Virus record (IMG/VR): IMGVR_UViG_3300024346_009227
Span: 52,975 to 116,974 of that record
Strand: one strand, 5' to 3'
DNA from: a virus
DNA: 64,000 bases
Part shown: positions 1 through 64,000 of the stretch, one piece after another
Layout of the letters: each line of letters starts with the position of its first letter
Numbering within the stretch: the stretch's first letter is position 1
The notes under the pieces: model-generated
What the model was told of the DNA's origin: nothing
What the model saw: only the letters and a program-made list of their open reading frames with translations
Database searches by the model: none
Program-made: the position numbers and the translations under genes

Positions 1-387
1 TGTAGAATCACAAGCTTCTAATGCTATGTTACCACTGATTCCATAATATAAAGTATGTGTGTAGTATACCGGTGGAGTAAATGTAAGATATCTTGTAAGA
101 GTTGCCCCAGTAATACCAGTAGGATAGTCTGCACCAAAAGTTATATTTGAGTACTGACTAAATACCCCTAATTGAAGAAATGATGACCCACCAGGAAAAA
201 TAACTTCATAACCATTAACTGTTGCACTACCTCCATCAAAGTTATAAGTTGAAATAACTTCTAATGTTCCACGATAGTAAAGTCTCCAAACAGTATTGCA
301 ATAACCATCTACAGTTAAAGTATTTCCACTAACGCTTCCGCAAATACTATTTCCGCTAACATAACTAAATGTTGGATTTGCTGGCAT
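1..387 (-). CDS. hypothetical tail-region protein (partial, runs off window)
   Basis: ATG at 387 overlaps the TAA of the upstream gene (TAATG coupling); reads MPANPTFSYVSGNS... and appears open through to ...ISGNIALEACDST at position 1; not in the ORF track. Confidence 0.7.
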   Translation of the reverse strand, partial: MPANPTFSYVSGNSICGSVSGNTLTVDGYCNTVWRLYYRGTLEVISTYNFDGGSATVNGYEVIFPGGSSFLQLGVFSQYSNITFGADYPTGITGATLTRYLTFTPPVYYTHTLYYGISGNIALEACDST

Positions 388-3300
388 TATTTATCCCCTA
401 ATGTTTTTATCCCATACAATTCAAGCATGTTATATAGGTTTGACAATTGACCAGTTAATGATTGAACTTGAGCACTTAAAAGTTTTATTTGTATACTTGT
501 TGGCAATCCACTTTGAGGTGGTGGTGGCATAGTTGTGGCACATTTTACTGCATAATCATAGTCTACAGATAGTTCGCCATCAGCATCACAAGTAACGCCA
601 ACCACAACCCTTAGACAACCAGCATTTGGATCTGCTGTTGTTGTTGGTCCTTCAGTGGTAGATGTTGGGCTAGCTGTTGTAGTTGGAGCCTGAGTGGTGC
701 TGGTAGTACAATATCCCCCTAATGGTTCATCTGTTACAACTCTAGCATCTTCACAATTATTGGGTGCATCACAACCTGTGTATGGACCAGAACTACTTTC
801 ATCTACTTCCGTTGAGCAATAATGACATTCATTATCTTCATATTTATTTAACCAATAATCTGGACATAAAGTTGTCGATGTTGATGTAGTTGTTACACAT
901 GGGTATCCTACATTCTCATTTTGTTGATCTGCATCTATAGCACAATCTTCTGCTTTAGTTGGACCAGTATATTCTCCATTTGAATCATAATGACAACTAA
1001 AGCATGGATCATCAAAAACAAGTGTCATTGAACAATTAGTGTTAAGTCCAGGCAATTGTGATTCACAGACCTCTAATGTGAATGGTCCAGATACATAATT
1101 AGGACTTCCACAAAATTGAGTACAATTATAACATTCTGACTCTGTTTCAACAACACAGTATGCTGGTGCAGGAGTTGTTGTTGGTGCTATTGTTGTTGGT
1201 GCTATTGTTGTTGGTGGAGCAGTGGTATTATTATTAGGATCTGTTGTTACTGGAACAATGTCTTTTAAAAGACCATTTTTAAATTTTAAGGTTGTTATTG
1301 ATCCTTCTTTTGTAACTAATACTGCTTGATTACCAGTAAATCCATTTGTATTAACAAAGAACATTCCTTCTGTTGATTCGCATTCATCCTGTGCAACTTG
1401 TACTTTAAAGTCAGAACTATTCTCTTTAGTGGTTGTTGTTGTTGGTGTGTTTGGATCTACAGCAGCAGGACAATCTGATACTTGACCATCAAATTTTATT
1501 TTTATTTGTTCGCCTTTAATAATCCATCTTCCGTCATTAGCTGAATAGCAAAGAAGTACAGATTGATTAGCGTATATTTTTCTTGCTGAAAAATTTTTAA
1601 TTAATATTTGTTGTGATGATCTATTACCATTCATGTTTAAATATACATAGCCATCATCAAATGGTCTTATGTTTGATACAGCAAAGCCAGTGGCTATATC
1701 GTGAGAAGTCCAAACACCTCTATACTTATCCCACATTAAATCAACTGGTCCAGCTAAACCTTCTCCTGTTGCATAAGCAACACTATTTGGCAATACTTTT
1801 GGTATAGGAACAGCAACTACTTCATCATATCTATTTTTTACTGTTACTAAATTTCCATCGCCATCAGTTAATAAATCATAATCCATATATGAATTGCCAT
1901 ACCCAACAACCATAATTGGGCCACGAAGACCTACTGGTTGACATTTAATTACATTTCTTGGACCATATCTTGAATGAACATATATTGCTTCTTTATTGCC
2001 ATTAAGAACATTTCCTGACGATTCAAGAAAATCAGCAGCATGATAATTATCATAAATATAACCTCCATCACCATGAAAGCTATGTATTGCTGGAGGTCTG
2101 CCACCAGGAAATTTCCAATCTCCTTTTACTTCATCTGTATATCTGTATGGATTATATGTGTATGCTGTTGGGAGTCCTTCTGGAGCAGAAAGAAAAGAGC
2201 CATATGGAATTGATGTCACTGTATTTAATAGAGATTGACTTCCAAAATTGTTGAATGGTGAAAATAGACCATCATAAGAAACAGCACCTTTATTTCTATA
2301 ATCTCCAGATTGAATCGCCATAGCACCAGCACTCTCTATGTTGCTATGAGATCCACCAATTGTTTTTCTTCTTACAGTTGCACCCTTATCTGCCATAGGA
2401 TCAATTGTTTGGGCTAATACTATATTTTGATGTGGTGTATTTCTGTCGTATCTTCTTCCAAGATAATTTAGTACAAAGTTTTGTATTTTTGCTCCAGCAA
2501 AAGATCTCTGTAGAGATTGAGCTTTCTTTATTGATTCCATATAAACAAACAATATATTTTTTCTGTCAGAATATGCTTTTATGGCAGACTTTTTAAGTCT
2601 TTCTGTATTATATCTTGATGGCATTCCAAATTTTGGAGTAAATGTTCTAAATGAATATTGTGTGGTTACACCAGATGGTCCATATGATGTATTTATTGAT
2701 GTTACTATTGGACCATTCTTTACTATTTCATCACCAAGATTATGTTCTGGCAAACCAATTTTATTTAAAGAACCAGTTTCAAAATAAGGAACTGGATTTA
2801 TATCTTTTAATCTATTTTTAGCAGCTTCTTCTAATGTTCCAGATGCGTTGAATTGCCAAGGAACTAAGTCGTTGTTCTGCTCTATTTTTGTTTTTCCACC
2901 TTTTGTATTCCCAAAATACCAAGGGCCATAAAAATCATTTCTTGTAGATTTGAAGTTAAGCATTGCTTGAAATGGATATAGTGCAGGAAGACCTGTTTTA
3001 AAATTTTCAGATTGACCAAGCACTTGATTTCTATATTGTAATCCAAAATAGCATGTTACAAGTGCATCAACGCCAAATTGATTGTGTATCAATCGATTAA
3101 ATGCAGCAACAGATTGTCCTATTGAAACTAATACATGCTCTGAATCTTTTTTGTCTACACCAATATATTGAGTGCTTATCCATGTTCCAACAGTTCCTAA
3201 ACCAACTACTTCAGAATGCACTGTTGTTTTTATTAATGCGTTTTGGGCTATTGGAATAGTTACATATTGTTCGTTTACTGAGGCTTTGACCCATAAATAT

Positions 3301-5108
3301 TGAGAACCGCTATCTGAATAAGAAATTGTGTCTGAAGAACTACTATCGTATGTAAATTGAGTTTCCCATGAATTTGGTAAGTTAAAAATTAACCAATTCT
3401 GCATTTTTCCATCTTGATTTAATGCCATAGCATTTAACATTTCTCTAGGCAAAGAAGTATTTGTCTTTGCTTCAAGAATTGCTGGATCTATCCATCCAGA
3501 ATCAGTTGGTAAAATATTGTATATTTTTTTAGGTTGATTTTGTTTAATATTTAAATCTAAACTGTCTGAACTTGTATAGCTTTCTAATACTTGTTTTATT
3601 AAAAGGCCATCGCTTTTAGAATCTGGCTTGTTTTGTCCATTATCAACAGTATTATAATTAAGGTCACCTTTATAATTAACTTCTACTAAAAATTGTTTGC
3701 CGTAATATGAATCTATTACTGATTTTAAATAGGTAAAAAGTTGTGCCCCACGAATAACTCCTATATCATTATCTTTTTCTGAAAACTCTCTTTTCAATGG
3801 AAATTCTGTAGATCCACCACCAGCCATAAAGTTGGCAACCATAGAGATATTTGTTCTTGGAGCTTTAAGAAATACTCTAGTGTATATATTGTCATTAGCA
3901 AAAGCATCATCCCATATTTCTAAATACAATGACCAATTGTCTTGATTGCCACCAGTTATCAACAACAACTCATCCATTGTCATTTCATAATATGTAGCAC
4001 CAGGAAATATTGATTCCATTCCAACTAAAGGTATTCCCCAAGCATTTGCTTTTATAGTAGAATGACTAGATATGGAAGGTCTTAAACTATTAAATCTATA
4101 GTTATAATACGGACATGCACATTTTACAACATCATAAGATGCAGATGACCAATATGCTTCTCCATTAATATCATATCCCCAAAATTGTTTTATTCTTGAA
4201 TTTGGACCAGCAGCATTGCCATAATAATTTTGAGTGTAATTTACTGGTGTTCCAACAACAACATTCATTTGAGTTAAACTTACATCGTTATTAAAACAAA
4301 TACTATGTTCTTTTAATCCACCCCAAAGCATAAAGTTTGATTCAATATTGTTGGAAGACTCAACTCCAGCATCCCAAGAAATAACATTCCTGTCTTTTGC
4401 CAAATCTTTTATAACATTTTGAACTTTTTGATTGGCTGCATCTACACCTAGACTTGTTGTTTGAACTGTAAATTCTGTGCCTGTGAGAGTAATCTTAAAC
4501 AATAAACCTAAATCGTCACAAATTTTAGATATTAAATCCATTAAGTTTATATATGGGCCTTCTATTCTATAAAATTTTGGTACTTTGGTTGCAAAATCTA
4601 ACTTTATTGAATATGGTACTCCAGCAGAAATAATCCCATATTTTTTAGAAAGTTCATTTATGCCTTCTTCAAGTTTTGAATACGGCATCCCTCCTTCATT
4701 AGCCTGACTCTTTCCAAACTCTTTGCTCTCCCACCATCTAAAAACATTGAACATGTTTATTATTGGGGAGTCTTCTTTTGCATCATTAGTTCCATATAAA
4801 CTACTAGTTATTACTTCAACATTTTTAATTAATTCTTTTCCATCATTTAATTTTACTTCATAAAAAGTTCCACCAGTATCATGTTTTTCAATAACTCTAT
4901 CTAGAAAACCATTAAAAACAAAAGCGTTATCTTTTTTTAACTTAAACTCATAATTTTTTCCTAACTCATATGTACCTATTGTTGTTTCATTATTTTCTGG
5001 ATCTGGAGCAAGTTTTATATTTACAGATGATTCTGTATCATTCCACCCAATAGATGAATTGAAATCTACTATTGTTAAACCTAAAAATTTTAATCTTTCA
5101 AAACTCAT
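387..5108 (-). CDS. large distal tail protein (hub/central fibre-like) with Thr/Cys-rich C-terminal region
   Basis: 1573-aa ORF a few genes downstream of the TMP; beta-rich N-terminus; C-terminal TTTT/PTT linkers and Cys-rich repeats. Confidence 0.6.
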   Translation of the reverse strand: MSFERLKFLGLTIVDFNSSIGWNDTESSVNIKLAPDPENNETTIGTYELGKNYEFKLKKDNAFVFNGFLDRVIEKHDTGGTFYEVKLNDGKELIKNVEVITSSLYGTNDAKEDSPIINMFNVFRWWESKEFGKSQANEGGMPYSKLEEGINELSKKYGIISAGVPYSIKLDFATKVPKFYRIEGPYINLMDLISKICDDLGLLFKITLTGTEFTVQTTSLGVDAANQKVQNVIKDLAKDRNVISWDAGVESSNNIESNFMLWGGLKEHSICFNNDVSLTQMNVVVGTPVNYTQNYYGNAAGPNSRIKQFWGYDINGEAYWSSASYDVVKCACPYYNYRFNSLRPSISSHSTIKANAWGIPLVGMESIFPGATYYEMTMDELLLITGGNQDNWSLYLEIWDDAFANDNIYTRVFLKAPRTNISMVANFMAGGGSTEFPLKREFSEKDNDIGVIRGAQLFTYLKSVIDSYYGKQFLVEVNYKGDLNYNTVDNGQNKPDSKSDGLLIKQVLESYTSSDSLDLNIKQNQPKKIYNILPTDSGWIDPAILEAKTNTSLPREMLNAMALNQDGKMQNWLIFNLPNSWETQFTYDSSSSDTISYSDSGSQYLWVKASVNEQYVTIPIAQNALIKTTVHSEVVGLGTVGTWISTQYIGVDKKDSEHVLVSIGQSVAAFNRLIHNQFGVDALVTCYFGLQYRNQVLGQSENFKTGLPALYPFQAMLNFKSTRNDFYGPWYFGNTKGGKTKIEQNNDLVPWQFNASGTLEEAAKNRLKDINPVPYFETGSLNKIGLPEHNLGDEIVKNGPIVTSINTSYGPSGVTTQYSFRTFTPKFGMPSRYNTERLKKSAIKAYSDRKNILFVYMESIKKAQSLQRSFAGAKIQNFVLNYLGRRYDRNTPHQNIVLAQTIDPMADKGATVRRKTIGGSHSNIESAGAMAIQSGDYRNKGAVSYDGLFSPFNNFGSQSLLNTVTSIPYGSFLSAPEGLPTAYTYNPYRYTDEVKGDWKFPGGRPPAIHSFHGDGGYIYDNYHAADFLESSGNVLNGNKEAIYVHSRYGPRNVIKCQPVGLRGPIMVVGYGNSYMDYDLLTDGDGNLVTVKNRYDEVVAVPIPKVLPNSVAYATGEGLAGPVDLMWDKYRGVWTSHDIATGFAVSNIRPFDDGYVYLNMNGNRSSQQILIKNFSARKIYANQSVLLCYSANDGRWIIKGEQIKIKFDGQVSDCPAAVDPNTPTTTTTKENSSDFKVQVAQDECESTEGMFFVNTNGFTGNQAVLVTKEGSITTLKFKNGLLKDIVPVTTDPNNNTTAPPTTIAPTTIAPTTTPAPAYCVVETESECYNCTQFCGSPNYVSGPFTLEVCESQLPGLNTNCSMTLVFDDPCFSCHYDSNGEYTGPTKAEDCAIDADQQNENVGYPCVTTTSTSTTLCPDYWLNKYEDNECHYCSTEVDESSSGPYTGCDAPNNCEDARVVTDEPLGGYCTTSTTQAPTTTASPTSTTEGPTTTADPNAGCLRVVVGVTCDADGELSVDYDYAVKCATTMPPPPQSGLPTSIQIKLLSAQVQSLTGQLSNLYNMLELYGIKTLGDK

Positions 5109-5116
5109 TTGTTCAC

Positions 5117-6373
5117 CTAGTTATAATTCCAAACTACTGATCTTGTAACTTTTTTAGTTCTATAATCAAATGTCATATCATCTTTTTCTACAAATATTTC
5201 AGTGGCTGTTGGTGCATAAGAAGAAACATCTGGTGGACCTTTAGAGCCATCATTATATAATACTTCAATATTGAGTGTTTTAACACCATTTTTTTTGGCA
5301 GGAAGCTTTTGTATAATTGGACCTAATTCTTTACCAACTGCTGGTATTACAACAATAAGATCTATGGGTGGCGTATCTGTCCAGCTTATAGACTTAAATC
5401 TTTCATCAGTTTTTTCTATACCTTCAGAAATTTCTACAGAATAATTTATTGTTCCAGATATTTTGTTTGTTCCTACAGAAACAGACTTTACTTTACCAGT
5501 TATTGTTCCAATAGTATATGATTTGCCTATTTCCCATTTTTTAACCAAATCAAATTTTTCTGATGCATTTGTATATTTTGTTTTACCTTTACCTTCGTAT
5601 CCAGTTATAGTTCCTTGTAAGCTTGCAGATTTATATGCAGAATCAAAACTTTCTTTTTCTGTATATGTTTCTTCAATTACAAATGGGTCTTTTGATAGTA
5701 TCCAAGATTCATTACAATCAACAGTATTCTTATATGTATTGACTGAATAACTAGTTGTTTTATTATAAGAATCTTCTGTTGGCAAAGTAAAGTATGTAGC
5801 AGCATCAGAATCAGCTATAGATGTAGTTAAAAGCATCTTCTCATTTTCCATCGCTAATTGATAATCTTTAGCTGGATCTTCAGTGCTTTTTATTTGTATG
5901 CTTCTAGTTCTGTTTATTTTTACAAATCTATTGTATTCATCTGCTGGATCTAATGACCAAGTTTCATCTGGTTCTTCGTTATCCAATACTATTTGTTCTA
6001 AAGATATTGTGTAATCACATATTAAACTTGATTGTTCAAGCTGAAAACTTTTAGATTTTAATTTAAATTTTCCAGATAAATTTGGGCCACTTATTGATGT
6101 GCTTATATTGATGTCATCTATTTTATGGCTTACTAAACCTTCTAAAGTTGCCATTTTTCCTATAATCAACCCTAATTTAGCTTTGTCTGCTTCTTCAGCA
6201 GTTCCAGTTGGTTCTGAGTCACCCGCTATTGGATCTACAGCTAAAATTTTTCCTTTTAAATCTACTGTTATTGTAGTAGTTTTTACTTTACCACTTTCTC
6301 TAAACTCTGATTGTTGAGTAATACTTATTAATGGTGTTGGTCTTATTGCAGTTCCATTTAATGATATAGACAT
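5117..6373 (-). CDS. putative distal tail structural protein (paralog of 6383..7738)
   Basis: 418-aa ORF in tail operon; shares CDYTI..E, DE(T/S)WS.D, RF.K.N, S(L/I).GTITG and C-terminal K(V/I).R..V motifs with its neighbour. Confidence 0.55.
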   Translation of the reverse strand: MSISLNGTAIRPTPLISITQQSEFRESGKVKTTTITVDLKGKILAVDPIAGDSEPTGTAEEADKAKLGLIIGKMATLEGLVSHKIDDINISTSISGPNLSGKFKLKSKSFQLEQSSLICDYTISLEQIVLDNEEPDETWSLDPADEYNRFVKINRTRSIQIKSTEDPAKDYQLAMENEKMLLTTSIADSDAATYFTLPTEDSYNKTTSYSVNTYKNTVDCNESWILSKDPFVIEETYTEKESFDSAYKSASLQGTITGYEGKGKTKYTNASEKFDLVKKWEIGKSYTIGTITGKVKSVSVGTNKISGTINYSVEISEGIEKTDERFKSISWTDTPPIDLIVVIPAVGKELGPIIQKLPAKKNGVKTLNIEVLYNDGSKGPPDVSSYAPTATEIFVEKDDMTFDYRTKKVTRSVVWNYN

Positions 6374-6382
6374 AAATCATTC

Positions 6383-7738
6383 CTAATATGGTCTAGGTAT
6401 TTGTGTGCTTATCAAATCAAAACTGGTAATGGTTGGTAAAGCTGGTTTTGAACCATCTGCCCATATAAATACTGTAGTTCTTGATATTTTTTTATTTTGT
6501 GCAGTAAAATTAATAGTATCAGATTCAATCATACTTCCTGCTGGTTGATATTGCAATGTGTTTGGAGTAGTCTCTGTTCCAACTCTTTCTATTGTGATAG
6601 ACATAGTTTTTGCTTTATTCATATCAATACTTTGAAATACTGGCCCCTTATCTCCATAGATAGTATTATGTATGACATAAGTCTTAAGGGCATCAGCTAA
6701 ATCTCCAAAGTAACTTACAGTTATTGTTTCATTTTTTACTCCAGTTGTTGTTGGTCTTTTTATATTTTCAATTTCATAGTTATAAGTAATTATTCCTTTT
6801 ACTTTATCATGTGTTTCTGAAAATGAAGTTATTGTTAATGCAAGATATTTAGTGTTTAAAGCACTCTTTACCGTTGTCCATAATGCCAATGCTTCTGTAT
6901 ATCTATTGCTTGGAGTTGATGTAGAAGATGAAGATAGACCAGTTATAGTTCCTTCTATAGAAAGCGTATCTCTTAATGTTTCATTAGATTGTTTGTCTGT
7001 AAGTGTTTGTTCATGGTGTGCTTGTGGTAATTGAGGAATAATTGAATTTTTTAATAAATCATTATGATAAGTTAAATTTATTTCAGCAGAGAATTCCCCA
7101 CCAAGTACATTGACACTATAATTAATTAATTTATTTGAAGGTGAAGCTTTTAAATAAGTATTTTTAGCAGCATCTTTTATATCTGTTGGAATAAGTTCGT
7201 TTATTTTTTTTAGAACTTCTGTTTTTGATGTTTCCCAACCATTTTTGCCATCAACATCTTTAGACTTACAAGAAATTTTATGGTTTACTTTTGTGAATCT
7301 TAAATCTTCATCGTTATAATCAACTGACCATGATTCATCTATATCTGAAGCGTTGGTTTTATCTGGTACTGATTTTGATCCAATGGTTACTGAATCTGCT
7401 TCCATTTCAATTGTGTAATCACAAAAATTAACCCAAATATCTTCTTTAAAATTTAGACTTTTAATTCTAGGAATAAATTTAATTGGTGAGCTTTTACCAT
7501 CTCTTGATTGAATCTCAAAATATGTTTTGTCTGTAAAAGCATTGACTTGTGCTATTATCGCTGCTTGTCTTGCAATAATGGCAGAGTGTCTTGCATCTAC
7601 AGATATAGCTTGACTTGGAACAATTTTTGCAGATACAGATATATTAAAAAGATATGTCTTTGCTTTTCCATTGTCATAAAATTGAACGCTTTCTTGCAAT
7701 GAAAATGTTTGAATTGGGTCTGATAATGTTCCAGCCAT
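6383..7738 (-). CDS. putative distal tail structural protein (paralog of 5117..6373)
   Basis: 451-aa ORF with the same shared motifs; synteny after TMP. Confidence 0.55.
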   Translation of the reverse strand: MAGTLSDPIQTFSLQESVQFYDNGKAKTYLFNISVSAKIVPSQAISVDARHSAIIARQAAIIAQVNAFTDKTYFEIQSRDGKSSPIKFIPRIKSLNFKEDIWVNFCDYTIEMEADSVTIGSKSVPDKTNASDIDESWSVDYNDEDLRFTKVNHKISCKSKDVDGKNGWETSKTEVLKKINELIPTDIKDAAKNTYLKASPSNKLINYSVNVLGGEFSAEINLTYHNDLLKNSIIPQLPQAHHEQTLTDKQSNETLRDTLSIEGTITGLSSSSTSTPSNRYTEALALWTTVKSALNTKYLALTITSFSETHDKVKGIITYNYEIENIKRPTTTGVKNETITVSYFGDLADALKTYVIHNTIYGDKGPVFQSIDMNKAKTMSITIERVGTETTPNTLQYQPAGSMIESDTINFTAQNKKISRTTVFIWADGSKPALPTITSFDLISTQIPRPY

Positions 7739-7740
7739 GT

Positions 7741-8892
7741 TTAATCCTCAAAGCCATGTGTATATAACTGCATGGTTTCATTAAATGGTTGATTTACTTC
7801 TGGAATAACTAACTCTATTGAATCAAAACAAACATCATTTGCATATATATTAAAATCAATACTATTAGTTATGGCAGAAGAAGCACCATAAGCTATTAAA
7901 GGCATATAATTCCAAGTTGCTTCAACATCTCTTTGTATAAACATCTCCATAGATGAACCATCTGGTATTGCATTGAATGTAGTTCCAAGACCAATTATAG
8001 TAATACTTAATGATTCATTAATAGATGCATACTGATTGCTCAAATAAAGATTTAAACTTTCAAAGTGTGATGGGTTTATTATATCTCCAGATATATATGT
8101 ATAAACAAACCCTGTTGTTAGTGCAGTATCATCTACCATCAAAAACAATTCTAAATTATTTTCAAAAAATGATTTTATATAAAGCTCTACACTATTTATT
8201 TGTTGGTCTATTGTTGATGAACGAATATTGAAATCAATAGATCCATCTGCATCAGTATATAAATACAAATTTTTTATGAATAAATCGGCTGATGATTCTA
8301 CAAATGCTTTTAAATAAAGTTCTTTATTGTCTTGATGTTCATTCCAATATTTTATAAATAAATTAATTGAATTTTGTGGAAATGATTTTAAATATAAATT
8401 TGTTTGTTCTTGCGTGTTGGCTTCTAAATACAAAGCTCTTGCACCAAAAAACATAGCTGTTGATTTTATATATAAAGAAACATTGTTGTCAAAATTTGAT
8501 TTTAAAAATAAATTCCTAAAATTAAAAAATGTTGATGGTGAAGGAGTGGGTGCAGGAGTTGTTGTGGTAGTGGTAGTTGTAGTGGTAGTTGAGGGTTGTG
8601 GGGTTGTTGGTTCGCCTGTTGTAGTAGTAGTTGTTTCTAATGTGATCGTTGGTGCTGGTGCTGAACCTAAAAATGGTAACCATCCTGATAGTGGCACATT
8701 TAATGGGTCATCTGAGGTGTTATAGTAATAAACATCTGAATACTGTTGAATAACCCATTGAGATACTATAATGTCATAAAACAACACATAGCTTGTATCT
8801 AAAGAGTTTCTATATGTAACAACATTGTAGTATTCAAATGTTCCATTAAAATTACCTCCGCTACCAGCACCAGATATAATATAATTTGCCAT
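7741..8892 (-). CDS. virion-associated hypothetical protein with Thr/Pro-rich linker
   Basis: 383-aa ORF directly after TMP; poly-Thr linker followed by short L(Y/F)(I/L)K repeats. Confidence 0.6.
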   Translation of the reverse strand: MANYIISGAGSGGNFNGTFEYYNVVTYRNSLDTSYVLFYDIIVSQWVIQQYSDVYYYNTSDDPLNVPLSGWLPFLGSAPAPTITLETTTTTTGEPTTPQPSTTTTTTTTTTTPAPTPSPSTFFNFRNLFLKSNFDNNVSLYIKSTAMFFGARALYLEANTQEQTNLYLKSFPQNSINLFIKYWNEHQDNKELYLKAFVESSADLFIKNLYLYTDADGSIDFNIRSSTIDQQINSVELYIKSFFENNLELFLMVDDTALTTGFVYTYISGDIINPSHFESLNLYLSNQYASINESLSITIIGLGTTFNAIPDGSSMEMFIQRDVEATWNYMPLIAYGASSAITNSIDFNIYANDVCFDSIELVIPEVNQPFNETMQLYTHGFED

Positions 8893-8903
8893 AATTTACC
8901 TTA

Positions 8904-11900
8904 CTATGAATTCATTTCATTTTTAAGTTGTTTACCTATCTGTGTAACTATCCATCCTTTTAGTTCTTCTGTCGCTTGTGTTACCGCTGTATATACACCT
9001 TCTGGATTAAAGTCAATATTTAAAGAAGCATTCAAATTGCCCATTACTTCTATATTTATTATTGATGGTATTTTATTAACTTGTGTTTGTAATGCTTCAG
9101 CATAAGCTTTAAATGTATCTATTTGTTCGCCAAAAGGCTTAAGGAATGTAGTTCCTAGTTTGTTTATTGCATCAGCTAATTGTGTAACGGAAGTCATATC
9201 TATTGCTGGAGTTGCGTTTTCTTGCTGATTTGGAACAAATGCCCCTCTTCTAGCATACATAACTCCACCATTAGACATATAACTAGTATTTCCATTTATA
9301 TGTTTTAATAAATTTAAATTTTTAGATGTTGATTCTCTATTTACCACAAACTCTCCTGGTGTGAGCATGGCAGGAACAGTGTCTGTACCTCTTGGTGTGA
9401 ATCCACCATCTGCAAAATAGTTTACCAGACCACCAGAATTATAACCTTTTCTTTTTGACATTTTGTTGGCAGAATCAGCAAAACTTCCAACTCCAGCATT
9501 AAATCTAGACGAAGAAGCTAATATGTTTTGTGATCCTTCCTTATTAGCATTTGCCCCACTCTTAAATGAATCGCCACTTTGAACAAATTTGTTTCCAACT
9601 CCAGATAATTTTCCAGTTAATTCATTTATTCCAGATTCTATTGGATCTACTTTCTTGCCACGAATATTTCCAACACTACCACCAGTTCTAAACCCAGTAA
9701 CTTCTTTGCCACTATTGATTGCATGTAACAGAGAATAATTTTTAGATGAAGCTTGTTTATTTACTACAAACTCACCTGGAGTCAACATAGCTGGAATAGT
9801 ATCTACATTGCCACCAGTACTATATGAACCTAGATCCATTCCAAGAAAACTTAATTTTTGTCTTTGTGGTTGTTGTGGTTGTTCCTGTCTCTTTTTGGCA
9901 AATGCTGCCATTTGACGATAACCACTAGGCATTTGTTCTTGTGGTTGTTGTTGCATCTGTTGCTGTGGAGCTTGATTAAAGAAGCTTTCTGCATAATTAC
10001 TTGATTGAAATGCTGGTTGAGCAACTTGAAGGTTTTGTGGTCGTTGTTGTGCCTGTTGTTGTGGCAACTTTCCTGCAAAATTACTTGGTCTTGGACCTGA
10101 TTGTAATGCTGCTAATGCTGCTTGTTGTTTTTGTTGTTGTGATTGTTGCTGAGGATTCTGATTAACTTGAAGTTGTGATCTAAATCTATTCGCTCTTTGT
10201 CGTTCTATAGCATTTCTTGCTAGTGTTGATCTTTGTTGTCTAGCCCAATCATCTTGAAGTTCTCTTTGTTTTTTTTCTTCCGCTTCTTTTTTAAGTTTCG
10301 CCCTTAAATATTCATCTGTTGCAAATGGGTTTGCTGGTGATAATGTTGTAAGTCCATTTTCCGCATAAATCAAACCACCTAAACTTGCATATGTACTACC
10401 AGATTCTTCTTCTTGTTGTTTTTTTTGTTCTTCTAGATATTCTTTGATTTGTTTTTTAAATTCATCAGAATTACTTTGTATTCCTGATTCATTTGCTTTT
10501 GCTGTTTTTAATGCGTTTACTTCTGCACCAGTAGCAGAAATATTTCCAAAGGGATTGTTGCCACCACGCATTCTAGACTGAACATCTCCAAGCATACCCA
10601 TTGCTGCTGATGTTACGCCTTCGCCACCAGGCTTAGTTGGATCTTGAAAAGATAGTGCTTGTTGAGCAGAAACGCCACCAGACCCAGTAGAAAATCCAGC
10701 TTGCGTATTATCAAAAAGACTACCAGTTCCATCATTAAATCTAGTGTTAGAAAACATTTGGAATGCATTGTTTTCAGCTTGATTTTTTGCTGCTATTCTA
10801 TTAGTTATGTCTGAAGTAGTAGCTTTTCCAATATTGTCAATATATCCTTCTTGATCAACAGTAAGAGATGTTTCTTCTTCACTGCCACTATAAGAACCTA
10901 AATTTGCTCTTCTTTTTAAGTATCCGCCATCATATAAATAACTTACTAATCCACCGCTTGCATATCCAAGTAATTTTTCCGTATTTGACTTAAAAAGATC
11001 TACGCCTTTATGCTGTACTTTTTCTTGAAGATAGTCTTTTCCAACATGTTTTGCTCCATGTAGAGCAGTCTCAAGTGATGGCTTCATTGCAAATTTTGAA
11101 ATCGCAGATATCCCTGCTTTTGCAAGTCCAGTCATCCCCATAGCATTAAAGACCATATCTGTTGCAGCATTATTGCTGTTGTCTTCATTTTGTAAAAATT
11201 GATTCTGTCTACGAGAGAAAGTTTGAGTTGCCCTATTAGAAGTAGATTCTAAATCATCTTTCCTATCTTGCATGTAAGTATATTTATCTTTATTTTTATC
11301 ATCAACTAAATATCTCGAATCTTCTTCGTATTTTTTTTGTCTATTCATTTTTTCATAAAATGCTTTTTTTCTTGCTTGTCCACCATCTTCTAAATAAACT
11401 ATTCCACCAGTAGCTGAATATCCAACATCTTTACCACTATTTATTGCACTTAATAAGTCACCATGTTTAGCAGTAGCAGAGGCATTTATTACAAACTCAC
11501 CTGGCGTAAGCATAGCTGGTACTGTATCTGTACCTTTAGGCTTAAAGAACGAAGGATCAGGATTAGGACTATGGCTAGGAACACCACCAGATGAAAGATA
11601 GCTTACCATTCCACCAGATGACATTTTTCTAGCTTGTCTTTGTCGTTCTATTTGTGCTGCTGCTTCTTCTCTAGTTATTTCACCCCTATTTAATCGACTT
11701 TCAACACTTAGTTCTCCATATTGTCCTTCAAATAATTGTTGCTCTTTGGTTGCTCTAGGAAGTCTAGCTGCAAGAGCACTCTGTTCTTTTTGTTCTTTTA
11801 TAATTGCAGCTTGAAATTCATTTGGTTCACCTTTAACCACATTTTTATTTTCTTCTGGTGCGATAGCTTTTGTTTCACCTTTCATTTGCTTCAATCTATT

Positions 11901-14900
11901 TTTCATTGCCTCTCTAGTTTTAGCATTTTCAATATTTGCAACATCTAAATTTCTTTTATAATCAATTTTTCTTTGTTTTTTACCATCAACATCTTCTTCT
12001 ACAACTACTGCTTTTGATGAAATAGTTGCATATCCTGGAGAATTACTAACAAGATTTAAAAAATCTTCTGTCGTAAAAAGACCTGGACCGTCTGCTGGAA
12101 ATGTAAAAGAGCTATTAGGACTTCCTAATGTTGGTCTATCTCCAGCTAATTGTTTTAATCCATCATTTGTATATGCTTGGTCTGCAAGTTCATTTCCATT
12201 AATGCTTGGAGCTACCGCAGCAAATTTTGCTAATGCAGCCATAGGATTTGAAAATGCAGTAGTAATTACATCAGTAGCTGCACTAAGTGTAGAAGAAAGA
12301 CTTTTATAAGGAGCAGCTATTCTCAATGCGGTATTTTTGGCAGACATAGAAACTTGACCTTTTCCAGTTGCTGCCTTTATAGTTGCATAAGCACCATCTT
12401 CACCTTCTGCAAAATCAATTCCAGAGAATGGTCTAACAATTTTTTGTGCTTTTCCTTCTTGTTTTTCGGAAAGCTTATCTAATAGATTAAAGTCTTTATT
12501 TCTTCCAATAGCACCTTCTAAGCTCTTTCTGCTTATACCACCAACATTTGCTGCTGCTGCATTAAGAACGCTCAACGCATTTATTTTTCCTTCTTCTATC
12601 GCCCTTACAACTAAAGGTATAGCATCTGGTCCAGCTTGTTTTACTTTTGCATCAACAAAACCCTTAGTGTCTTTTATGTTTGAGTATTGATCAATAAAGT
12701 CAAGAAGACCCTTACCACTTATTGCTAAAGATCTTGTGCTTGCCTGTTGTTTAAAGAAAGAACCAACAATTTCTTTTTGGAATGGAAGTATAAGTTTAGG
12801 ATTATCAAAGTCTTCTTTTGCCAAACTTCCTTTTTGTCCACTGTATAAATTATTGTATTCTTTTAAGCCTAAAGGTATTAATTGATTTGGATCTTTACCA
12901 ATTTCAGCAAATTCTTTTTTGTTTAATTCTTCGCCTTGATTTTTAGCAAAAATACCTTTTAGCTTTACCATTTTGCCAAGTATAGCACTAGCTTGCACTT
13001 CTCTTCTTAAACCTATTTGTGCTAATCTTCCTGCATCGCCCTGTCTCTTTAAGAAAAGCTCGTCTTCTTTTCCCATATCTGTAGCGACAAACTTCTCTCC
13101 AGTTCCTTCTTTTATTTGAGTAAGATAAGCCTTAGAGTCAACATAGCTCTTATCTATTTCTGGTCTATTTTGACCATAAGCATTTCTTAACTTTTCATTA
13201 GATGTTAATCCAATTTGGTTATAGCTTGTTCTTCTTAGCTTTAATATTTCTAATTCTGCTTTTTTCTTAGATTCTAATTCTTTATTCCCTCTTGCTGCAA
13301 GAACCTCATTCTCTGCCATTCTTATCTGCGTATCTATGGGCGTTGTGCCTTCTTCGTTTGCAATGTTGGCAACTATATTTTCTTGTTTCTTTTCTGAAAC
13401 AATGTCTTTCTTTTGTGCTTTTAAATTTGCTATTGTTGCAATATATTGTGGTATTTTAGCATCTATATCAGCATCTATACCTTTATTAGATTCAGCACCA
13501 ATATTTTTAAAGTAATCTGGATTTATTTGAAATTGATCTAAACTTTCTATTTTTTCTGGTATGTTATATTTTTTATTCCAATCAATTATTTTCTTTTCTT
13601 TTAAATAATTTTCTATTAATTCTTTTCTTGTTGGTATTTTCTTTTTTGATTCTTCTTCTAAAAGATTTACATCGGTGTCGGTATGTTTATCCCCATAATT
13701 CTTAATGCCTTTCCATTTTTCTCCACCGCTTTTCCAAGCAAGAGCTTTTTGTTTTTCTGGACCATTCCAAAAATAAGTATCATAAAAATCACCTTGTGAT
13801 CCACTAAAAGCATTTGATTTTTGTGCATCTCCATTGTGAAAAGTTGTAAATAAACCGCCCCTTACATTTTTTGAAAGCTTTGGATAATCATCTTCCTTAA
13901 TTGAATTTGTAGTTAAATCAGAAAAGTGATCTATAAAAGTTCCAGTAATCCTAGCATCTTTATATGCTCGATGTCCTCTTAGATAATTATCTAAATCAAA
14001 TACTCTTGCAACCTTTCTTTGTAATGGTCTAATAAGGCCAAATGCAGAAGTAACTTGTTGAAGTCCAGCACCAATCGTTCTACGCCATGTTGTATCAGAT
14101 GTAGCATCATTATCAAATTTTGCTTTTGTATGATCATCAACTGCATCTGGCCCATAATTTAACATTAAAGGTATAAGTTTTTCTTTAACTTTTTTTGCTT
14201 TATCTTTTTCTAAGTTTTCTGTAGATAAGCCTCCTTTATCACTAATTTCTTTTTTAATGCTTTCATATTCTTTGTTAAGTGTTGTTTTTGCTTCTTGTGA
14301 CGAACCTTCTTTTATTTGAATTTGTTTAAAGTTTGAAAAAATATTTCCAAAATCTTGAAGTGCTTCAAATCCACCATTTTCTTCAATTGTTTTTTTAACA
14401 TTAGGATTTTGAGAAAGTTGTCCACTAGATAAAGACGAAATAACTTCAGATAATATAGACAGAGATGTTTTTTCTCTATCTTCTGGTTTTACTATTGCAG
14501 AAGGAACATTGCTTAATGATGATTTTACAAGTGAGTCGTATTTTCCTTTTATGTTGCTTTTAATTGCTGCTGTTTTTTGTTCATTCGTTGGTCCTACTTG
14601 ATTCCATATATTCATCACTTCTTCTGATGCTTTTATTCTTTTATCTAATACTTCTCCACCTTCTGCTAAATATGATGTTTTTCCACTATTGATAGACTTT
14701 AACAAAGGCAAGTTTTGTTGTGCTGCACTTCTATTTACTACAAATTCTCCTGGTGTTAGCATTGCTGGAACAGTATCAGTTCCTCTTGGAGAAAATGCTT
14801 GACCGCCAATTGCAAATCCAATTGCTTGTGCAGGATTAACATTGGCGTTAACTGGAGCAATACCTTGTTGTTGTGCTGCTAATCCACTAATAGATGCAGA

Positions 14901-17900
14901 CAATCTATTAATATTAGCTGTAGCAGCATCTGCTGCTGCTGTAAGTTTTACTCCAATTCCTTGATTTAATTCACTAACTGCTGTAAGACTAGATTCAAAT
15001 TTTTCTGCATTTATTCCTTGGTCCTCTGCTTTATTTGCAATTTTAACCCCAAGAGAATTTGATCCTCCAAGTTCTTGTTCGGATTTACTTACTTTTTCTC
15101 TTGCATCTTTATTTGTTTGTTGCGTAACATTTTGTACGGCTTTTGTTATTGCATCTTGTATATTTCCACCTTCTGAAACTGTAGCTATTGCTTCTGATTG
15201 AACAGATTTGCTTTCTTTTCCTGATAATCCTATTTTTGATAATATTTCATTTAATGTATCTGATTTTGCAGCAATTTCTTTTGCTGCTTCTGGACCTTGT
15301 TTATTAGAAAATGAACTTCCTATTGATTTTTTAAATTCATCACCCCTTAAAGATTCTCCAACATTTGAATATTTTTTATCTGCTTCTTTTTTTTCTTCTC
15401 TTGCTTTTATTAAACTTGATATTTTTCCTTTGTTTGCTGTAACATCTTTTAGGTTTTCATCAGTTACTCCAGCTTCTCTAAGAAAACCACTTTTTTCTTG
15501 AACATCTTTTATTCTTGCAGACTTTTGAACTTCCCTATTTTTTTCATCTTGAACTTGACTCTTTTCCATGCCAGCAATAAATTTATCTAGGTTTGAATAA
15601 AATGTAGTGTTCTGTTTTGTCAACTGAGAAAAATAATCAGTCTGTAAACTTCTTTGATTTCCAATTAACTCTTGATTTGCTTTTACTTGTTCGTCATATA
15701 CTTTAGCTAATTTTCCAACCAACATATCTTCTTCTGGTTTCTTTTTTCCTAAACCAGTAGTATTACGCACAATATTGTCCGCAATATCTTTTCCAACTGG
15801 ACCAAAACTATCTAAAAATGCAAAAAGTGCCTTGTTTTGTTCAGAACTAAAATTACTTACATTTCCACCTTGAGCTTGTGCTTGTTTAAGTAATCCTTGT
15901 CCTTGAACTCTATCTCTTAATATTTTTTGTCTTTCTTTTGGATCTGCCGTTAAAAACTCTCTTCCTCTTTGAGTTTCATTATCTCTTTCTTGTCTTACTT
16001 GACCAAGCTTGCCTTCCAAAATAGCAAGATTGTTTGATTGATCTGCCAAGTTCTTTAATGACTCTTGCAAATTTGAAGCTTCTGATTTTAATTTAACTAA
16101 CTCAGATGCTGCACCTCTAAATGCAGCCCCACCACCTTCTGCACCAGAAGCATTCTGTACTTTTGGTTCTAACTCCCTAATTCTTTCTTGTGTTCTTTTT
16201 AGATTATCTCCGATTACTCTAGAGTCCTGTGCTTCTGCTCCTTTAGTTCCAGTAAGCCTTTCTTGATTTGTTCTAAAGCCCTGCATTTGTCTATCTACTG
16301 AAATCAAGTTCCCTGCTTGTGATGGCAAACCAGCATTTGTAGCAACAGTCTCTGCTGTAAACTTATCTCTCTGTAGTTTTGCACCTTCTAAGTTTTTAAA
16401 AGATTCGCCAATTTGTTTTTGTCTTTGAGCTAAATTTTCTAAACCACTAATATATTGATTACTTGCATTTTCTAATCTTTGACTTATATCTTTAGCTGCA
16501 TTTAAAAATGGGTCTTTTATATTACCAAGTAGTTTTTCTGCAACCTTAGATACATCGCCACCAGCTTCAGCAAGCAGCTTCGTGTATTCTTGTCCAGATA
16601 CATTTCCAGCAACAGAACTAACAACTCTTTCTGCTCCAGCCCCACTAATACCTTGAGCACTTAAAGCTTCTCTTAAACCAGAGGCTATTTGTATGGCTAT
16701 GTCCTGACCACCAACAGGATCTTCTATTGCACCAGCAAGTAATGACGGCAATGCTTGTGAGGCTGCATTAATTGCATTTCCTTGAGTCTTAAATTCATTG
16801 CCATAAGTTCCAAGTGAATCAGAAAGTTTAGAAACGGCAGAATTAAAAGAATTAAAGTCTGGAGTTGATTTTTGATCAAACTGATTAGAAATTCCAGTTA
16901 CTTTTGTTGATCCAATACCGCCACTAAAAAATGACTCATTTGTGCTTAACCTATTAGAGAAACTTTCTACCGAATTAGCAGCAGCAACAACTGCTTCTGA
17001 TAATAATGCCATAGAATTTATAGATCTTTGATTTACAGTTACTGCTTCTTTTTGAGTTTTTTCTAATTGTGCAGCTTTAAAAGAATCTTTCATTACTTTT
17101 ACAATTTCTTTTTTAACATCATCAAAGCTTACATTTCTTGCATTAGCAATTTTTTGTATTTGTGCATTATTAAATCCACCACCGCCACTAGTTAATTTGG
17201 TATCTAATGATGCTGCAAAATCTTTATAGTCTAATGTTCCAGCATTTCCACCAGCCTGTCTTACTGCACTAGAACCAAGTTGTTCGGCTTGTTTATTTAA
17301 AATATTCGTAAGTGGAACTATTTGTGCAGCACCAGCTTCTTTTTGACTTTTTGAATTTAATTCGTTGAATTTTTTAACATCAAATCCACCAAAACCGCCA
17401 CCAGTAATTCCAGATATTAGTCTGTCAAAACCATTTTTCTCTCCACCAGCTTCAACGAATGCTTTTCCAGCGTTTGCTTCAGTAATAATTTTTTGATTTG
17501 CTGCAATTGATTCGGCAATAGTATCATCAAAAGTTCTTAACCCAGTATTTAATTTATCAAATGTTCCTTGCAATCCTGTTAGTGCAGCACCTAACTTTAC
17601 TTCTCTTATTTGTGCCTCTGCTTCTTTAGTGCCATCAGCATAACCTTTTATTAATCCAACAAATGCACCTAAAGCACCGCCTACAAGAGTACCTACTGGC
17701 CCAAGTGCCGAAAAAGCGGTAGCAGTAGTAGCAGCATATGTTCCAGCTTTTTCAATAGCACCAGCAAATTGAAGTGTGGACCTATAAGCTTCTTGCTGTG
17801 CTTTATCTTCAACAACTACTCCTTGTTCATTTGCTTTTGCAAGAGAAGAAACTTCTGGTGCTCCTGCTCTCATTCCAGAAGCAAGTAAAGATCCACCAAC

Positions 17901-20900
17901 AGCAGCAGTTGTTATTCTATTGGCGTAACCAGATGCTCTATCTTGTTTAAACTGTCTTTCTCCCTCTGCACCAGCTTCAAAATCAGTTCGTTTTGAACCT
18001 ACAAGTCTTTGCCCAAAATCTTTTACCTTACCTTGGAATGTTAAATCGCCACTTTCTTTATAATCTCCACCTTTAATTAATTTTGATCCTAAAGACTTAT
18101 CTCCTGTTAGTTCTCCTTGTTTATTAAAAACTGCCCCTCTTTTTCCTTGAGCAAACTGCTTAGTGTATTGATCAGTCATAGACTGGATTTGCAATTCGCT
18201 AACAGGTTTTACTTCTTTTTGTGCTTTTGCTCTAAGTTGTTTTTCTGTTGCTGCTCTATATTCATTAACTATTCCACTTCTTATATCTTCTCTTTCGCTT
18301 TTTCTAGGGGCTTTACCATCATTTTGTTTAGCGTATTCTTTTTCTCTTTGTTTTGAAATTTGTTTTATTGAATCAGGTGTAGTTATTGGCTTTGTTTGTC
18401 CAATTGGCCTTCCTTTTTCATTTACAATCTCACCCTTTGCATTTACTTGGAATGATCTAGTGGCTTTTTCTCCTGATGCTTTTGCTGCTGCTTTTGCCGT
18501 TTCGGCTTTTTGTATATTTGCTTCTGCATCTTTTATAGATTGTTCTGTTTTTAAAATTTCATTTTGAACATTTAATTGTTTAGTTCCAACAGCAGTAATG
18601 CTATTTTCTATTGCCACTCTATTTTGAGCATTTGTATTTCTATCATTAAGAAGTTTTTGATAATCTTGATTTAACTTTAAAATTTGTGCATCTTCTTTTG
18701 ATGTGTCTACTGCCGTTCTTGCCTTAGTATCTCTTGCGTTTGTTGCTGTAGTCAAAGCACTTTCAGCTTTTGTTATTTTTGCATCTATTGCTTTTGATTT
18801 TAATGGTTTTTCAGCTTCCAATTTTTCTGCTTTCGCCTTATCGATTTCTTCCTGTTCTTTTTTTGTGTTAGGAACTTTGTTGTCTCTTGCAGTAGTAGCT
18901 TGCGTAAGAGCATCTTCTGCTCTCATTATTTTTGTGTCTATGTTTTTTGTTTTTAATGGCTTACTAGCTTTTGCTAATTCGTCTTTTGCTTTATCAATTT
19001 CTTCTTGTTCTTTTTTTGTGTTAGGTCCAGCAGCAGTTTTATCTGCCATCTGTTTTGTCAATACATCTCTTTGTCTTTTTGCTTCTGCTATTTGTGCATT
19101 CACAACTCTAACTGATTCACCAGCATCTAATTTAGATTTTTTTCTTGCTTCTAGAACAGAAATTCTTCCGGTAATATTTCCAACTTTTGCAGTTTCACTT
19201 TTTAAGTTTACTGGCTGTTGAGATTTTAATCTTTTTGCTTCTTCTGCTTCTGCAAGTCTTTGACTCGCTGCATCAATTTTTGCTTGCTTCGCTTCTTGCA
19301 TGTCCTTCTTTTTTTGCTTTAAATCATCGACTTTTTGTTTTGTCGAAACAACTCTTTTATTTTCTTGAGTTAAATCTACTGGTTGAGCTTCTTTTGTGAT
19401 TTTTGCTTGTTCTGCTGCTGCAATTCTTTGATCTGCTGCATCTATTTTTGCTTGTCTAGCCTCTTCCATGTCTTTCTTTTTATCTTTTAATTCATTTACT
19501 TTTGTTTGTGCAGATCCAACCCTTGTATTTTCTTTAGTTAAATCTTGTCCTGCTGCTGCTTTTGCATCTCTAGCAGCTACTATTGCTGTACCCTTTGCCC
19601 TTAATTCTAATTCAGCAGTATATGAAGCATCTGCTGCATCTGTATTCTTCTGAAGTGCTTCCGCTAAACTAGTTGCTTCTTTACCTAAAGTAGATAGTGT
19701 TTTACCAAAACCCTTTAGTTCTGTATTAAAAACACCAATATTTGATTTTTCTGCCGATATGTCTTGATCTGCTCTAGCAACATTTCCAATTGCTTGATTT
19801 GATGTTTGATTTTGAACTTTTATTTCACTTACAATTCTTGTGGCTTCTGCTTTTGCATCTTTTTTTGATATTTCTGGATCTGACTCCATTATTTGATCAA
19901 CTAATGTTAAAAGTATTTTCTTTAAATTGTTTGGGCTATTTAAAAATGTATCACTAACTATACTATTACCAACTTCACCACCTTTTTTAAATTTTGCAAA
20001 ACTATTCATTTGATGAAGTTTATTAGCACCAATTTTCTTTGCTTCGCTAGGGCTATATACATATTCACCTGGCGTGAGTAATGCAGGAACTTTACCACCA
20101 GATGCAAATTTGTGAGCATTAGCTAAATTATCAATGCCTATGCTATTAACTGAAGACTTTTTAATTACAAAAGAACCTTCGTCTAAATCCATTGGAACTG
20201 TGTCAGAATTGCCAGTTCCTGGTACTAATCCACCAGAAGCAAAACCCCTAGCTTTTTTTCTTTCTTCCATCATTTCTTTTGTGATTGCTACTGATTTTCC
20301 TAAAGTTGGATCTAATGCTAATGCAGGAAGTGGCTTGTATATATCTTCACTATATTTTTTAGATTCTTTGGTCTTTTTAGATGGTTTCCTTACCATTATT
20401 GGTGGGGCATCTCCTTTGCCTATGCTTTTACTAAATTTTCTTTCACGACTACGAGATTCCCTATTTGTCTCTTCTATTGATGCCTTTTTTATACCAAAAA
20501 TATCATTTCTTTTTTGTTCGAGATATTCGCCCCAAGATCTTTCTGGTGCAATTCTCCGAATATTTGTATTTATTGGTGTGATACCATCATTCATTAAAGA
20601 CAATTTTCTTAGTGCTTCCTCTTTATCTCTAGCGGGAATACTTCCTTTTTTACCCTGTTCGTCTTGATAAGAAAATCTAGCCAAACCTTTATTTTTTTCA
20701 TCTTCTGATTTTCTTGATTTTTCATACATCATACCGCCAACTGCTCCAGCACCAAATCCTAAAGTGCCACCAATAAATGCCCCCGGAATACCACCAAGAA
20801 GAGCACCACCAACAGCACCAGTAATACCTCCAGCAATAGCACCAGCGGGTCCAGCCAAAATTCCTTTAGCATCTCTTTCTTGTCTTTCTGATTCTTCTAT

Positions 20901-23729
20901 TGCAAGACTGTTACCTCTTTTTGGAGGTCTAGATGTATTAATGTCACCTGTGTCTGTCTCATTCATATTCCAATATCTTCTAAGTTCTTTCGCTCTTTCT
21001 TTTGCTTGATCTCTTCTGTCTTGTCTTTCTTGTAGTTTTTGTTGTGAGGCTTTTTTGGCAGCAACAAGCTTAAGAGATATAACAAAGTATCCCATCTGCC
21101 TAATCTTTTGACGCATTTCATCTTCTGTTGCAGCATCAACACTATCACGAACAATATTCCCTTTTGTATCTTTAGCAACAAACTTACCACTAGCAAACTT
21201 TTGTCTAACTACATCTCCACCATAAGCAAATTTTCTTTTTGCTTTAGCAGCTTTCTGTCTATCGGTATATGCAGAAGAAGCATTCATTGTTTTAGATAGT
21301 TCTTCTTTTTCTCTAAATTGACTAGCATTTCTAACTGCTTCAAAACTATCAAATCTATTTGGTCTGGTGAATGTTTCTGGATTTGTACCTTTCCATTGAC
21401 TTCTTGCTTCGTCTTTAGTTGGAGCATCGCCAAAGATAGACCTAAACATTTGGTCTTCTGACTGAGCATTATTTTTTGGCGGTGGTGGAGGTGAATTTGC
21501 AGTCTTTGGTCCACTTTGTGATCTTGCTTTTTTAAGATCACTCCGATCTTTTAAACGCTGAAAGGCAGCATTTACTTGTGCCATATTTTCGGGCAGACCG
21601 CCCCTATCTGAATGATGAATTAAAGCTGCTCTTCTAAATGCACTTGTTAGTTCTGGACCTTGCGGTATATAACCTTTAGTAAATCCAAGTATTTCTTCTG
21701 GATAAAGACCTTTAGGAAATGGTTTTGATCTTGCTTCATTTCCTTCCATGAATCTTTGACGATAGATTGGTCCACCAAACGCTTTTTTAGTAGGATCTTT
21801 TCCACCTATAGCTGTATTTATATCTTCAGCCTGACCTTCAGTTGCTCTTTTTCCTGTTCCATTATATGCTATCGCTACTTTAGATCTTATTAGCAGACCA
21901 GCTAATTTATTATCAGTAAACATTGGTCTACCATATTTATCTTGACCTTTACCTTTAAATAAATTAGTTAGTTTATCTGAATCTTGATAATTAGAAGCAG
22001 CGTATTTTTCAGTTATAGCCTTTGCCTGTTGACCTTTTTCTCTTTCTTTTTTTGTTCCTTTATTTAATTCATAAGCATCAACACCTTCTAGCCTTGTGCT
22101 TGTTCTAAATCTTGCTCTTGTTGGAACAACGCCTACATTTAAACTATCTCCATCAACTGTTTTGTTGTATTTTACACTGCTAACATCTCCACCCTTTAAA
22201 TACTTGCTTCTTCTGACTTGATTTCTAGGTACAACCATCTCACCTGGCTCAAGCAAAGCTGGCACTTTATCTCCAGTGCCACTTCCTGGCACTATACCCC
22301 CTGTTCTCATCCTAAGAAAACCGCCATCTGCTTTTTTATTTGTTCTTGCAGACGAACTATCTGCACCAGCACCCTTTACAAAACCTGTGGCAAAAGAGCC
22401 AATACTTTGACCAATTTTTACAGCAGCGAGAGCAGTAAATAATGGGAGTAAACCTTTAAGTGAATTGATTAATGACAAGACAGAAGTGGCAGCACCAATG
22501 AATGTATCAGCCAAACTTCTAAAGCCAGGGCTATTAACAATACTTCTACCAACCTCAAAAAAGCTTTCCTTCAACTTCTGTAGTTTTACAGCAAGAGCAT
22601 CCTGTGCCTGACCAGCATTAACAGCCAAAGACACACTACCAGCTTGAGCTACCCCTAATGCCTTCTGTGCAGTAGCAAATTCTTGAATAAGTGGGATAAC
22701 CTTACTGATCTGCCTATAACCACCTAATTGCTCAACAATGGCACTAAATCGGGGGTCTGTTGATCTTAATTCTGAAAGTCCAGAGGACAACCTTTTAATT
22801 GCTTCATATGGTCCAACAAACTGCTGTTCTAAGCCAACATCTCCTAAAGCCCTAGCTTCATCTGCGGTATATCTAAGATTTATACCAATTTCTTTTAGAG
22901 CATTAGCCGTATCATTTCTTTGTATTCGTGTAAATATAGTTCTTAAGCCAGTACCAATACTTTCGGCACTTTCTCTTGTCGTTTGTCGTACTGATGTAAA
23001 TAAGGCTATAAGCTCATTTAAATTACCACCAGCAGCTTTAAAAGCACCCCCTGTCTTTCTAATCGCCTCAATAATATCTGATGCTTCAACAGCAAACTCA
23101 CCCGCTACAGCATTAACAGAACCTAAAGCTGCACCAAGATCTCTTGCTTCAACTTTAAACTGCTTCATAATAGCAATAGCACCTTCAGTCGTATCTTTGA
23201 GGTTATCAAAGTTTGGTGCTAAAGCAGCTTGTGCCATTGCTTCTAAGGCATCTTTAGTTTCAGACAGAGTTAAGTTAGCTTGTTTTAAAACTACTGCTAC
23301 GCCAATTAAATCTTTACTGGAAACACCTAAATTTTTAGATAAGTTTGTTACTTGATCACCTACAGCAGCAACATCTTGTACTGTATCTGAAGAAACTTGT
23401 CTTAACCTAACCATTTCTCTATCAAAATCTACGGCAGCAGAAACAGCTTGTTTCATTGTGTTAGTAAAAGCAATGATTGAACCAGCAGTAACAGCGAATG
23501 CAGCAAATCTTTTAGCAGCAAAGCCAGCTTGCCTACCAAAATTTTCTATAGAATTAGTAACTTCAGAAAGCTGAGTTTTTAATGGAGTAAGAGAAGCAAA
23601 TGTTGCAGAATTTGTTCCTATTTTTAAACTGTTCACACTTCCTAATGTGCTATTTATTTGATTGGCTGCTGCTTTTAAAGCACCACTATTTACAGCAACA
23701 TTCAAATTGGCAGTCAAATTAAAAGCCAT
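8904..23729 (-). CDS. giant tail tape measure protein (TP901-type core) with multiple accessory domains
   Basis: 4941 aa; N-terminal TMP core (AVDFDREMVRLRQVS...LIALFTSVRQTTRESAESIGTGLRTIFTRIQ); Ala/Gly-rich helical stretches; position after tail tube and chaperones; repeated DTVPAMLTPGEFVV modules. Confidence 0.9.
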   Translation of the reverse strand: MAFNLTANLNVAVNSGALKAAANQINSTLGSVNSLKIGTNSATFASLTPLKTQLSEVTNSIENFGRQAGFAAKRFAAFAVTAGSIIAFTNTMKQAVSAAVDFDREMVRLRQVSSDTVQDVAAVGDQVTNLSKNLGVSSKDLIGVAVVLKQANLTLSETKDALEAMAQAALAPNFDNLKDTTEGAIAIMKQFKVEARDLGAALGSVNAVAGEFAVEASDIIEAIRKTGGAFKAAGGNLNELIALFTSVRQTTRESAESIGTGLRTIFTRIQRNDTANALKEIGINLRYTADEARALGDVGLEQQFVGPYEAIKRLSSGLSELRSTDPRFSAIVEQLGGYRQISKVIPLIQEFATAQKALGVAQAGSVSLAVNAGQAQDALAVKLQKLKESFFEVGRSIVNSPGFRSLADTFIGAATSVLSLINSLKGLLPLFTALAAVKIGQSIGSFATGFVKGAGADSSSARTNKKADGGFLRMRTGGIVPGSGTGDKVPALLEPGEMVVPRNQVRRSKYLKGGDVSSVKYNKTVDGDSLNVGVVPTRARFRTSTRLEGVDAYELNKGTKKEREKGQQAKAITEKYAASNYQDSDKLTNLFKGKGQDKYGRPMFTDNKLAGLLIRSKVAIAYNGTGKRATEGQAEDINTAIGGKDPTKKAFGGPIYRQRFMEGNEARSKPFPKGLYPEEILGFTKGYIPQGPELTSAFRRAALIHHSDRGGLPENMAQVNAAFQRLKDRSDLKKARSQSGPKTANSPPPPPKNNAQSEDQMFRSIFGDAPTKDEARSQWKGTNPETFTRPNRFDSFEAVRNASQFREKEELSKTMNASSAYTDRQKAAKAKRKFAYGGDVVRQKFASGKFVAKDTKGNIVRDSVDAATEDEMRQKIRQMGYFVISLKLVAAKKASQQKLQERQDRRDQAKERAKELRRYWNMNETDTGDINTSRPPKRGNSLAIEESERQERDAKGILAGPAGAIAGGITGAVGGALLGGIPGAFIGGTLGFGAGAVGGMMYEKSRKSEDEKNKGLARFSYQDEQGKKGSIPARDKEEALRKLSLMNDGITPINTNIRRIAPERSWGEYLEQKRNDIFGIKKASIEETNRESRSRERKFSKSIGKGDAPPIMVRKPSKKTKESKKYSEDIYKPLPALALDPTLGKSVAITKEMMEERKKARGFASGGLVPGTGNSDTVPMDLDEGSFVIKKSSVNSIGIDNLANAHKFASGGKVPALLTPGEYVYSPSEAKKIGANKLHQMNSFAKFKKGGEVGNSIVSDTFLNSPNNLKKILLTLVDQIMESDPEISKKDAKAEATRIVSEIKVQNQTSNQAIGNVARADQDISAEKSNIGVFNTELKGFGKTLSTLGKEATSLAEALQKNTDAADASYTAELELRAKGTAIVAARDAKAAAGQDLTKENTRVGSAQTKVNELKDKKKDMEEARQAKIDAADQRIAAAEQAKITKEAQPVDLTQENKRVVSTKQKVDDLKQKKKDMQEAKQAKIDAASQRLAEAEEAKRLKSQQPVNLKSETAKVGNITGRISVLEARKKSKLDAGESVRVVNAQIAEAKRQRDVLTKQMADKTAAGPNTKKEQEEIDKAKDELAKASKPLKTKNIDTKIMRAEDALTQATTARDNKVPNTKKEQEEIDKAKAEKLEAEKPLKSKAIDAKITKAESALTTATNARDTKARTAVDTSKEDAQILKLNQDYQKLLNDRNTNAQNRVAIENSITAVGTKQLNVQNEILKTEQSIKDAEANIQKAETAKAAAKASGEKATRSFQVNAKGEIVNEKGRPIGQTKPITTPDSIKQISKQREKEYAKQNDGKAPRKSEREDIRSGIVNEYRAATEKQLRAKAQKEVKPVSELQIQSMTDQYTKQFAQGKRGAVFNKQGELTGDKSLGSKLIKGGDYKESGDLTFQGKVKDFGQRLVGSKRTDFEAGAEGERQFKQDRASGYANRITTAAVGGSLLASGMRAGAPEVSSLAKANEQGVVVEDKAQQEAYRSTLQFAGAIEKAGTYAATTATAFSALGPVGTLVGGALGAFVGLIKGYADGTKEAEAQIREVKLGAALTGLQGTFDKLNTGLRTFDDTIAESIAANQKIITEANAGKAFVEAGGEKNGFDRLISGITGGGFGGFDVKKFNELNSKSQKEAGAAQIVPLTNILNKQAEQLGSSAVRQAGGNAGTLDYKDFAASLDTKLTSGGGGFNNAQIQKIANARNVSFDDVKKEIVKVMKDSFKAAQLEKTQKEAVTVNQRSINSMALLSEAVVAAANSVESFSNRLSTNESFFSGGIGSTKVTGISNQFDQKSTPDFNSFNSAVSKLSDSLGTYGNEFKTQGNAINAASQALPSLLAGAIEDPVGGQDIAIQIASGLREALSAQGISGAGAERVVSSVAGNVSGQEYTKLLAEAGGDVSKVAEKLLGNIKDPFLNAAKDISQRLENASNQYISGLENLAQRQKQIGESFKNLEGAKLQRDKFTAETVATNAGLPSQAGNLISVDRQMQGFRTNQERLTGTKGAEAQDSRVIGDNLKRTQERIRELEPKVQNASGAEGGGAAFRGAASELVKLKSEASNLQESLKNLADQSNNLAILEGKLGQVRQERDNETQRGREFLTADPKERQKILRDRVQGQGLLKQAQAQGGNVSNFSSEQNKALFAFLDSFGPVGKDIADNIVRNTTGLGKKKPEEDMLVGKLAKVYDEQVKANQELIGNQRSLQTDYFSQLTKQNTTFYSNLDKFIAGMEKSQVQDEKNREVQKSARIKDVQEKSGFLREAGVTDENLKDVTANKGKISSLIKAREEKKEADKKYSNVGESLRGDEFKKSIGSSFSNKQGPEAAKEIAAKSDTLNEILSKIGLSGKESKSVQSEAIATVSEGGNIQDAITKAVQNVTQQTNKDAREKVSKSEQELGGSNSLGVKIANKAEDQGINAEKFESSLTAVSELNQGIGVKLTAAADAATANINRLSASISGLAAQQQGIAPVNANVNPAQAIGFAIGGQAFSPRGTDTVPAMLTPGEFVVNRSAAQQNLPLLKSINSGKTSYLAEGGEVLDKRIKASEEVMNIWNQVGPTNEQKTAAIKSNIKGKYDSLVKSSLSNVPSAIVKPEDREKTSLSILSEVISSLSSGQLSQNPNVKKTIEENGGFEALQDFGNIFSNFKQIQIKEGSSQEAKTTLNKEYESIKKEISDKGGLSTENLEKDKAKKVKEKLIPLMLNYGPDAVDDHTKAKFDNDATSDTTWRRTIGAGLQQVTSAFGLIRPLQRKVARVFDLDNYLRGHRAYKDARITGTFIDHFSDLTTNSIKEDDYPKLSKNVRGGLFTTFHNGDAQKSNAFSGSQGDFYDTYFWNGPEKQKALAWKSGGEKWKGIKNYGDKHTDTDVNLLEEESKKKIPTRKELIENYLKEKKIIDWNKKYNIPEKIESLDQFQINPDYFKNIGAESNKGIDADIDAKIPQYIATIANLKAQKKDIVSEKKQENIVANIANEEGTTPIDTQIRMAENEVLAARGNKELESKKKAELEILKLRRTSYNQIGLTSNEKLRNAYGQNRPEIDKSYVDSKAYLTQIKEGTGEKFVATDMGKEDELFLKRQGDAGRLAQIGLRREVQASAILGKMVKLKGIFAKNQGEELNKKEFAEIGKDPNQLIPLGLKEYNNLYSGQKGSLAKEDFDNPKLILPFQKEIVGSFFKQQASTRSLAISGKGLLDFIDQYSNIKDTKGFVDAKVKQAGPDAIPLVVRAIEEGKINALSVLNAAAANVGGISRKSLEGAIGRNKDFNLLDKLSEKQEGKAQKIVRPFSGIDFAEGEDGAYATIKAATGKGQVSMSAKNTALRIAAPYKSLSSTLSAATDVITTAFSNPMAALAKFAAVAPSINGNELADQAYTNDGLKQLAGDRPTLGSPNSSFTFPADGPGLFTTEDFLNLVSNSPGYATISSKAVVVEEDVDGKKQRKIDYKRNLDVANIENAKTREAMKNRLKQMKGETKAIAPEENKNVVKGEPNEFQAAIIKEQKEQSALAARLPRATKEQQLFEGQYGELSVESRLNRGEITREEAAAQIERQRQARKMSSGGMVSYLSSGGVPSHSPNPDPSFFKPKGTDTVPAMLTPGEFVINASATAKHGDLLSAINSGKDVGYSATGGIVYLEDGGQARKKAFYEKMNRQKKYEEDSRYLVDDKNKDKYTYMQDRKDDLESTSNRATQTFSRRQNQFLQNEDNSNNAATDMVFNAMGMTGLAKAGISAISKFAMKPSLETALHGAKHVGKDYLQEKVQHKGVDLFKSNTEKLLGYASGGLVSYLYDGGYLKRRANLGSYSGSEEETSLTVDQEGYIDNIGKATTSDITNRIAAKNQAENNAFQMFSNTRFNDGTGSLFDNTQAGFSTGSGGVSAQQALSFQDPTKPGGEGVTSAAMGMLGDVQSRMRGGNNPFGNISATGAEVNALKTAKANESGIQSNSDEFKKQIKEYLEEQKKQQEEESGSTYASLGGLIYAENGLTTLSPANPFATDEYLRAKLKKEAEEKKQRELQDDWARQQRSTLARNAIERQRANRFRSQLQVNQNPQQQSQQQKQQAALAALQSGPRPSNFAGKLPQQQAQQRPQNLQVAQPAFQSSNYAESFFNQAPQQQMQQQPQEQMPSGYRQMAAFAKKRQEQPQQPQRQKLSFLGMDLGSYSTGGNVDTIPAMLTPGEFVVNKQASSKNYSLLHAINSGKEVTGFRTGGSVGNIRGKKVDPIESGINELTGKLSGVGNKFVQSGDSFKSGANANKEGSQNILASSSRFNAGVGSFADSANKMSKRKGYNSGGLVNYFADGGFTPRGTDTVPAMLTPGEFVVNRESTSKNLNLLKHINGNTSYMSNGGVMYARRGAFVPNQQENATPAIDMTSVTQLADAINKLGTTFLKPFGEQIDTFKAYAEALQTQVNKIPSIINIEVMGNLNASLNIDFNPEGVYTAVTQATEELKGWIVTQIGKQLKNEMNS

Positions 23730-23741
23730 TTTTATACCTCA

Positions 23742-23793
23742 ATAAAAAAGGGCAGAGCATAAGCGTAGTTACTTCTACGATTAAACCCTGCCC
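23742..23793 (-). terminator. intrinsic terminator-like hairpin immediately upstream of the TMP gene
   Basis: minus strand GGGCAGGG-TTTAATCGTAG-aagtaa-CTACGCTTATG-CTCTGCCC followed by a T-run. Confidence 0.65.
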
Positions 23794-23813
23794 ATCTATG
23801 CGATACTGTCCGT

Positions 23814-24698
23814 TTAGTTCTTGACTTCTTCAGCAGGAACTTTAGCTGCTTCAACAACAATTTCTGGTGCTGCCGTTGTTTTGACAGTCTCAACCTTTTC
23901 TTGGATTGGTTTACCTTCGTCATCAAGGAACGGAGAGAATTCAACAACATAATCTCCTTCCTCATTAACTCGATTACCATGAATATCAATGAGTTCACCA
24001 GCCTCATTAATATACCTACCATCCTTATTGACTAGCCTACCCTCAGAATCAACCCTTCGGCCTGTCTTATCAACTAAATGCAACTCTTCATCCACAAAGT
24101 TATATTTAGCTAAAAACTGGTTCTCAGGGAGCTTCTTTTCATAATCTGGATCAAGATTATAAAGCAACATAGCAAGACTTCCTGCTGCCTGTCCAGTTGC
24201 TGGATCGTCATCTCTATTTAAGTAATCTTCATAATTACTAAAATATGTTTTCCCTGTCTCTGAATACACCGTACATGAACTAACCCAGTAATTGAATTGG
24301 GCATTATCTGCTTGACCTTCAGCAGTATTATTATCTAGGGATGATCGCTCAGAGGTTAAAGCCCTAAGTTCCGCACGATCTTTCCTCATTTCAAGAGCTA
24401 AGTCCTTAGCCTGATTGAGTTTAATACCGCCAGACTTAATCTTTCTTTCTGCCCCATTAATTTTTTCCAATAATTTACGATATTCAGCTTCTTTGTTATC
24501 ATCCCAAAGATTCTGCTCTCGCATAACATTATTGACTTTGCCACGAAGAATTGCACCAGATTCAACAGCATCTCGAAATGCCTTATTGTAAATCTTTTGC
24601 CCTTCTTGCCTCTGTTTAACATTAGGTCGAACAACACAAAGTTCAACTTCTTTGCTATCCAAGGTTACCTTAAACTGCTTCTTATTTGTGACACTCAT
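23814..24698 (-). CDS. putative tail assembly chaperone
   Basis: 294-aa ORF directly upstream of TMP; helical; C-terminal short (V/I)(D/N)..G repeats. Confidence 0.55.
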   Translation of the reverse strand: MSVTNKKQFKVTLDSKEVELCVVRPNVKQRQEGQKIYNKAFRDAVESGAILRGKVNNVMREQNLWDDNKEAEYRKLLEKINGAERKIKSGGIKLNQAKDLALEMRKDRAELRALTSERSSLDNNTAEGQADNAQFNYWVSSCTVYSETGKTYFSNYEDYLNRDDDPATGQAAGSLAMLLYNLDPDYEKKLPENQFLAKYNFVDEELHLVDKTGRRVDSEGRLVNKDGRYINEAGELIDIHGNRVNEEGDYVVEFSPFLDDEGKPIQEKVETVKTTAAPEIVVEAAKVPAEEVKN

Positions 24699-24700
24699 AA

Positions 24701-25066
24701 CTAATCCTCCTTTTGCTTAAGAATATTCTGGTGTCTGTTCCAATAAACAATATACTGCATTATCTCATTTTCGCAAGATCTAATTTGATGATTACCATTG
24801 TTCAAAACATTTGTTCTACATAAATCCCATAGTTCCCTCCACTTTCTTTGTTTGTCAGTCAAATCCGCTTCACTTATCCCATATCCCCAAATCTCTCCGA
24901 AGTTTTGTTCAAAAGAAGAAAGAGCACCAATAAACGATGTTCTTAGCTTAGTAGTTATAATTTTTTGCAGTCTTGCTTTTGATTCAGTCTCGTACTTTTT
25001 CCTGTTTCTATCTTCATCTTTTTTAGAAAAATTAGAAGCATCTTCCATTTGCGAATAGATATCCAT
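24701..25066 (-). CDS. hypothetical protein (tail assembly region)
   Basis: ORF 24701..25084; GGAGG RBS precedes ATG at 25066 (MDIYSQ). Confidence 0.7.
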   Translation of the reverse strand: MDIYSQMEDASNFSKKDEDRNRKKYETESKARLQKIITTKLRTSFIGALSSFEQNFGEIWGYGISEADLTDKQRKWRELWDLCRTNVLNNGNHQIRSCENEIMQYIVYWNRHQNILKQKED

Positions 25067-25067
25067 T

Positions 25068-26114
25068 TTAACTACCTCCAGCATTCATTTGCATTTGAAT
25101 ATCCCTTACGGAATCGGGCATATTTTCTTCTGCAAGAGTGCCATGTTTTTTTAGAGCTTGTGATCTTTCTTTCTTAATCATCCTTGCGGACATATCATTT
25201 AAAGATTCTATCTTTTTAGCATCTTCCATGCTTTCTGCAATTAAAAATATTTCTTTACTATTTCTTATTTTGTCATTTCTTATTAATCCATCTACTCCAG
25301 TTTCTACTCCTTTTTTAGTCCTTTTCCTTCTTTGCAAAATCAACCAACCATCAAGCATATCATCATCTTCTAAAACTTCTTCTACTGGAGATTCTGGATG
25401 CTCATATATATTATCATAAAGTGATGACCAAATGATAATACTTTTTTGTTCTTCAGTTAAATCTACAGCAGGAACGCCAAACAAACTTGCTTCAGATTTT
25501 CTACATGACCATGTAGATCTCCAAGGATCTGTTCTGGCTATTTCTCTAAAATTAGAATCGGATATTTTATTTTCAATAAATACTGAAGTGGCATCTTCTA
25601 GAAGTGGTTCTGTTTGCTTCCAAAAATCATCGCCTTCCCAAACTCTAGTTCCATCTTCAAAAGACAATCCTTTTCCAACTAAATATCTCATTCTATCCAT
25701 AGAGGCAATACCCTCACAAGATAAATGATTATATGCACTCTTTTCTTTATACAGACTAGAGAATGTTTCCTTTGCTATTTTAAGCATTTTCCTAATTGTT
25801 TTTCTTTCTTCTGTTTTGAATGTAGCTTCAAATAGTCTTACTTTTAATTCTTCAATATCTTTTGGCATTTGAACGATTTGTTTTTCTTTTTCATCATCCC
25901 AAACATTATTGCTATACATAAAGAATTCTAATTCTTGTTGATTGTATAGACCTTCTAATTCTGCTTCTTCAAATGATTCTATAAATATTTCTTGAGCGAT
26001 GTGACGAGTGTGGCGATCTGGCTGTTTAAGCAAAAAAACTTTTCCGTTGATTTTACAACGAAAAAATCCAGTAATAATTCTGCTAATATATAATTCCTTC
26101 TTAAACTGATCCAT
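25068..26114 (-). CDS. hypothetical protein, possible tail assembly chaperone
   Basis: 348-aa ORF between tail tube and TMP. Confidence 0.55.
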   Translation of the reverse strand: MDQFKKELYISRIITGFFRCKINGKVFLLKQPDRHTRHIAQEIFIESFEEAELEGLYNQQELEFFMYSNNVWDDEKEKQIVQMPKDIEELKVRLFEATFKTEERKTIRKMLKIAKETFSSLYKEKSAYNHLSCEGIASMDRMRYLVGKGLSFEDGTRVWEGDDFWKQTEPLLEDATSVFIENKISDSNFREIARTDPWRSTWSCRKSEASLFGVPAVDLTEEQKSIIIWSSLYDNIYEHPESPVEEVLEDDDMLDGWLILQRRKRTKKGVETGVDGLIRNDKIRNSKEIFLIAESMEDAKKIESLNDMSARMIKKERSQALKKHGTLAEENMPDSVRDIQMQMNAGGS

Positions 26115-26125
26115 CCTATGTTCCT

Positions 26126-26158
26126 AAAAATAAGGGGCAACAGGTTTCCCTGCTGCCC
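26126..26158 (-). terminator. intrinsic terminator after major tail protein
   Basis: GGGCAGCAGG-GAAA-CCTGTTGCCC hairpin (GNRA loop) followed by CTTATTTTT. Confidence 0.8.
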
Positions 26159-26178
26159 ACATATTTATAAATCAACCA

Positions 26179-27312
26179 TTAAAACTGGTCAGTTGTTGCC
26201 CTTATAGTTTCACTAGGATCTACCAAGTGAGTTACAGTAAAGTCATTAAAGGTTCTGAATGAGTAAGTAACAGTTGCGTTATTACCATCAACACCACCAC
26301 CTTGGTAATTACAAGACTGCATCTTGCACTTAGAACCAAGATTAATAATAGTGCCTTCATTAAGAACTAATTTAATAGCCTGATTTGACAAGTTATTACC
26401 ATTGTAACTATTTAATGCAGAGCCAGTTTCGGTTACTTCAATATTATCACCACCCTTTGCCAATACTTCAAATTCGGCAGTAACTTCTACTGGGAATTTG
26501 GTATATCGGAAATAAGGTGCTTTTCGACCCAATTCTAAAATCTGCTCACGACCAAGAGTAGCAGAAGCAGAAGCAGATTGGAATGATACATTGTAACACT
26601 TAAGTGTTTCATTTATAGTATTATATCCAGATGGCGAACCTGCATGAGTAGGAGTAATACCAGGAATCATAGTTGGGAAAAGTGATTTGGACATATTAAG
26701 ATGCTGTCTTCGGGCAATACCAGAAGCAGATCGTTGAGCATCATAATTAGTGTTAGTTACTTCACTATATGGATCAGCATCCCATGAAGCATCCGAAGTT
26801 TGAGTGCCAGAATCATCTGGTCTGAAATCGGGAACCCATTTACCAGTTGCACCAGTATTCCAAACCTTATTGTTTGCAACCATAGTTACTGATTCAGTAG
26901 CATTTCCATCAATCCCAATTTTGTAAGAGACTTGACTTACAAAGCATCCAGAAACAACGCAAGTAGAACTTGGGGTTCCAGAAGCAGCTTCTTGAGTATC
27001 ATCAGTAATAGAAAGAGCAAGAATTGTCTTTTGATTAGATCGACCAACCAAAGTTGCACTAGTAGAACCTTGAGTTCCAAGATGGTACAATAATGGAAAG
27101 CCATCAAGTACTTTTTCAAGAGTAATTTCTACATCTGCAACACCTTCAATGTTTTCATAAATTGAAATCATACCAATTTCAAAAACTTGTTCAAGATTGA
27201 AAGTGGTATTAATACCAACAGACTGAAGACCACGAACTTCTTTGTAGTCAGTAGTATTATCTGCTGCAATACCAACTGCTTGACAAGCATAAAATATTCT
27301 TCGATTTGCCAT
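26179..27312 (-). CDS. major tail (tube) protein
   Basis: 377 aa; beta-rich, with two similar halves (GLQSVGINTTFNLEQVFEIG; FQSASASATLGREQILELG); own promoter motif, RBS and terminator; synteny before chaperones and TMP. Confidence 0.75.
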   Translation of the reverse strand: MANRRIFYACQAVGIAADNTTDYKEVRGLQSVGINTTFNLEQVFEIGMISIYENIEGVADVEITLEKVLDGFPLLYHLGTQGSTSATLVGRSNQKTILALSITDDTQEAASGTPSSTCVVSGCFVSQVSYKIGIDGNATESVTMVANNKVWNTGATGKWVPDFRPDDSGTQTSDASWDADPYSEVTNTNYDAQRSASGIARRQHLNMSKSLFPTMIPGITPTHAGSPSGYNTINETLKCYNVSFQSASASATLGREQILELGRKAPYFRYTKFPVEVTAEFEVLAKGGDNIEVTETGSALNSYNGNNLSNQAIKLVLNEGTIINLGSKCKMQSCNYQGGGVDGNNATVTYSFRTFNDFTVTHLVDPSETIRATTDQF

Positions 27313-27363
27313 TTTATAAATCTCCCATATGAATTTCTATCCGAAAATCAACCCTCATTTAAT

Positions 27364-27372
27364 TAATACACC
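27364..27372 (-). promoter_or_regulatory. putative late promoter motif GGTGTATTA
   Basis: motif recurs just upstream of several structural genes. Confidence 0.55.
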
Positions 27373-27375
27373 AAT

Positions 27376-28332
27376 TTAAAGAGAATCTATTGAGAAAGTA
27401 ACCCTTATACTAGATCTATACATAGGTGGAGCAGCAAACTGCTCTTGAGATCTAATTTTATCAAAAGATATCAGCTTCCATTGGTAGTCAGTTGTTATTT
27501 TTTCGTAATTTAATCCAGATGGAGCTATTTGCCCATCATATGTAAGTGGGTATTTTTGATCGGCTAAGAGCCTTGTCTTGTCTATGCCCCAAAATCTTTT
27601 TTCCCATTGATTAATAATAACATCATGAACTTGCCTTCTATCCCAAGGTGTCTCTGCAAAAACATGCATTAATATATCTTGTTTGTGAACTCTATTGATA
27701 GCTCCTAGCTCATAAGGTGTCATACTTACAGATGGCAATGTTTCTAAAACTATAGCAGGAAGCTGTATTCTATTTAGGGAAAGAACATCCCAAGCACCAG
27801 ACCCTTTAGACGAAAATTGAACATCATCAACTCTAAAGCTGTCGTATTGTATAGTTTGAAACCAAGGTATATCAGCAGATACAATTTTTACATTTCTGTA
27901 AGAATGTTCACATTTAACTGTGCTAGTTGTAGCTATTGGGGAATTAAAAATAATTTTACCTTCGGGATAATTTATCTTATATCCAGAAGGTCCAGATGTA
28001 TTTTTAGGTATAAAAGATGTGTTTACATATATACCACTAATGCTTATAGGCTGATGGGTATACTCAACTCCAGATTCCCATACCCAATCTGATCTAGCTC
28101 CTTCCCACACAGAACCATTTGCATATCTAGGATCTCTAGAGAGCCTCATTTTATAAGACGGCAAAGAATGTGAACCAACTCCTGTTGGGTAAACTCCTGT
28201 TGGAACATAGATATTTGTAAAAGCACCAGTACATAAAAATCCATTTTGCATAAACATATGAACAGATGTTTCTAATAAATCTGAAGTTAATGCATCACCA
28301 TAATTTGTTACGCCATGAAATTTTATACTCAT
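27376..28332 (-). CDS. putative tail terminator/completion protein
   Basis: 318 aa directly upstream of tail tube; C-terminal QLPAIVLE...DILMHVFAET..DR motif resembles tail terminators. Confidence 0.5.
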   Translation of the reverse strand: MSIKFHGVTNYGDALTSDLLETSVHMFMQNGFLCTGAFTNIYVPTGVYPTGVGSHSLPSYKMRLSRDPRYANGSVWEGARSDWVWESGVEYTHQPISISGIYVNTSFIPKNTSGPSGYKINYPEGKIIFNSPIATTSTVKCEHSYRNVKIVSADIPWFQTIQYDSFRVDDVQFSSKGSGAWDVLSLNRIQLPAIVLETLPSVSMTPYELGAINRVHKQDILMHVFAETPWDRRQVHDVIINQWEKRFWGIDKTRLLADQKYPLTYDGQIAPSGLNYEKITTDYQWKLISFDKIRSQEQFAAPPMYRSSIRVTFSIDSL

Positions 28333-28976
28333 TTCAATAATCCCTCTAAACCTTCTTTTAACTTCGTAAGCATGTCTACTTCTGTTGCAGCTAATGCCCT
28401 AGTTATCCAGTTGTCATCTATTGTTCCAGAATAGGCTGGATCTACTCTAAATCCTTTTGACATTTTTGGGGAAATCATTAATGCGTAACCGCTTCTTGAT
28501 CGAGGTGTATCCTTATAAATAACTTCATAATCAGCAATAATTATACTATCGCCAGCAGTTAGTAGCCATTTTAGCCAATCAACAGTATTTCCATTTGAAT
28601 CATAAGCCCCAAAATTTTTGTCTAATAAAAATTCTATTCCACCCTTCAATAACGATAATCTAATACCACCCAAACTTGCTGAAGTTGGTCCAAGTGCATT
28701 AAGCTGAATTGATGAGGATACTGCCTTAACAACTCTTTCTCCAACATTTTCTCCTGGCCTAAAACCAAAATCTTTTCTTAATTGTCCAATATCTAAAGAA
28801 TAGTATGTATCACTTGGATCTTTTCTTAGCTTGTTTTCAATATATTCAACAAGACTCGGTCTTATTTTTACAAGTAGTCGATCTATTGTGCTGCGAAGAG
28901 TTTGTTTTAGTTCTTTTACTACAGCTAATGCAAATTGTTGTTCGTCAAGTCTAACATCATATTTAAAAGAAGCCAT
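28329..28976 (-). CDS. putative neck/tail completion protein
   Basis: 215 aa; synteny in head-tail joining block. Confidence 0.45.
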   Translation of the reverse strand: MASFKYDVRLDEQQFALAVVKELKQTLRSTIDRLLVKIRPSLVEYIENKLRKDPSDTYYSLDIGQLRKDFGFRPGENVGERVVKAVSSSIQLNALGPTSASLGGIRLSLLKGGIEFLLDKNFGAYDSNGNTVDWLKWLLTAGDSIIIADYEVIYKDTPRSRSGYALMISPKMSKGFRVDPAYSGTIDDNWITRALAATEVDMLTKLKEGLEGLLK

Positions 28977-28977
28977 T

Positions 28978-29499
28978 TTAAGCTCCTATTCTATTCCATA
29001 CAGCAACCCAATATCTGTTTTGGACTATGTTTCCTTGATCAATAGGCTCGCCAGCAAGTTCATATGTATATCTAATCATTGGCTCTAAGCTTATTTGCAT
29101 AATCATTTTTCTTGACTGCAAAACATTTGCTAAATCTTTTATATATCCTTTAGTCTGAATTGTTCCCGCTGGATGCTGTATGTTTGCTGGAATTTTAACA
29201 AACCAATCAGAAGGACTATTTGATATTAAAAGCTTTATTGGGGTTGTACTTTCTGAAAAATGATAGCCCCTACCATCACATAAAGGGCAAATGCTTCCGT
29301 TTGGAAAAGGCATAGGTCCACCATTAGTCCAATGGTTTGATGACTTGTTACCGATTGGATCTATAATACAATTAACACAAGCACTTGGAAGTGGGGGATA
29401 TACCAATAGGCAATCCTTGCCCAATTGATCTATTAGGTCATCTATAGCATCTTGAGCTATTTTTTTAACATCATCAGATAATGTGAATAATTTGCCCAT
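28978..29499 (-). CDS. putative head-closure/neck protein with Cys motifs
   Basis: 173 aa; CVNC and CPLCDGRG motifs; synteny. Confidence 0.45.
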   Translation of the reverse strand: MGKLFTLSDDVKKIAQDAIDDLIDQLGKDCLLVYPPLPSACVNCIIDPIGNKSSNHWTNGGPMPFPNGSICPLCDGRGYHFSESTTPIKLLISNSPSDWFVKIPANIQHPAGTIQTKGYIKDLANVLQSRKMIMQISLEPMIRYTYELAGEPIDQGNIVQNRYWVAVWNRIGA

Positions 29500-29505
29500 A
29501 ATGTA

Positions 29506-29514
29506 TAATACACC
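29506..29514 (-). promoter_or_regulatory. putative late promoter motif GGTGTATTA (probably leaderless transcript)
   Basis: motif lies 6 nt upstream of the ATG at 29499, with no RBS. Confidence 0.5.
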
Positions 29515-29530
29515 ACTGATAATTATACAA

Positions 29531-31330
29531 TTAAAGCTTCTTTAAAATTAAATAATCATCTGAATACTTAAGCAAACTAAGTTTTTCTGATTTTTTATAA
29601 ATATCTGCAATTTCTTGATCTGCATTTACTATGATTAAAAAATCTTCTGGCCTTAAAAAAGTTTCTTGTTTTAACAATGAAAAATCAATAAGTTCTTGAG
29701 ACAAGCCTTTATAGTTAATTAATAATGTTCTAGTATTTTCATCTGGTGCTGCAAAATCATCTTCTTTATCTGTAAGAATAAAGTTTTCATAATTAAAGTT
29801 ATTTATGTATTTTTGAATTGATTCTTTACACATATTTTTGTATTCATCCACTCTAACTACCCCAAGGCCTTTTTGGCAAAGAGCAATGGTAGTTTGTAAT
29901 CCTTCTGAGCTTATATCTAAACAATATGAGTTATTTGCTGCCCAAACAATTTCTCTTACTGCTTCAACTGAAAGTCCACCATCAACATTAGTTAAAGGAA
30001 CATATTGAAATTTTAATCTCATTAATGCTTCTTCAAATGTGTACAAGATAGGAACAATTTTTTCTTTCTGGCATATATAAGAAAATTCAGTTGCTTCTTG
30101 ATAGTCATCTAGTACTTTTTTTGCAAAATCTTTACTTATCATCCATAAAGTTGAATCATCTAATTCATCAATATCAACAATCTTGTAAGATAATTGAGAA
30201 TGTGTTGTTTTCAAGCAGCCTTTATTTATTTGATCAAATATAGTTATTTTTGCCTGATTTGTTTTTATTAGTGGCCAAAAATCAAGCATGAAGTTAATGC
30301 TTTTTTCTAGTCTTAAATTGCCTTTGCAAATTAAAGCGTAATCATATTCTTCTGCAATAAACTTGTGAAGAGTTAACTTTAGATTTGCTCCAAGCATATA
30401 TTCTTTTTCTTTTTCCCATTTCATTTTTTTAAATGATTCTTCAGTAGTATTGCTTTCTCTTCCAATAATATAAGCTTTAATTTTTACATCATTTTTTTGT
30501 GCGGAAATTATAGGTGTTGGATTTCCAACTACTTTAGCAGAATCGGTAATTGATCTAAACAATTCATCTTGACTCACTTTTCCAGTAAAGTAAGTGATTG
30601 CCTCTCTATGATTCCAACCAAGTTCAGTCCAGCCAACTATATAATTGAATATTCTATCTACGATTTGTAGTGGGTAAGGAACGCCTTTTGGTCTGCTAAA
30701 TCTGTGTATCCATTTTAAAAATGGAAGACACAAAGACTTGCCACCATTCTGCCTTACTTTTTCTTGTATGTAACCTTCTTCACCACCAAAACCTCTGAAA
30801 TTTTTGTTGAATGTCGGCCAAACATCTCTTCTCATGCAGAAAACGCCTAGACCCTGCATAGGTATTTCAAATGGTTTTCCTTCGTGTACTCTTTTATCTG
30901 TTTCCCAAGTTCCATACATATGCCCTCTCCAACCTGGCTGAAAATGAGTAGATAAATCTCTTTGGTTGTCATACAAAAGTGGCCCTTGAATTAAATCTTT
31001 TGTGTTTTCATTTTCCCTTAAGTATTTTTTGAGTTCACTAATCACATCTTTTTTGAAAATAACATGACAATCAATGCACATTACAAATTTTCCAGTTGCC
31101 ATTTCAAAAACATGATTTCTAGACTGAGATGTTCCAGCTTTTTCTGGTGCGTGTATATACCTTGCTCCAACATGACCACAAGCATTTTTTGTGTCTTCAC
31201 AAGATTTTGGTTTTGTATCTACTATTAAAAGCTCTACATCTTCTAGATCGTGATAAGCTTTTAGTGCTTGAAGTGTAAAATAAACCCCATCAAAATCATC
31301 GTATGTAGCCATACCAATGGTTAAAAACAT
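29531..31330 (-). CDS. glycosyltransferase family 2 protein with C-terminal extension
   Basis: LTIGMATYDD...LLIVDT...GTSQSRN...ATGKFVMCIDCHV (GT-A DxD-like) ...FRGFGGEEGY. Confidence 0.85.
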   Translation of the reverse strand: MFLTIGMATYDDFDGVYFTLQALKAYHDLEDVELLIVDTKPKSCEDTKNACGHVGARYIHAPEKAGTSQSRNHVFEMATGKFVMCIDCHVIFKKDVISELKKYLRENENTKDLIQGPLLYDNQRDLSTHFQPGWRGHMYGTWETDKRVHEGKPFEIPMQGLGVFCMRRDVWPTFNKNFRGFGGEEGYIQEKVRQNGGKSLCLPFLKWIHRFSRPKGVPYPLQIVDRIFNYIVGWTELGWNHREAITYFTGKVSQDELFRSITDSAKVVGNPTPIISAQKNDVKIKAYIIGRESNTTEESFKKMKWEKEKEYMLGANLKLTLHKFIAEEYDYALICKGNLRLEKSINFMLDFWPLIKTNQAKITIFDQINKGCLKTTHSQLSYKIVDIDELDDSTLWMISKDFAKKVLDDYQEATEFSYICQKEKIVPILYTFEEALMRLKFQYVPLTNVDGGLSVEAVREIVWAANNSYCLDISSEGLQTTIALCQKGLGVVRVDEYKNMCKESIQKYINNFNYENFILTDKEDDFAAPDENTRTLLINYKGLSQELIDFSLLKQETFLRPEDFLIIVNADQEIADIYKKSEKLSLLKYSDDYLILKKL

Positions 31331-31359
31331 AAATCCTCCTTTAATTTCCTAAGTCTTAA

Positions 31360-31818
31360 CTAAGCTTGTTTTGCAACAAACAAACCAGATAGCTCAACTG
31401 AATAAACATTGACCGCATCCAATGGAACAAATCCATTTTCAAATACTAATTCTTGATTTGATGACAAATTATATGATGTAGTTGTATCAGCATCTTCACC
31501 AAAATTCAAGTACATAATTCCAGTAGAATTGTTTTTAAAGTAAAAATAATTTCTTCCTGATTTTGCAGGGAAAATTTGTTGGCTAATTCCTGTTGCAACA
31601 ATAGCACTAGAGCCATCTTCAAGACTATCGCTCATGCTGGTATCTACATTGTAATAACCAAAATTTCTACTCAAATTTACTGGTTCAATATCAGAAAATG
31701 TTCTAACATCAACCCTATTGTAAGTAGTTACTTCTCCAGAAGGATGCCCTTCAGTTGATTGAATAGTCGAAGACCCAATTTTAATAACACCGCTATTAAT
31801 TATATGATGAGTTGCCAT
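31360..31818 (-). CDS. hypothetical virion protein
   Basis: 152-aa ORF with RBS; RNYFYFKNNS..IMYLNFG beta-sandwich-like motif. Confidence 0.6.
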   Translation of the reverse strand: MATHHIINSGVIKIGSSTIQSTEGHPSGEVTTYNRVDVRTFSDIEPVNLSRNFGYYNVDTSMSDSLEDGSSAIVATGISQQIFPAKSGRNYFYFKNNSTGIMYLNFGEDADTTTSYNLSSNQELVFENGFVPLDAVNVYSVELSGLFVAKQA

Positions 31819-31829
31819 CTACCTACTCC

Positions 31830-32360
31830 TTATCTTGGGAAAAATGTTCTACCTTCATTGCTAGTATAATAAACCTGATCTCTAGAACCAGCAAATATTC
31901 TAAATGGACTCATTATAGCAGCACCAGCTATAGATCCAATTCTAGCAGTTTGATATTCTAGTTTAACTTCTTCGTAAACAGAACACCAACCCTTTTCTAG
32001 CAATTTCATTCTACCATCCATAGTTCCACGCAAGTCAATAGAAGAACTGCCATCCCTAATAGCAATTCCTTGACCAACAGCCCTTCTTGTCTCGCCACGC
32101 TCTATTAAACATGCTGATTTTATAGTTACTAAATTTATAAAGTTATCATCTCTAGTAGTTGCCCTATCTACTGGACTAGGCTCAATTGTAAGTGCTTGAA
32201 TATCAACTTGAAAATTATTTGCAAATTTTAGTTCTGAAGTAACTAGTTGAGCAGCAACAGCAATCACTTGCGTAAGTCGTTTGTCTGTATATAGTTGTGG
32301 AGAAACTAAGTCATCTAATAAAACTCTCAATAATGTTATAAATTCTGCTTGCCAGTACAT
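31830..32360 (-). CDS. putative head-tail adaptor protein
   Basis: 176 aa; LRVLLDD...YTDKRL helical N-terminus like gp6/gp15-type adaptors; GAGG RBS. Confidence 0.55.
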   Translation of the reverse strand: MYWQAEFITLLRVLLDDLVSPQLYTDKRLTQVIAVAAQLVTSELKFANNFQVDIQALTIEPSPVDRATTRDDNFINLVTIKSACLIERGETRRAVGQGIAIRDGSSSIDLRGTMDGRMKLLEKGWCSVYEEVKLEYQTARIGSIAGAAIMSPFRIFAGSRDQVYYTSNEGRTFFPR

Positions 32361-32395
32361 AATAACCTCTATGGTTAGAGCATTGTTTCAATTAA

Positions 32396-32404
32396 TAATA
32401 CACC
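32396..32404 (-). promoter_or_regulatory. putative late promoter motif GGTGTATTA
   Basis: same motif, in the intergenic gap upstream of 32360. Confidence 0.55.
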
Positions 32405-32409
32405 ATATT

Positions 32410-33054
32410 TTAATCGGTAAATGGTGGCACTATAACTATATTGCCAACAGATAGTGTGACTATATGTCCATTAGACAAGGTAGATCTAAACTCATAAGAC
32501 CATCTTCCTGCCCCAATTTGACTTAATTCTTCATTACTAAGCTCTACTCTTAGAGATGTTTGATTAAGAAGTTCTGCAATTTTAGTAAATGTTGGTCTAG
32601 AATCTATAATGAATTCTGTAGTTGAACCAATAAGATCTGGCCAATCAACAGAAGTTATATCTATAGATCTAGATTCTTCTACTAAATAATCATCTGTCAA
32701 TCTTAACTCTATAGGATTTTCTGGATTAATTGGTATTGGGTTTGTTAATGCAGGAACACCAATTCCAGTAGAGCTACATCTTGTGCTAACTTTAACATCT
32801 ATGTTTTCATATTCTTCTGGATTAATTGCTAAAACACCAAGAAATTCAACCCCACAATAAAATTTGATAGCACCTCTAAAAGATGCTGGTATTGTTGGAG
32901 TAAATAAAAAGTAGCCATTAGTTAAATTTACAAATCCAGTTGTATATGGAGTACTATAATTTGTTCCATTTCCGTTTATTAATTGTGCAGATAAAGTTGT
33001 GCAATTTTCATAATTTTTGCCAAAAGATAAGCTTATACCCATTTCAAATGCCAT
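32410..33054 (-). CDS. hypothetical virion protein; C-terminal domain paralogous to 33056..33409
   Basis: GGAG RBS before ATG at 33054; shares LR.TDDY...IGAGRWSYE.RS motifs with its neighbour. Confidence 0.65.
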   Translation of the reverse strand: MAFEMGISLSFGKNYENCTTLSAQLINGNGTNYSTPYTTGFVNLTNGYFLFTPTIPASFRGAIKFYCGVEFLGVLAINPEEYENIDVKVSTRCSSTGIGVPALTNPIPINPENPIELRLTDDYLVEESRSIDITSVDWPDLIGSTTEFIIDSRPTFTKIAELLNQTSLRVELSNEELSQIGAGRWSYEFRSTLSNGHIVTLSVGNIVIVPPFTD

Positions 33055-33055
33055 G

Positions 33056-33409
33056 TTAATCTCCAAAAGCAGGAGTTATAATTAAATTTCCAAAACTTAC
33101 AGTTACAGTATGGCCACTAAGAAAAACAGATCTAATTTCATAAGACCATCTTCCAGCACCAATACTTTGTAAATCTGTACTGCTAAGTTCAAGTCTTAAG
33201 GTTTTACTATCAATATAAGAAGTTATTTTTGAAAAGTTTAATTTTCCATCAACATAAAACATTGTTGTAACTTCACTTAGATTTGGATAATCATCAGAGG
33301 TGAAATCTATAGCTCTACCATCTATTGCATAATAGTCATCTGTTGACCTTAAATCTAATGTTTCACCAGCAACAAAAGTGATCATTTTTGCACAAACCCA
33401 CTTGTACAT
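33056..33409 (-). CDS. hypothetical virion protein (single beta-rich domain)
   Basis: 117-aa ORF (start may be 33385); paralog of the C-terminal domain of the downstream gene. Confidence 0.65.
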   Translation of the reverse strand: MYKWVCAKMITFVAGETLDLRSTDDYYAIDGRAIDFTSDDYPNLSEVTTMFYVDGKLNFSKITSYIDSKTLRLELSSTDLQSIGAGRWSYEIRSVFLSGHTVTVSFGNLIITPAFGD

Positions 33410-33481
33410 ATGTAATCAGACTGATTGCTATTTAATACGGTATACTCAATAGCAACAATAGTATCATTTGTGTAAATAACT

Positions 33482-33769
33482 TCATTCTGCATTTGCTGTT
33501 TCCTTTTTAGTCCTTTTGAGTTCATGCAATTCTCTAGTGTTCAACAGTATCTGATTAAGTATGCCCATAGTATTTTCTTGGCTTTTAACTACACTTTCTA
33601 GTCCATTTTCTAATCTGTCTATAAATTTGATATGCCTATCATGCAAAGGAAGGATAATCTTCTCGCCCAACCAATTTGCTGCTTTATAGGTTGTCCAAAC
33701 AAAGAATATTAAGAAACTACAAGAAACACCCAATCGTTCAACTAATAGGACAATTTCTTTTTCATCCAT
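33482..33769 (-). CDS. putative holin-like membrane protein
   Basis: one N-terminal hydrophobic helix (LGVSCSFLIFFVWTTY), then coiled-coil and basic tail; ATG at 33769. Confidence 0.45.
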   Translation of the reverse strand: MDEKEIVLLVERLGVSCSFLIFFVWTTYKAANWLGEKIILPLHDRHIKFIDRLENGLESVVKSQENTMGILNQILLNTRELHELKRTKKETANAE

Positions 33770-33804
33770 TGTTCTAACCCCCAAATAATGTAGTTGTGCC
33801 TACA

Positions 33805-34365
33805 TTAAATTACACCTGTCACTCCAACTTCTGTGGCATTCTCTACTACCTTTCTTTTTTCTGCAAAGGTGCTAGCTAAGATTGAACGAGCTTGACCATA
33901 TTCTAAAAGAACAGCAGTCATTTCTTCTATAGACGAGAAAACAACAGGCGTATTATCCATGCTAATTAGGTTGGGAAGTTCTAGGCCCAATGCTGCTGCC
34001 TCTTTTGCAAGAGAAAATACACCCACAAGAAGGGCGACATCAGAGGGGGAAATTCCTAAACGATAGCCACGACCAGAATCCCAACCAACTTTTTCTAAAG
34101 CTGCCCATTCATTATCTATATTTTGAAATGACCATGCCTTTGCTTGAGATAGAGCGTCTGGAGGTGCAGCAGCTATATAATCCCATGTTTGATCAGCAAG
34201 CTTAGATATAAATTTGCCAATTTCTGAATCAAGTAAAACTGGCATGGTTATATTTCTTGAAACACCATCTGAATTTGTTTTAATCAGATTAATGTTGTAT
34301 ATGTCCTCTGTTGCTATTCCAGAGTTATCTATCCTGTTTGTCAGTATAATGCTTAAACTTAACAT
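33805..34365 (-). CDS. putative tail fibre assembly/chaperone protein
   Basis: 186 aa directly after the fibre-tip genes; C-terminal half loosely resembles DUF4376-like fibre-associated proteins. Confidence 0.35.
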   Translation of the reverse strand: MLSLSIILTNRIDNSGIATEDIYNINLIKTNSDGVSRNITMPVLLDSEIGKFISKLADQTWDYIAAAPPDALSQAKAWSFQNIDNEWAALEKVGWDSGRGYRLGISPSDVALLVGVFSLAKEAAALGLELPNLISMDNTPVVFSSIEEMTAVLLEYGQARSILASTFAEKRKVVENATEVGVTGVI

Positions 34366-34373
34366 TTTTTCTC

Positions 34374-35057
34374 CTATGCTTTTATGATAAAATTAACGAC
34401 TATCGCTGGTGGAATAATGCCGAATGCAGTTCCACCTCCAGTACTGGAATTAGTAACGGTATGGTTATGGTTAGTGCTTTCAGTTCCTGTGGTAGTTGCA
34501 TGGCTATGATCTTGATTAGCTGCTTGCATGTTAGGAGTTCCATTAGCACTTCTGCCAGCACCATCTCTCAAACCATATGATCCAGACGATCCTACATTTC
34601 TTCCCCAACCATGTGTATGATCAGCAGACACTGTACCACTTGTTCCTGAGTGTGTATGATTAGCGGTTTGCGTTCCTACTGTTGTAGCATGAGTGTGAGA
34701 AGCCATGTTAGCTTCAGATAAAGCAACTGTTTCTGCTCCTACATTTGATCCCAAAGTTCTAGTAGTTAGAGAAGTACCTGTTCCTGCACAAATTGGAATC
34801 CTACCCCTCATATCGGGCAAAGTAAAAGTATCGTTAGAATTTCCAGAACCATAAGTAGTTCCAATAACTTTAAATAAATCGCCATAATCCTTTCTACTAA
34901 CAGCACTTCCATTGCATAAAAGCCATCCGTTAGGAACTACAGATCCAGCAAAAAATCTTATAACACCAATAGGAGTAATGGATGATTGTAAACCTTGAAA
35001 GGAACTACCCTTAGGAGAATTAGTCGGTATCGAATTATAAGAAAAAGATCCAGCCAA
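34374..35057 (-). CDS. tail collar domain protein with His-x-His rich tip (copy 3)
   Basis: PIGVIRFFAGS..PNGWLLCNGSAVSR..Y..LF.VIGTTYG...FTLPDMRGR; many HTH/HSH motifs; C-terminal NFIIK; TTG start. Confidence 0.85.
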   Translation of the reverse strand: MAGSFSYNSIPTNSPKGSSFQGLQSSITPIGVIRFFAGSVVPNGWLLCNGSAVSRKDYGDLFKVIGTTYGSGNSNDTFTLPDMRGRIPICAGTGTSLTTRTLGSNVGAETVALSEANMASHTHATTVGTQTANHTHSGTSGTVSADHTHGWGRNVGSSGSYGLRDGAGRSANGTPNMQAANQDHSHATTTGTESTNHNHTVTNSSTGGGTAFGIIPPAIVVNFIIKA

Positions 35058-35064
35058 TTTACAC

Positions 35065-35748
35065 CTATATTTTTATAATGAAATTAACAACTATGGATGG
35101 AGGCATAATGCCAAATGCCGTTCCGCTTCCAGTATTAGAGTTAGACACCGAATGATTGTGATTGGCACTTTCCGTTCCTGTTGTAGTAGCATGAGTATGG
35201 TTTTGCTGAATGCCACCAGTATTAGGTTGACCAGAACTACTAGCTGTTCCTGAGTCCATCAACCCATATGAACCAGATGTACCCGCAGTATGACTAAAGT
35301 AGTGGTTGTGATTTGTACTTTCACCCCCACTTGTTCCTGTGTGTGTATGTGTAACACTTTCTGTTCCAACTGTGGTTGCATGTGTATGAGAAGGCAAATT
35401 AGTTTCTGCTAATGTCGCTGTTTCTGCACCAAGAGTTGCTGCCAATGCCCTTGTGGTTAAACCAGAACCAGAACCAACACCAATAGGTAGTCTGCCTCTC
35501 ATGTCTGGTAAAGTAAATGTATTGTTAGAATTACCAACACCATAAGTAGTACCTATAATTTTAAATAAATCACTAAAAGCTATTCTGCTTACAATGCTTC
35601 CGTCACAAATTAACCATCCAATTGGAGCAACGGAACCAGCAAACATTTCTATTACACCAGTCGGTATGATTGGTGTTTTTATAGGCTCAAACGAACTACC
35701 TTTAGGGGAGTTAGTTGGTATCGAATTATAGGAAAAAGATCCAGCCAA
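35065..35748 (-). CDS. tail collar domain protein with His-x-His rich tip (copy 2)
   Basis: same motifs; TTG start. Confidence 0.85.
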   Translation of the reverse strand: MAGSFSYNSIPTNSPKGSSFEPIKTPIIPTGVIEMFAGSVAPIGWLICDGSIVSRIAFSDLFKIIGTTYGVGNSNNTFTLPDMRGRLPIGVGSGSGLTTRALAATLGAETATLAETNLPSHTHATTVGTESVTHTHTGTSGGESTNHNHYFSHTAGTSGSYGLMDSGTASSSGQPNTGGIQQNHTHATTTGTESANHNHSVSNSNTGSGTAFGIMPPSIVVNFIIKI

Positions 35749-35755
35749 TTTTCAC

Positions 35756-36442
35756 CTATATCTTTATAATAAAATTAATGGCTATTGATGGAGGCATAAT
35801 CCCGAATGCAGTTCCACTACCTGTGTTAGAATTTGTAACTGAATGAGTATGTGTGGCACTTTGAGTTCCAAATGTAGTTGAATGAGTATGACCAACAGAA
35901 TTACCACCTGTTAATGGTGTTCCCGAACTGCTAGCAGTGGTTGAATCTATAATACCAACTTGTAAACCAGTAGTTCCTATAGGCTTATTGTAACTGTGCG
36001 TATGATTAACACTATGGCCACCGCTTGTACCTGTGTGAGTATGATTAGCACTTTGTGTTCCAACTGTAGCGGTATGGGTATGTGGTGGAAGATTTGTTTC
36101 TGCTAATGTTACTGTCTCTGCACCAATATTCGCCCCTAAAGTTCTAGCAGTAAGCGATGTGCCTGTTCCAGCACCTATGGGTAATCGCCCTCTCATATCT
36201 GGTAATGCAAATGTGGTGTTGGAATTACCAGCCCCATATGTGGTTCCAATAACTTTGAATAAATCGCCATAAGTCTTTCTACTGACAGCACTTCCGTCAC
36301 ATATAAGCCACCCATTTGGAGCAGTAGAACCAGCAAACATTTGAATAATACCAGACGATATAGTAGTCTCTTGAACTGCTTGAAACGCAGAACCTTTTGG
36401 AGAATTGCTTGGTATCATGCCATAGCTAAACGCTCCAGCCAT
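35756..36442 (-). CDS. tail collar domain protein with His-x-His rich tip (copy 1)
   Basis: same motifs; start ATG at 36442 (MAGAFSYG) inferred from homology with paralogs and TAATG overlap. Confidence 0.85.
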   Translation of the reverse strand: MAGAFSYGMIPSNSPKGSAFQAVQETTISSGIIQMFAGSTAPNGWLICDGSAVSRKTYGDLFKVIGTTYGAGNSNTTFALPDMRGRLPIGAGTGTSLTARTLGANIGAETVTLAETNLPPHTHTATVGTQSANHTHTGTSGGHSVNHTHSYNKPIGTTGLQVGIIDSTTASSSGTPLTGGNSVGHTHSTTFGTQSATHTHSVTNSNTGSGTAFGIMPPSIAINFIIKI

Positions 36443-36888
36443 TAATAACTTCCCCCCATTACACAAACTTGCAATGCAGTAGTACTAGCAGTAGTAGTAA
36501 CACTAACAGAGGCAAAAAGTTTAAATGTAGATGGCAAAACAAGAGGATTGGCAAAAGTCAATGTGGTAGTAAATCCAGCAACAGTAGTTGAAGGAGTTAC
36601 AGCGGTCACAAGTATTTCTGTAAACAAATAAGCTGTAGTACCATCATGTACCCATATGCCTACGATATTACCAGCGGTAGGTGCTGTAAAAGCGGTAGAG
36701 CAAGCATTGACTTGAATAGCATCAATTCTTAGCCCATTAGTAGAAGTGGGTACAACCTCTACTATATTTGCTGCTGCAAGACTAGCTGTTACTGTTGGAC
36801 CTCTAGTTGTACACGCTGTTTGTGCTGCAAGTGTTTTTGCAACAAAGTATGGAGCTTGAGGAAAAATAGGTGTTGATGTAACTGGCAT
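36442..36888 (-). CDS. hypothetical fibre-associated protein
   Basis: 148-aa Thr/Ala/Val-rich ORF, translationally coupled on both sides. Confidence 0.7.
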   Translation of the reverse strand: MPVTSTPIFPQAPYFVAKTLAAQTACTTRGPTVTASLAAANIVEVVPTSTNGLRIDAIQVNACSTAFTAPTAGNIVGIWVHDGTTAYLFTEILVTAVTPSTTVAGFTTTLTFANPLVLPSTFKLFASVSVTTTASTTALQVCVMGGSY

Positions 36889-39173
36889 TATAAACCTCCA
36901 AAGTTGTTAGCTAAGAAAACATTGCTTGCTGCTGATGGGGCGGTTGACCAAGACAATACGCCAGAACCACTAGTGATTATTACTCCACCATTAGCACCAT
37001 CTGTTGTTGGCAAAGTCCATATTACACTATTTGCTATATTGTCGCCAGCTTTGAATCCTACATAAGTTGTTCCATTTGCTGCCAGTTCATAAAATCTTAA
37101 TTCGCTTGTGTTGCCAGCAGAAGTATTAAAAGGAGTTAAATTTAAAGATCTTGCTAAATATAGTGCGTAGTTAGTATCTACATAAAGAAGATTAGTTCCA
37201 CCAAAGTTTTGTACTGTAAATAAATTTGCTGATGGAGAAGAAGATCCTTGGATAGCTATGCCAACTCCAGTCGAAACCTTTACTGTTGTGCCATCAAAAG
37301 TAAAGCTGGAAGATCCAGCAGCAGCATTGCTTCCATCTTTATAAACAACTTGATTTGCAGATCCAGCCACTGGGCCAGTTAAACCTTGGTTTCCTTGATT
37401 TCCTTGTGAGCCTTGATTTCCTGTTCCAGTTAAACCTTGGTTTCCTTGATTTCCTTGTGAGCCTTGATTTCCTGTTCCAGTTACTCCTTGGAAACCTTGG
37501 TTTCCTTGTCCTTGAAATCCTTGATCGCCCTGATGACCTTGAAAACCTTGTCTGCCTTGAAAACCCTGTTCTCCTTGCCACCCTTGATCGCCCTGATGAC
37601 CTTGAAAACCCTGTCTTCCTTGAAATCCTTGATCTCCTTGTGAGCCTTGATTGCCTTGATGGCCTTGAAATCCTTGTGTACCTGTTCCAGTTGAACCTTG
37701 TAAACCTTGCGATCCCTGTGAGCCATAACCTTGTGCTCCTTGTTGACCCTGCTGGCCTTGCTCACCTTGCAAACCATAGCCTTGAGCACCCTGTTCACCT
37801 TGTGATCCTTGTGAACCATAACCCTGCAATCCTTGTAAGCCTTGTAATCCCTGCGAACCAACTTGGCCTTGGCTACCTTGAAAACCTTGTTGACCCACTG
37901 AACCTTGTGACCCTTGAAATCCTTGCAATCCTCTTGATCCTTGTGCTCCTATTGCTCCCTGATCCCCCTGCTCTCCTGATCCTGATGGCATTGGAGTTGT
38001 AATTACACATGAACACTCTCCAGTATCGCCCTTAATACCTTGTCTACCTTGATTGCCTTCAAACCCTTGCCTTCCTTGACTTCCTTGAAAACCATCATAT
38101 CCTTGATAACCTTGAAAGCCTTGAACACCCTGATTTCCTTGTTCTCCTTGATATCCTCTTGCCCCAGTTAAACCTTGTTGACCTTGTTCGCCCTGATCTC
38201 CTTGTGGCCCTCTAATCTGCCCAATATTTTTCCAATAGATCGGAGAAATGTCAGTATGTATTAAACCATCGCCAATAGCAGCAACTCGACCACTTGGATC
38301 AGGACATGGATATGTTGCAGTGCCTTGACTTACATCTGTTAATACCCAAACATCATGCAAGATGGCCCCAACAGTTTCATCGTTGAATACATTTTGCCAA
38401 CTGTCAGAACCTATGATTACAGAACCATATCCTACATCACCTTGATAACCTTGATCTCCCTGATTTCCTTGATACCCCTGATTTCCGCTATAACCTTGTT
38501 CGCCTTGTTCACCTAATCCTTGATAGCCTTGATCGCCCTGTTCTCCTTTATTTCCTTGATCTCCCTGACTACCATTTGATCCTTGGCTACCTTGATTTCC
38601 AGTAGTTCCAACAACGCCTTGATGCCCTTGAAATCCTTGTGATCCAAAAGTACCTTGACTTCCTTGATCACCAACATCTCCTTTTAATCCTTGAAATCCC
38701 TGATCGCCTTGATTTCCCTGATCTCCTTGGTAGCCTTGATTGCCCTGATTCCCTTGATCTCCATAAACACCTTGATTTCCTTGATCTCCCTGATCTCCAT
38801 AAACACCTTGATTCCCTTGTCTTCCTTGATTGCCTTGATCGCCCTGATAACCTTGATCTCCTTGATATCCCTGATCACCTTGCGAGCCTTCATCTCCTTG
38901 ACTTCCTTGTTGACCTTGTGATCCTTGGTCACCTTGATCTCCTTGATTTCCTTGGTCGCCTTGGTGTCCTTGTCTTCCTTGAAAACCTTGAAAACCCTGT
39001 TCTCCTTGAGTGCTTTGAAAACCTTGATTTCCTTGATTTCCTTGATCTCCTTGAGAACCTTGTGCCCCTGGAACGCCTATAGATATCCAACCAGTATTAT
39101 TGTATACCCATGACCTTTCGCCAAATGTGTATATATCACCTAATTCTGGATCGTCAGGAAAATTTATTGGCAT
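36888..39173 (-). CDS. collagen-like (Gly-X-Gln) fibre protein
   Basis: 761 aa; long (GxQ)n runs; N-terminal MPINFP..P..GD.YT...RSW module; globular C-terminus. Confidence 0.85.
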   Translation of the reverse strand: MPINFPDDPELGDIYTFGERSWVYNNTGWISIGVPGAQGSQGDQGNQGNQGFQSTQGEQGFQGFQGRQGHQGDQGNQGDQGDQGSQGQQGSQGDEGSQGDQGYQGDQGYQGDQGNQGRQGNQGVYGDQGDQGNQGVYGDQGNQGNQGYQGDQGNQGDQGFQGLKGDVGDQGSQGTFGSQGFQGHQGVVGTTGNQGSQGSNGSQGDQGNKGEQGDQGYQGLGEQGEQGYSGNQGYQGNQGDQGYQGDVGYGSVIIGSDSWQNVFNDETVGAILHDVWVLTDVSQGTATYPCPDPSGRVAAIGDGLIHTDISPIYWKNIGQIRGPQGDQGEQGQQGLTGARGYQGEQGNQGVQGFQGYQGYDGFQGSQGRQGFEGNQGRQGIKGDTGECSCVITTPMPSGSGEQGDQGAIGAQGSRGLQGFQGSQGSVGQQGFQGSQGQVGSQGLQGLQGLQGYGSQGSQGEQGAQGYGLQGEQGQQGQQGAQGYGSQGSQGLQGSTGTGTQGFQGHQGNQGSQGDQGFQGRQGFQGHQGDQGWQGEQGFQGRQGFQGHQGDQGFQGQGNQGFQGVTGTGNQGSQGNQGNQGLTGTGNQGSQGNQGNQGLTGPVAGSANQVVYKDGSNAAAGSSSFTFDGTTVKVSTGVGIAIQGSSSPSANLFTVQNFGGTNLLYVDTNYALYLARSLNLTPFNTSAGNTSELRFYELAANGTTYVGFKAGDNIANSVIWTLPTTDGANGGVIITSGSGVLSWSTAPSAASNVFLANNFGGL

Positions 39174-39183
39174 ATCGTATGTC

Positions 39184-42100
39184 CTAAGTTTTTATTATGT
39201 AGTTCAATGCCATACTTGGCTGCATATTGTTATGTGGATTATCACCACCAGTATTGTTTTTATTTTCTATAACTGGAGTAAATGTATGTGTATGGTCTAA
39301 GTTTGGAGAGTTATTAGTATAAACATCCCAACCAGCTTTTTCATTTCCTCGAACTATAAGCCTATCTAAATAACCACCACCAAGATTAGCAAATCCATTT
39401 GCCCCTGTTCCCAATCCTGCTCCAGCAGCTATTAATTGACTATGATTATGTACTTGATTATTAGACATATAGCCAGTATTACCACCATTGCTACCATATA
39501 CAATATTAGGATGACTATGTGATGGTATTTGACTAGCATTTAAAGTAATAGTTTCTGCCCCTACTGTAACAGACAATCCTCTATTTGTTAAGCCACTTCC
39601 TTGCCCAACACCAATTATTGTTCTGCCTCTTAAGTCTGGTACTCCAAATGTAGTGCCATTTCCTGCACTATATGTTGTTCCAATTACAGCAAATAATGCA
39701 GAATAAGTAACTCTAGAATAAGTGTTTGTACCATCACACAACAACCATCCAGCAGGAGCAGTGCTACCAGCGAAAGCAACTATTGATCCACTTGGAGTTG
39801 AAACTGCTGCTGGTGAACTAACCCAATTTGTTCCATCGCTTGTAAGAACATTACCAATTGTTCCAACAGATGTAAGCCCAGTTCCACCAGAGCTAACAGT
39901 TAAAGTTGCTGATAATCCACCAGCAGTAATTGCATTTTGATTTATCCAAGCTGGAGCAGCAGAACCATTTGATTTAAGTATTTGCCCACTAGTTCCAGCA
40001 GCAAGCATAGCTGTTGATCCAGAACCAGTTTGATATGAAATTTGTCCTGCTGCACCGCCAGCTAAATGTGTAGCTACTGATGATTTTCCAGTTGTGTCTT
40101 GATTAAGTATAGGTATATCAGAAGCAACTAAAGCTCTAAATGATGGAGCACCAGTAGAACCATTGGGTGATGCAAGAATAGTATTTGCTGTTTGATTAAC
40201 TAGACCTATTGTAAATCCACCAGCAGTAGTAACTGGAGAACCAGAAAGACTAAATATTGCTGGTACAGATAAGGATACAGATGTTACTGATCCGCTGGAT
40301 TGAAATCCTTGAGATCCTTGAACACCAACTAAGCCTTGATAACCCTGATAACCTTGTGAGCCATTTGTGCCACTAGAACCCTGTGATCCAGTGCCACCAG
40401 TTGCTCCTTGATATCCTTGATTTCCAGAACTTCCTTGAAGACCTTGAAGACCTTGACTTCCATTTGTTCCTTGGGAACCCTGAGAACCTTGTGCTCCAGT
40501 AGATCCAATTATTCCTTGTAATCCTTGTCTTCCCTGATAACCCTGTTCACCAACAGATCCTTGAACACCTTGATTTCCTTGTCTTCCTTGAAAGCCAATA
40601 TCTCCTTGACTTCCTTGAACACCTTGAAATCCTTGATCGCCTTGATTTCCGTAAATTCCTTGCCTACCCTGATCCCCTTGGTTTCCTTGGAATCCTTGAA
40701 CGCCTTGAATACCTTGATAGCCTTGTGGCCCTCTAATAAAACCAATATTCTGCCAATAGATAGGGGCATTGCCATTGTATATTAAACCATTTCCAATATT
40801 TGCAATACCAATAGATGGGTTTGGGCATCCTTCTGTTGCAGTTCCTTGTTCAGTGTCTGTAATTATCCAAACATCACCAACAGTAGCACCAGAGGTTTCA
40901 ACATTAAATATATTTTCCCAAGTGTCAGAACCTTTAATGCTAACACCAGATCCTGTCTGACCTTGATAACCTTGATATCCCTGATGCCCTTGAATACCTT
41001 GACTTCCTTGGTTGCCTTGTAATCCTTGAAAACCCTGATAACCTTGAAATCCTTGTTGTCCTTGATCGCCTTGAAGACCTTGATTACCTTGGTTACCTTG
41101 AAATCCTTGTCTTCCTTGTAAACCTTGTCTTCCTTGAAAACCTTGATCTCCCTGTTCGCCTTGTTCGCCTTGTGTTCCTTGTCTGCCTTGAGATCCTTGA
41201 TTGCCTTGAAAACCTTGATTGCCCCTATTTCCCTGTTCACCTTGATCACCTTGATCACCTTGTTCGCCTTGATTTCCTTGAAAGCCTTGTCTTCCTTGAA
41301 AACCTTGATATCCTTGATCGCCTTGATCGCCCTGATATCCTTGATTGCCTTGATCTCCTTGGATTCCTTGTCTACCTTGTCTTCCTTGAGATCCTTGTAA
41401 TCCAAAATATCCCTGATAACCTTGATCGCCCTGTTCACCTTTTAGTCCTAGAAATCCTTGGTTTCCTCTTAATCCCTGATTTCCTTGGTATCCTTGTTCA
41501 CCTTGTTCACCTTGTTCGCCTTGTTCTCCTTGATAACCTTGATTACCTTGATCGCCCTTAGAAACCAATAACGCCCAACCATTATTTGGTGGCGAAGAAC
41601 CTAATGACCAAGCACCAATGTTTACCAATTGATAAAATGAACCTTGGTATGTAACCGCATCATTTAAAACATATGTTGTTAATGAAGACCAAGTGCCTAT
41701 GTATGAGAATGGAACTTCACCTTGATAACCCTGATCACCTTGTGTGCCTTGATGACCTTGATATCCTTGATATCCTTGATATCCTTGGTTACCTTGATAG
41801 CCTTGCTGTCCTTGGTTCCCCTGATTTCCTTGAAGACCTTGAAAGCCTTGATAACCTTGTTCGCCTTGATGCCCTTGATATCCTTGTGTTCCTTGAAAAC
41901 CCTGATAACCTTGATCACCTTGATTGCCTTGATGTCCTTGAAAACCTTGTAATCCTTGTAAACCCTGCAATCCCTGACTTCCTTGAAAACCAGAACCTTG
42001 ATGTCCTTGTAAGCCTTGTGCCCCTATAGATCCAACAGGTTGAATCCAAATTCCAGTAACGCCATCATATATAAATATGTATATAATGCCTGTCGTTGTG

Positions 42101-45100
42101 TCTAACCACATATCACCAGCATCTGGAGATGATGGGGCAGTAGAACTAGCAGTATATATACCTCTATTTATTCCTTGGTATCCCTGATACCCTTGATATC
42201 CAGTATCACCCTTATCACCAGTTCTTGCAAAAGTGAGCAATACTTCATCATCGTTAGAAAATGTTCCACTTCCAGATAAATAAGAAATTGTAACATCAAA
42301 GAAGCTAGGCTCTTGTTCTGATGAATTGCTTATAGTATAAAGTGCAAATACTGTAGAGTCATTTTTCTTAGATAATTTAAAGTGGCCCTTCATCGTGCTT
42401 GTTGAAGCAGAGATTGTAGCTAAGAATAGAGAAAGATCTATGTTTGCATTATTTGGATTATCATCAATTATAACATGCGTAGCTGATGCAAGAGAAGCAT
42501 TGTTAAATCTTATGTAGTTATCGCCTGGATCATTGATTGAATAATTATTTGTATCTATTTTATATTCAACTGTTACACCGCCAAAACTACCAGTTGATCC
42601 CTGATATCCTTGATCGCCTTGATTGCCATAATTACCTTGATCGCCTTGTAATCCCTGATCACCTTGATTTCCATGTTCTCCTTGATTGCCTTGATCTCCT
42701 TGTAAACCTTGTTCGCCCTGCCAACCTTGATCGCCTTGATTCCCCTGATTCCCTTGTTCTCCTTGAAATCCTTGCTCGCCCTGATTTCCTTGGAAACCCT
42801 GTTCGCCTTGAAATCCTTGCTCACCTTGGAAACCTTGATCGCCTTGATTTCCTTGGAAACCTTGCTCACCCTGATTACCTTGTTCTCCTTGGAATCCTTG
42901 ATCACCCTGTGAACCTTGTTCACCCTGCCAACCTTGATTTCCCTGATCTCCTTGAAAACCTTGAAATCCCTGCTCTCCTTGATTTCCTTGGAATCCTTGT
43001 TCACCTTGAAAACCTTGATTTCCTTGACTACCTTGAAATCCTTGATCGCCCTGTTCACCTTGATTGCCTTGATAGCCTTGTTCTCCTTGATTTCCTTGAA
43101 AACCCTGTTCGCCTTGATTGCCTTGATGGCCTTGTTCTCCTTGATTTCCTTGTGGACCTTGATTGCCCTGTTGACCTTGAAATCCTTGATAGCCTTGGAT
43201 TCCTTGTAAGCCCTGATTGCCTTGAAACCCTTGAAAACCCTGTTCGCCTATTACCGGCACTACGCTGACAGTTGTTCTTGCAAACGAATAATATGCGTTT
43301 CCTTCGGTATACCATTTAAGTGAATGTGCTGTGCTATCATCATTATTTGCATAAATCTTAACGATCATACGATTAGTAGAATCTATAGTCGTTGTTGTTA
43401 AAACTAAATCCATTAAGGTTTCTACTGCATTAGTACTATCAGTCCACCCTATCATTGGAGCATTTGTTGATAATATTGGCCCTATTGGGGTTCCAGTAGA
43501 GTTTGCTAATTGTATTGTAATATAAGTTTGTATGTGGTCGTTTGAGGCTTGCTTTAGAAAGTGTTGGTGGAATAACTGAGATCCACCTGGTATAACTGAA
43601 AACCCTAATTGTGGCGTTATAAAGCTGGCAATGAGCACATCATTTGTATTTCCAGCCAATGATGTTGTCACCATCTGCTGAGATGTTGCAATTGGAGTTA
43701 TAGAAAGTTGTTTATAGCCATTTACATCAGATGCAACAGAGTAATTAAAATAATATGTCTCTCCAGTAGATTCGCCTCTATATCCCTGATTACCTTGAAA
43801 TCCTTGATTACCTTGCAAACCTTGCAATCCCTGTTCGCCTTGGTATCCTTGTTCGCCTTGATCTCCTTGATCTCCTTGATCTCCTTGATTTCCTTGTTGT
43901 CCTTGAAATCCTTGATCTCCTTGATAGCCCTGATCGCCTTGAATACCTTGTTCGCCTTGATAACCTTGAAATCCTTGATGACCTTGAATCCCCTGCTCTC
44001 CCTGCTCTCCTTGAAATCCTTGGTGACCTTGATCACCTTGATTCCCTTGGAAACCTTGGTCACCCTGATTGCCCTGATTACCCTGTGAACCTTGGTATCC
44101 TTGGTCACCTTTCTGAGCAATCAATGTCCAAAAAGTTCCTTCTGCGGGGGTATCCCCAAGATTGCCACCATTAGAATGAATGCGATACCAAGTTTGCCCT
44201 AAATAAGTTGCTATATCACCTATAGCATATGATGCACCACCACTATAAGCACCTGTGAAATTCCATAATGCATCTGATCCTTGATTACCTTGATTACCTT
44301 GCTCACCTTGGTTGCCTTGGTTGCCTTGATAACCTTGATTTCCTTGCTCACCTTGATTTCCTTGCTCACCTTGAAAACCTTGGTCACCTTGATTTCCTTG
44401 ATTTCCTTGAAAACCTTGATCACCTTGAAACCCTTGATCGCCTTGGAAACCTTGTTCACCCTGTGACCCTTGCTGACCTTGGTTTCCTTGAAAACCCTGC
44501 TCTCCTTGATCACCTTGGCTACCTTGATCTCCCTGATTTCCTTGTGAGCCTTGATATCCTTGATCGCCTTGCGAGCCAACAATACCAATAGACAGAGTAA
44601 CAAAATCTTCGTTGTTTATTACTCCATATGTACTAACTAGTGCCACATTAAATATTACATAACTTCCATCTTCAGTATCGTTTGTTGCAGTACCATCTAC
44701 GCAAGAAGTTATTTGATAAGTAACATATGTTGAAGGATTTGCTTGACTTGTTAGGGTTAAATAACCACTCTGAATACTTAAGAATAAATCATGTAGCGTA
44801 GTATTTAATCCGTATGGATTATCATCTACTTTAACTTGAGTGGCCGAAGTAAAAGGATCAGCATTAAAACTTATATAATCATTGGTAGGATCAAGATCTG
44901 TAAGAGTTGTTGTATTTACTTTGTATGTCCAAGACAATGCAGCAATTCCACGCTCGCCTTGATCTCCCTGATTTCCTTGCGAACCTTGCTCACCTTGCCA
45001 ACCTTGATAACCCTGTTCCCCTTGTGATCCTTGATTACCCTGTTCTCCTTGATTGCCTTGAAAACCTTGTTCTCCCTGATTTCCTTGATCTCCCTGATTT

Positions 45101-47877
45101 CCCTGTTCACCTTGAAATCCTTGATAACCCTGTTCGCCTTGAAAACCTTGATTTCCTTGATCTCCCTGATTACCTTGATTTCCTTGATCACCTTGAAAAC
45201 CTTGATTTCCCTGATCTCCCTGATCTCCCTGATTACCTTGAAATCCTTGGTTTCCTTGATGCCCTTGCGATCCTTGATCGCCTGTTCTAGCAAATGTAAT
45301 TATAACATCTTCACTGTTGACAAATGGAGTTGAACCACTTCCACTAACATATGAACAATCTACTTGAAAATAACCAGACAATTCACTCACATTAGAAATG
45401 GTGAATAATGCAAAAGAAGAAGAATCAAATTTTTTAGATACTCTAAAATGACCTTTAATTGTCGATGTAGAATCATCTATTGTTCTTAAAAATTCTTGAA
45501 TATCAGTAGAATTATCGTTTTGATCATCAATCAATAAATGTGTTGCATTTACAAGATTTGCTTGATCAAATTTTAATTTTCCAGAAGTTGGATCAGTATT
45601 ATCATTGTTAGAAATGAATGTGTAATCAAAAGAAGCACCACCAAAATTTCCATCATTGCCCTGATTGCCTTGATTACCTTGATTGCCTTGTATTCCTTGA
45701 GATCCTTGTAAACCTTGTAAACCTTGGAAACCCTGTTCTCCTTGGAATCCTTGATCACCTTGAAAGCCTTGGAATCCTTGATCACCTTGTTCTCCCTGAT
45801 TTCCTTGCAACCCTTGATCACCTTGGAATCCTTGATCTCCTTGATCTCCTTGAAATCCTTGATCACCTTGGAATCCTTGATCTCCTTGATCTCCTTGATC
45901 TCCTTGATTTCCTTGATCACCTTGATTTCCTTGATTTCCTTGATTCCCTTGATTCCCCTGATATCCTTGATCACCTTGGAATCCTTGAATTCCCTGATCA
46001 CCTTGCAATCCTTGATTGCCCTGATCTCCTTGAAAACCTTGTTCTCCAATTTTCCCTGCAAGACAAATTGAAAGAGTGTTATATGTTTTAAATCCTGGGC
46101 TTGAAGAATGCGTAACAACTGCAACTATATCCCCTGTTGTGGGATTATAAGAAGTTATTCGCATGTACTGTATAATATTGTCAGTCGGTGCGTATACAGA
46201 CAGTATTTGTCCAGCACCAAAAGCTAAACCTGTCGCTATAGGACTTTGATAATAATTTTCACCAACTGTTTGAAAATAATATTCGCCTGTGTTTTGTGTA
46301 GTGCAAATTAAAGGTGTTGTGCCTTGATTTCCTTGATACCCTTGATCACCTTGATTGCCTTGTAACCCCTGTTCACCTTGAAAACCTTGTTCTCCTTTTT
46401 CACCTTGTGATCCTTGATTTCCTTGTTCTCCCTGATTGCCTTGAAACCCCTGTTCGCCTTGAAATCCTTGTTCCCCCTGTTCACCTTGATATCCTTGATC
46501 ACCTTGGTTTCCTTGTGCCCCTTGTGCTCCTTGATCACCTTGATATCCTTGATTACCAGAATCCCCCTTATCTCCAGTTCTTGCAAAAGTTAAAAGTACT
46601 TCATCATTATTTGAAAATGTTCCATTTCCAGATAGATAAGAAATAACAACATCAAAAAAACTTGGTTCTTCTTCTGTTGCAGAACTAATTGAATAAAGTG
46701 CAAATACTGTCGAATCATTTTTCTTAGATAGTTTAAAGTGACCCTTCATTGTGCTTGTTGATGCGGAAATGGTATTTAAATATAAAGAAAGATCAATACT
46801 TGAGTTGTTTGGATTATCATCAATAATAACATGTGTAGCTAATGCAATATTAGAATTATTGAATCTTATAAAATTATCGCCGGGATCGTTTATTGTATAA
46901 TTAAGAGTGTCTATAAGGTATTCAACTGTGACACCACCAAAGTTTCCATTTGAACCTTGATTGCCTTGTTCACCTTGAAAACCCTGTTCGCCTTGAAATC
47001 CTTGGTTGCCTTGTTCACCTTGAAATCCTTGTTCACCCTGACCACCTTGAACTCCCTGTTCACCCTGCCATCCTTGATTTCCTTGAAAACCTTGTTCACC
47101 TTGGAAACCTTGATTGCCTTGCTCTCCTTGAAAACCTTGGTCGCCTTGATGACCTTGATCACCCTGTCTTCCCTGCCATCCTTGATCACCTTGCCAGCCC
47201 TGATCTCCTTGATGTCCTTGAAAACCTTGTCTTCCCTGCCATCCTTGTTCACCTTGCCAACCTTGATCTCCTTGATGACCTTGCCAACCTTGATCACCTT
47301 GACTTCCTTGTTGTCCTTGAAAACCTTGATCTCCTTGGTGACCTTGAAATCCTTGATTTCCTTGCCAACCCTGATCTCCTTGATGGCCTTGAAATCCTTG
47401 TCTTCCTTGATTTCCTTGATTTCCTTGAAAACCTTGTCTTCCTTGAGATCCTTGCGATCCTTGCGATCCAGTTGTTCCTTTTTCAGCAAAAATTGTCCAC
47501 CAACTATTTTCCGCAGGGGTAACTCCATCAATAGTTGATATGCAAATCCAAGACGAACCACCATATGTAACTACATCATTTACATAATATTGTGAACTAG
47601 GGTTATAGGCTCCACGAAAAGTAAGACCAACACCAATAGACCCTTGATTACCTTGGTCACCTTGATCTCCTTGAAAACCTTGTTCGCCCATTTGACCTTG
47701 ATGTCCTTGAACACCAATCATTCCTTGAATGCCCTGATTTCCTTGAGATCCTTGAGATCCAGCAATATCTTATGTGATAAAATTTTCACCATCAAAAAAA
47801 ACGGCTTGTCCAGAGGCTGGTACTCCAGAAAAGTCGTCTTGATCTTGTATTCTTGTTATGTTTCTTTGGAAGTGCAT
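39184..47877 (-). CDS. giant collagen-like (Gly-X-Gln) fibre protein with C-terminal tail collar domain; interrupted by in-frame TAA at 47770-47772
   Basis: ORF track gives 39184..47721 (2845 aa); the same frame extends upstream through one TAA to an ATG at 47877 with GGAGA RBS; C-terminal PSGSIVAFAGSTAPAGWLLCDG...VPDLRGR...NYIIK collar domain. Confidence 0.8.
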
Positions 47878-47897
47878 ATTTTATTTTCTCCAAAGAT

Positions 47898-47906
47898 AAA
47901 TACACC
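47898..47906 (-). promoter_or_regulatory. putative late promoter motif GGTGTATTT
   Basis: upstream of the RBS/ATG at 47877. Confidence 0.5.
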
Positions 47907-47911
47907 ATCTG

Positions 47912-48163
47912 TTAAGTAATGGCTGGCCACTTTTTAATAGGGCAATCTTGACCAGCCCAACTAGCTTTTGTCTTCAAATTACAACCACATTTTGTACATG
48001 TCCAATTAGGACTAGATTTATTTACTTCGGGGCATGTATCACAAATATCTAATCGTATTTTTACCTTATCTTCCGTTAATGTTGGCATTCCAGCAGCAAC
48101 ATGCTTAACAACCGCTTTTGCAAAGCTTGCAGCTTTTTCAAAAATTGTTGGTTCTTTAGCCAT
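47912..48163 (-). CDS. small Cys-rich putative zinc-binding protein
   Basis: RLDICDTCP...CTKCGC.L..KASW...CP..KW pattern; GGAG RBS. Confidence 0.7.
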   Translation of the reverse strand: MAKEPTIFEKAASFAKAVVKHVAAGMPTLTEDKVKIRLDICDTCPEVNKSSPNWTCTKCGCNLKTKASWAGQDCPIKKWPAIT

Positions 48164-48204
48164 AACGATCTCCTTTAGTGTTTCAAATCCTTTTGCAATA
48201 TAAC

Positions 48205-48233
48205 AAAAAAAACAGTCCTCGTAAAGAGGACTG
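48205..48233 (-). terminator. intrinsic terminator after major capsid gene
   Basis: CAGTCCTC-TTTAC-GAGGACTG hairpin followed by T8. Confidence 0.85.
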
Positions 48234-48258
48234 CTTTATTTTATTTAATATTTTAACA

Positions 48259-49251
48259 CTATACTGCACCAAGAAGAACCCTTCGGTTATCAAGTACAGC
48301 AAAGCCGTGTTCACCAAAACCATACATGCCCATCCTGCGTTGACGATGGAAAGTAGGATCTTCGTAAACTTCGATTTCTTGACGAACAGGATGAACAAAG
48401 CTGTCTTGTTTATCAAGGTCTAAGCCGATAACAATTTCAACTTTGCTGCCTGGCATAGATGCACCAAGAGGTCCAGCATAATACTTCTGGAATTCTTGAC
48501 CAACGCCAATTTCATCAAGATCGTGAAGGTTAACGCCAAATACCCTTGGAAGTGGAGTTTCTTCTTGAACGAAGATTTCCCTTCGGGTAAAGTCATCAAC
48601 TTCACCAATCTGCCATCCACGAATGTCTTCAAGACTTTCTGGACTGATATAAAGGTCAGTAAGCTTACCACGATTAATCGAGGTACTATTACCACCAGTA
48701 TTTCGCCTCATGGAAGTTTTGAGAAGAGCAACTAGCCTCTTGCTAAAGTAGCCAGCAGCAGCAGCATCGTCATAAATGACAAGGCCACGACCAACGCCAG
48801 CAGCAAGAATGGTTCTCCAGCCATCGCTGTTCATTTTACGAACAAAAGATGCTTCAAGAACTTGCATTGCTCGACCAATGATATCCCACCTTGCATCCCT
48901 AGCATAACGCAGGGAGAAGTCGATGGAAGCACCAACTTCATAGGTAGGAACCATTACATAGTCGCCTTCTACGCTTCGCTCAGGAATTTTACCCTGTGCA
49001 GGAATCGTATAAGCAACGAAATCTTTCTCAGTACCAGGAGCAAGAAAATCCAAAGGAAATTCTACCGAAGTACCAGGAGCAAAATTTACAGTTTCAAAAA
49101 TATTGCTAACGATATCTCCGTTAACAATACCCTGACGAAGAGGGAGGGTTAAAGCTTTGGCCAATTCAACTTGTGCAGCACAAGCAACTTCATAATTGTT
49201 GCTGCCTGACTTTTTCAACAAGTCTACCATTTCTGGAGTTGGTGTCTTCAT
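48259..49251 (-). CDS. major capsid protein (HK97-like fold)
   Basis: 330 aa; follows protease/scaffold and decoration genes; strong RBS, biased codons, downstream terminator. Confidence 0.8.
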   Translation of the reverse strand: MKTPTPEMVDLLKKSGSNNYEVACAAQVELAKALTLPLRQGIVNGDIVSNIFETVNFAPGTSVEFPLDFLAPGTEKDFVAYTIPAQGKIPERSVEGDYVMVPTYEVGASIDFSLRYARDARWDIIGRAMQVLEASFVRKMNSDGWRTILAAGVGRGLVIYDDAAAAGYFSKRLVALLKTSMRRNTGGNSTSINRGKLTDLYISPESLEDIRGWQIGEVDDFTRREIFVQEETPLPRVFGVNLHDLDEIGVGQEFQKYYAGPLGASMPGSKVEIVIGLDLDKQDSFVHPVRQEIEVYEDPTFHRQRRMGMYGFGEHGFAVLDNRRVLLGAV

Positions 49252-49276
49252 GGAACTATCTCTCCTTTTTTAAAAG

Positions 49277-49741
49277 TTATGCAGGAAGGTCAATATACAC
49301 TTTTGCGAAACCACTTTCGTCTTTTGCAGTAGCAAAAGCCCCTACTAGTGGAGTAGCAACTACACCAACAGGAGAAATTACAGTTGATAGAACACCAGTT
49401 CCAACAAGATATGCTGGAGCACCTGGTGCTGGAGTACCAGCTACCGCATCAGTTACAACATAACCTTTGCGAAGCAGTGGGGCTTTTTCGCCAACTACTT
49501 GCTCATCTTTGTGGAAATTTCGATGCTGACGAGTTTGGTCAATGCTTACAAAGCTTGCCAAAGTCAAACCAGCAACTTTATATCCAGATGGATTTACAAC
49601 TAAAGATGCAATTCCTGGAGTTTCGTTACCAACACCAGAAGCTTGAGTACCATAAACAAGAACAAGACCCTTGCTTACAACATCGTTGCAAACCAAAGAA
49701 ATGTCAGTTTCAAGTACATTACGGTCAGATTTAAGAGCCAT
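49277..49741 (-). CDS. capsid decoration/cement protein
   Basis: 154 aa, Gly/Ala/Val-rich, between scaffold and MCP; ends GFAKVYIDLPA. Confidence 0.65.
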   Translation of the reverse strand: MALKSDRNVLETDISLVCNDVVSKGLVLVYGTQASGVGNETPGIASLVVNPSGYKVAGLTLASFVSIDQTRQHRNFHKDEQVVGEKAPLLRKGYVVTDAVAGTPAPGAPAYLVGTGVLSTVISPVGVVATPLVGAFATAKDESGFAKVYIDLPA

Positions 49742-49756
49742 TAGTCTCTCCTTTTA

Positions 49757-51235
49757 TTACTCTGTGGCCGATGTTTCTAAACCAAAATAAGACGCAATTT
49801 GCGATGCTACTTGCTTAACACCATTAGAACTTTCTGAAGTTGCAAGAGCAGCATCTGATTTAACTTCAGCAGTGTCCAAGATAGATGCAGATGCTTTAAC
49901 ATCTGCTGGATCTTCACTAATTTCTACATTTTCACTTGGAGTTTTCTTTTTGTCTTCTTCTGGATCTTTAGCTGGTGCTTCTTCATTAACAGTTTTTCCA
50001 GATTTGTATTCAGACATTTTTTTATTAAAGTAATCAGACTGTACATTAACAGCGGTGGCAAAAGATTCATCATTAAGAGTACTTAATGCAGAAACTACCA
50101 AAGTAGCCTCATCTTTATTCATGCCAAACTTTTCGATTACCAAGCTTGCACGATCACTCATGCTTTTTTCTTTCTTCATGCTGTTAAGTTCGTTAACAAC
50201 CATGTTCAATTGTTTTTTCATGGCTTCAGATTCAGCCATCATTTTCTTTTTATCTTCTTCATGCATAGAAGCTTCTTCTTCCATTTTCTTTTTCTTATCT
50301 TCCCACCATTTGTTTGCTTCTACTTCTTCTTTGTCCTCTTCTTTAATTGCTGGATCTTCAGAAGTCTCTTCCTTCTTTTCTTCTGGAACTTCCGGTGGAA
50401 ATTCAGCAACAATTTTTTCTTCTTTAACTTCTTCAATGCTCATAATGATCTCCTTTGACTTTGTAGTCTCATCTAATTGGTACACCGAACTTGTAATAAA
50501 AGCTTCCGTTTCATCAAAAATAATACTTTCTGGATTGGCTGGCTTGCGGACAAGCCCCTTTCCAGAGAAGACGATGTTCTTTAAAACTCTTCCTATTTTG
50601 ACATTATTAAAGACACCATTACCGCCATATGCTCGTAAATGTTTAGTTAAAAAAGCAGTCTTTTCATTTCTAGCAATTACTTTGGCAGCAACACCATCAT
50701 CCATAGCGTAGTCAAAATTATTAAATAATGCTTCCATAGAAACAAACCATTTGTTGTTTGCTATGCCAGAGATTATATCGTTCATCTCTTCTTGTTTTTT
50801 TGGATCTTCCCAAAATTTATAAAGTACAGCAGAGGTCAAGATGTGAAACTTTTTAGGCAATTCATCAACACTAACTCCTTCTGCCACATCATTGCCATCT
50901 TCATCAATTACTTTAGATCCAGTAATATGTCCGATTATTTGCTTTTGATCATGCTCATAATTAAATGGCTTATCAGATGGGGTATTTCTTGCAGTCCAAA
51001 CTTCTGCTTTATCAAACACATCATCATTTTTATTCCAGCCAGTAGTAACTAAGATAGACTTCAAATAATGAAGATCCATCTGGTTTTTGTTTTCTGCTAC
51101 TGCTCTAAGTGGCTTGTTTAATAGGAAAGGATCGCAAATTTCTAATTCACATGTAGAAGAAATAGACATGCTAGAAATAATTTTTTCTTTAAGTCCATCT
51201 TGTATTTCTGACTTAAAAATTGCAAATTCTTTCAT
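49757..51235 (-). CDS. prohead protease/scaffold fusion
   Basis: N-terminal domain with N.NDD.F, PFNYEHD...IIGHI, VSMEA and FSGKGLV.KPANP motifs; acidic coiled-coil C-terminal scaffold. Confidence 0.75.
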   Translation of the reverse strand: MKEFAIFKSEIQDGLKEKIISSMSISSTCELEICDPFLLNKPLRAVAENKNQMDLHYLKSILVTTGWNKNDDVFDKAEVWTARNTPSDKPFNYEHDQKQIIGHITGSKVIDEDGNDVAEGVSVDELPKKFHILTSAVLYKFWEDPKKQEEMNDIISGIANNKWFVSMEALFNNFDYAMDDGVAAKVIARNEKTAFLTKHLRAYGGNGVFNNVKIGRVLKNIVFSGKGLVRKPANPESIIFDETEAFITSSVYQLDETTKSKEIIMSIEEVKEEKIVAEFPPEVPEEKKEETSEDPAIKEEDKEEVEANKWWEDKKKKMEEEASMHEEDKKKMMAESEAMKKQLNMVVNELNSMKKEKSMSDRASLVIEKFGMNKDEATLVVSALSTLNDESFATAVNVQSDYFNKKMSEYKSGKTVNEEAPAKDPEEDKKKTPSENVEISEDPADVKASASILDTAEVKSDAALATSESSNGVKQVASQIASYFGLETSATE

Positions 51236-51486
51236 TTATTTTCTCCTAAATTAAAATAGTTTGTTATTTTGCTTAAAAACAAAACATTATCTATTTCTTT
51301 TTCAACATCTGCGTTCTTAAATTTAAGTATGCCATCGTCTACACTAAATAATTGCAATGTAAACTTATATGAATTTTCAATGTCTTGATGCAAAAAAACT
51401 GCGTAAATATCATCAACCTTCTTTTTGCCCATGTATACTTCTACATCAGAAGTTTCTGTGTCATATATTATTTTTATCTTTGGCAT
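51232..51486 (-). CDS. hypothetical protein
   Basis: 84-aa ORF with GGGAG RBS; overlaps next gene by 4 nt. Confidence 0.6.
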   Translation of the reverse strand: MPKIKIIYDTETSDVEVYMGKKKVDDIYAVFLHQDIENSYKFTLQLFSVDDGILKFKNADVEKEIDNVLFLSKITNYFNLGENK

Positions 51487-51487
51487 A

Positions 51488-52222
51488 CTATCTCCCTAAT
51501 AAATACACCCAAAAATCATATATTCTTTTAATTAAAGATTTTTGCCCTTTTATAAACAATCCCAAGCTTTCTTTTTCTCTAACAAATTTATCTAGAAATT
51601 TTGGTAATTTTTCACTTTTATGTTCATGCGTAAATATAAAATTAGATTGATTACCTAGTACTGTAATGTAATCTTTCTTACTATTTTTAGCAAATTCTTT
51701 ATACCAATATCTTTCTAAAACATCAACTGTATCATGTTCAACAAATGGAGGCCAAAATTTTCTAGCGGATGAAACCGCAAAGCAATTTGTTGCCCAAGCA
51801 TCTGTTGTAAATCTATTATTCCAAATGAAAGTTACAGCACTAGCACCAGAAATCATTTCATTTTCTATAACATTAAAGCCGTATTCTGTTATTTTTACAT
51901 CTGCTGCTTGAACTATGCAGTACGAGTCTGGATGATCTCTAAATACAGTTTCTAATCCTAGTCTTATATTGTGAGATTCAAAAAAAGATGTTGGCTGTTT
52001 TCCATTTTCGTTTGGAAAACCTTTTCTTGTAATTAGCTTTTGAACAATGTCTTTTTTAATTAAGTCTTCAAATAACCAAAACTTTCCATGTTCTGGAGAA
52101 GACCATATTACATATATATCTGGCTTAGCCTTGAAAAATTTTTTATATCTTTCTATATTTTCAATACTACTACAAAATTCATGGTATCTACGATATAGGG
52201 TAATCAGAATTATTGGTTTCAT
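51488..52222 (-). CDS. hypothetical protein, possibly divergent GT-A glycosyltransferase
   Basis: 244 aa; IILITLYRR N-terminal strand, NIRLGL..., YCIVQAADV and LERYW resemble a GT2-like layout. Confidence 0.35.
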   Translation of the reverse strand: MKPIILITLYRRYHEFCSSIENIERYKKFFKAKPDIYVIWSSPEHGKFWLFEDLIKKDIVQKLITRKGFPNENGKQPTSFFESHNIRLGLETVFRDHPDSYCIVQAADVKITEYGFNVIENEMISGASAVTFIWNNRFTTDAWATNCFAVSSARKFWPPFVEHDTVDVLERYWYKEFAKNSKKDYITVLGNQSNFIFTHEHKSEKLPKFLDKFVREKESLGLFIKGQKSLIKRIYDFWVYLLGR

Positions 52223-54332
52223 CTTGTTTGCCTATAAAGTAAATTGCAACAGATGACGCTTCAATTTTTCTTCTTGTTTCTGTATTTGGTTGAATGCCTT
52301 CTTTAGAAATATAATTCTTAGTAGCTATAGACAGAACCTTATTTATATCATCATGAATTTTCATGTCTGTATTAATAATTTTTGCTATGGTTTGCTTCTC
52401 TACCTTTTCCAAATAGCTTAAATTGCAAAGTATATGGAACTTTGTTTTTTCTAAAGAATTAAAATCTTCAGAAGATAGTTCTCTTATAGACTTCTTTTTT
52501 GAAGAATGTAAAAAAGCTGGATTAACTAAATCAGATATAGATTTTTGAGCAGCTTCTGCCCAAGACATTATCTCTACTAATTCAGCAGCAGTTCTTGGTT
52601 TTACTTCTTTTTTCTTCCTTACTTCTTTATCGTTGACTCCAACTGGTCTTCCTTGCCCTTCAATGCCAATAGGCTTGTCTTGAGATTGATTTGGATTTTG
52701 GCCCATTGGAGGAACTTTTGGTGGTGCTGTTTCTTGAGAGGCTTCAACCCCAAAGTCTTTTGGAGTAAGCACACCCATTTGTGCCCAAAGTTTTTTGATT
52801 TCTTCTAGTCTTTGTGGGTTGTGCCAAGGGCCAGCCTTCTTAGGCATTTGATCATTTTCCCTTTTCTTAAACTCTCTTTTTCTTCTAACAGTTTCAATTT
52901 CTGGAACAAAATTAAATCTTTCTTGAATTGCTTCTTCACTAATAATATCTCTATCAATTAAGTCGATAAGCAATCTCTTCTCTGCTGCTTCGTCTTGTAG
53001 TGTTTGATGATCAAAAACAACTTGAGCAGGGAACTTAAATCCCATTGCCTTCTGAACTACTTTTATTTCAGTTTCCCAAAATCTAGCTAGTAATTGTCTG
53101 CCATAATCTAGTCTTTCAATTAATGTTCTAAGACTAATGTAATTATTTGAAAAGCCTTGACCAGTAGGCAAACCAGTTAAAGATGGTGGTATACCCAATC
53201 CTGCAAAAATTGCATTTAAAATTGGCTTATACTTTTCTTCACCTAAAAATTTAGCTACATCAGTAGATGTTTCTTTAAAGTCTAATTCTGGACCCCATAT
53301 AAGATCGATAGATCCACCACCAACATTGTTTAAAAGCATATCTGCAAGCCTACCGATTGCATTTTCTGTTGGCAATATTCTATGTTCTAAAGATCCTAAT
53401 TTCCAAAGTCGAATATGGCTAACTGCACCATCTAATGCTGCAAGATCAGCAAGCTTCATTTTCTTAAGCATCAACAAATCTTCTAAGATGCAATAGATCA
53501 TTGGCTTTGCCCAAACTTGCCAATCATCTCGCTTGTAGTAAATAGCAACAGTTTTATCTGCTGGTAATGGAATTGATTTACCACCAGCAATACTTGGGGT
53601 GAAGTTTGATGTAGGTACTCCAGACAACATTTCTTTTTCTATTTCTTCTTTTGGATTCTTTAATTTTTTGGCAATTATTTCTGGAATTCTAACGCCATAT
53701 CTAAATGCATTTGGCCCAAGAAATGGTGCTAACTCTTCTCCATACACTTCAATTGTACAAGGATTATAAATTGTGTATGACCAAGGAATTTCATTCTTGG
53801 CTACACTTACTGGTTTTTCAATAACTAAATCTGCTGCCGAACCCTTCTGTAAATTTTCAACATCTGAGTTTTTTAATTTTGCAGTAGATCGTTTTATAAT
53901 GACATTCCCTGCACGATAAAGCATATTTAAAATACGCTCAGTTCTTTCTACTCCATTTACTTTTTTAAACCATTCTCTATAAAAATCTTGAATTTTTTCA
54001 TTTGGATGAACAAGCTCTATTCCCTGACAAGCAAATTCTGCCATCATATCTATTACATTACGCACAATGCCAATCCGTTCATAGGCTTGCATACAAGCAA
54101 GCATGATATCTTTATCAAATAAGGGGATTTGTTCGCCTGGTCTAAAGAAATCGTAGTCTCTTCGATCAAAAGATTCCCTAACTGAAACATGATTAGTGGC
54201 AACATTTTGAAAAGAATTACCAGCAACAGATCTACTTAATGAGTCTGCATGACTGGCTTTTGCGAATGCTTTTTGTTTTGATTCTGGATCATTTTCATCC
54301 CAAGTTACAAACATTGCTTTATCATTTGACAT
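52188..54332 (-). CDS. portal protein
   Basis: 714 aa directly after terminase; AYERIGIVRNVIDMMAEF, AIFAGLGIPPSL motifs. Confidence 0.8.
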   Translation of the reverse strand: MSNDKAMFVTWDENDPESKQKAFAKASHADSLSRSVAGNSFQNVATNHVSVRESFDRRDYDFFRPGEQIPLFDKDIMLACMQAYERIGIVRNVIDMMAEFACQGIELVHPNEKIQDFYREWFKKVNGVERTERILNMLYRAGNVIIKRSTAKLKNSDVENLQKGSAADLVIEKPVSVAKNEIPWSYTIYNPCTIEVYGEELAPFLGPNAFRYGVRIPEIIAKKLKNPKEEIEKEMLSGVPTSNFTPSIAGGKSIPLPADKTVAIYYKRDDWQVWAKPMIYCILEDLLMLKKMKLADLAALDGAVSHIRLWKLGSLEHRILPTENAIGRLADMLLNNVGGGSIDLIWGPELDFKETSTDVAKFLGEEKYKPILNAIFAGLGIPPSLTGLPTGQGFSNNYISLRTLIERLDYGRQLLARFWETEIKVVQKAMGFKFPAQVVFDHQTLQDEAAEKRLLIDLIDRDIISEEAIQERFNFVPEIETVRRKREFKKRENDQMPKKAGPWHNPQRLEEIKKLWAQMGVLTPKDFGVEASQETAPPKVPPMGQNPNQSQDKPIGIEGQGRPVGVNDKEVRKKKEVKPRTAAELVEIMSWAEAAQKSISDLVNPAFLHSSKKKSIRELSSEDFNSLEKTKFHILCNLSYLEKVEKQTIAKIINTDMKIHDDINKVLSIATKNYISKEGIQPNTETRRKIEASSVAIYFIGKQDETNNSDYPIS

Positions 54333-54362
54333 TGTATTTTCCCTAATCTGATTGCAATCGGA

Positions 54363-56498
54363 TTACTCTATAGTGTTATTACACCTTGTGGGAACAACTA
54401 TACCATAACCAGAACCATGATTGGTAGCTTTTTTGAACCATTCTGGCCCAATATACATTTCCTTATCCTCTGCATTTTGAGATGCGACATGCCTAGCAAA
54501 CCCACCAGTATGAGTATATTCATCTTGAACTTCAATTCTTTGAAATGCTCTAGCTACCATATTTGCCATAAGCAATGCAGAATACCTATCTTTTCTTGTT
54601 CTGCTCTTTTTACCATCTGGATCTCTACTTTCTGGAGTATCCCATCTATCTCTGCCCGATGGAGTATGAACATGAACAATACTAGAAAGCTCATCTTTTA
54701 GTTCTTCTATATCCATCACACAATCTTCTAGGGTGTCATACATATTAACCCTTCCTGTTGCCATATCTTCTTCTTGTGCAAGAGTCAATGAGATTGGGTC
54801 AAAGTATGGAAATAGCAAAGTCTTGTCTTCTAAATCTTTTCTTAATCCATGATTTGCTTCTACTACCCAGTTTGGATCAGCAAAATTTATCATCGATAAA
54901 ATATGTTCACCACTTTTATCGTCTGAGTCTTTTCTTTTAAGTGGATCAATTACTTTATAGATTGCTTTTTCTGAATCCTGCAATCTATTCGTATCTTGAA
55001 GTCCTTCCTCAATAGCAATACCTCCACCTTGACTATCCAAAGCTATGCGAACCATATTGGGAAACATCTTTGCTAAATTTCTTATTTTTCTACAGCAATA
55101 ACTGTAAAAGTCTTTTTCATTTACAATTCCACTTTTCATTTTTTCTTTAAACGAAGATCTAGTTGTAGTCCAGCAATATACTATTCGTCTATGATCTGGA
55201 TAAAGTGCTAAGATTATTACTGCAAAATTATCTCTTTCAGATGCTGGATCAATAGCCATAACATGCTGCACAGATGAATCGCCAAGAAGAGAAGCATGAA
55301 ATAAAACTTCCCCACTAGGTAAAACAATTGGCGAACTTGGATTTCCAGAAACGCAAGATTCAATTAAGCTTCTCTTAAAAAAACCATCTGAATCAGTTGC
55401 AAATGTAGCACCATATTCAATTAGATAATTCGCCTTAGTGCTATTTATTCTTGCAGAAGTTATTTGCTTCGCATCCATAAAACCTGGCGGTAATATTTCC
55501 ACAGGAAGTCTTATGATTGAATAATCTCTCCAATCAAAGCCATCTGGAACTGGCCCTTGAAATATCTGTTCTAATAAATTTTTGTCTCCATTACTTTCAA
55601 TAATTCTTTTATAGTTAAACCATGTTTTATAAAAATGATTAAACGAGTAGTATGCTGTACCAGAAACTATGTTTTGATTGCTTCTAAGTATCTTGCTTTC
55701 CTGTGCTTCATCTTCATCAGTCCAAACCCCAAGCTGTTTCATCAATCTTATTTTTGCTTGCCTATGAACTTTTTCACTTGGGTTAGAAGATACGCTAGAG
55801 AAACCCCTTACCACATTTTGATAAATGTCTTCTCTAATAGAAGCGAACTCGTCACAAACTGTATAGTTAGCTCTTTGACCTCTAATCTTTTCACCTGTTC
55901 CCAATGGCAATGCCATAGCAACACTTTCCCCAACAATCATTTCGCATCTATCTATGTCTCGTCTTGGGCCTTGATCTCTATTATTTCTACCTTTGCCAAC
56001 ACCGCATATGTCTCTATAGATAACCCCATTTGCCCATAGACCTTCCATGTATTCAAATATAACTTTACTCTGTCTAAATACTTTACCTATGATTGCAATC
56101 TTGCATCCTTGGGTAAATAAAAGTCTAAGCATAGAATATAACGCAAGGATATAACTTTTCCCTGCACCACGACCAGCGATGATCATTGGGAATGGTCTTT
56201 TCCAAAGCTCTTTTAAAATGATGTGTTGAAAAGGAAATATATCTATTCCAAACAGAAGCTTGCATGTAAAAGGAAAGTAGTCTGGATTTCTCATTATCTT
56301 TAGCAGATATATATCCATTCTTTCCATGTCTGCTTTAGAAATGTTTTTAAGAGGATGGATCGTATTTAATGGAACATCAACTATTCGTTGAATATCATTA
56401 ATATCTGTAAGAGGATTTACCGCAAGCATTTCCTGCTCAGAAAGCATCCAAGCTCGGTCTATTATCCTCTTTAACTTCTCTTGGTCCTTCATTTTCAA
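54363..56498 (-). CDS. terL: terminase large subunit
   Basis: Walker A AGRGAGKS; IRGQRAN; Walker B VCDEFA; RNase H-like MAIDPAS..D and KDRYSAL. Confidence 0.9.
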   Translation of the reverse strand: MKMKDQEKLKRIIDRAWMLSEQEMLAVNPLTDINDIQRIVDVPLNTIHPLKNISKADMERMDIYLLKIMRNPDYFPFTCKLLFGIDIFPFQHIILKELWKRPFPMIIAGRGAGKSYILALYSMLRLLFTQGCKIAIIGKVFRQSKVIFEYMEGLWANGVIYRDICGVGKGRNNRDQGPRRDIDRCEMIVGESVAMALPLGTGEKIRGQRANYTVCDEFASIREDIYQNVVRGFSSVSSNPSEKVHRQAKIRLMKQLGVWTDEDEAQESKILRSNQNIVSGTAYYSFNHFYKTWFNYKRIIESNGDKNLLEQIFQGPVPDGFDWRDYSIIRLPVEILPPGFMDAKQITSARINSTKANYLIEYGATFATDSDGFFKRSLIESCVSGNPSSPIVLPSGEVLFHASLLGDSSVQHVMAIDPASERDNFAVIILALYPDHRRIVYCWTTTRSSFKEKMKSGIVNEKDFYSYCCRKIRNLAKMFPNMVRIALDSQGGGIAIEEGLQDTNRLQDSEKAIYKVIDPLKRKDSDDKSGEHILSMINFADPNWVVEANHGLRKDLEDKTLLFPYFDPISLTLAQEEDMATGRVNMYDTLEDCVMDIEELKDELSSIVHVHTPSGRDRWDTPESRDPDGKKSRTRKDRYSALLMANMVARAFQRIEVQDEYTHTGGFARHVASQNAEDKEMYIGPEWFKKATNHGSGYGIVVPTRCNNTIE
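54377..54385 (-). promoter_or_regulatory. putative late promoter motif GGTGTAATA upstream of portal
   Basis: variant of the recurring motif, in the last codons of terL. Confidence 0.4.
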
Positions 56499-56943
56499 TT
56501 ACTCGTTTGAATATGGAAGAGGCAACTGTTTGCCCATGATTTTCACAAAAGATTATTTTAACCTTATACTTTAATTCTATTTCTATCAATCTTTTCAATA
56601 GGAAAAATGGATTAAGCTTTACGCTCTTCATCTTGTAGGATGGTATGCCAGTTCCTTTTGGGTATTTGATTAAGTCATCCATAGAGAATTCTAAAATCAT
56701 AAATGCATATTTAAACGACTGCATTCTTTCTAGTTCTCTTTCAAATCTATCTTCAACTAAATTTGTTGCCAGTTCTGCAATAGAACCTTTTCTTTCTATT
56801 GTCAGTATGTCTTGATATCCCTCTATGGAATAATCACCAGTCTTTAGTGTTCCAGATACAGTTCCTTCACAAGCTTTTGCTGGCATAAAAGTCCAGCCGT
56901 TTTGCTCTCTCGTATCTCTGATTACTTTATACTTTATGTCCAT
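56437..56943 (-). CDS. ERCC4-type nuclease
   Basis: DTREQ, LKTGDYS, IERKGS..EL, ILEFS motifs of the ERCC4 nuclease domain. Confidence 0.85.
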   Translation of the reverse strand: MDIKYKVIRDTREQNGWTFMPAKACEGTVSGTLKTGDYSIEGYQDILTIERKGSIAELATNLVEDRFERELERMQSFKYAFMILEFSMDDLIKYPKGTGIPSYKMKSVKLNPFFLLKRLIEIELKYKVKIIFCENHGQTVASSIFKRVIENEGPREVKEDNRPSLDAF

Positions 56944-57976
56944 TGATATCGCTTTCGACCATCTCTTTTACAAGGAGATCAAAATTATAGTGTGGTTTCC
57001 ATTTAAGAACTTCCCTTGCCTTTGTTGATACACCACGAAGAGCATCAACCTCAAATGGTCTTTTCAGTGACTTGTTTAATGTGACATATTTTTCCCAATC
57101 GCCAAGTCCAGCAGCTTCAAATGATTTGTTTAAAAAATCTTCTACAGAATAGGTAGATCCAGTAGCTATAACAAAGTCTTGTGGGTTGTCTAACTGAAGC
57201 ATTAAACGCATTGCTTCAACATAATCCTTTGCATGACCCCAATCACGCAGAGAATCTATATTACCAAGTTGTAATTTATCTTTAGTTAGTTTATTAACAT
57301 ACTTGCCTATCCAAGAGGTTATCTTCCTAGTTACAAACAACTCTCCCCTTCTAGGCGATTCGTGATTGAAGAGAATGCCCGAACAGGCGTACAAGCCATA
57401 AGACTCCCTATAAATTTTAACCAAATTATGGGATGCCAGCTTTGCCACACCATATGGAGAGTTTGGAACCATTAAAGTGTCTTCATCTTGAAAACAATCT
57501 TTATTAATAAAATCTTCTCTGCTAATAGCAGTTTTAGATTCTTTTCTAATTCCACCAATAGGAATATAATAAGAAAAACATGAACCATACATTTCACTTG
57601 TTGATGCTTGATATAGTCTTGAAGATTTTGAAAAATTCAAAATCCCTTCCAAGACATTAAGCGTTCCCTTCAAATCCACATCGAGCGTGTGATGCGGTTG
57701 CGTAAACGAATCGCCCACATGACTCTGTGCTGCCAGATTGTAGATTTCCGTAGGGGTATATTTATAGATAGTGGAGAAGACAAATGATTGATCGCAGACA
57801 TCGCCTCTTAAGAGAGTGAAGTTTTTGTGATCTGAACAACCATTAAGCCTTGCTCCATTATCTATTGACGACCGTCTTGCTACCGCTAAGACATTGTACT
57901 TTTTTGCCAAAAGGCTTTCGCAGAGATACGAACCATCTTGTCCTGTCGCCCCAAACACTAGTGCCAACTTATTCAT
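56927..57976 (-). CDS. gmd: GDP-mannose 4,6-dehydratase
   Basis: GATGQDGSYL, YNLAAQSHV, YQASTSEMYG, SPYGVAK, GILFNHESPRRG..FVTRKI, RDWGHAKDYV. Confidence 0.95.
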   Translation of the reverse strand: MNKLALVFGATGQDGSYLCESLLAKKYNVLAVARRSSIDNGARLNGCSDHKNFTLLRGDVCDQSFVFSTIYKYTPTEIYNLAAQSHVGDSFTQPHHTLDVDLKGTLNVLEGILNFSKSSRLYQASTSEMYGSCFSYYIPIGGIRKESKTAISREDFINKDCFQDEDTLMVPNSPYGVAKLASHNLVKIYRESYGLYACSGILFNHESPRRGELFVTRKITSWIGKYVNKLTKDKLQLGNIDSLRDWGHAKDYVEAMRLMLQLDNPQDFVIATGSTYSVEDFLNKSFEAAGLGDWEKYVTLNKSLKRPFEVDALRGVSTKAREVLKWKPHYNFDLLVKEMVESDINGHKV

Positions 57977-58748
57977 CGTCTTTATCCTTTGGAATTAAAA
58001 CTGGTAGGTCTTGACTACCATCATCAAATGTATGAACGCTAGTTAACTTCTTCTCTTCTTTTTTAGTGGCAAGCTTCATGGTTTCCATAGTACCTCCCAC
58101 TAAGTCACGCTCTTCCTCATTCTGAAGTTTTTTAATGATTGCCAAGTATGTCTCTTTAGATGACTCGATACGAGTAATACGCTGATCTCTAGTTGCCTTT
58201 AAGTCCTTGAGCAATCCCTGATGTTTTTCTTCAAGTTTAATAAATTCTGTAGACCTAGCCTGTTCAGAAGATTTAGCTGCTTGTATCTGTGTCTCTAAGC
58301 CGAGCACATATTCACGATCAGATTCGGACATGCCTTGCATATCAGGAAATCTTCTCATATATTCTTCCTGCATTCTAATCAGCTTCGCTATCTCTTTGCC
58401 AGAGTTTCTTTTGCTTTTAGCATTCCTATGCATCATTATCTCAAACTTGATAACCAAAAATATTTGTGTTTCCTCAGTTACGAGAACATCTTCTCTGAAC
58501 TGGGCCATGTACTTTACATACTGCTCTTCAAAATATTCCAACTCTTCTTCATCCATTTCCTGCTTAAGCTGCTTCCAAGCTTTACTACTTCTTAAATTTT
58601 TATGATTTTCATCATTGAGTGTCTGTACAAACTCTTCAATTAGTACCACAGGCTTGAGCAAGAGCGTGCTCATATCTTCTAACGATAAAGTTTCATGGTG
58701 CTTAGTTATATAATCACGATCAGTTTTATTCAGCTTCTTTCCTGCCAT
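57969..58748 (-). CDS. hypothetical helical protein, candidate terminase small subunit
   Basis: GGAG RBS before ATG at 58748 (MAGKKL); N-terminal HTH-like segment plus coiled-coil; upstream of terL. Confidence 0.4.
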   Translation of the reverse strand: MAGKKLNKTDRDYITKHHETLSLEDMSTLLLKPVVLIEEFVQTLNDENHKNLRSSKAWKQLKQEMDEEELEYFEEQYVKYMAQFREDVLVTEETQIFLVIKFEIMMHRNAKSKRNSGKEIAKLIRMQEEYMRRFPDMQGMSESDREYVLGLETQIQAAKSSEQARSTEFIKLEEKHQGLLKDLKATRDQRITRIESSKETYLAIIKKLQNEEERDLVGGTMETMKLATKKEEKKLTSVHTFDDGSQDLPVLIPKDKDDE

Positions 58749-59319
58749 TGAGGATCTCCTTAATTGCTTGTTCAACTCTTTGTTTTTTTATTTTGGGAAC
58801 AGACTCACCAGCTTTAATTCTAAGATATATTGAACGAAGTTCAACAGGAAGGTGCAAGTCTATTAGATTAGAACACTCAGATATGTTCGCCTCATCTACA
58901 ACAGATTGTTTTCCGTGTGCGTTCTTTTCTGTATCGTCTGAGATTGTTTGTATATCTAAGGGTCGCATTAAATTTTGCTTAGACGAATTCCTTTTTTTCC
59001 ATGCCTTATACTTTTCGCAGTAATTGCCATCTGAACATTTGTTCGAGTCATGACATGGTTTACATGGGGGATCTGTTCTATGATACTTGTCTCTCTTGAA
59101 ATTTATAAGTCTGTTTTTAATATGGGAATAAAGAAAGTTTTCTAAGGGGCGAGATGGGTCATAGCGAGATAAAGATTCAAGTCCAAATATGTAAGCTTCC
59201 TGCCTAATGTCTTCCACATCGTAATATCCGAAGGTAAATGTTGGGGCAAGAAGGTTGATCGCTTTCTTTAAAGCTGCTATAACTTCTTCTTCCTTTAATC
59301 CATGCGGATAATCATTCAT
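58726..59319 (-). CDS. sigma-70 family (region 2) RNA polymerase sigma factor-like protein
   Basis: YDVEDIRQEAYIFGLESLSRYDPSRPLENFLYSHIKNRLINFKR matches sigma region 2; Cys cluster follows. Confidence 0.7.
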   Translation of the reverse strand: MNDYPHGLKEEEVIAALKKAINLLAPTFTFGYYDVEDIRQEAYIFGLESLSRYDPSRPLENFLYSHIKNRLINFKRDKYHRTDPPCKPCHDSNKCSDGNYCEKYKAWKKRNSSKQNLMRPLDIQTISDDTEKNAHGKQSVVDEANISECSNLIDLHLPVELRSIYLRIKAGESVPKIKKQRVEQAIKEILNGRKEAE

Positions 59320-59458
59320 CTTTTATGATGTTCTCTTCGATACTTGCTAACGCCTGTTCAATGGGGGGTGTTGGGGCTAACAGTTCTGGTTCTGGTAATA
59401 CACACCCTGCTATCACCTTAATTCTTGTCTCTACTTCAATTGGTTCATCTTTGTTCAT
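59312..59458 (-). CDS. small hypothetical protein
   Basis: MNKDEPIE... start at 59458 preceded by GGTG; coupled to the sigma-like gene. Confidence 0.45.
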   Translation of the reverse strand: MNKDEPIEVETRIKVIAGCVLPEPELLAPTPPIEQALASIEENIIKDE

Positions 59459-59617
59459 GGCATCACCATTTTCTGCGAAAATTGTATTAGTACATCTTAT
59501 GTATGATACTATTGTTTCAATCGCATTGCAAGTGAGATTAAGCATTTAGGGGGCGAACAAGTATGGCTTTGGTAGTACATTGGGGAAAGTGTGGCTTGGT
59601 AAGTGACAACGCCCGGC

Positions 59618-59785
59618 TGCCATTTTGGCAGTCTGCCATTTTGGCATCCGAATTGAAAAAACCCCTGCCATTCTGTCATGCGACACCTGTCATTTTGGCA
59701 TCCCGCTGGTATTACCTAGTATTACTATTTTGGTATAACTTTGTTATATTTCAACCCTAGCAAGTAGCAATATGCCATTTTGGCA
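59618..59785. repeat. five copies of 13-bp palindrome TGCCA-TTT-TGGCA
   Basis: 59618-59630, 59634-59646, 59666-59678 (variant), 59688-59700 (variant), 59773-59785. Confidence 0.9.
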
Positions 59786-60127
59786 TGGCATTTAAAGCTT
59801 CTATAATGCTATTATTTTGAGCGATTACATTTATTGAGTAAATATACAAATATTAAATATTTTCGCTTAAAATCGATTTTCTCACTTTTAAGAATGGTGC
59901 AATCTTTACTAAAATAGTAATCTATCTTATTTGTATTTTTATAAACTATTTTATTATTTTTAAAATAAGTAGAATTCATGAAGATTTATTTATTTTTGTT
60001 TTTTTGTGGATATTGGGGTTGATTTATACCGATACAATTACTAACATAATATTAGTTAGTTATTTGTTTTTTAGATTCTACTTTTTAGACTCTACAAATA
60101 ACAAACAAGGATTAAGGATTTTTAGCT

Positions 60128-60655
60128 ATGGAAAATATGAAAAATGTATCTAATGATGAGATTGTTACCATTACTGCAAAAATGATCGGAGTCGGTCGAA
60201 AATACGGTTTTCAATCGGCCGATTGTCAAGACCTTGCTCAAGATGTTTTATATGTTGCGATAAGAAAATATAATCCTAATAAGGGAGCAAAATTCGCAAC
60301 ATTTTGCTGGTATCTATTCAATCGTAAGGTAATTGATGGACTTAGAAGAATTAATCATAAGTACTACAAAAAAACTTCCATTGCTAAAATGATGGATAAG
60401 GAGGAGGGTAATAATAAAGAAATTCAAGGTAAACGCCTTGACACAATGTCCGTCTTAAAGATGCATTTAAAGGATAATTTCGACGCTGGAATTATCACAC
60501 GGAAAGAACACGATGTTTTAGTTCTTAGGGCCCATGGTAACGATTTCTATGAAATTGCAAGTATACTTGATATTTCACTAGGATCGGCACATGGCACATA
60601 TCAAAAAGGCCTTGCCATGATATGTGAAGACGATGGTATCTTAGGGGCTGTTTAG
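60128..60655 (+). CDS. ECF-like sigma-70 family sigma factor
   Basis: region 2 (DCQDLAQDVLYVAIRKYNPNKGAKFATFCWYLFNRKVIDGLRR) and region 4 HTH (ITRKEHDVLVLRAHGNDFYEIASILDISLGSA). Confidence 0.8.
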   Translation: MENMKNVSNDEIVTITAKMIGVGRKYGFQSADCQDLAQDVLYVAIRKYNPNKGAKFATFCWYLFNRKVIDGLRRINHKYYKKTSIAKMMDKEEGNNKEIQGKRLDTMSVLKMHLKDNFDAGIITRKEHDVLVLRAHGNDFYEIASILDISLGSAHGTYQKGLAMICEDDGILGAV

Positions 60656-60667
60656 TCTAGTCAATCA

Positions 60668-60700
60668 AAGCCCTAGTTATTGTTACTAGGGCTTATTTTC
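60668..60700 (+). terminator. intrinsic terminator after sigma factor gene
   Basis: AAGCCCTAGT-tattgtt-ACTAGGGCTT followed by ATTTTC. Confidence 0.75.
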
Positions 60701-60731
60701 TTAATAGTATATAGAATAAAGGGATAATAGA

Positions 60732-60965
60732 ATGATTAATGATAAGAACACTAAAACAGCCGTAATAAATGCCTTTAACAATCTTAAGTCTAATTTTAAA
60801 AATACTTGCGACGATATGTTATTTTATAAGGTTTATGGCGAAATAACAAAGTGTTCACATGAAGAAAATTATACACCTACTTTATTATTCAATGATAAAA
60901 TTTTAATGGATTATGAATTTAAGTCCTGCGATTGTTTAAATATTCAATGTAATTGCAAGCCGTAA
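60732..60965 (+). CDS. hypothetical protein
   Basis: 77 aa; AAGGGA RBS; Cys-rich C-terminus. Confidence 0.6.
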   Translation: MINDKNTKTAVINAFNNLKSNFKNTCDDMLFYKVYGEITKCSHEENYTPTLLFNDKILMDYEFKSCDCLNIQCNCKP

Positions 60966-60994
60966 GGCTAACAATGGCTTGACATCGTAAGATG

Positions 60995-61058
60995 GAAAGC
61001 CCGGCCGATAGGCCAAAAATAAAAAACACCTGCTTGTCTTACCAAGACCAACGGGCTT
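60995..61058. repeat. structured intergenic repeat, copy 1
   Basis: GAAAGCCCGGCCGATAGGCC-A-rich-CACCTGCTTGTCTTACCAAGACCAACGGGCTT; near-identical to 62368-62430. Confidence 0.85.
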
Positions 61059-61152
61059 AGGGAAGCTATGCCTATAGGCTAAGATCGGCAAAGTTGCCTC
61101 GCATTGTATAACATTGTAATACCAAATATATTTAAATTATTTTAAAATTGTT

Positions 61153-61183
61153 TTGAATAAATCTTAAGTTCAATCGGATAATA
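61153..61183 (+). promoter_or_regulatory. repeated early promoter, copy 1
   Basis: TTGAA-N11-TTCAA-TCGGATAATA. Confidence 0.7.
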
Positions 61184-61235
61184 AGGTATAAGGGAAACAA
61201 AAAGTTATACCTTACAACAAAAAGGAAAGTGAATC

Positions 61236-61460
61236 ATGTTGTTTTACAATAGCGAAATTGTGGATGCTGTAAATGAGATTTATACTTTAAAAGTCAACAA
61301 CAAGCGGGGTTTTGTGTCGATTTTCCGTAAAGGTTGGTTTATAGGTAAGTTGGATTTGAAAAATGGGGCATTATGGTTCCATAGGGAGTGGAAGGGCGGT
61401 TTTACCGCAAGGGCGGTTAGAGTTTGGCATCATTACGGAAGAAATCGACCGATGTGGTAA
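61236..61460 (+). CDS. hypothetical protein
   Basis: 74 aa; AAGGAAAG RBS; downstream of promoter copy 1. Confidence 0.7.
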   Translation: MLFYNSEIVDAVNEIYTLKVNNKRGFVSIFRKGWFIGKLDLKNGALWFHREWKGGFTARAVRVWHHYGRNRPMW

Positions 61461-61479
61461 CCCTTCGGGGTTAATTTTT

Positions 61480-61519
61480 AAAAAAAAGAACCTGCTGTCT
61501 TATCAAAGATAGTGGGCTT
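61480..61519. repeat. structured intergenic repeat, copy 2 (5'-truncated)
   Basis: A-run then CCTGCTGTCTT-ATCA-AAGATAGTGGG-CTT. Confidence 0.7.
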
Positions 61520-61609
61520 CGCCAAGGTATGCCCATACCCCATAGTCTAATTAGATATGTTTGTCTTTATATATGGTTACAAATAATTTTAAAATAAAAT
61601 AAAATAAGT

Positions 61610-61640
61610 TTGAATAAATTTATAGTTCAAACGAATAATA
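61610..61640 (+). promoter_or_regulatory. repeated early promoter, copy 2
   Basis: TTGAA-N11-TTCAA-ACGAATAATA. Confidence 0.7.
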
Positions 61641-61696
61641 AGGTATGAAGGAAACACAAAGTTAAACTTCTAAGCTTAAAAGAAAAGGATTGTAGA

Positions 61697-61942
61697 ATGG
61701 TTAAGATTGAAAATGGGCGTTTTAGTGAGACTACCTTTATAGAAGATATAGTGGGTAAAAAGATAGTTATCAACAAATATCGTAATCAAGAGGGTTATAG
61801 ACTAGGTTTTGTCGAGTCTACCACTAGAGGTAAGCATGGTTATACTTTATTGCTAACATTCAATGACGAATGCCATTTTAACGAAAAGTCTATAAGTCGA
61901 TATTGCCTTCATAACATAGAAGATGCAGTAGTCTTTATGTAA
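61697..61942 (+). CDS. hypothetical protein
   Basis: 81 aa; AAGGA RBS. Confidence 0.7.
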   Translation: MVKIENGRFSETTFIEDIVGKKIVINKYRNQEGYRLGFVESTTRGKHGYTLLLTFNDECHFNEKSISRYCLHNIEDAVVFM

Positions 61943-61968
61943 ATAAAAAAAGTTTTTTCTAATTTTTC

Positions 61969-61999
61969 TTGAATAAAATTAGACTTCATACGAATAATA
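61969..61999 (+). promoter_or_regulatory. repeated early promoter, copy 3
   Basis: TTGAA-N11-TTCAT-ACGAATAATA. Confidence 0.7.
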
Positions 62000-62032
62000 T
62001 AGCATAGAAGTAACCCTAACATGGAGAGTAAG

Positions 62033-62221
62033 ATGAATAGTTATAATCCCTTTGTATGCGATTTCATTATGCAAGAGAAAAAAGCAAGGCGTATGACACA
62101 AGGCGAATTGCAATATGCAATAGAAGATTGTCGGGAATGCATTCTATTGAATATAAATCCAGACAAATATCGTGACCAAATATCGGTCTATAAAATGGAA
62201 CTAACAAGGAGGGCTAAGTAA
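62033..62221 (+). CDS. hypothetical protein
   Basis: GGAGAGTAAG before ATG at 62033 (MNSYNP). Confidence 0.7.
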   Translation: MNSYNPFVCDFIMQEKKARRMTQGELQYAIEDCRECILLNINPDKYRDQISVYKMELTRRAK

Positions 62222-62328
62222 TGACTAATGAACAGGTTAACATGATGGTTTTGTTTGGCTTACTAGTGTATTGTTCCTGCTTATATCAGTTCATTGCTTA
62301 TATAAACAGGCCAGTACAATACAAATAA
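62221..62328 (+). CDS. small membrane protein (35 aa)
   Basis: TAATG coupling; MTNEQVNMMVLFGLLVYCSCLYQFIAYINRPVQYK; absent from the ORF track. Confidence 0.55.
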   Translation: MTNEQVNMMVLFGLLVYCSCLYQFIAYINRPVQYK

Positions 62329-62367
62329 AGTTGGGGGGCGAAAGCCCCTCGATGGATTTCTCGAAGA

Positions 62368-62430
62368 GAAAGCCCGGCCGATAGGCCAAGAAAAAAAACA
62401 CCTGCCTGTCTTACCAAGACTGGCGGGCTT
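62368..62430. repeat. structured intergenic repeat, copy 3
   Basis: GAAAGCCCGGCCGATAGGCC-A-rich-CACCTGCCTGTCTTACCAAGACTGGCGGGCTT. Confidence 0.85.
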
Positions 62431-62475
62431 GCGGAGGTATTACCTTGTATTACCACTGCTACCAAAGCAAAAATT

Positions 62476-62494
62476 GGTATTACTTTGTTATACC
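62476..62494. promoter_or_regulatory. 19-bp palindromic operator-like box GGTATWAC-N3-GTWATACC (best copy)
   Basis: GGTATTAC-TTT-GTTATACC; related copies at 59708, 59732, 61105, 62436, 62681. Confidence 0.55.
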
Positions 62495-62523
62495 AGTTAT
62501 CTTGAAAATATTTTTATTTTTAT

Positions 62524-62554
62524 TTGAATAAATTTAAGTTTCAAACGAATAATA
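62524..62554 (+). promoter_or_regulatory. repeated early promoter, copy 4
   Basis: TTGAA-N11-TTCAA-ACGAATAATA. Confidence 0.7.
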
Positions 62555-62719
62555 TAGTATGAAAGGAAAACAAAGTATCTAAAGGGAACTATCTGAAAAA
62601 TCGGGAAGGGCCGATATAAAACAAGCTTGCCTACTGGGGGTATCCAGTGGGAATGGGGGGAGGCTGCACATTTTTAATTTGGTATAACTTAGTATTATTT
62701 AAAATATTTTAAAATTGTT

Positions 62720-62750
62720 TTGAATAAATTTTAAGTTAAAACGAATAATA
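62720..62750 (+). promoter_or_regulatory. repeated early promoter, copy 5
   Basis: TTGAA-N11-TTAAA-ACGAATAATA. Confidence 0.7.
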
Positions 62751-62791
62751 AAGTATGGAAGATGAAACACTATAACGAAAAGGAAAGTAAA

Positions 62792-63043
62792 ATGATCGAA
62801 TTTAATGACGATGGCCAGTGGGAACAAAATCAAGATGATCTTATCGAATATCTTGGTAATGAGAGAGATTATGAGATTGTAATCGATGATGAAAATATTG
62901 AACCAAATTGGGATATCTTAACAACTACTAACAAGGCTATTGAAGATTTTGATCTTGAAAAGCTTACTGAAAGAATGATCGAAAAGCATGAATGCGAATT
63001 GGCTTTGTTGGAAGAATTTGAAAATAATTGTGAAAAGTTTTGA
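62792..63043 (+). CDS. highly acidic hypothetical protein
   Basis: AAGGAAAGTAAA before ATG at 62792 (MIEFND); very D/E-rich. Confidence 0.7.
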   Translation: MIEFNDDGQWEQNQDDLIEYLGNERDYEIVIDDENIEPNWDILTTTNKAIEDFDLEKLTERMIEKHECELALLEEFENNCEKF

Positions 63044-63070
63044 ATAATTTGGAAGTTGAAACGAATAATA
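63040..63070 (+). promoter_or_regulatory. repeated early promoter, copy 6
   Basis: TTGAA-N11-TTGAA-ACGAATAATA. Confidence 0.65.
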
Positions 63071-63107
63071 TAGTATGAAGGTTTTACCCTAACACAAGGA
63101 AAGTAAG

Positions 63108-63797
63108 ATGTTAAGTCTAGAAGTTATTAAGCCAGTAGTTGAAATCAAGTTTAGTCAAACCGAAAAAATGCCTTGGATATCGTGGGATATCCCTGCATGG
63201 GAGTGCAAGACAGGCTCAAAGTTGGTGAATGTTGAAGGCTCTATATGTGAGGGTTGTTATGCTCTAAAGGGTAGGTATGGGTTTGGCATAGTCAAAGATG
63301 CAAATACGAATAGGTTTAATGAACTAGCCAAGGGGCTTGAAGTTTGGAAAGAAGCTTTTATCAAAGCATTGGGCAAGAAATATAAACATATGCGGGATAA
63401 ATCGCAAGCATACTTTAGGTGGTTTACTAGTGGCGATGTTCAAAGTTTGGAGATGTTGGTAGCTATGAATGAAATAGCTATTGCCCTGCCAGAAGTTAAG
63501 TTTTGGCTACCTACCAAGGAACATGGCATGGTTCGGGAATATCTTGCCCTGCATGGTGATTTTGCAAGTAACTTTACTGTTAGGCCGTCAATGTATATGG
63601 TCGATCAACTGCCTAGCAAGGGGCTAGGATTGCCTACAAGCACTGCAATAAGAACGCCAGTTAATGCGGATAGTCGGCACGAAAATATATGTCAAGCAAG
63701 CCTTGATGCCTTTAATGGTGCAAGCAAGGTTAATTGTGGCGATTGTCGCAAGTGTTGGGATAAAAGCGTAAACAATGTCGCATACATATACCACTAA
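63108..63797 (+). CDS. GP88-family phage protein (Cys-rich, radical-SAM-like)
   Basis: WDIPAWECKTGSKL..VEGSICEGCYALKG.Y, YFRWFTSGD, FWLPTKE, C..CRKCWD motifs. Confidence 0.7.
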   Translation: MLSLEVIKPVVEIKFSQTEKMPWISWDIPAWECKTGSKLVNVEGSICEGCYALKGRYGFGIVKDANTNRFNELAKGLEVWKEAFIKALGKKYKHMRDKSQAYFRWFTSGDVQSLEMLVAMNEIAIALPEVKFWLPTKEHGMVREYLALHGDFASNFTVRPSMYMVDQLPSKGLGLPTSTAIRTPVNADSRHENICQASLDAFNGASKVNCGDCRKCWDKSVNNVAYIYH

Positions 63798-63809
63798 GGG
63801 GGAAGTAAG

Positions 63810-64000
63810 ATGATAGTTAAAAACTGTAATCATGGTAAATGGCAAAATTTAGGTCAGGATACCGATGATGATGGGAATATCTTTCAACGCCACTATTGCA
63901 AGGTATGCAATATGGCAAGAGTAAAGGTTGTTGCCAAAATTGTTGGATATCGTAACATTGCCCAAACTTGTATGCGATATCTGCATACAGATTTTAAAAA
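63810..64000 (+). CDS. hypothetical protein (partial; CxH and CxxC motifs)
   Basis: GGGGGAAGTAAG RBS; MIVKNCNHGKW...HYCKVC... open to window end. Confidence 0.6.
   Translation, partial: MIVKNCNHGKWQNLGQDTDDDGNIFQRHYCKVCNMARVKVVAKIVGYRNIAQTCMRYLHTDFK

Follow-up and report, generated by a model that had tools for sequence, protein, structure and literature searches.

What does a phage gain from a tail ruler that repeats one short motif seven times and holds enzyme-like domains between the copies? The question is raised by the ORF at 8904..23729 (minus strand) of the window, a 64,000-nucleotide stretch of a 117-kb IMG/VR phage contig that is 78% complete. The ORF is one uninterrupted frame encoding a tape measure protein (TMP) of 4,941 residues, here P0001. 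PhageMin_Tail (PF10145) matches residues 125-337, near the N-terminus, with an E-value of 4.3e-24 in Pfam, and the tape measure families PHROG 28/167 are matched as well (PHROG 28, E 1.8e-23). By these matches P0001 is a TMP of the TP901/PhageMin_Tail type encoded by a single gene, as a preliminary description of the window had proposed. Its N-terminal core shares at most 26% identity with SPbeta-type TMPs. The gene and the large terminase belong to one block of structural genes with a common orientation; the ten ORFs that flank it gave no PHROG match, and a glycosyltransferase was their sole Pfam match above cut-off. Cultured phages were searched for a close DNA match to this region and none was found. 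Giant relatives of 2.7 to 7.6 thousand residues were collected (n=122). Locus L031, in which the TMP frame is broken over several ORFs by a real split or a sequencing error, was left out of the analysis. A precomputed label, PF28597.1, is attached to P0001 and five relatives.

P0001 begins with a TMP core (residues 1-465; 22335..23729, minus strand, as are all features below) that is common to 225 of 250 relatives and contains hydrophobic stretches at residues 70-88 and 406-444. The first copy of the repeated module follows (residues 466-515; 22185..22334) and reads ADGG..MRTGG..DKVPALLEPGEMVV..YLKGG. Behind two inserted domains, or cassettes, comes a segment (residues 839-1162; 20244..21215) in which a hydrophobicity scan found a glycine-zipper stretch at residues 956-994; the Gly-zipper_Omp match to this segment is weak (Pfam E 0.05). 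A PilC-like insert had been suggested, for which residues ~848-1055 were considered, but T2SSF (PF00482) matched none of the six frames of the contig at E ≤ 10, and Pfam on residues 839-1165 yielded nothing of the kind. Two modules in tandem, the degenerate copy 2a and copy 2b (residues 1163-1251; 19977..20243), lead into a long ruler segment (residues 1252-2971; 14817..19976) that is rich in K, A and E and has a second glycine-zipper stretch at residues 2005-2030; residues 1900-2972 are conserved in 45 of 250 relatives. Hydrophobic and glycine-zipper stretches like those of P0001 are what a channel-forming TMP would be expected to have. Module copy 3 (residues 2972-3025; 14655..14816) reads FAIGG..TDTVPAMLTPGEFVVN..LLKSINSG..LAEGG. 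The variable segment behind it (residues 3026-4035; 11625..14654) has no assigned fold and is at least half covered by only 4 of 250 relatives. It had been described as globular (to residue 4036), which could not be established: Pfam gave no match, and the ESM Atlas returned unnamed clusters with scores of at most 0.86, none of them a lead.

Residues 4036-4117 (11379..11624) form module copy 4, whose GG flanks are doubled. It is followed by an isolated double-GG junction, YASGGLVSYLYDGG (residues 4256-4269; 10923..10964), at which collinear homology ends, at residue 4262 for P0003 and P0006 and at residue 4269 for P0014. A segment at residues 4452-4640, correctly recognized earlier as Q-rich (28% Q+N), precedes copy 5 (residues 4636-4684; 9678..9824). 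Copy 6, the seventh in the preliminary count, covers residues 4763-4822 (9264..9443). The remaining C-terminal tail (residues 4823-4941; 8904..9263) is conserved in 14 of 250 relatives. The C-terminal 32-42 residues that are resolved in the TMPs of lambda and Douge lie within the tail tip (PMC12617516, PMC13033339), and by analogy the P0001 tail is presumed to be the tip-binding end.

The module of P0001 has the form ..GG..D[TK]VPA.L.PGE.V..GG. Its core, P..L..G[ES].V, stands at residues 490, 1179, 1215, 2988, 4071, 4646 and 4786, in all seven nucleotide ranges that the preliminary description had assigned to it; the copy at residue 1179 is degenerate (VPMDLDEGSFV). The string LL..INSG, which had been noticed behind several copies, is found after copies 3, 4 and 5, with LLKHINGN in its place at copy 6. 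The full form can be written [FY]xxGG..G.D.VPA.L.PGEFVV..LL..IN.G..[FY]xxGG, and a minimal joint consists of [FYL]xxGG, often doubled, or followed by.[IV].RQ[RK]F..G. Across 147 aligned copies P, L, G and V never vary, and conservation of GG, DTV, AM, TP, EF, L and N is at least 90%. The module matches 22,941 representative proteins (E ≤ 1e-3), with giants carrying up to 12 copies as the top matches; of 593 pattern stretches from viral contigs, 550 proved to be related to the module, and annotated TMPs of 127 cultured-phage records contain it. Neither Pfam nor NCBIfam holds a model for it. Judged from these matches, the module is widespread among TMPs and has so far gone uncurated.

We considered how the repeats arose. 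A concatenation of whole TMP units was rejected, as internal similarity is limited to the modules (21-124 residues), and recent duplication or gene conversion was rejected because the copies differ in codons. The six best copies of P0001 differ in codon use, which points to selection on the protein sequence as the force that maintains the module.

The arrangement of the copies is relevant to a reading of P0001 as a plain ruler, in which the modules would be assembly stations (such as binding sites for the tail assembly chaperone or the tube lumen, or trimer-register clamps) of which a long TMP would need one per 750-1,060 residues, the cassettes would be mostly length filler and their enzyme ancestry would be incidental. 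Copy number indeed scales with TMP length (r = 0.58, n=246 proteins), and the first and last copies hold fixed positions in these 246 proteins: the first starts at a median of residue 513, and the last lies a median of 144 residues from the C-terminal end, compared with 119 in P0001. Most of P0001 is K/A/E-rich and has no domain match, and residues 1252-2971 and 3026-4035, to which no fold is assigned, may be plain ruler. The module is also found in the 3,404-residue TMP of Nodularia phage vB_NpeS-2AV2, whose tail measures 795 nm (PMC6293099); this corresponds to 0.23 nm per residue, so that the whole TMP chain counts toward tail length. Against such a role stands the 17-residue core of the module, which is near-identical across phages whose other tail proteins lack detectable similarity and is thus hard to explain by fast-evolving chaperone binding.

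P0001 contains 21 [FYML]xxGG motifs, compared with 5.26 ± 2.21 (maximum 14) in 2,000 shuffles; 21 of its 59 GG dipeptides have F, Y, M or L at -3, where composition predicts 14%, and the TMP is the one ORF out of 30 in the window with such an enrichment. KAFGG, with F at -2, is outside the 21. All the motifs listed in the preliminary description are present, but most of them are the two flanks of modules and not independent sites. Isolated sites are found at residues 648-652, 834-838, 4256-4269 and about 4448, and those at residues 1884, 2179 and 2267 look like chance occurrences.

Cassette 1 (residues 516-653; 21771..22184), with KAFGG at its end, had been called nuclease-like, and the assignment held. 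It matches the endonuclease family phrog_452 (E 3.1e-7), and the profile of its family (A7) matches a PDB thermonuclease with an E-value of 6e-8 over profile positions 10-109. This family profile was needed, since a single-sequence search of the PDB with the nuclease segment gave spurious TAL-repeat rows only. The residues DGD, R, D, E and R are shared by all 10 nuclease-cassette sequences and stand opposite DGD, R, D, E and GR of staphylococcal nuclease (SNase), which we take to be its catalytic and Ca-binding residues. By profile and alignment, cassette 1 has the SNase fold with a complete set of catalytic and metal-binding residues and is a predicted nuclease. SNase-type nucleases need millimolar Ca2+, which argues against action of this cassette in the cytoplasm.

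Cassette 2 (residues 654-838; 21216..21770) comprises a J-domain-like hairpin at residues ~675-735 and a Pro-rich tail, and ends in FAYGG. The sequence matches of this J-like segment are weak (Pfam DnaJ, E 0.053; PDB DnaJ2, E 0.069). An AF2 model has a pLDDT of 75-86 over residues 21-80 of the segment and contains a hairpin of helix II, loop and helix III, and a Foldseek search with this model returned a J domain at every rank from 1 to 18 (best E 0.02, probability 1.00). The predicted fold makes this region J-domain-like, in agreement with the earlier suggestion. The loop has HSD in place of HPD in P0001, P0003, P0004, P0009 and P0011; HPD is present in six relatives (P0007, P0008, P0010, P0013, P0022 and P0023), although Pfam on the whole of P0007 and P0013 did not report DnaJ. 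Cassette 2 is a putative chaperone-recruiting domain. Lacking the HPD proline, the J domain of P0001 may not stimulate DnaK. Homologues of residues 516-838 in shorter or stand-alone form were sought, and the four proteins found were all TMPs.

That each of the 10 nuclease cassettes retains its full set of catalytic and metal-binding residues counts against a plain ruler, as does the fact that relatives keep HPD and ADP-ribosyltransferase (ART) domains above Pfam cut-offs, which would be unexpected for decaying filler. On this balance we regard it as quite unlikely that P0001 is a plain ruler.

Comparison with relatives places the borders of the cassettes at the GG motifs. Against 119 relatives, 106 of 164 HSP ends fall into three bins adjoining module ends, with 82 of the 164 at residues 500-539 by copy 1 and 19 at residues 3020-3029 by copy 3, in a count where alignments tend to stop past a conserved module anyway and the 119 relatives are not independent. 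A block that is 95% identical to P0011 begins exactly at the GG of KAFGG; its right edge, at about residue 888, is off-motif and not at the FAYGG of residues 834-838. The J-like segment stands directly after a GG in ten relatives, and upstream of that GG are the nuclease cassette, three other cassette types or, in P0009, nothing. In the slot after module 1, with [FYL]xxGG on both sides, other relatives carry ART domains: ART-PolyVal at residues 534-735 of P0052 and P0054, above Pfam cut-offs, and ADPrib_exo_Tox at residues 588-734 of P0069. Of 255 relatives, 92 contain HExxH cassettes, and the four cassettes that were inspected are likewise bracketed by [FYL]xxGG; Pfam recognized no family in the HExxH cassettes of relatives. 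These alignments support the view that GG motifs are cassette borders: between relatives, whole cassettes are acquired, dropped or replaced with a GG as the exact boundary. The motifs had been proposed either as insertion scaffolds with cargo swapped at them or as processing sites, and the relatives, whose cassettes start or stop exactly at a GG, bear out the former. A literature search, conducted largely outside subscription journals and supplements, found no published description of GG-bounded cassettes in TMPs.

The preliminary description had further suggested that the module recognizes or cleaves the motifs and might have a protease or autoproteolytic fold. We obtained no indication of this. 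An AlphaFold model from the 147 aligned copies has a pLDDT of 67, a pTM of 0.30 and no strands; a Foldseek search of the PDB with this model gave one meaningless row and no structural match, and module profiles A1 and A2 matched TMPs and chance rows in the PDB, with no peptidase among them. A resemblance of the module to the strand GDSM.P.L..GD.V.V of S24/S26 Ser-Lys peptidases (LexA, signal peptidase) was considered and dropped, as A1 and A2 matched no such PDB chain at E ≤ 10 and the module had no autonomous fold, structural match or peptidase profile match. In this low-confidence prediction the module has no autonomous fold and behaves as a linear motif, as an assembly station of a plain ruler also might. 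We infer that the full module serves for binding or register and is not an enzyme.

Cleavage could be performed by another protein. P0001 might be a polyprotein whose xxGG motifs are processing sites, cut during maturation or after ejection to free the enzymes, with the module as recognition element or protease. GG is conserved on both flanks of the module, and the ends of cassettes coincide with a GG. Cleavage after Gly-Gly is known from several families of cysteine and JAB peptidases. Other features of the locus tell against processing. P0001 has no Cys and no HExxH, and the 78%-complete contig yielded no match to Prok-JAB, Peptidase_C48 or Peptidase_C39 at E ≤ 1 in a search that divergent enzymes could escape. 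The ORFs flanking P0001 have no PHROG or Pfam peptidase match, and no peptidase family was found in 79 ORFs downstream of TMP genes (3 in the window, 76 at related loci). A trans-acting protease specific for GG was thus left without a candidate on the contig or beside related TMP genes, and one at the tail tip would presumably be unable to reach sites along a tube of ~1 µm.

Lambda gpH is cut into gpH* and gpHC, and neither the cleavage site nor the protease is known (PMC12617516; PDB 8IYK), so that lambda cannot yet tell the function of the module. Profile A1 aligns motif for motif to gpH residues 728-785 of 853 (E 0.11), in accord with the single related module claimed earlier near its C-terminal end. 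Alone the profile match to gpH is weak (E 0.11 and 0.28); the TMP of mycobacteriophage Douge matches the module twice. Like P0001, gpH has its [FY]xxGG..GEFV..[FY]xxGG module close to the C-terminal end, as is the last copy of P0001, and behind a glycine-rich hydrophobic stretch, as is module 1 of P0001; it differs in having one module instead of seven, 853 residues instead of 4,941 and no embedded enzyme domains. The module of gpH, starting at residue 728, is near where the gpH cut must fall, which favors processing. In T5 pb2, the one TMP cleavage site mapped in the literature consulted separates a hydrophobic stretch from an enzymatic domain, a parallel for the release of enzymes, but the cut is after an Arg and not at GG (PMC10038345). 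Zincin peptidases embedded in polyvalent proteins were proposed to process them (Iyer et al. 2017; PMC5512222), and the HExxH cassettes of the 92 relatives could be compared with these zincins, except that they are unrecognized by Pfam. Taken together, we consider it unlikely that P0001 is a processed polyprotein. It is doubtful to a similar degree that [FY]xxGG joints are TMP maturation sites in general, with the module setting the cut from gpH to gpH* and giants being cut at up to ~20 joints to release free enzymes. If they were, the tail would be a programmable multi-effector injector with cassettes swapped as cartridges, and the nuclease, a DnaK-directed J domain and the ARTs of relatives would be released in the host ahead of the DNA.

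We favor, with a probability of roughly 0.6 for the reading as a whole, a tail-length ruler that doubles as an enzyme carrier, with cassettes held between conserved joints. P0001 would be the genuine ruler of an uncultured phage of ~150 kb with a tail of ~0.7-1.1 µm by analogy. Its N-terminal core and C-terminal tip-binding end would frame a chain of segments linked by the short linear module, and modules and minimal GG forms would together be conserved joints, kept by selection at the protein level. Between the joints, related phages would gain, lose and exchange cassettes exactly at GG: here an SNase-fold domain and an HSD J domain, and in the same slots of relatives ADP-ribosyltransferases and HExxH domains. 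TMPs are ejected before the DNA and build a trans-envelope channel, as in lambda (PMC12617516), from which we infer that infection brings the cassette domains to the host envelope or cytoplasm, where they would act. The glycine joints may let cassettes thread the tube unfolded and then refold independently. Cleavage at the joints would be possible and not required, and cassettes may do their work without being released from the ruler. The phage tail thus probably carries ready-made enzymes into the host.

This ruler and carrier has partial precedents. Thermus phage P23-45 gp96 is a 5,002-residue TMP with an N-terminal virion RNA polymerase active at infection, which its authors propose to act while fused to the TMP pore (PMC10770324). 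It is a giant TMP of an extremely long tail that carries a working enzyme into the host, as P0001 is predicted to be. By description, gp96 has a single N-terminal enzyme and P0001 an internal string of cassettes, and the accessible part of the gp96 account describes no repeated junction module, cassette exchange or proteolysis. Polyvalent proteins combine many unrelated conflict-type domains in one injected polypeptide (PMC5512222). P0001 similarly unites an unrelated SNase fold and J domain, its relatives have ART domains, and ART-PolyVal was defined in that same study. Polyvalent proteins differ in being mostly head-packaged, the main text of that study makes no mention of TMPs and, as far as this text extends, describes no conserved GG-bounded junction module; P0001, having no HExxH motif, lacks an embedded zincin-like signature. 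T5 pb2, the muralytic TMPs of mycobacteriophages and the TMP-related CIS effectors of Sle1 type, whose functional domains are swappable (PMC13277306), also place an enzyme or effector domain inside a TMP scaffold. In the available descriptions, muralytic TMPs and Sle1 have one cell-wall or C-terminal domain, whereas P0001 and its relatives have several cytoplasm-type domains between repeated joints. Enzyme-bearing TMPs, such as the P23-45 fusion of TMP and RNA polymerase, and polyvalent proteins are known already, and P0001 is a variant with repeated GG joints and swappable cassettes.

If this reading of P0001 as ruler and enzyme carrier holds, TMPs would be a large and so far neglected means for long-tailed phages to supply cells with ready-made enzymes, and the cargo slots could be located by searching for the short conserved joint that marks them, as in the many representative proteins matched here. 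The joint adjoins the unexplained maturation cut of lambda gpH, so the 50-year-old question of where and how that cut is made becomes testable through a specific motif. The cassette borders would also be natural splice points at which to study or exchange TMP-borne domains in laboratory phages.

The tape measure protein (TMP) of this phage, P0001, is encoded by an uninterrupted ORF of 4,941 aa at 8904..23729 (-), in an IMG/VR virus record of 116,974 bases with a CheckV completeness of 78%. Its PhageMin_Tail domain spans aa 125-337 (E 4.3e-24), and the protein matches PHROG tape-measure families 28 and 167 and includes 16 histidines and no cysteine. It shares with five relatives a precomputed Pfam label, PF28597.1, that is missing from the Pfam copy searched; the handles listed are P0002, P0003, P0004, P0031, P0036 and P0255. 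The gene lies within a co-oriented structural block, together with the gene for the large terminase and those for two collagen-like fibre proteins (39184-47721 (-), 2,845 aa; 36888-39173 (-), 761 aa). The latter match dozens of PHROG tail-fibre or collagen-like families with E-values down to 0, and GC content at their genes is 0.40-0.43, up from about 0.33. Among the ten ORFs flanking the TMP there is no PHROG match, and the sole above-cut-off Pfam match is a glycosyltransferase. A family-2 glycosyltransferase is located within the structural block at 29531-31330 (-) (E 5e-12), and a nucleotide-sugar epimerase (56927-57976 (-), phrog_540, E 3e-66) adjoins the terminase; these genes hint that virion proteins may be glycosylated. 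Downstream of the TMP lie four ORFs (387-8892 (-); 383, 451, 418 and 1,573 aa) with neither a PHROG match nor an above-cut-off Pfam match. By sequence, neither the distal tail proteins nor the tip proteins of this phage can be recognised.

The preliminary description had reported seven copies of a GG...D[TK]VPA.L.PGE.V module in this protein. All seven are present where it had placed them, the copy at aa 1179 being degenerate. Their alignment reveals a layout of [FY]xxGG, a variable spacer, the D[TK]VPA.L.PGE.V core, a short helix-prone stretch with LL..IN.G, and a closing [FY]xxGG that is often doubled; neither the Pfam-A copy searched nor NCBIfam holds a model for the module. The recurrence of xxGG motifs was borne out as well, with 21 [FYML]xxGG in the TMP against 5.26 ± 2.21 in 2,000 shuffles of its sequence (maximum 14), an enrichment seen in the TMP only among 30 ORFs of the window. 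Most of these motifs are the module's own two flanks, and isolated junctions outside the flanks are left at aa 648-652, 834-838, 4256-4269 and ~4448. Among 147 copies, drawn from this gene plus 76 other loci, the core residues P, L, G and V never vary, and conservation is 90% or higher for GG, D, T, V, A, M, T, P, E, F, L and N. The six best copies in this gene carry many synonymous differences, with a mean DNA column identity of 70%, and internal protein similarity is limited to the modules. Thus, the repeats are kept by selection on the peptide. The synonymous differences rule out recent duplication as their origin, and a chain of whole TMP units is ruled out since internal similarity stops at the module edges.

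A word-based search retrieved 122 relatives of 2,717-7,574 aa, and 118 of the 121 stored sequences from it have at least one core match. The seven-copy profile, searched against 1.84 billion representatives, matched 22,941 proteins at E <= 1e-3, of which 6,329 remain at a cut-off of 1e-10 and 1,091 at 1e-30; nearly all of the best 150 are giants with 3-12 copies each. On viral contigs, 550 of 593 module-pattern stretches proved to be module relatives, and 77 loci were retained. The TMP frames at these loci range from ~1,300 aa, with a single copy close to the C-terminal end, to ~6,000 aa, with at most seven. In a non-random sample of 246 stored proteins, M-starting and chosen by similarity to this TMP or module, copy number correlates with TMP length (r = 0.58), at one copy for every 750-1,060 aa; the median start of the first copy is aa 513, and the median distance from the end of the last copy to the C-terminus is 144 aa. 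The module also underlies annotated tape-measure genes in 127 records of cultured phages (87 Gordonia, 9 Nodularia, and others). Among PDB sequences, the profile has two matches in the TMP of mycobacteriophage Douge (aa 963-1025 and 1412-1460, E 2e-5). Lambda gpH has a single match, at aa 728-785 (E 0.11), and there the alignment agrees motif for motif. The Douge and lambda structures, as described in the cited texts, resolve the last 32-42 TMP residues alone (PMC13033339, PMC12617516), and the module has no experimental structure.

BLASTP of the TMP against 119 relatives yielded 171 HSPs with a length of 200 aa or more and an identity of 30% or above; 164 of their ends are internal. The end of module 1 (aa 500-539) accounts for 82 of them, the end of module 3 (aa 3020-3029) for 19 and the double-GG junction (aa 4260-4269) for 5, a count that alignment biases towards conserved modules and that draws on non-independent relatives; single cases were therefore inspected. 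The relative P0011 is ~36% identical to P0001 overall and shares one block at 95%, whose left edge lies exactly at the GG of KAFGG and whose right edge lies near aa 888, where there is no motif. Two small F.Y..D..G....G.I.A...A...L...G motifs (aa ~848-887 and ~1015-1055; window 20566-21186, -) flank a glycine zipper, and the 95% block ends directly after the first. A segment starting ..GG|[PS][IV].RQRFM.G is common to ten relatives, with varying content upstream of that GG: a nuclease cassette in P0001 and P0003, three other cassette types across P0007, P0010, P0013 and P0023, two cassettes in P0004 and P0011, and none in P0009, where YVSGG of module 1 is fused straight to SIYRQRFM. ART-PolyVal occupies aa 534-735, right after module 1, in P0052 (E 3.8e-21) and P0054 (E 2.2e-13); in P0052 it is duplicated in tandem, both copies ending ..GG.I..[FR]..GG. 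P0069 carries ADPrib_exo_Tox at aa 588-734 (E 3.6e-10) with an identical [FL]A.GGRVGMA.GG on either side. These comparisons identify the slot after module 1 as a cargo position whose content varies between relatives.

In this phage, two cassettes are recognisable, a nuclease-like one in that slot and a J-like one after it. The nuclease-like segment proposed earlier was confirmed: aa 516-653 matches the phrog_452 endonuclease (E 3.1e-7), and a profile built from it and nine relatives matches staphylococcal thermonuclease along almost the entire domain (E 6e-8). All ten sequences share invariant DGD, R, D, E and GR, which align to the thermonuclease metal-binding and catalytic residues. The J-like segment, aa 654-838, was upheld by predicted fold and Foldseek, its sequence matches being weak (Pfam E 0.053; PDB DnaJ2 E 0.069). 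AlphaFold, run with 11 relatives, predicts a helix-loop-helix at residues 21-80 (pLDDT 75-86). Foldseek ranks 1-18 are all J-domain proteins, the best being Tim14 (E 0.02, probability 1.00, TM 0.69 on target), with no row at E 0.001 or better. The loop of the J-domain carries HSD in P0001 as well as in four relatives; six others carry HPD. A suggested PilC-like segment found no support, T2SSF giving no match, and no domain assignment was reached for other segments; hydrophobic glycine-zipper stretches occur at aa 956-994 and 2005-2030.

The bold part of the reading is the hypothesis that the xxGG motifs are processing sites recognised or cleaved by the module. Nothing in the analysis shows cutting of this TMP. 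The module alone has no predicted autonomous fold, matches no solved fold, and gave no peptidase match in profile searches. The TMP lacks HExxH and cysteine, three Gly-Gly-cutting families are absent from the 78% complete contig, and no peptidase family was found in the 79 ORFs that lie downstream of the TMP gene here or at related loci. Lambda gpH is cut, with site and enzyme described as unknown in the text of PMC12617516; its module starts (aa 728) near where that cut must fall. T5 pb2 is described as cut after R1127, between a hydrophobic stretch and an enzymatic domain (PMC10038345). HExxH motifs occur in recurrent contexts inside GG-bounded cassettes in 92 of 255 stored giant TMP relatives (YHE[ML]THQ in 23, HE[STA]FH.IQ in 12), against a rough composition-based chance expectation far below one per protein. 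The four inspected, in P0236 (aa ~1071), P0163 (aa ~1392), P0020 (aa ~967) and P0069 (aa ~863), are likewise GG-bracketed, and these cassettes have no Pfam match. They could be embedded zincin peptidases, which the polyvalent-protein model, as set out in PMC5512222, predicts; this phage's TMP, in contrast, has none. In L031:3-11095, a related viral locus, the TMP frame is broken up among two or more ORFs. The leading one ends within an HExxH cassette, and the last holds the final module and C-terminal tail; either a true split or faulty assembly could account for the break.

Each ingredient of the giant cassette TMP already has a precedent. Muralytic motifs lie within TMPs; a TMP-fused virion RNA polymerase is active at infection, described as 'a previously unsuspected association' (PMC10770324); polyvalent proteins are injected, the main text of PMC5512222 never naming the tape measure; and TMP-like CIS effectors carry exchangeable domains, according to PMC13277306. 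In the literature covered, which includes few subscription journals, no account was found of a conserved lambda-related junction module punctuating giant TMPs and delimiting exchangeable enzyme cassettes. The GG-bounded, exchangeable enzyme cassettes in giant TMPs are a real finding.

The 3,404-aa TMP of Nodularia phage vB_NpeS-2AV2 contains the module twice in full and once in part, and a tail of 795 nm is listed for this phage (PMC6293099, table 1), which comes to 0.23 nm per residue. If each residue accounts for 0.15-0.23 nm, the tail of our phage would measure ~0.74-1.15 µm, comparable to that described for Thermus phages with a 5,002-aa TMP (PMC10770324, PMC10034513). From the length per residue, the entire chain, cassettes included, is probably extended in the tube. 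Fitting such an extended chain, the glycine joints would let the cassettes refold independently once ejected.

Follow-up and report, generated by a model that had tools for sequence, protein, structure and literature searches.

A PilC/GspF N-terminal domain homologue inside the giant tape measure protein of a virus, and its possible link to the host pilus base

Layout of the tape measure protein gene

The window, a 64,000-nucleotide stretch of virus record IMGVR_UViG_3300024346_009227 (positions 52,975 to 116,974 of that record), carries on its minus strand an open reading frame encoding a tape measure protein (TMP) of 4941 amino acids. This identity is given by matches to Pfam PF10145 (aa 125-337, E = 4.3e-24), phrog_28 (E = 1.8e-23) and phrog_167 (E = 5.7e-14), and 13 giant relatives of the protein, sized 4503-6532 aa, were recovered. 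The features discussed here are as follows (window coordinates):

8904-23729, minus strand: TMP gene, 4941 aa (ORF, PF10145 and phrog_28/phrog_167)
22719-23357, minus strand: PhageMin_Tail (PF10145) core of the TMP, aa 125-337 (Pfam match)
21804-22175, minus strand: endonuclease-like (staphylococcal-nuclease-like) insert, aa 519-642 (phrog_452)
21540-21662, minus strand: J-domain-like segment, aa 690-730 (PF00226, E = 0.048, under the cut-off)
21069-21185, minus strand: PilC/GspF N-domain copy 1, aa 849-887, strand-strand-helix-strand (profile, phmmer, PF28597 and AlphaFold)
20955-21056, minus strand: charged helix 3' of copy 1, aa 892-925 (AlphaFold helix, pLDDT 84-97)
20721-20867, minus strand: glycine-zipper hydrophobic segment, aa 955-1003 (hydropathy scan)
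20550-20681, minus strand: copy 2, N-domain-like, aa 1017-1060 (AlphaFold and hhalign)

The modules thus run in the order nuclease-like, J-domain-like, N-domain copy 1, charged helix, glycine zipper and copy 2, and copy 1 is placed in the head-proximal fifth of the TMP, inside a variable block of swappable modules. The nuclease-like insert matched the 'endonuclease' family phrog_452 (E = 3.1e-7), with SNase (PF00565) reaching only E = 0.096 and no sequence match found among solved structures. Comparison of relatives showed that three of them (L001, P0004 and P0005) are without this insert and have other inserts at that position. In the J-domain-like segment the HPD motif is replaced by HSD (aa 706-708); HPD is present in the J-domain segments of L001 and P0004, which match PF00226 at E = 4.6e-6 (27.1 bits, cut-off 27.8) and E = 1e-3, respectively. 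The charged helix (AlphaFold model residues 58-91, net charge +3) starts with LVAAKK and in alignments resembles the basic linker seen in the nearest PilC relatives. The glycine-zipper segment, which matched PF13488 (Gly-zipper_Omp) at only E = 0.056 and was modelled by AlphaFold with pLDDT <45, is probably a membrane-inserting helical hairpin.

Homology and predicted fold of the two copies

Copy 1 (KFVAKDTKGNIVRDSVDAATEDEMRQKIRQMGYFVISLK) maps to window positions 21069-21185 of the minus strand, corresponding to aa 849-887 of ORF 8904-23729, and directly follows a FASG motif at aa 845-848. The original prediction had correctly described this motif and the placement of the segment inside a TMP, for which the PF10145, phrog_28 and phrog_167 matches speak; the start of its span was also right, but its end at 21186 ran one base past the last codon.

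When aa 845-892 were searched with phmmer against 1.84e9 representative proteins, 77 matches were obtained at a whole-library E<=1e-3, mostly the N-termini of PilC/GspF-type proteins, and 53 of them begin within the first 8 residues of the matched protein. A host-only HMM built from 78 PilC N-termini scored copy 1 at 56.4 bits (E = 1.4e-16), the sole significant match in a six-frame set of 1517 ORFs from the virus record. Copy 1 also matches the N-termini of the NCBIfam PilC and GspF models (5-43/406, E = 0.055, and 2-57/401, E = 0.1). Precomputed Pfam annotations place this TMP in family PF28597, together with 105 PilC rows and 13/15 ATPase rows. The match to the PilC N-domain runs past aa 887 into the linker, to aa 893, and in the alignment copy 1 keeps A, G, D, A, E and GYF, which do not vary among host PilC proteins. 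The TMP, PilC and the ATPase fusions share no part other than the N-domain, and no T2SSF core was found anywhere in the virus record. TMP aa 849-887 is therefore a true homologue of the PilC/GspF N-domain, as originally proposed.

AlphaFold predicted copy 1 as a beta-beta-alpha-beta module of roughly 40 residues (strands at aa 847-853, 859-865 and 882-887, helix at 869-878, pLDDT about 90). The structural neighbours of this model, all weak, were YkzG, T7 Gp2 and phi29 p56; YkzG and Gp2 are also reported as structural neighbours of the PulF N-domain (PMC10790770). Compared with the GspF/PilC/PulF N-domain (PF28597), the phage domain is thus alike in sequence, predicted fold, these two neighbours and the basic linker after the domain. 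It differs in being internal (aa 849-887 of 4941), whereas theirs is N-terminal in a membrane platform protein, and in being followed by a glycine zipper and a degenerate second copy, in a virus record without a T2SSF core.

For the weaker second copy, originally placed at about 20571-20682, an N-domain-like fold is predicted but the profile match is not significant. The peptide (RFSYQDEQGKKGSIPARDKEEALRKLSLMNDGITPI, 20571-20678, aa 1018-1053) scored a non-significant -4.0 bits against the 78-PilC HMM, and BLASTP found no similarity between copies 1 and 2. When copy 2 from four TMPs was compared with the N-domain alignment by hhalign, the local probability was 56% (P 1e-4). AlphaFold, from only 3 aligned rows, modelled strands at aa 1017-1022 and 1028-1033, a helix at 1036-1046 and a short strand at 1058-1060, with pLDDT about 90. 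Copy 2 is probably a degenerate N-domain-like fold, on the strength of this model and with weak support from its sequence.

Relatives of the domain and the host clue

The closest relatives of copy 1, at 67% identity (up to 67-77% to host PilC) with the VAAKK linker included, are 2xT2SSF platform proteins in ATPase-platform-prepilin operons. Planctomycetota names are attached to 74 of the 80 best loci, and all four ORFs tested from those loci carry 2-3 T2SSF stretches, which bears out the suggested resemblance of the IRQMGYFV string to planctomycete PilC. The proposed Planctomycetota host is accordingly supported by these relatives but falls short of proof: the clue rests on one 40-residue domain, the phage has a GC content of 35.8% vs 44-51% at the closest host loci, and a search of 401 Planctomycetota genomes turned up no related prophage. 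An origin of copy 1 from a host platform gene, as in the earlier suggestion of a captured host domain, is plausible. A recent capture is not, since the DNA of copy 1 matches the phage in composition (GC 0.368 vs 0.350 +/- 0.049 for the TMP).

Using the host-only HMM, the N-domain was detected in 8/14 giant TMP relatives; a broader HMM added two, and in the other four it was undetectable with both. It was also found in TMP-like proteins of 2740 aa and roughly 1000 aa (P0008, P0072, L083 and L084), and in each N-domain TMP lineage seen a Gly-rich hydrophobic segment lies about 12-70 residues after the domain. Copies in sister TMP lineages drift from the host consensus, GYF becoming GYE, GYD or GIK; this drift, together with the 4/14 relatives in which no copy is detectable, speaks against mimicry being strictly required. 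The AU test (p 0.79) is compatible with a single ancient capture, and recurrence across lineages therefore does not amount to repeated independent selection. Outside TMPs, the N-domain is fused at the N-terminus of PilB/GspE-type ATPases, and also, in P0009, to a kinase plus soluble T2SSF protein.

Candidate roles after DNA ejection

A pilus-platform domain in a TMP hints at the host and suggests, as a putative function, that DNA entry may be tied to the base of the pilus. The reading we favour, tentatively, is that the TMP N-domain came from a type IV filament platform gene of a Planctomycetota-like host and engages the base of the filament machine after ejection. The glycine zipper would then enter the cytoplasmic membrane, which would bring the N-domain(s) to the cytoplasmic membrane face, the same location as in PilC. 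There the domain may do what PilC's does, engaging the base of the type IV filament machine (on the ATPase side or at the membrane surface beside it), and a TMP trimer would thereby dock at, or compete with, the PilC trimer. J-domains partner cytoplasmic Hsp70, and the nuclease-like and J-domain-like neighbour modules would work in the cytoplasm. In phage JBD30, the TMP is reported to be a trimer whose C-terminus sits in the baseplate and exits first (PMC11445458), and both PulF and PilC have been modelled as trimers (PMC10790770; PMC13039148). The fusions to PilB/GspE-type ATPases and in P0009 count for a tie to the filament machine. Against docking counts the account in PMC10790770, which gives the PilC/GspF N-domain no known partner and describes it as dispensable there.

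That same study offers an observation in favour of a different, somewhat unlikely role, in which the N-domain(s) and charged linkers hold the glycine-zipper hairpin on the cytoplasmic membrane via lipids and stabilise a DNA conduit, without specific contact with a pilus protein: the simulated PulF N-domain and loop remain on anionic lipids and leave a bilayer made of PC alone (PMC10790770). Both TMP copies carry a net positive charge (+2 and +3) and lie on either side of the hydrophobic segment, and such a segment follows the N-domain in all TMP lineages seen. Host N-domains, however, appear net acidic in alignments read by eye, and lipid anchoring leaves unexplained why a pilus-platform domain so close to host PilC was chosen over any amphipathic element, as well as the fusion of the same domain to pilus-type ATPases.

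The drift in sister TMPs and the loss in 4/14 relatives would also suit a purely structural part in the virion, where the domain serves tail assembly (e.g., as a trimer node, chaperone contact or spacer, the TMP being very long) and descent from PilC is irrelevant to its present role. Its fully phage-adapted composition and the single old capture allowed by the tree test agree with this. Yet the window's copy 1 retains the host-PilC invariant residues and the neighbouring J-domain and nuclease modules would be useful only in the host cytoplasm, and we consider this role unlikely.

The originally suggested pilus/T2SS inhibitor, a delivered or late-expressed domain that titrates the partner of the PilC N-domain, so that piliation is blocked and superinfection excluded, is doubtful and less likely than docking: the TMP domain does remain close to the host version, and phage PilB binders (Aqs1, Tip and Zip, all small; PMC11656802, PMC13436744) and a prophage FimU look-alike (PMC12952977) are reported to disarm type IV pili, but the inhibitors described so far are small, free-standing proteins synthesised in the cell rather than parts of a virion protein, and if this TMP is trimeric like others (PMC11445458), each infection would bring in only about three chains. 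So low a number of TMP copies per virion would suit docking at a single machine better than jamming across the whole cell. As a phage product putatively aimed at host filament machinery, the TMP domain does resemble these modulators, which bind PilB or PilZ-PilB in the case of Aqs1, Tip and Zip (PMC11656802, PMC13436744), and the prophage FimU look-alike likewise resembles a part of the host machine (PMC12952977). They differ in being free and cell-expressed with a demonstrated effect on piliation, whereas ours is part of a virion protein and its role a predicted one.

Our literature search found no paper describing a PilC/GspF N-domain inside a phage TMP. Accessory domains inside TMPs, delivered at infection, have a precedent in mycobacteriophages, whose TMPs carry peptidoglycan-hydrolase motifs. 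Another is the zinc carboxypeptidase domain reported in the T5 TMP Pb2 (PMC11445458). These precedents target the periplasmic cell wall, whereas the inserts described here have cytoplasmic counterparts, and one of them is a piece of the host pilus machine.

A PilC/GspF N-terminal domain inside a phage tape measure protein

The virus record comprises 116,974 bases, of which the window forms the last 64 kb, and is rated 78% complete. Three features of the window are central to the analysis:

8904-23729, minus strand: open reading frame of the tape measure protein (TMP), 4941 aa
21069-21185, minus strand: copy 1, TMP aa 849-887, a PilC/GspF N-domain with FASG directly before it
20571-20678, minus strand: copy 2, TMP aa 1018-1053, the second peptide of the original prediction

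The 4941-aa frame is a phage tail tape measure protein, with a PF10145 match at aa 125-337 (E 4.3e-24) and matches to the PHROG profiles phrog_28 and phrog_167. None of the 10 ORFs neighboring the TMP had a PHROG match, so the gene-order argument for a TMP is weak here, and a tblastn search with TMP aa 470-1100 against 50,697 deposited phages returned no match.

The peptide first singled out within this protein, and the FASG preceding it, were present as predicted, with an end coordinate one base lower (21185), and its proposed identity as a PilC/GspF N-terminal domain was borne out. The decisive evidence came from running TMP aa 845-892 through phmmer exhaustively across 1.84 billion representative proteins, of which 77 matched at a whole-library E ≤ 1e-3. 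Three of these were the query TMP and a pair of its close relatives, and one further match (P0019), a repeat protein lacking the matched stretch, was set aside as spurious. In 53 of the 77 the alignment begins inside the first 8 residues of the matched protein, and the longer fragments continue via a lysine-rich linker to the start of a T2SSF domain. An HMM built from 78 host PilC N-termini recovered in a genome scan scored copy 1 at 56.4 bits (E 1.4e-16), and no other segment of the record's six-frame ORFs scored. The NCBIfam models for PilC (positions 5-43 of 406, E 0.055) and GspF (positions 2-57 of 401, E 0.1) matched copy 1 weakly, and these matches fall exactly at the expected N-terminal model positions. 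For 61-aa pieces of copy 1 and copy 2, a local copy of Pfam returned nothing at E ≤ 10, and neither copy had a relevant sequence match among solved structures; the 61-aa piece likewise had no match in a word-index search of proteins.

In the protein database the TMP carries the precomputed Pfam label PF28597, which is also attached to 105 PilC rows and to 13 of 15 ATPase rows. The N-domain starts all three ATPases that were read, and since it is the sole part common to the TMP, PilC and the ATPases, we read PF28597 as the N-domain family; a literature search found no paper on PF28597. Copy 1 belongs to the GspF/PilC N-domain family, and the TMP is not a platform protein. GspF/PilC platforms have this domain at their extreme N-terminus together with two T2SSF domains and three membrane helices, whereas in the TMP it is internal, and a PF00482 (T2SSF) profile search of the 116,974-base record found no match.

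The fold was modeled with AlphaFold2 on TMP aa 835-1065, using an alignment of 2 TMP relatives and 63 host N-termini. Copy 1 was predicted as strand-strand-helix-strand at aa 847-887 (pLDDT about 90), that is, a beta-beta-alpha-beta unit of about 40-50 residues in a prediction aided by the PilC N-termini in the alignment. A long charged helix is predicted at aa 892-925, followed by a glycine-rich stretch of low confidence. In a study of PulF (PMC10790770), the GspF/PilC N-domain is described as a flexibly tethered beta-beta-alpha-beta domain of residues 2-54, without a known partner and with Gp2 and YkzG as structural neighbors. Our model had no Foldseek match in the PDB at E ≤ 1e-3, and its weak top rows include YkzG, T7 Gp2 and phi29 p56, so that YkzG and Gp2 neighbor both the copy 1 model and the PulF N-domain.

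A weaker second copy had also been proposed. Its peptide is present in the sequence and the predicted fold agrees, aa 1017-1060 being modeled as strand-strand-helix-(short strand) with a pLDDT of about 90 and 3 alignment rows covering the segment. However, copy 2 scored −4.0 bits against the HMM of host N-termini, and BLASTP detected no similarity between copy 2 and copy 1. With a local hhalign probability of 56% (P 1e-4), copy 2 is a probable degenerate relative of the N-domain.

Giant tape measure relatives and a swappable block

Protein searches recovered 13 TMP relatives of 4503-6532 aa (P0201-P0211, P0004, P0005). The N-domain was found in 8 of the resulting 14 giant TMPs with the host-only HMM and in another 2 by a broader HMM alone, with none detected in 4. 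It also occurs in smaller TMP-like phage proteins, in five copies in one of 2740 aa (P0008) and in three of roughly 1000-1090 aa in tail-gene position (P0072, L083, L084). In every TMP lineage seen, a Gly-rich hydrophobic segment follows the N-domain. The phage copies are 58-77% identical to host PilC, compared with 36-52% to the copies of other phage lineages. In a tree on 50 columns a single phage clade was not rejected (AU p 0.79), so one old capture followed by divergence is possible, and for the same reason independent capture by several phage lineages is not claimed.

A tail usually measures about 1.5 Angstrom for each residue of its tape measure protein, a rule by which the 14 TMPs of 4503-6532 aa would correspond to tails of roughly 0.7-1 micrometre, unless these proteins are largely non-extended. 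Other genes of note in the window are:

29531-31330, minus strand: protein of 599 aa carrying a family 2 glycosyltransferase domain, amid structural genes
36888-39173, minus strand: 761-aa collagen-repeat protein
39184-47721, minus strand: protein of 2845 aa that combines 27 collagen-repeat stretches with a CBM5/12 module and a phage tail collar domain

The two collagen-repeat proteins are probably very long fibers.

Ahead of copy 1 lies a swappable block (TMP aa ~500-850, window ~21180-22230), in which the inserts differ among the relatives L001, P0004 and P0005 while the flanks are otherwise 55-94% identical among close relatives. Two segments of the block stand out in this phage:

21804-22175, minus strand: endonuclease-like insert, TMP aa 519-642 (phrog_452 E 3.1e-7; SNase Pfam E 0.096)
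21540-21662, minus strand: J-domain-like segment, TMP aa 690-730, with HSD instead of HPD (PF00226 E 0.048)

The endonuclease-like insert is absent from L001, P0004 and P0005, which carry other inserts, in P0005 a stretch with an HExxH-like motif. The nuclease-like piece had no relevant sequence match among solved structures; by eye, a nuclease stretch in P0008 resembles it. The J-like segment scores 14.2 bits with PF00226 against a Pfam cut-off of 27.8 and falls short of a J-domain. Two relatives have the canonical HPD, L001 with a PF00226 E of 4.6e-6 (27.1 bits, cut-off 27.8) and P0004 with an E of 1e-3. Among the papers listed by a literature search, none reported a virion tail protein that has a J-domain.

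A motif of ~45 residues (G-T-D-T-V-P-A-M-L-T-P-G-E-F-V-V-N, then L-L-x-x-I-N-S-G-K) is repeated in five copies along the TMP, at aa 487, 2985, 4068, 4643 and 4783. It also occurs in the unrelated-looking TMPs P0072 and L083, with a variant in P0008, and one copy searched against Pfam had no match.

Possible roles during DNA entry

The protein is a TMP with an embedded accessory domain, which here is a piece of a host pilus platform; among the titles and abstracts listed in our literature search, none described a TMP with a domain of this kind. TMPs can thus carry host pilus-machine pieces beside other cytoplasm-type modules, which suggests that the head-proximal TMP end works from the cytoplasmic side as the DNA enters. 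A J-domain is sensible only alongside cytoplasmic DnaK, and the N-domain of PilC is likewise cytoplasmic. In phage JBD30 (PMC11445458), the TMP is a trimer whose C-terminus sits in the baseplate and exits first, with the TMP presumed to hold the DNA end. If the present TMP behaves alike, its N-terminal fifth would leave the tail last. The glycine-zipper segment beside the N-domain and the J-like segment could insert into the membrane as a hairpin, which would place both N-domain-like units on one side of it. PilC/PulF has been modeled as a trimer in two studies (PMC10790770, PMC13039148), so the number of N-domains offered by a TMP trimer, three, would equal that of one platform.

We favor a reading in which the TMP docks at, or competes within, one type IV filament machine. 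The PulF N-domain acts on the cytoplasmic side, where it is dispensable yet required for full efficiency of pilus or endopilus assembly (PMC10790770). Fusion of the N-domain to pilus-type ATPases suggests a role at the machine base, and its retention by the phage, together with these host fusions, points to a partner there. Next after docking comes a plain lipid anchor, to be set beside the contacts of the PulF N-domain with anionic lipids in simulations (PMC10790770), and then a role internal to the virion. Cell-wide inhibition of piliation follows; the known inhibitors Aqs1, Tip and Zip are free small proteins that bind PilB (or PilZ-PilB) and abolish piliation, whereas copy 1 is built into a virion protein. 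A complex prediction pairing the TMP N-domain with residues 186-751 of the PilB-type ATPase encoded at the closest host locus gave no answer (score 0.00) and speaks neither for nor against docking.

Docking could be extended into a fuller scheme that we consider improbable as a whole, in which the trimeric TMP of a Planctomycetota phage would mimic the three N-domains of a PilC trimer and slot into the base of the type IV filament machine, the genome would enter at the platform, and the J-domain would recruit a DnaK ratchet pulling the TMP head, then the DNA, across the cytoplasmic membrane. For pilus and type II secretion biology, the phage copies offer a handle on what the PilC/GspF N-domain binds.

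Host-type relatives and the host clue

An alignment of the phmmer matches was turned into a pattern scan of one genome per prokaryote species, which gave at least 600 matches; 442 were confirmed among the matches listed, and the best 80 of the 442 were kept. Because the patterns derive from the phmmer matches, the scan is biased to that type, and the unbiased step is phmmer itself. Among the best 80 of the 442 loci, 74 were named as Planctomycetota lineages, 4 were labeled 'uncultured Alcaligenaceae' and 2 Bacteroidales. In these last six (L010, L031, L035 and L038; L040 and L080), the ATPase and platform genes are of planctomycete type and have 55-59% GC, and the bins may be mislabeled or mixed. 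NCBI names for proteins of this kind also include Planctomycetes, Gemmataceae and Planctomycetia.

All four locus ORFs tested were roughly 410-480 aa long; T2SSF matched each in two or three stretches (E 1e-63 to 1e-65), and their N-domain is located before residue 75. In L005 and L056 the platform gene lies between a PilB/GspE-type ATPase gene and a prepilin gene; in 57 of the best 80 loci the platform gene is immediately preceded by the end of a long ORF, the family check covering L005 and L056. Nearest to copy 1 among the best 80 were L002, L004 and L005, at 67% identity including the VAAKK linker, and L008 at 65% (the genome scan's own figure is 67% for L002-L006 and L008). The closest host loci have 44-51% GC versus 35.8% in the phage, and the DNA of copy 1 has the phage's own base composition, which rules out a recent transfer of the N-domain.

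TMP aa 1-480 matched nothing in the 5 closest host-type genomes and had 2 distant matches (24-25% identity) in 401 genomes of the same phylum. No related prophage was found among those 401 genomes, so prophage relatives lend no support to the host assignment. The finding offers a sequence-based host clue (Planctomycetota, nearest clade 44-51% GC) for uncultured phages with TMPs of 4500-6500 residues.

In the planctomycete-type proteins P0081-P0094, the PilC N-domain is also found at the N-terminus of PilB/GspE-type ATPases. The His-box of the three N-domain ATPases read is TLDAN or TLDAK, compared with TLHTN in the operon PilB consensus. Another host-type fusion (P0009) is a Ser/Thr kinase with two N-domains and a soluble T2SSF part.
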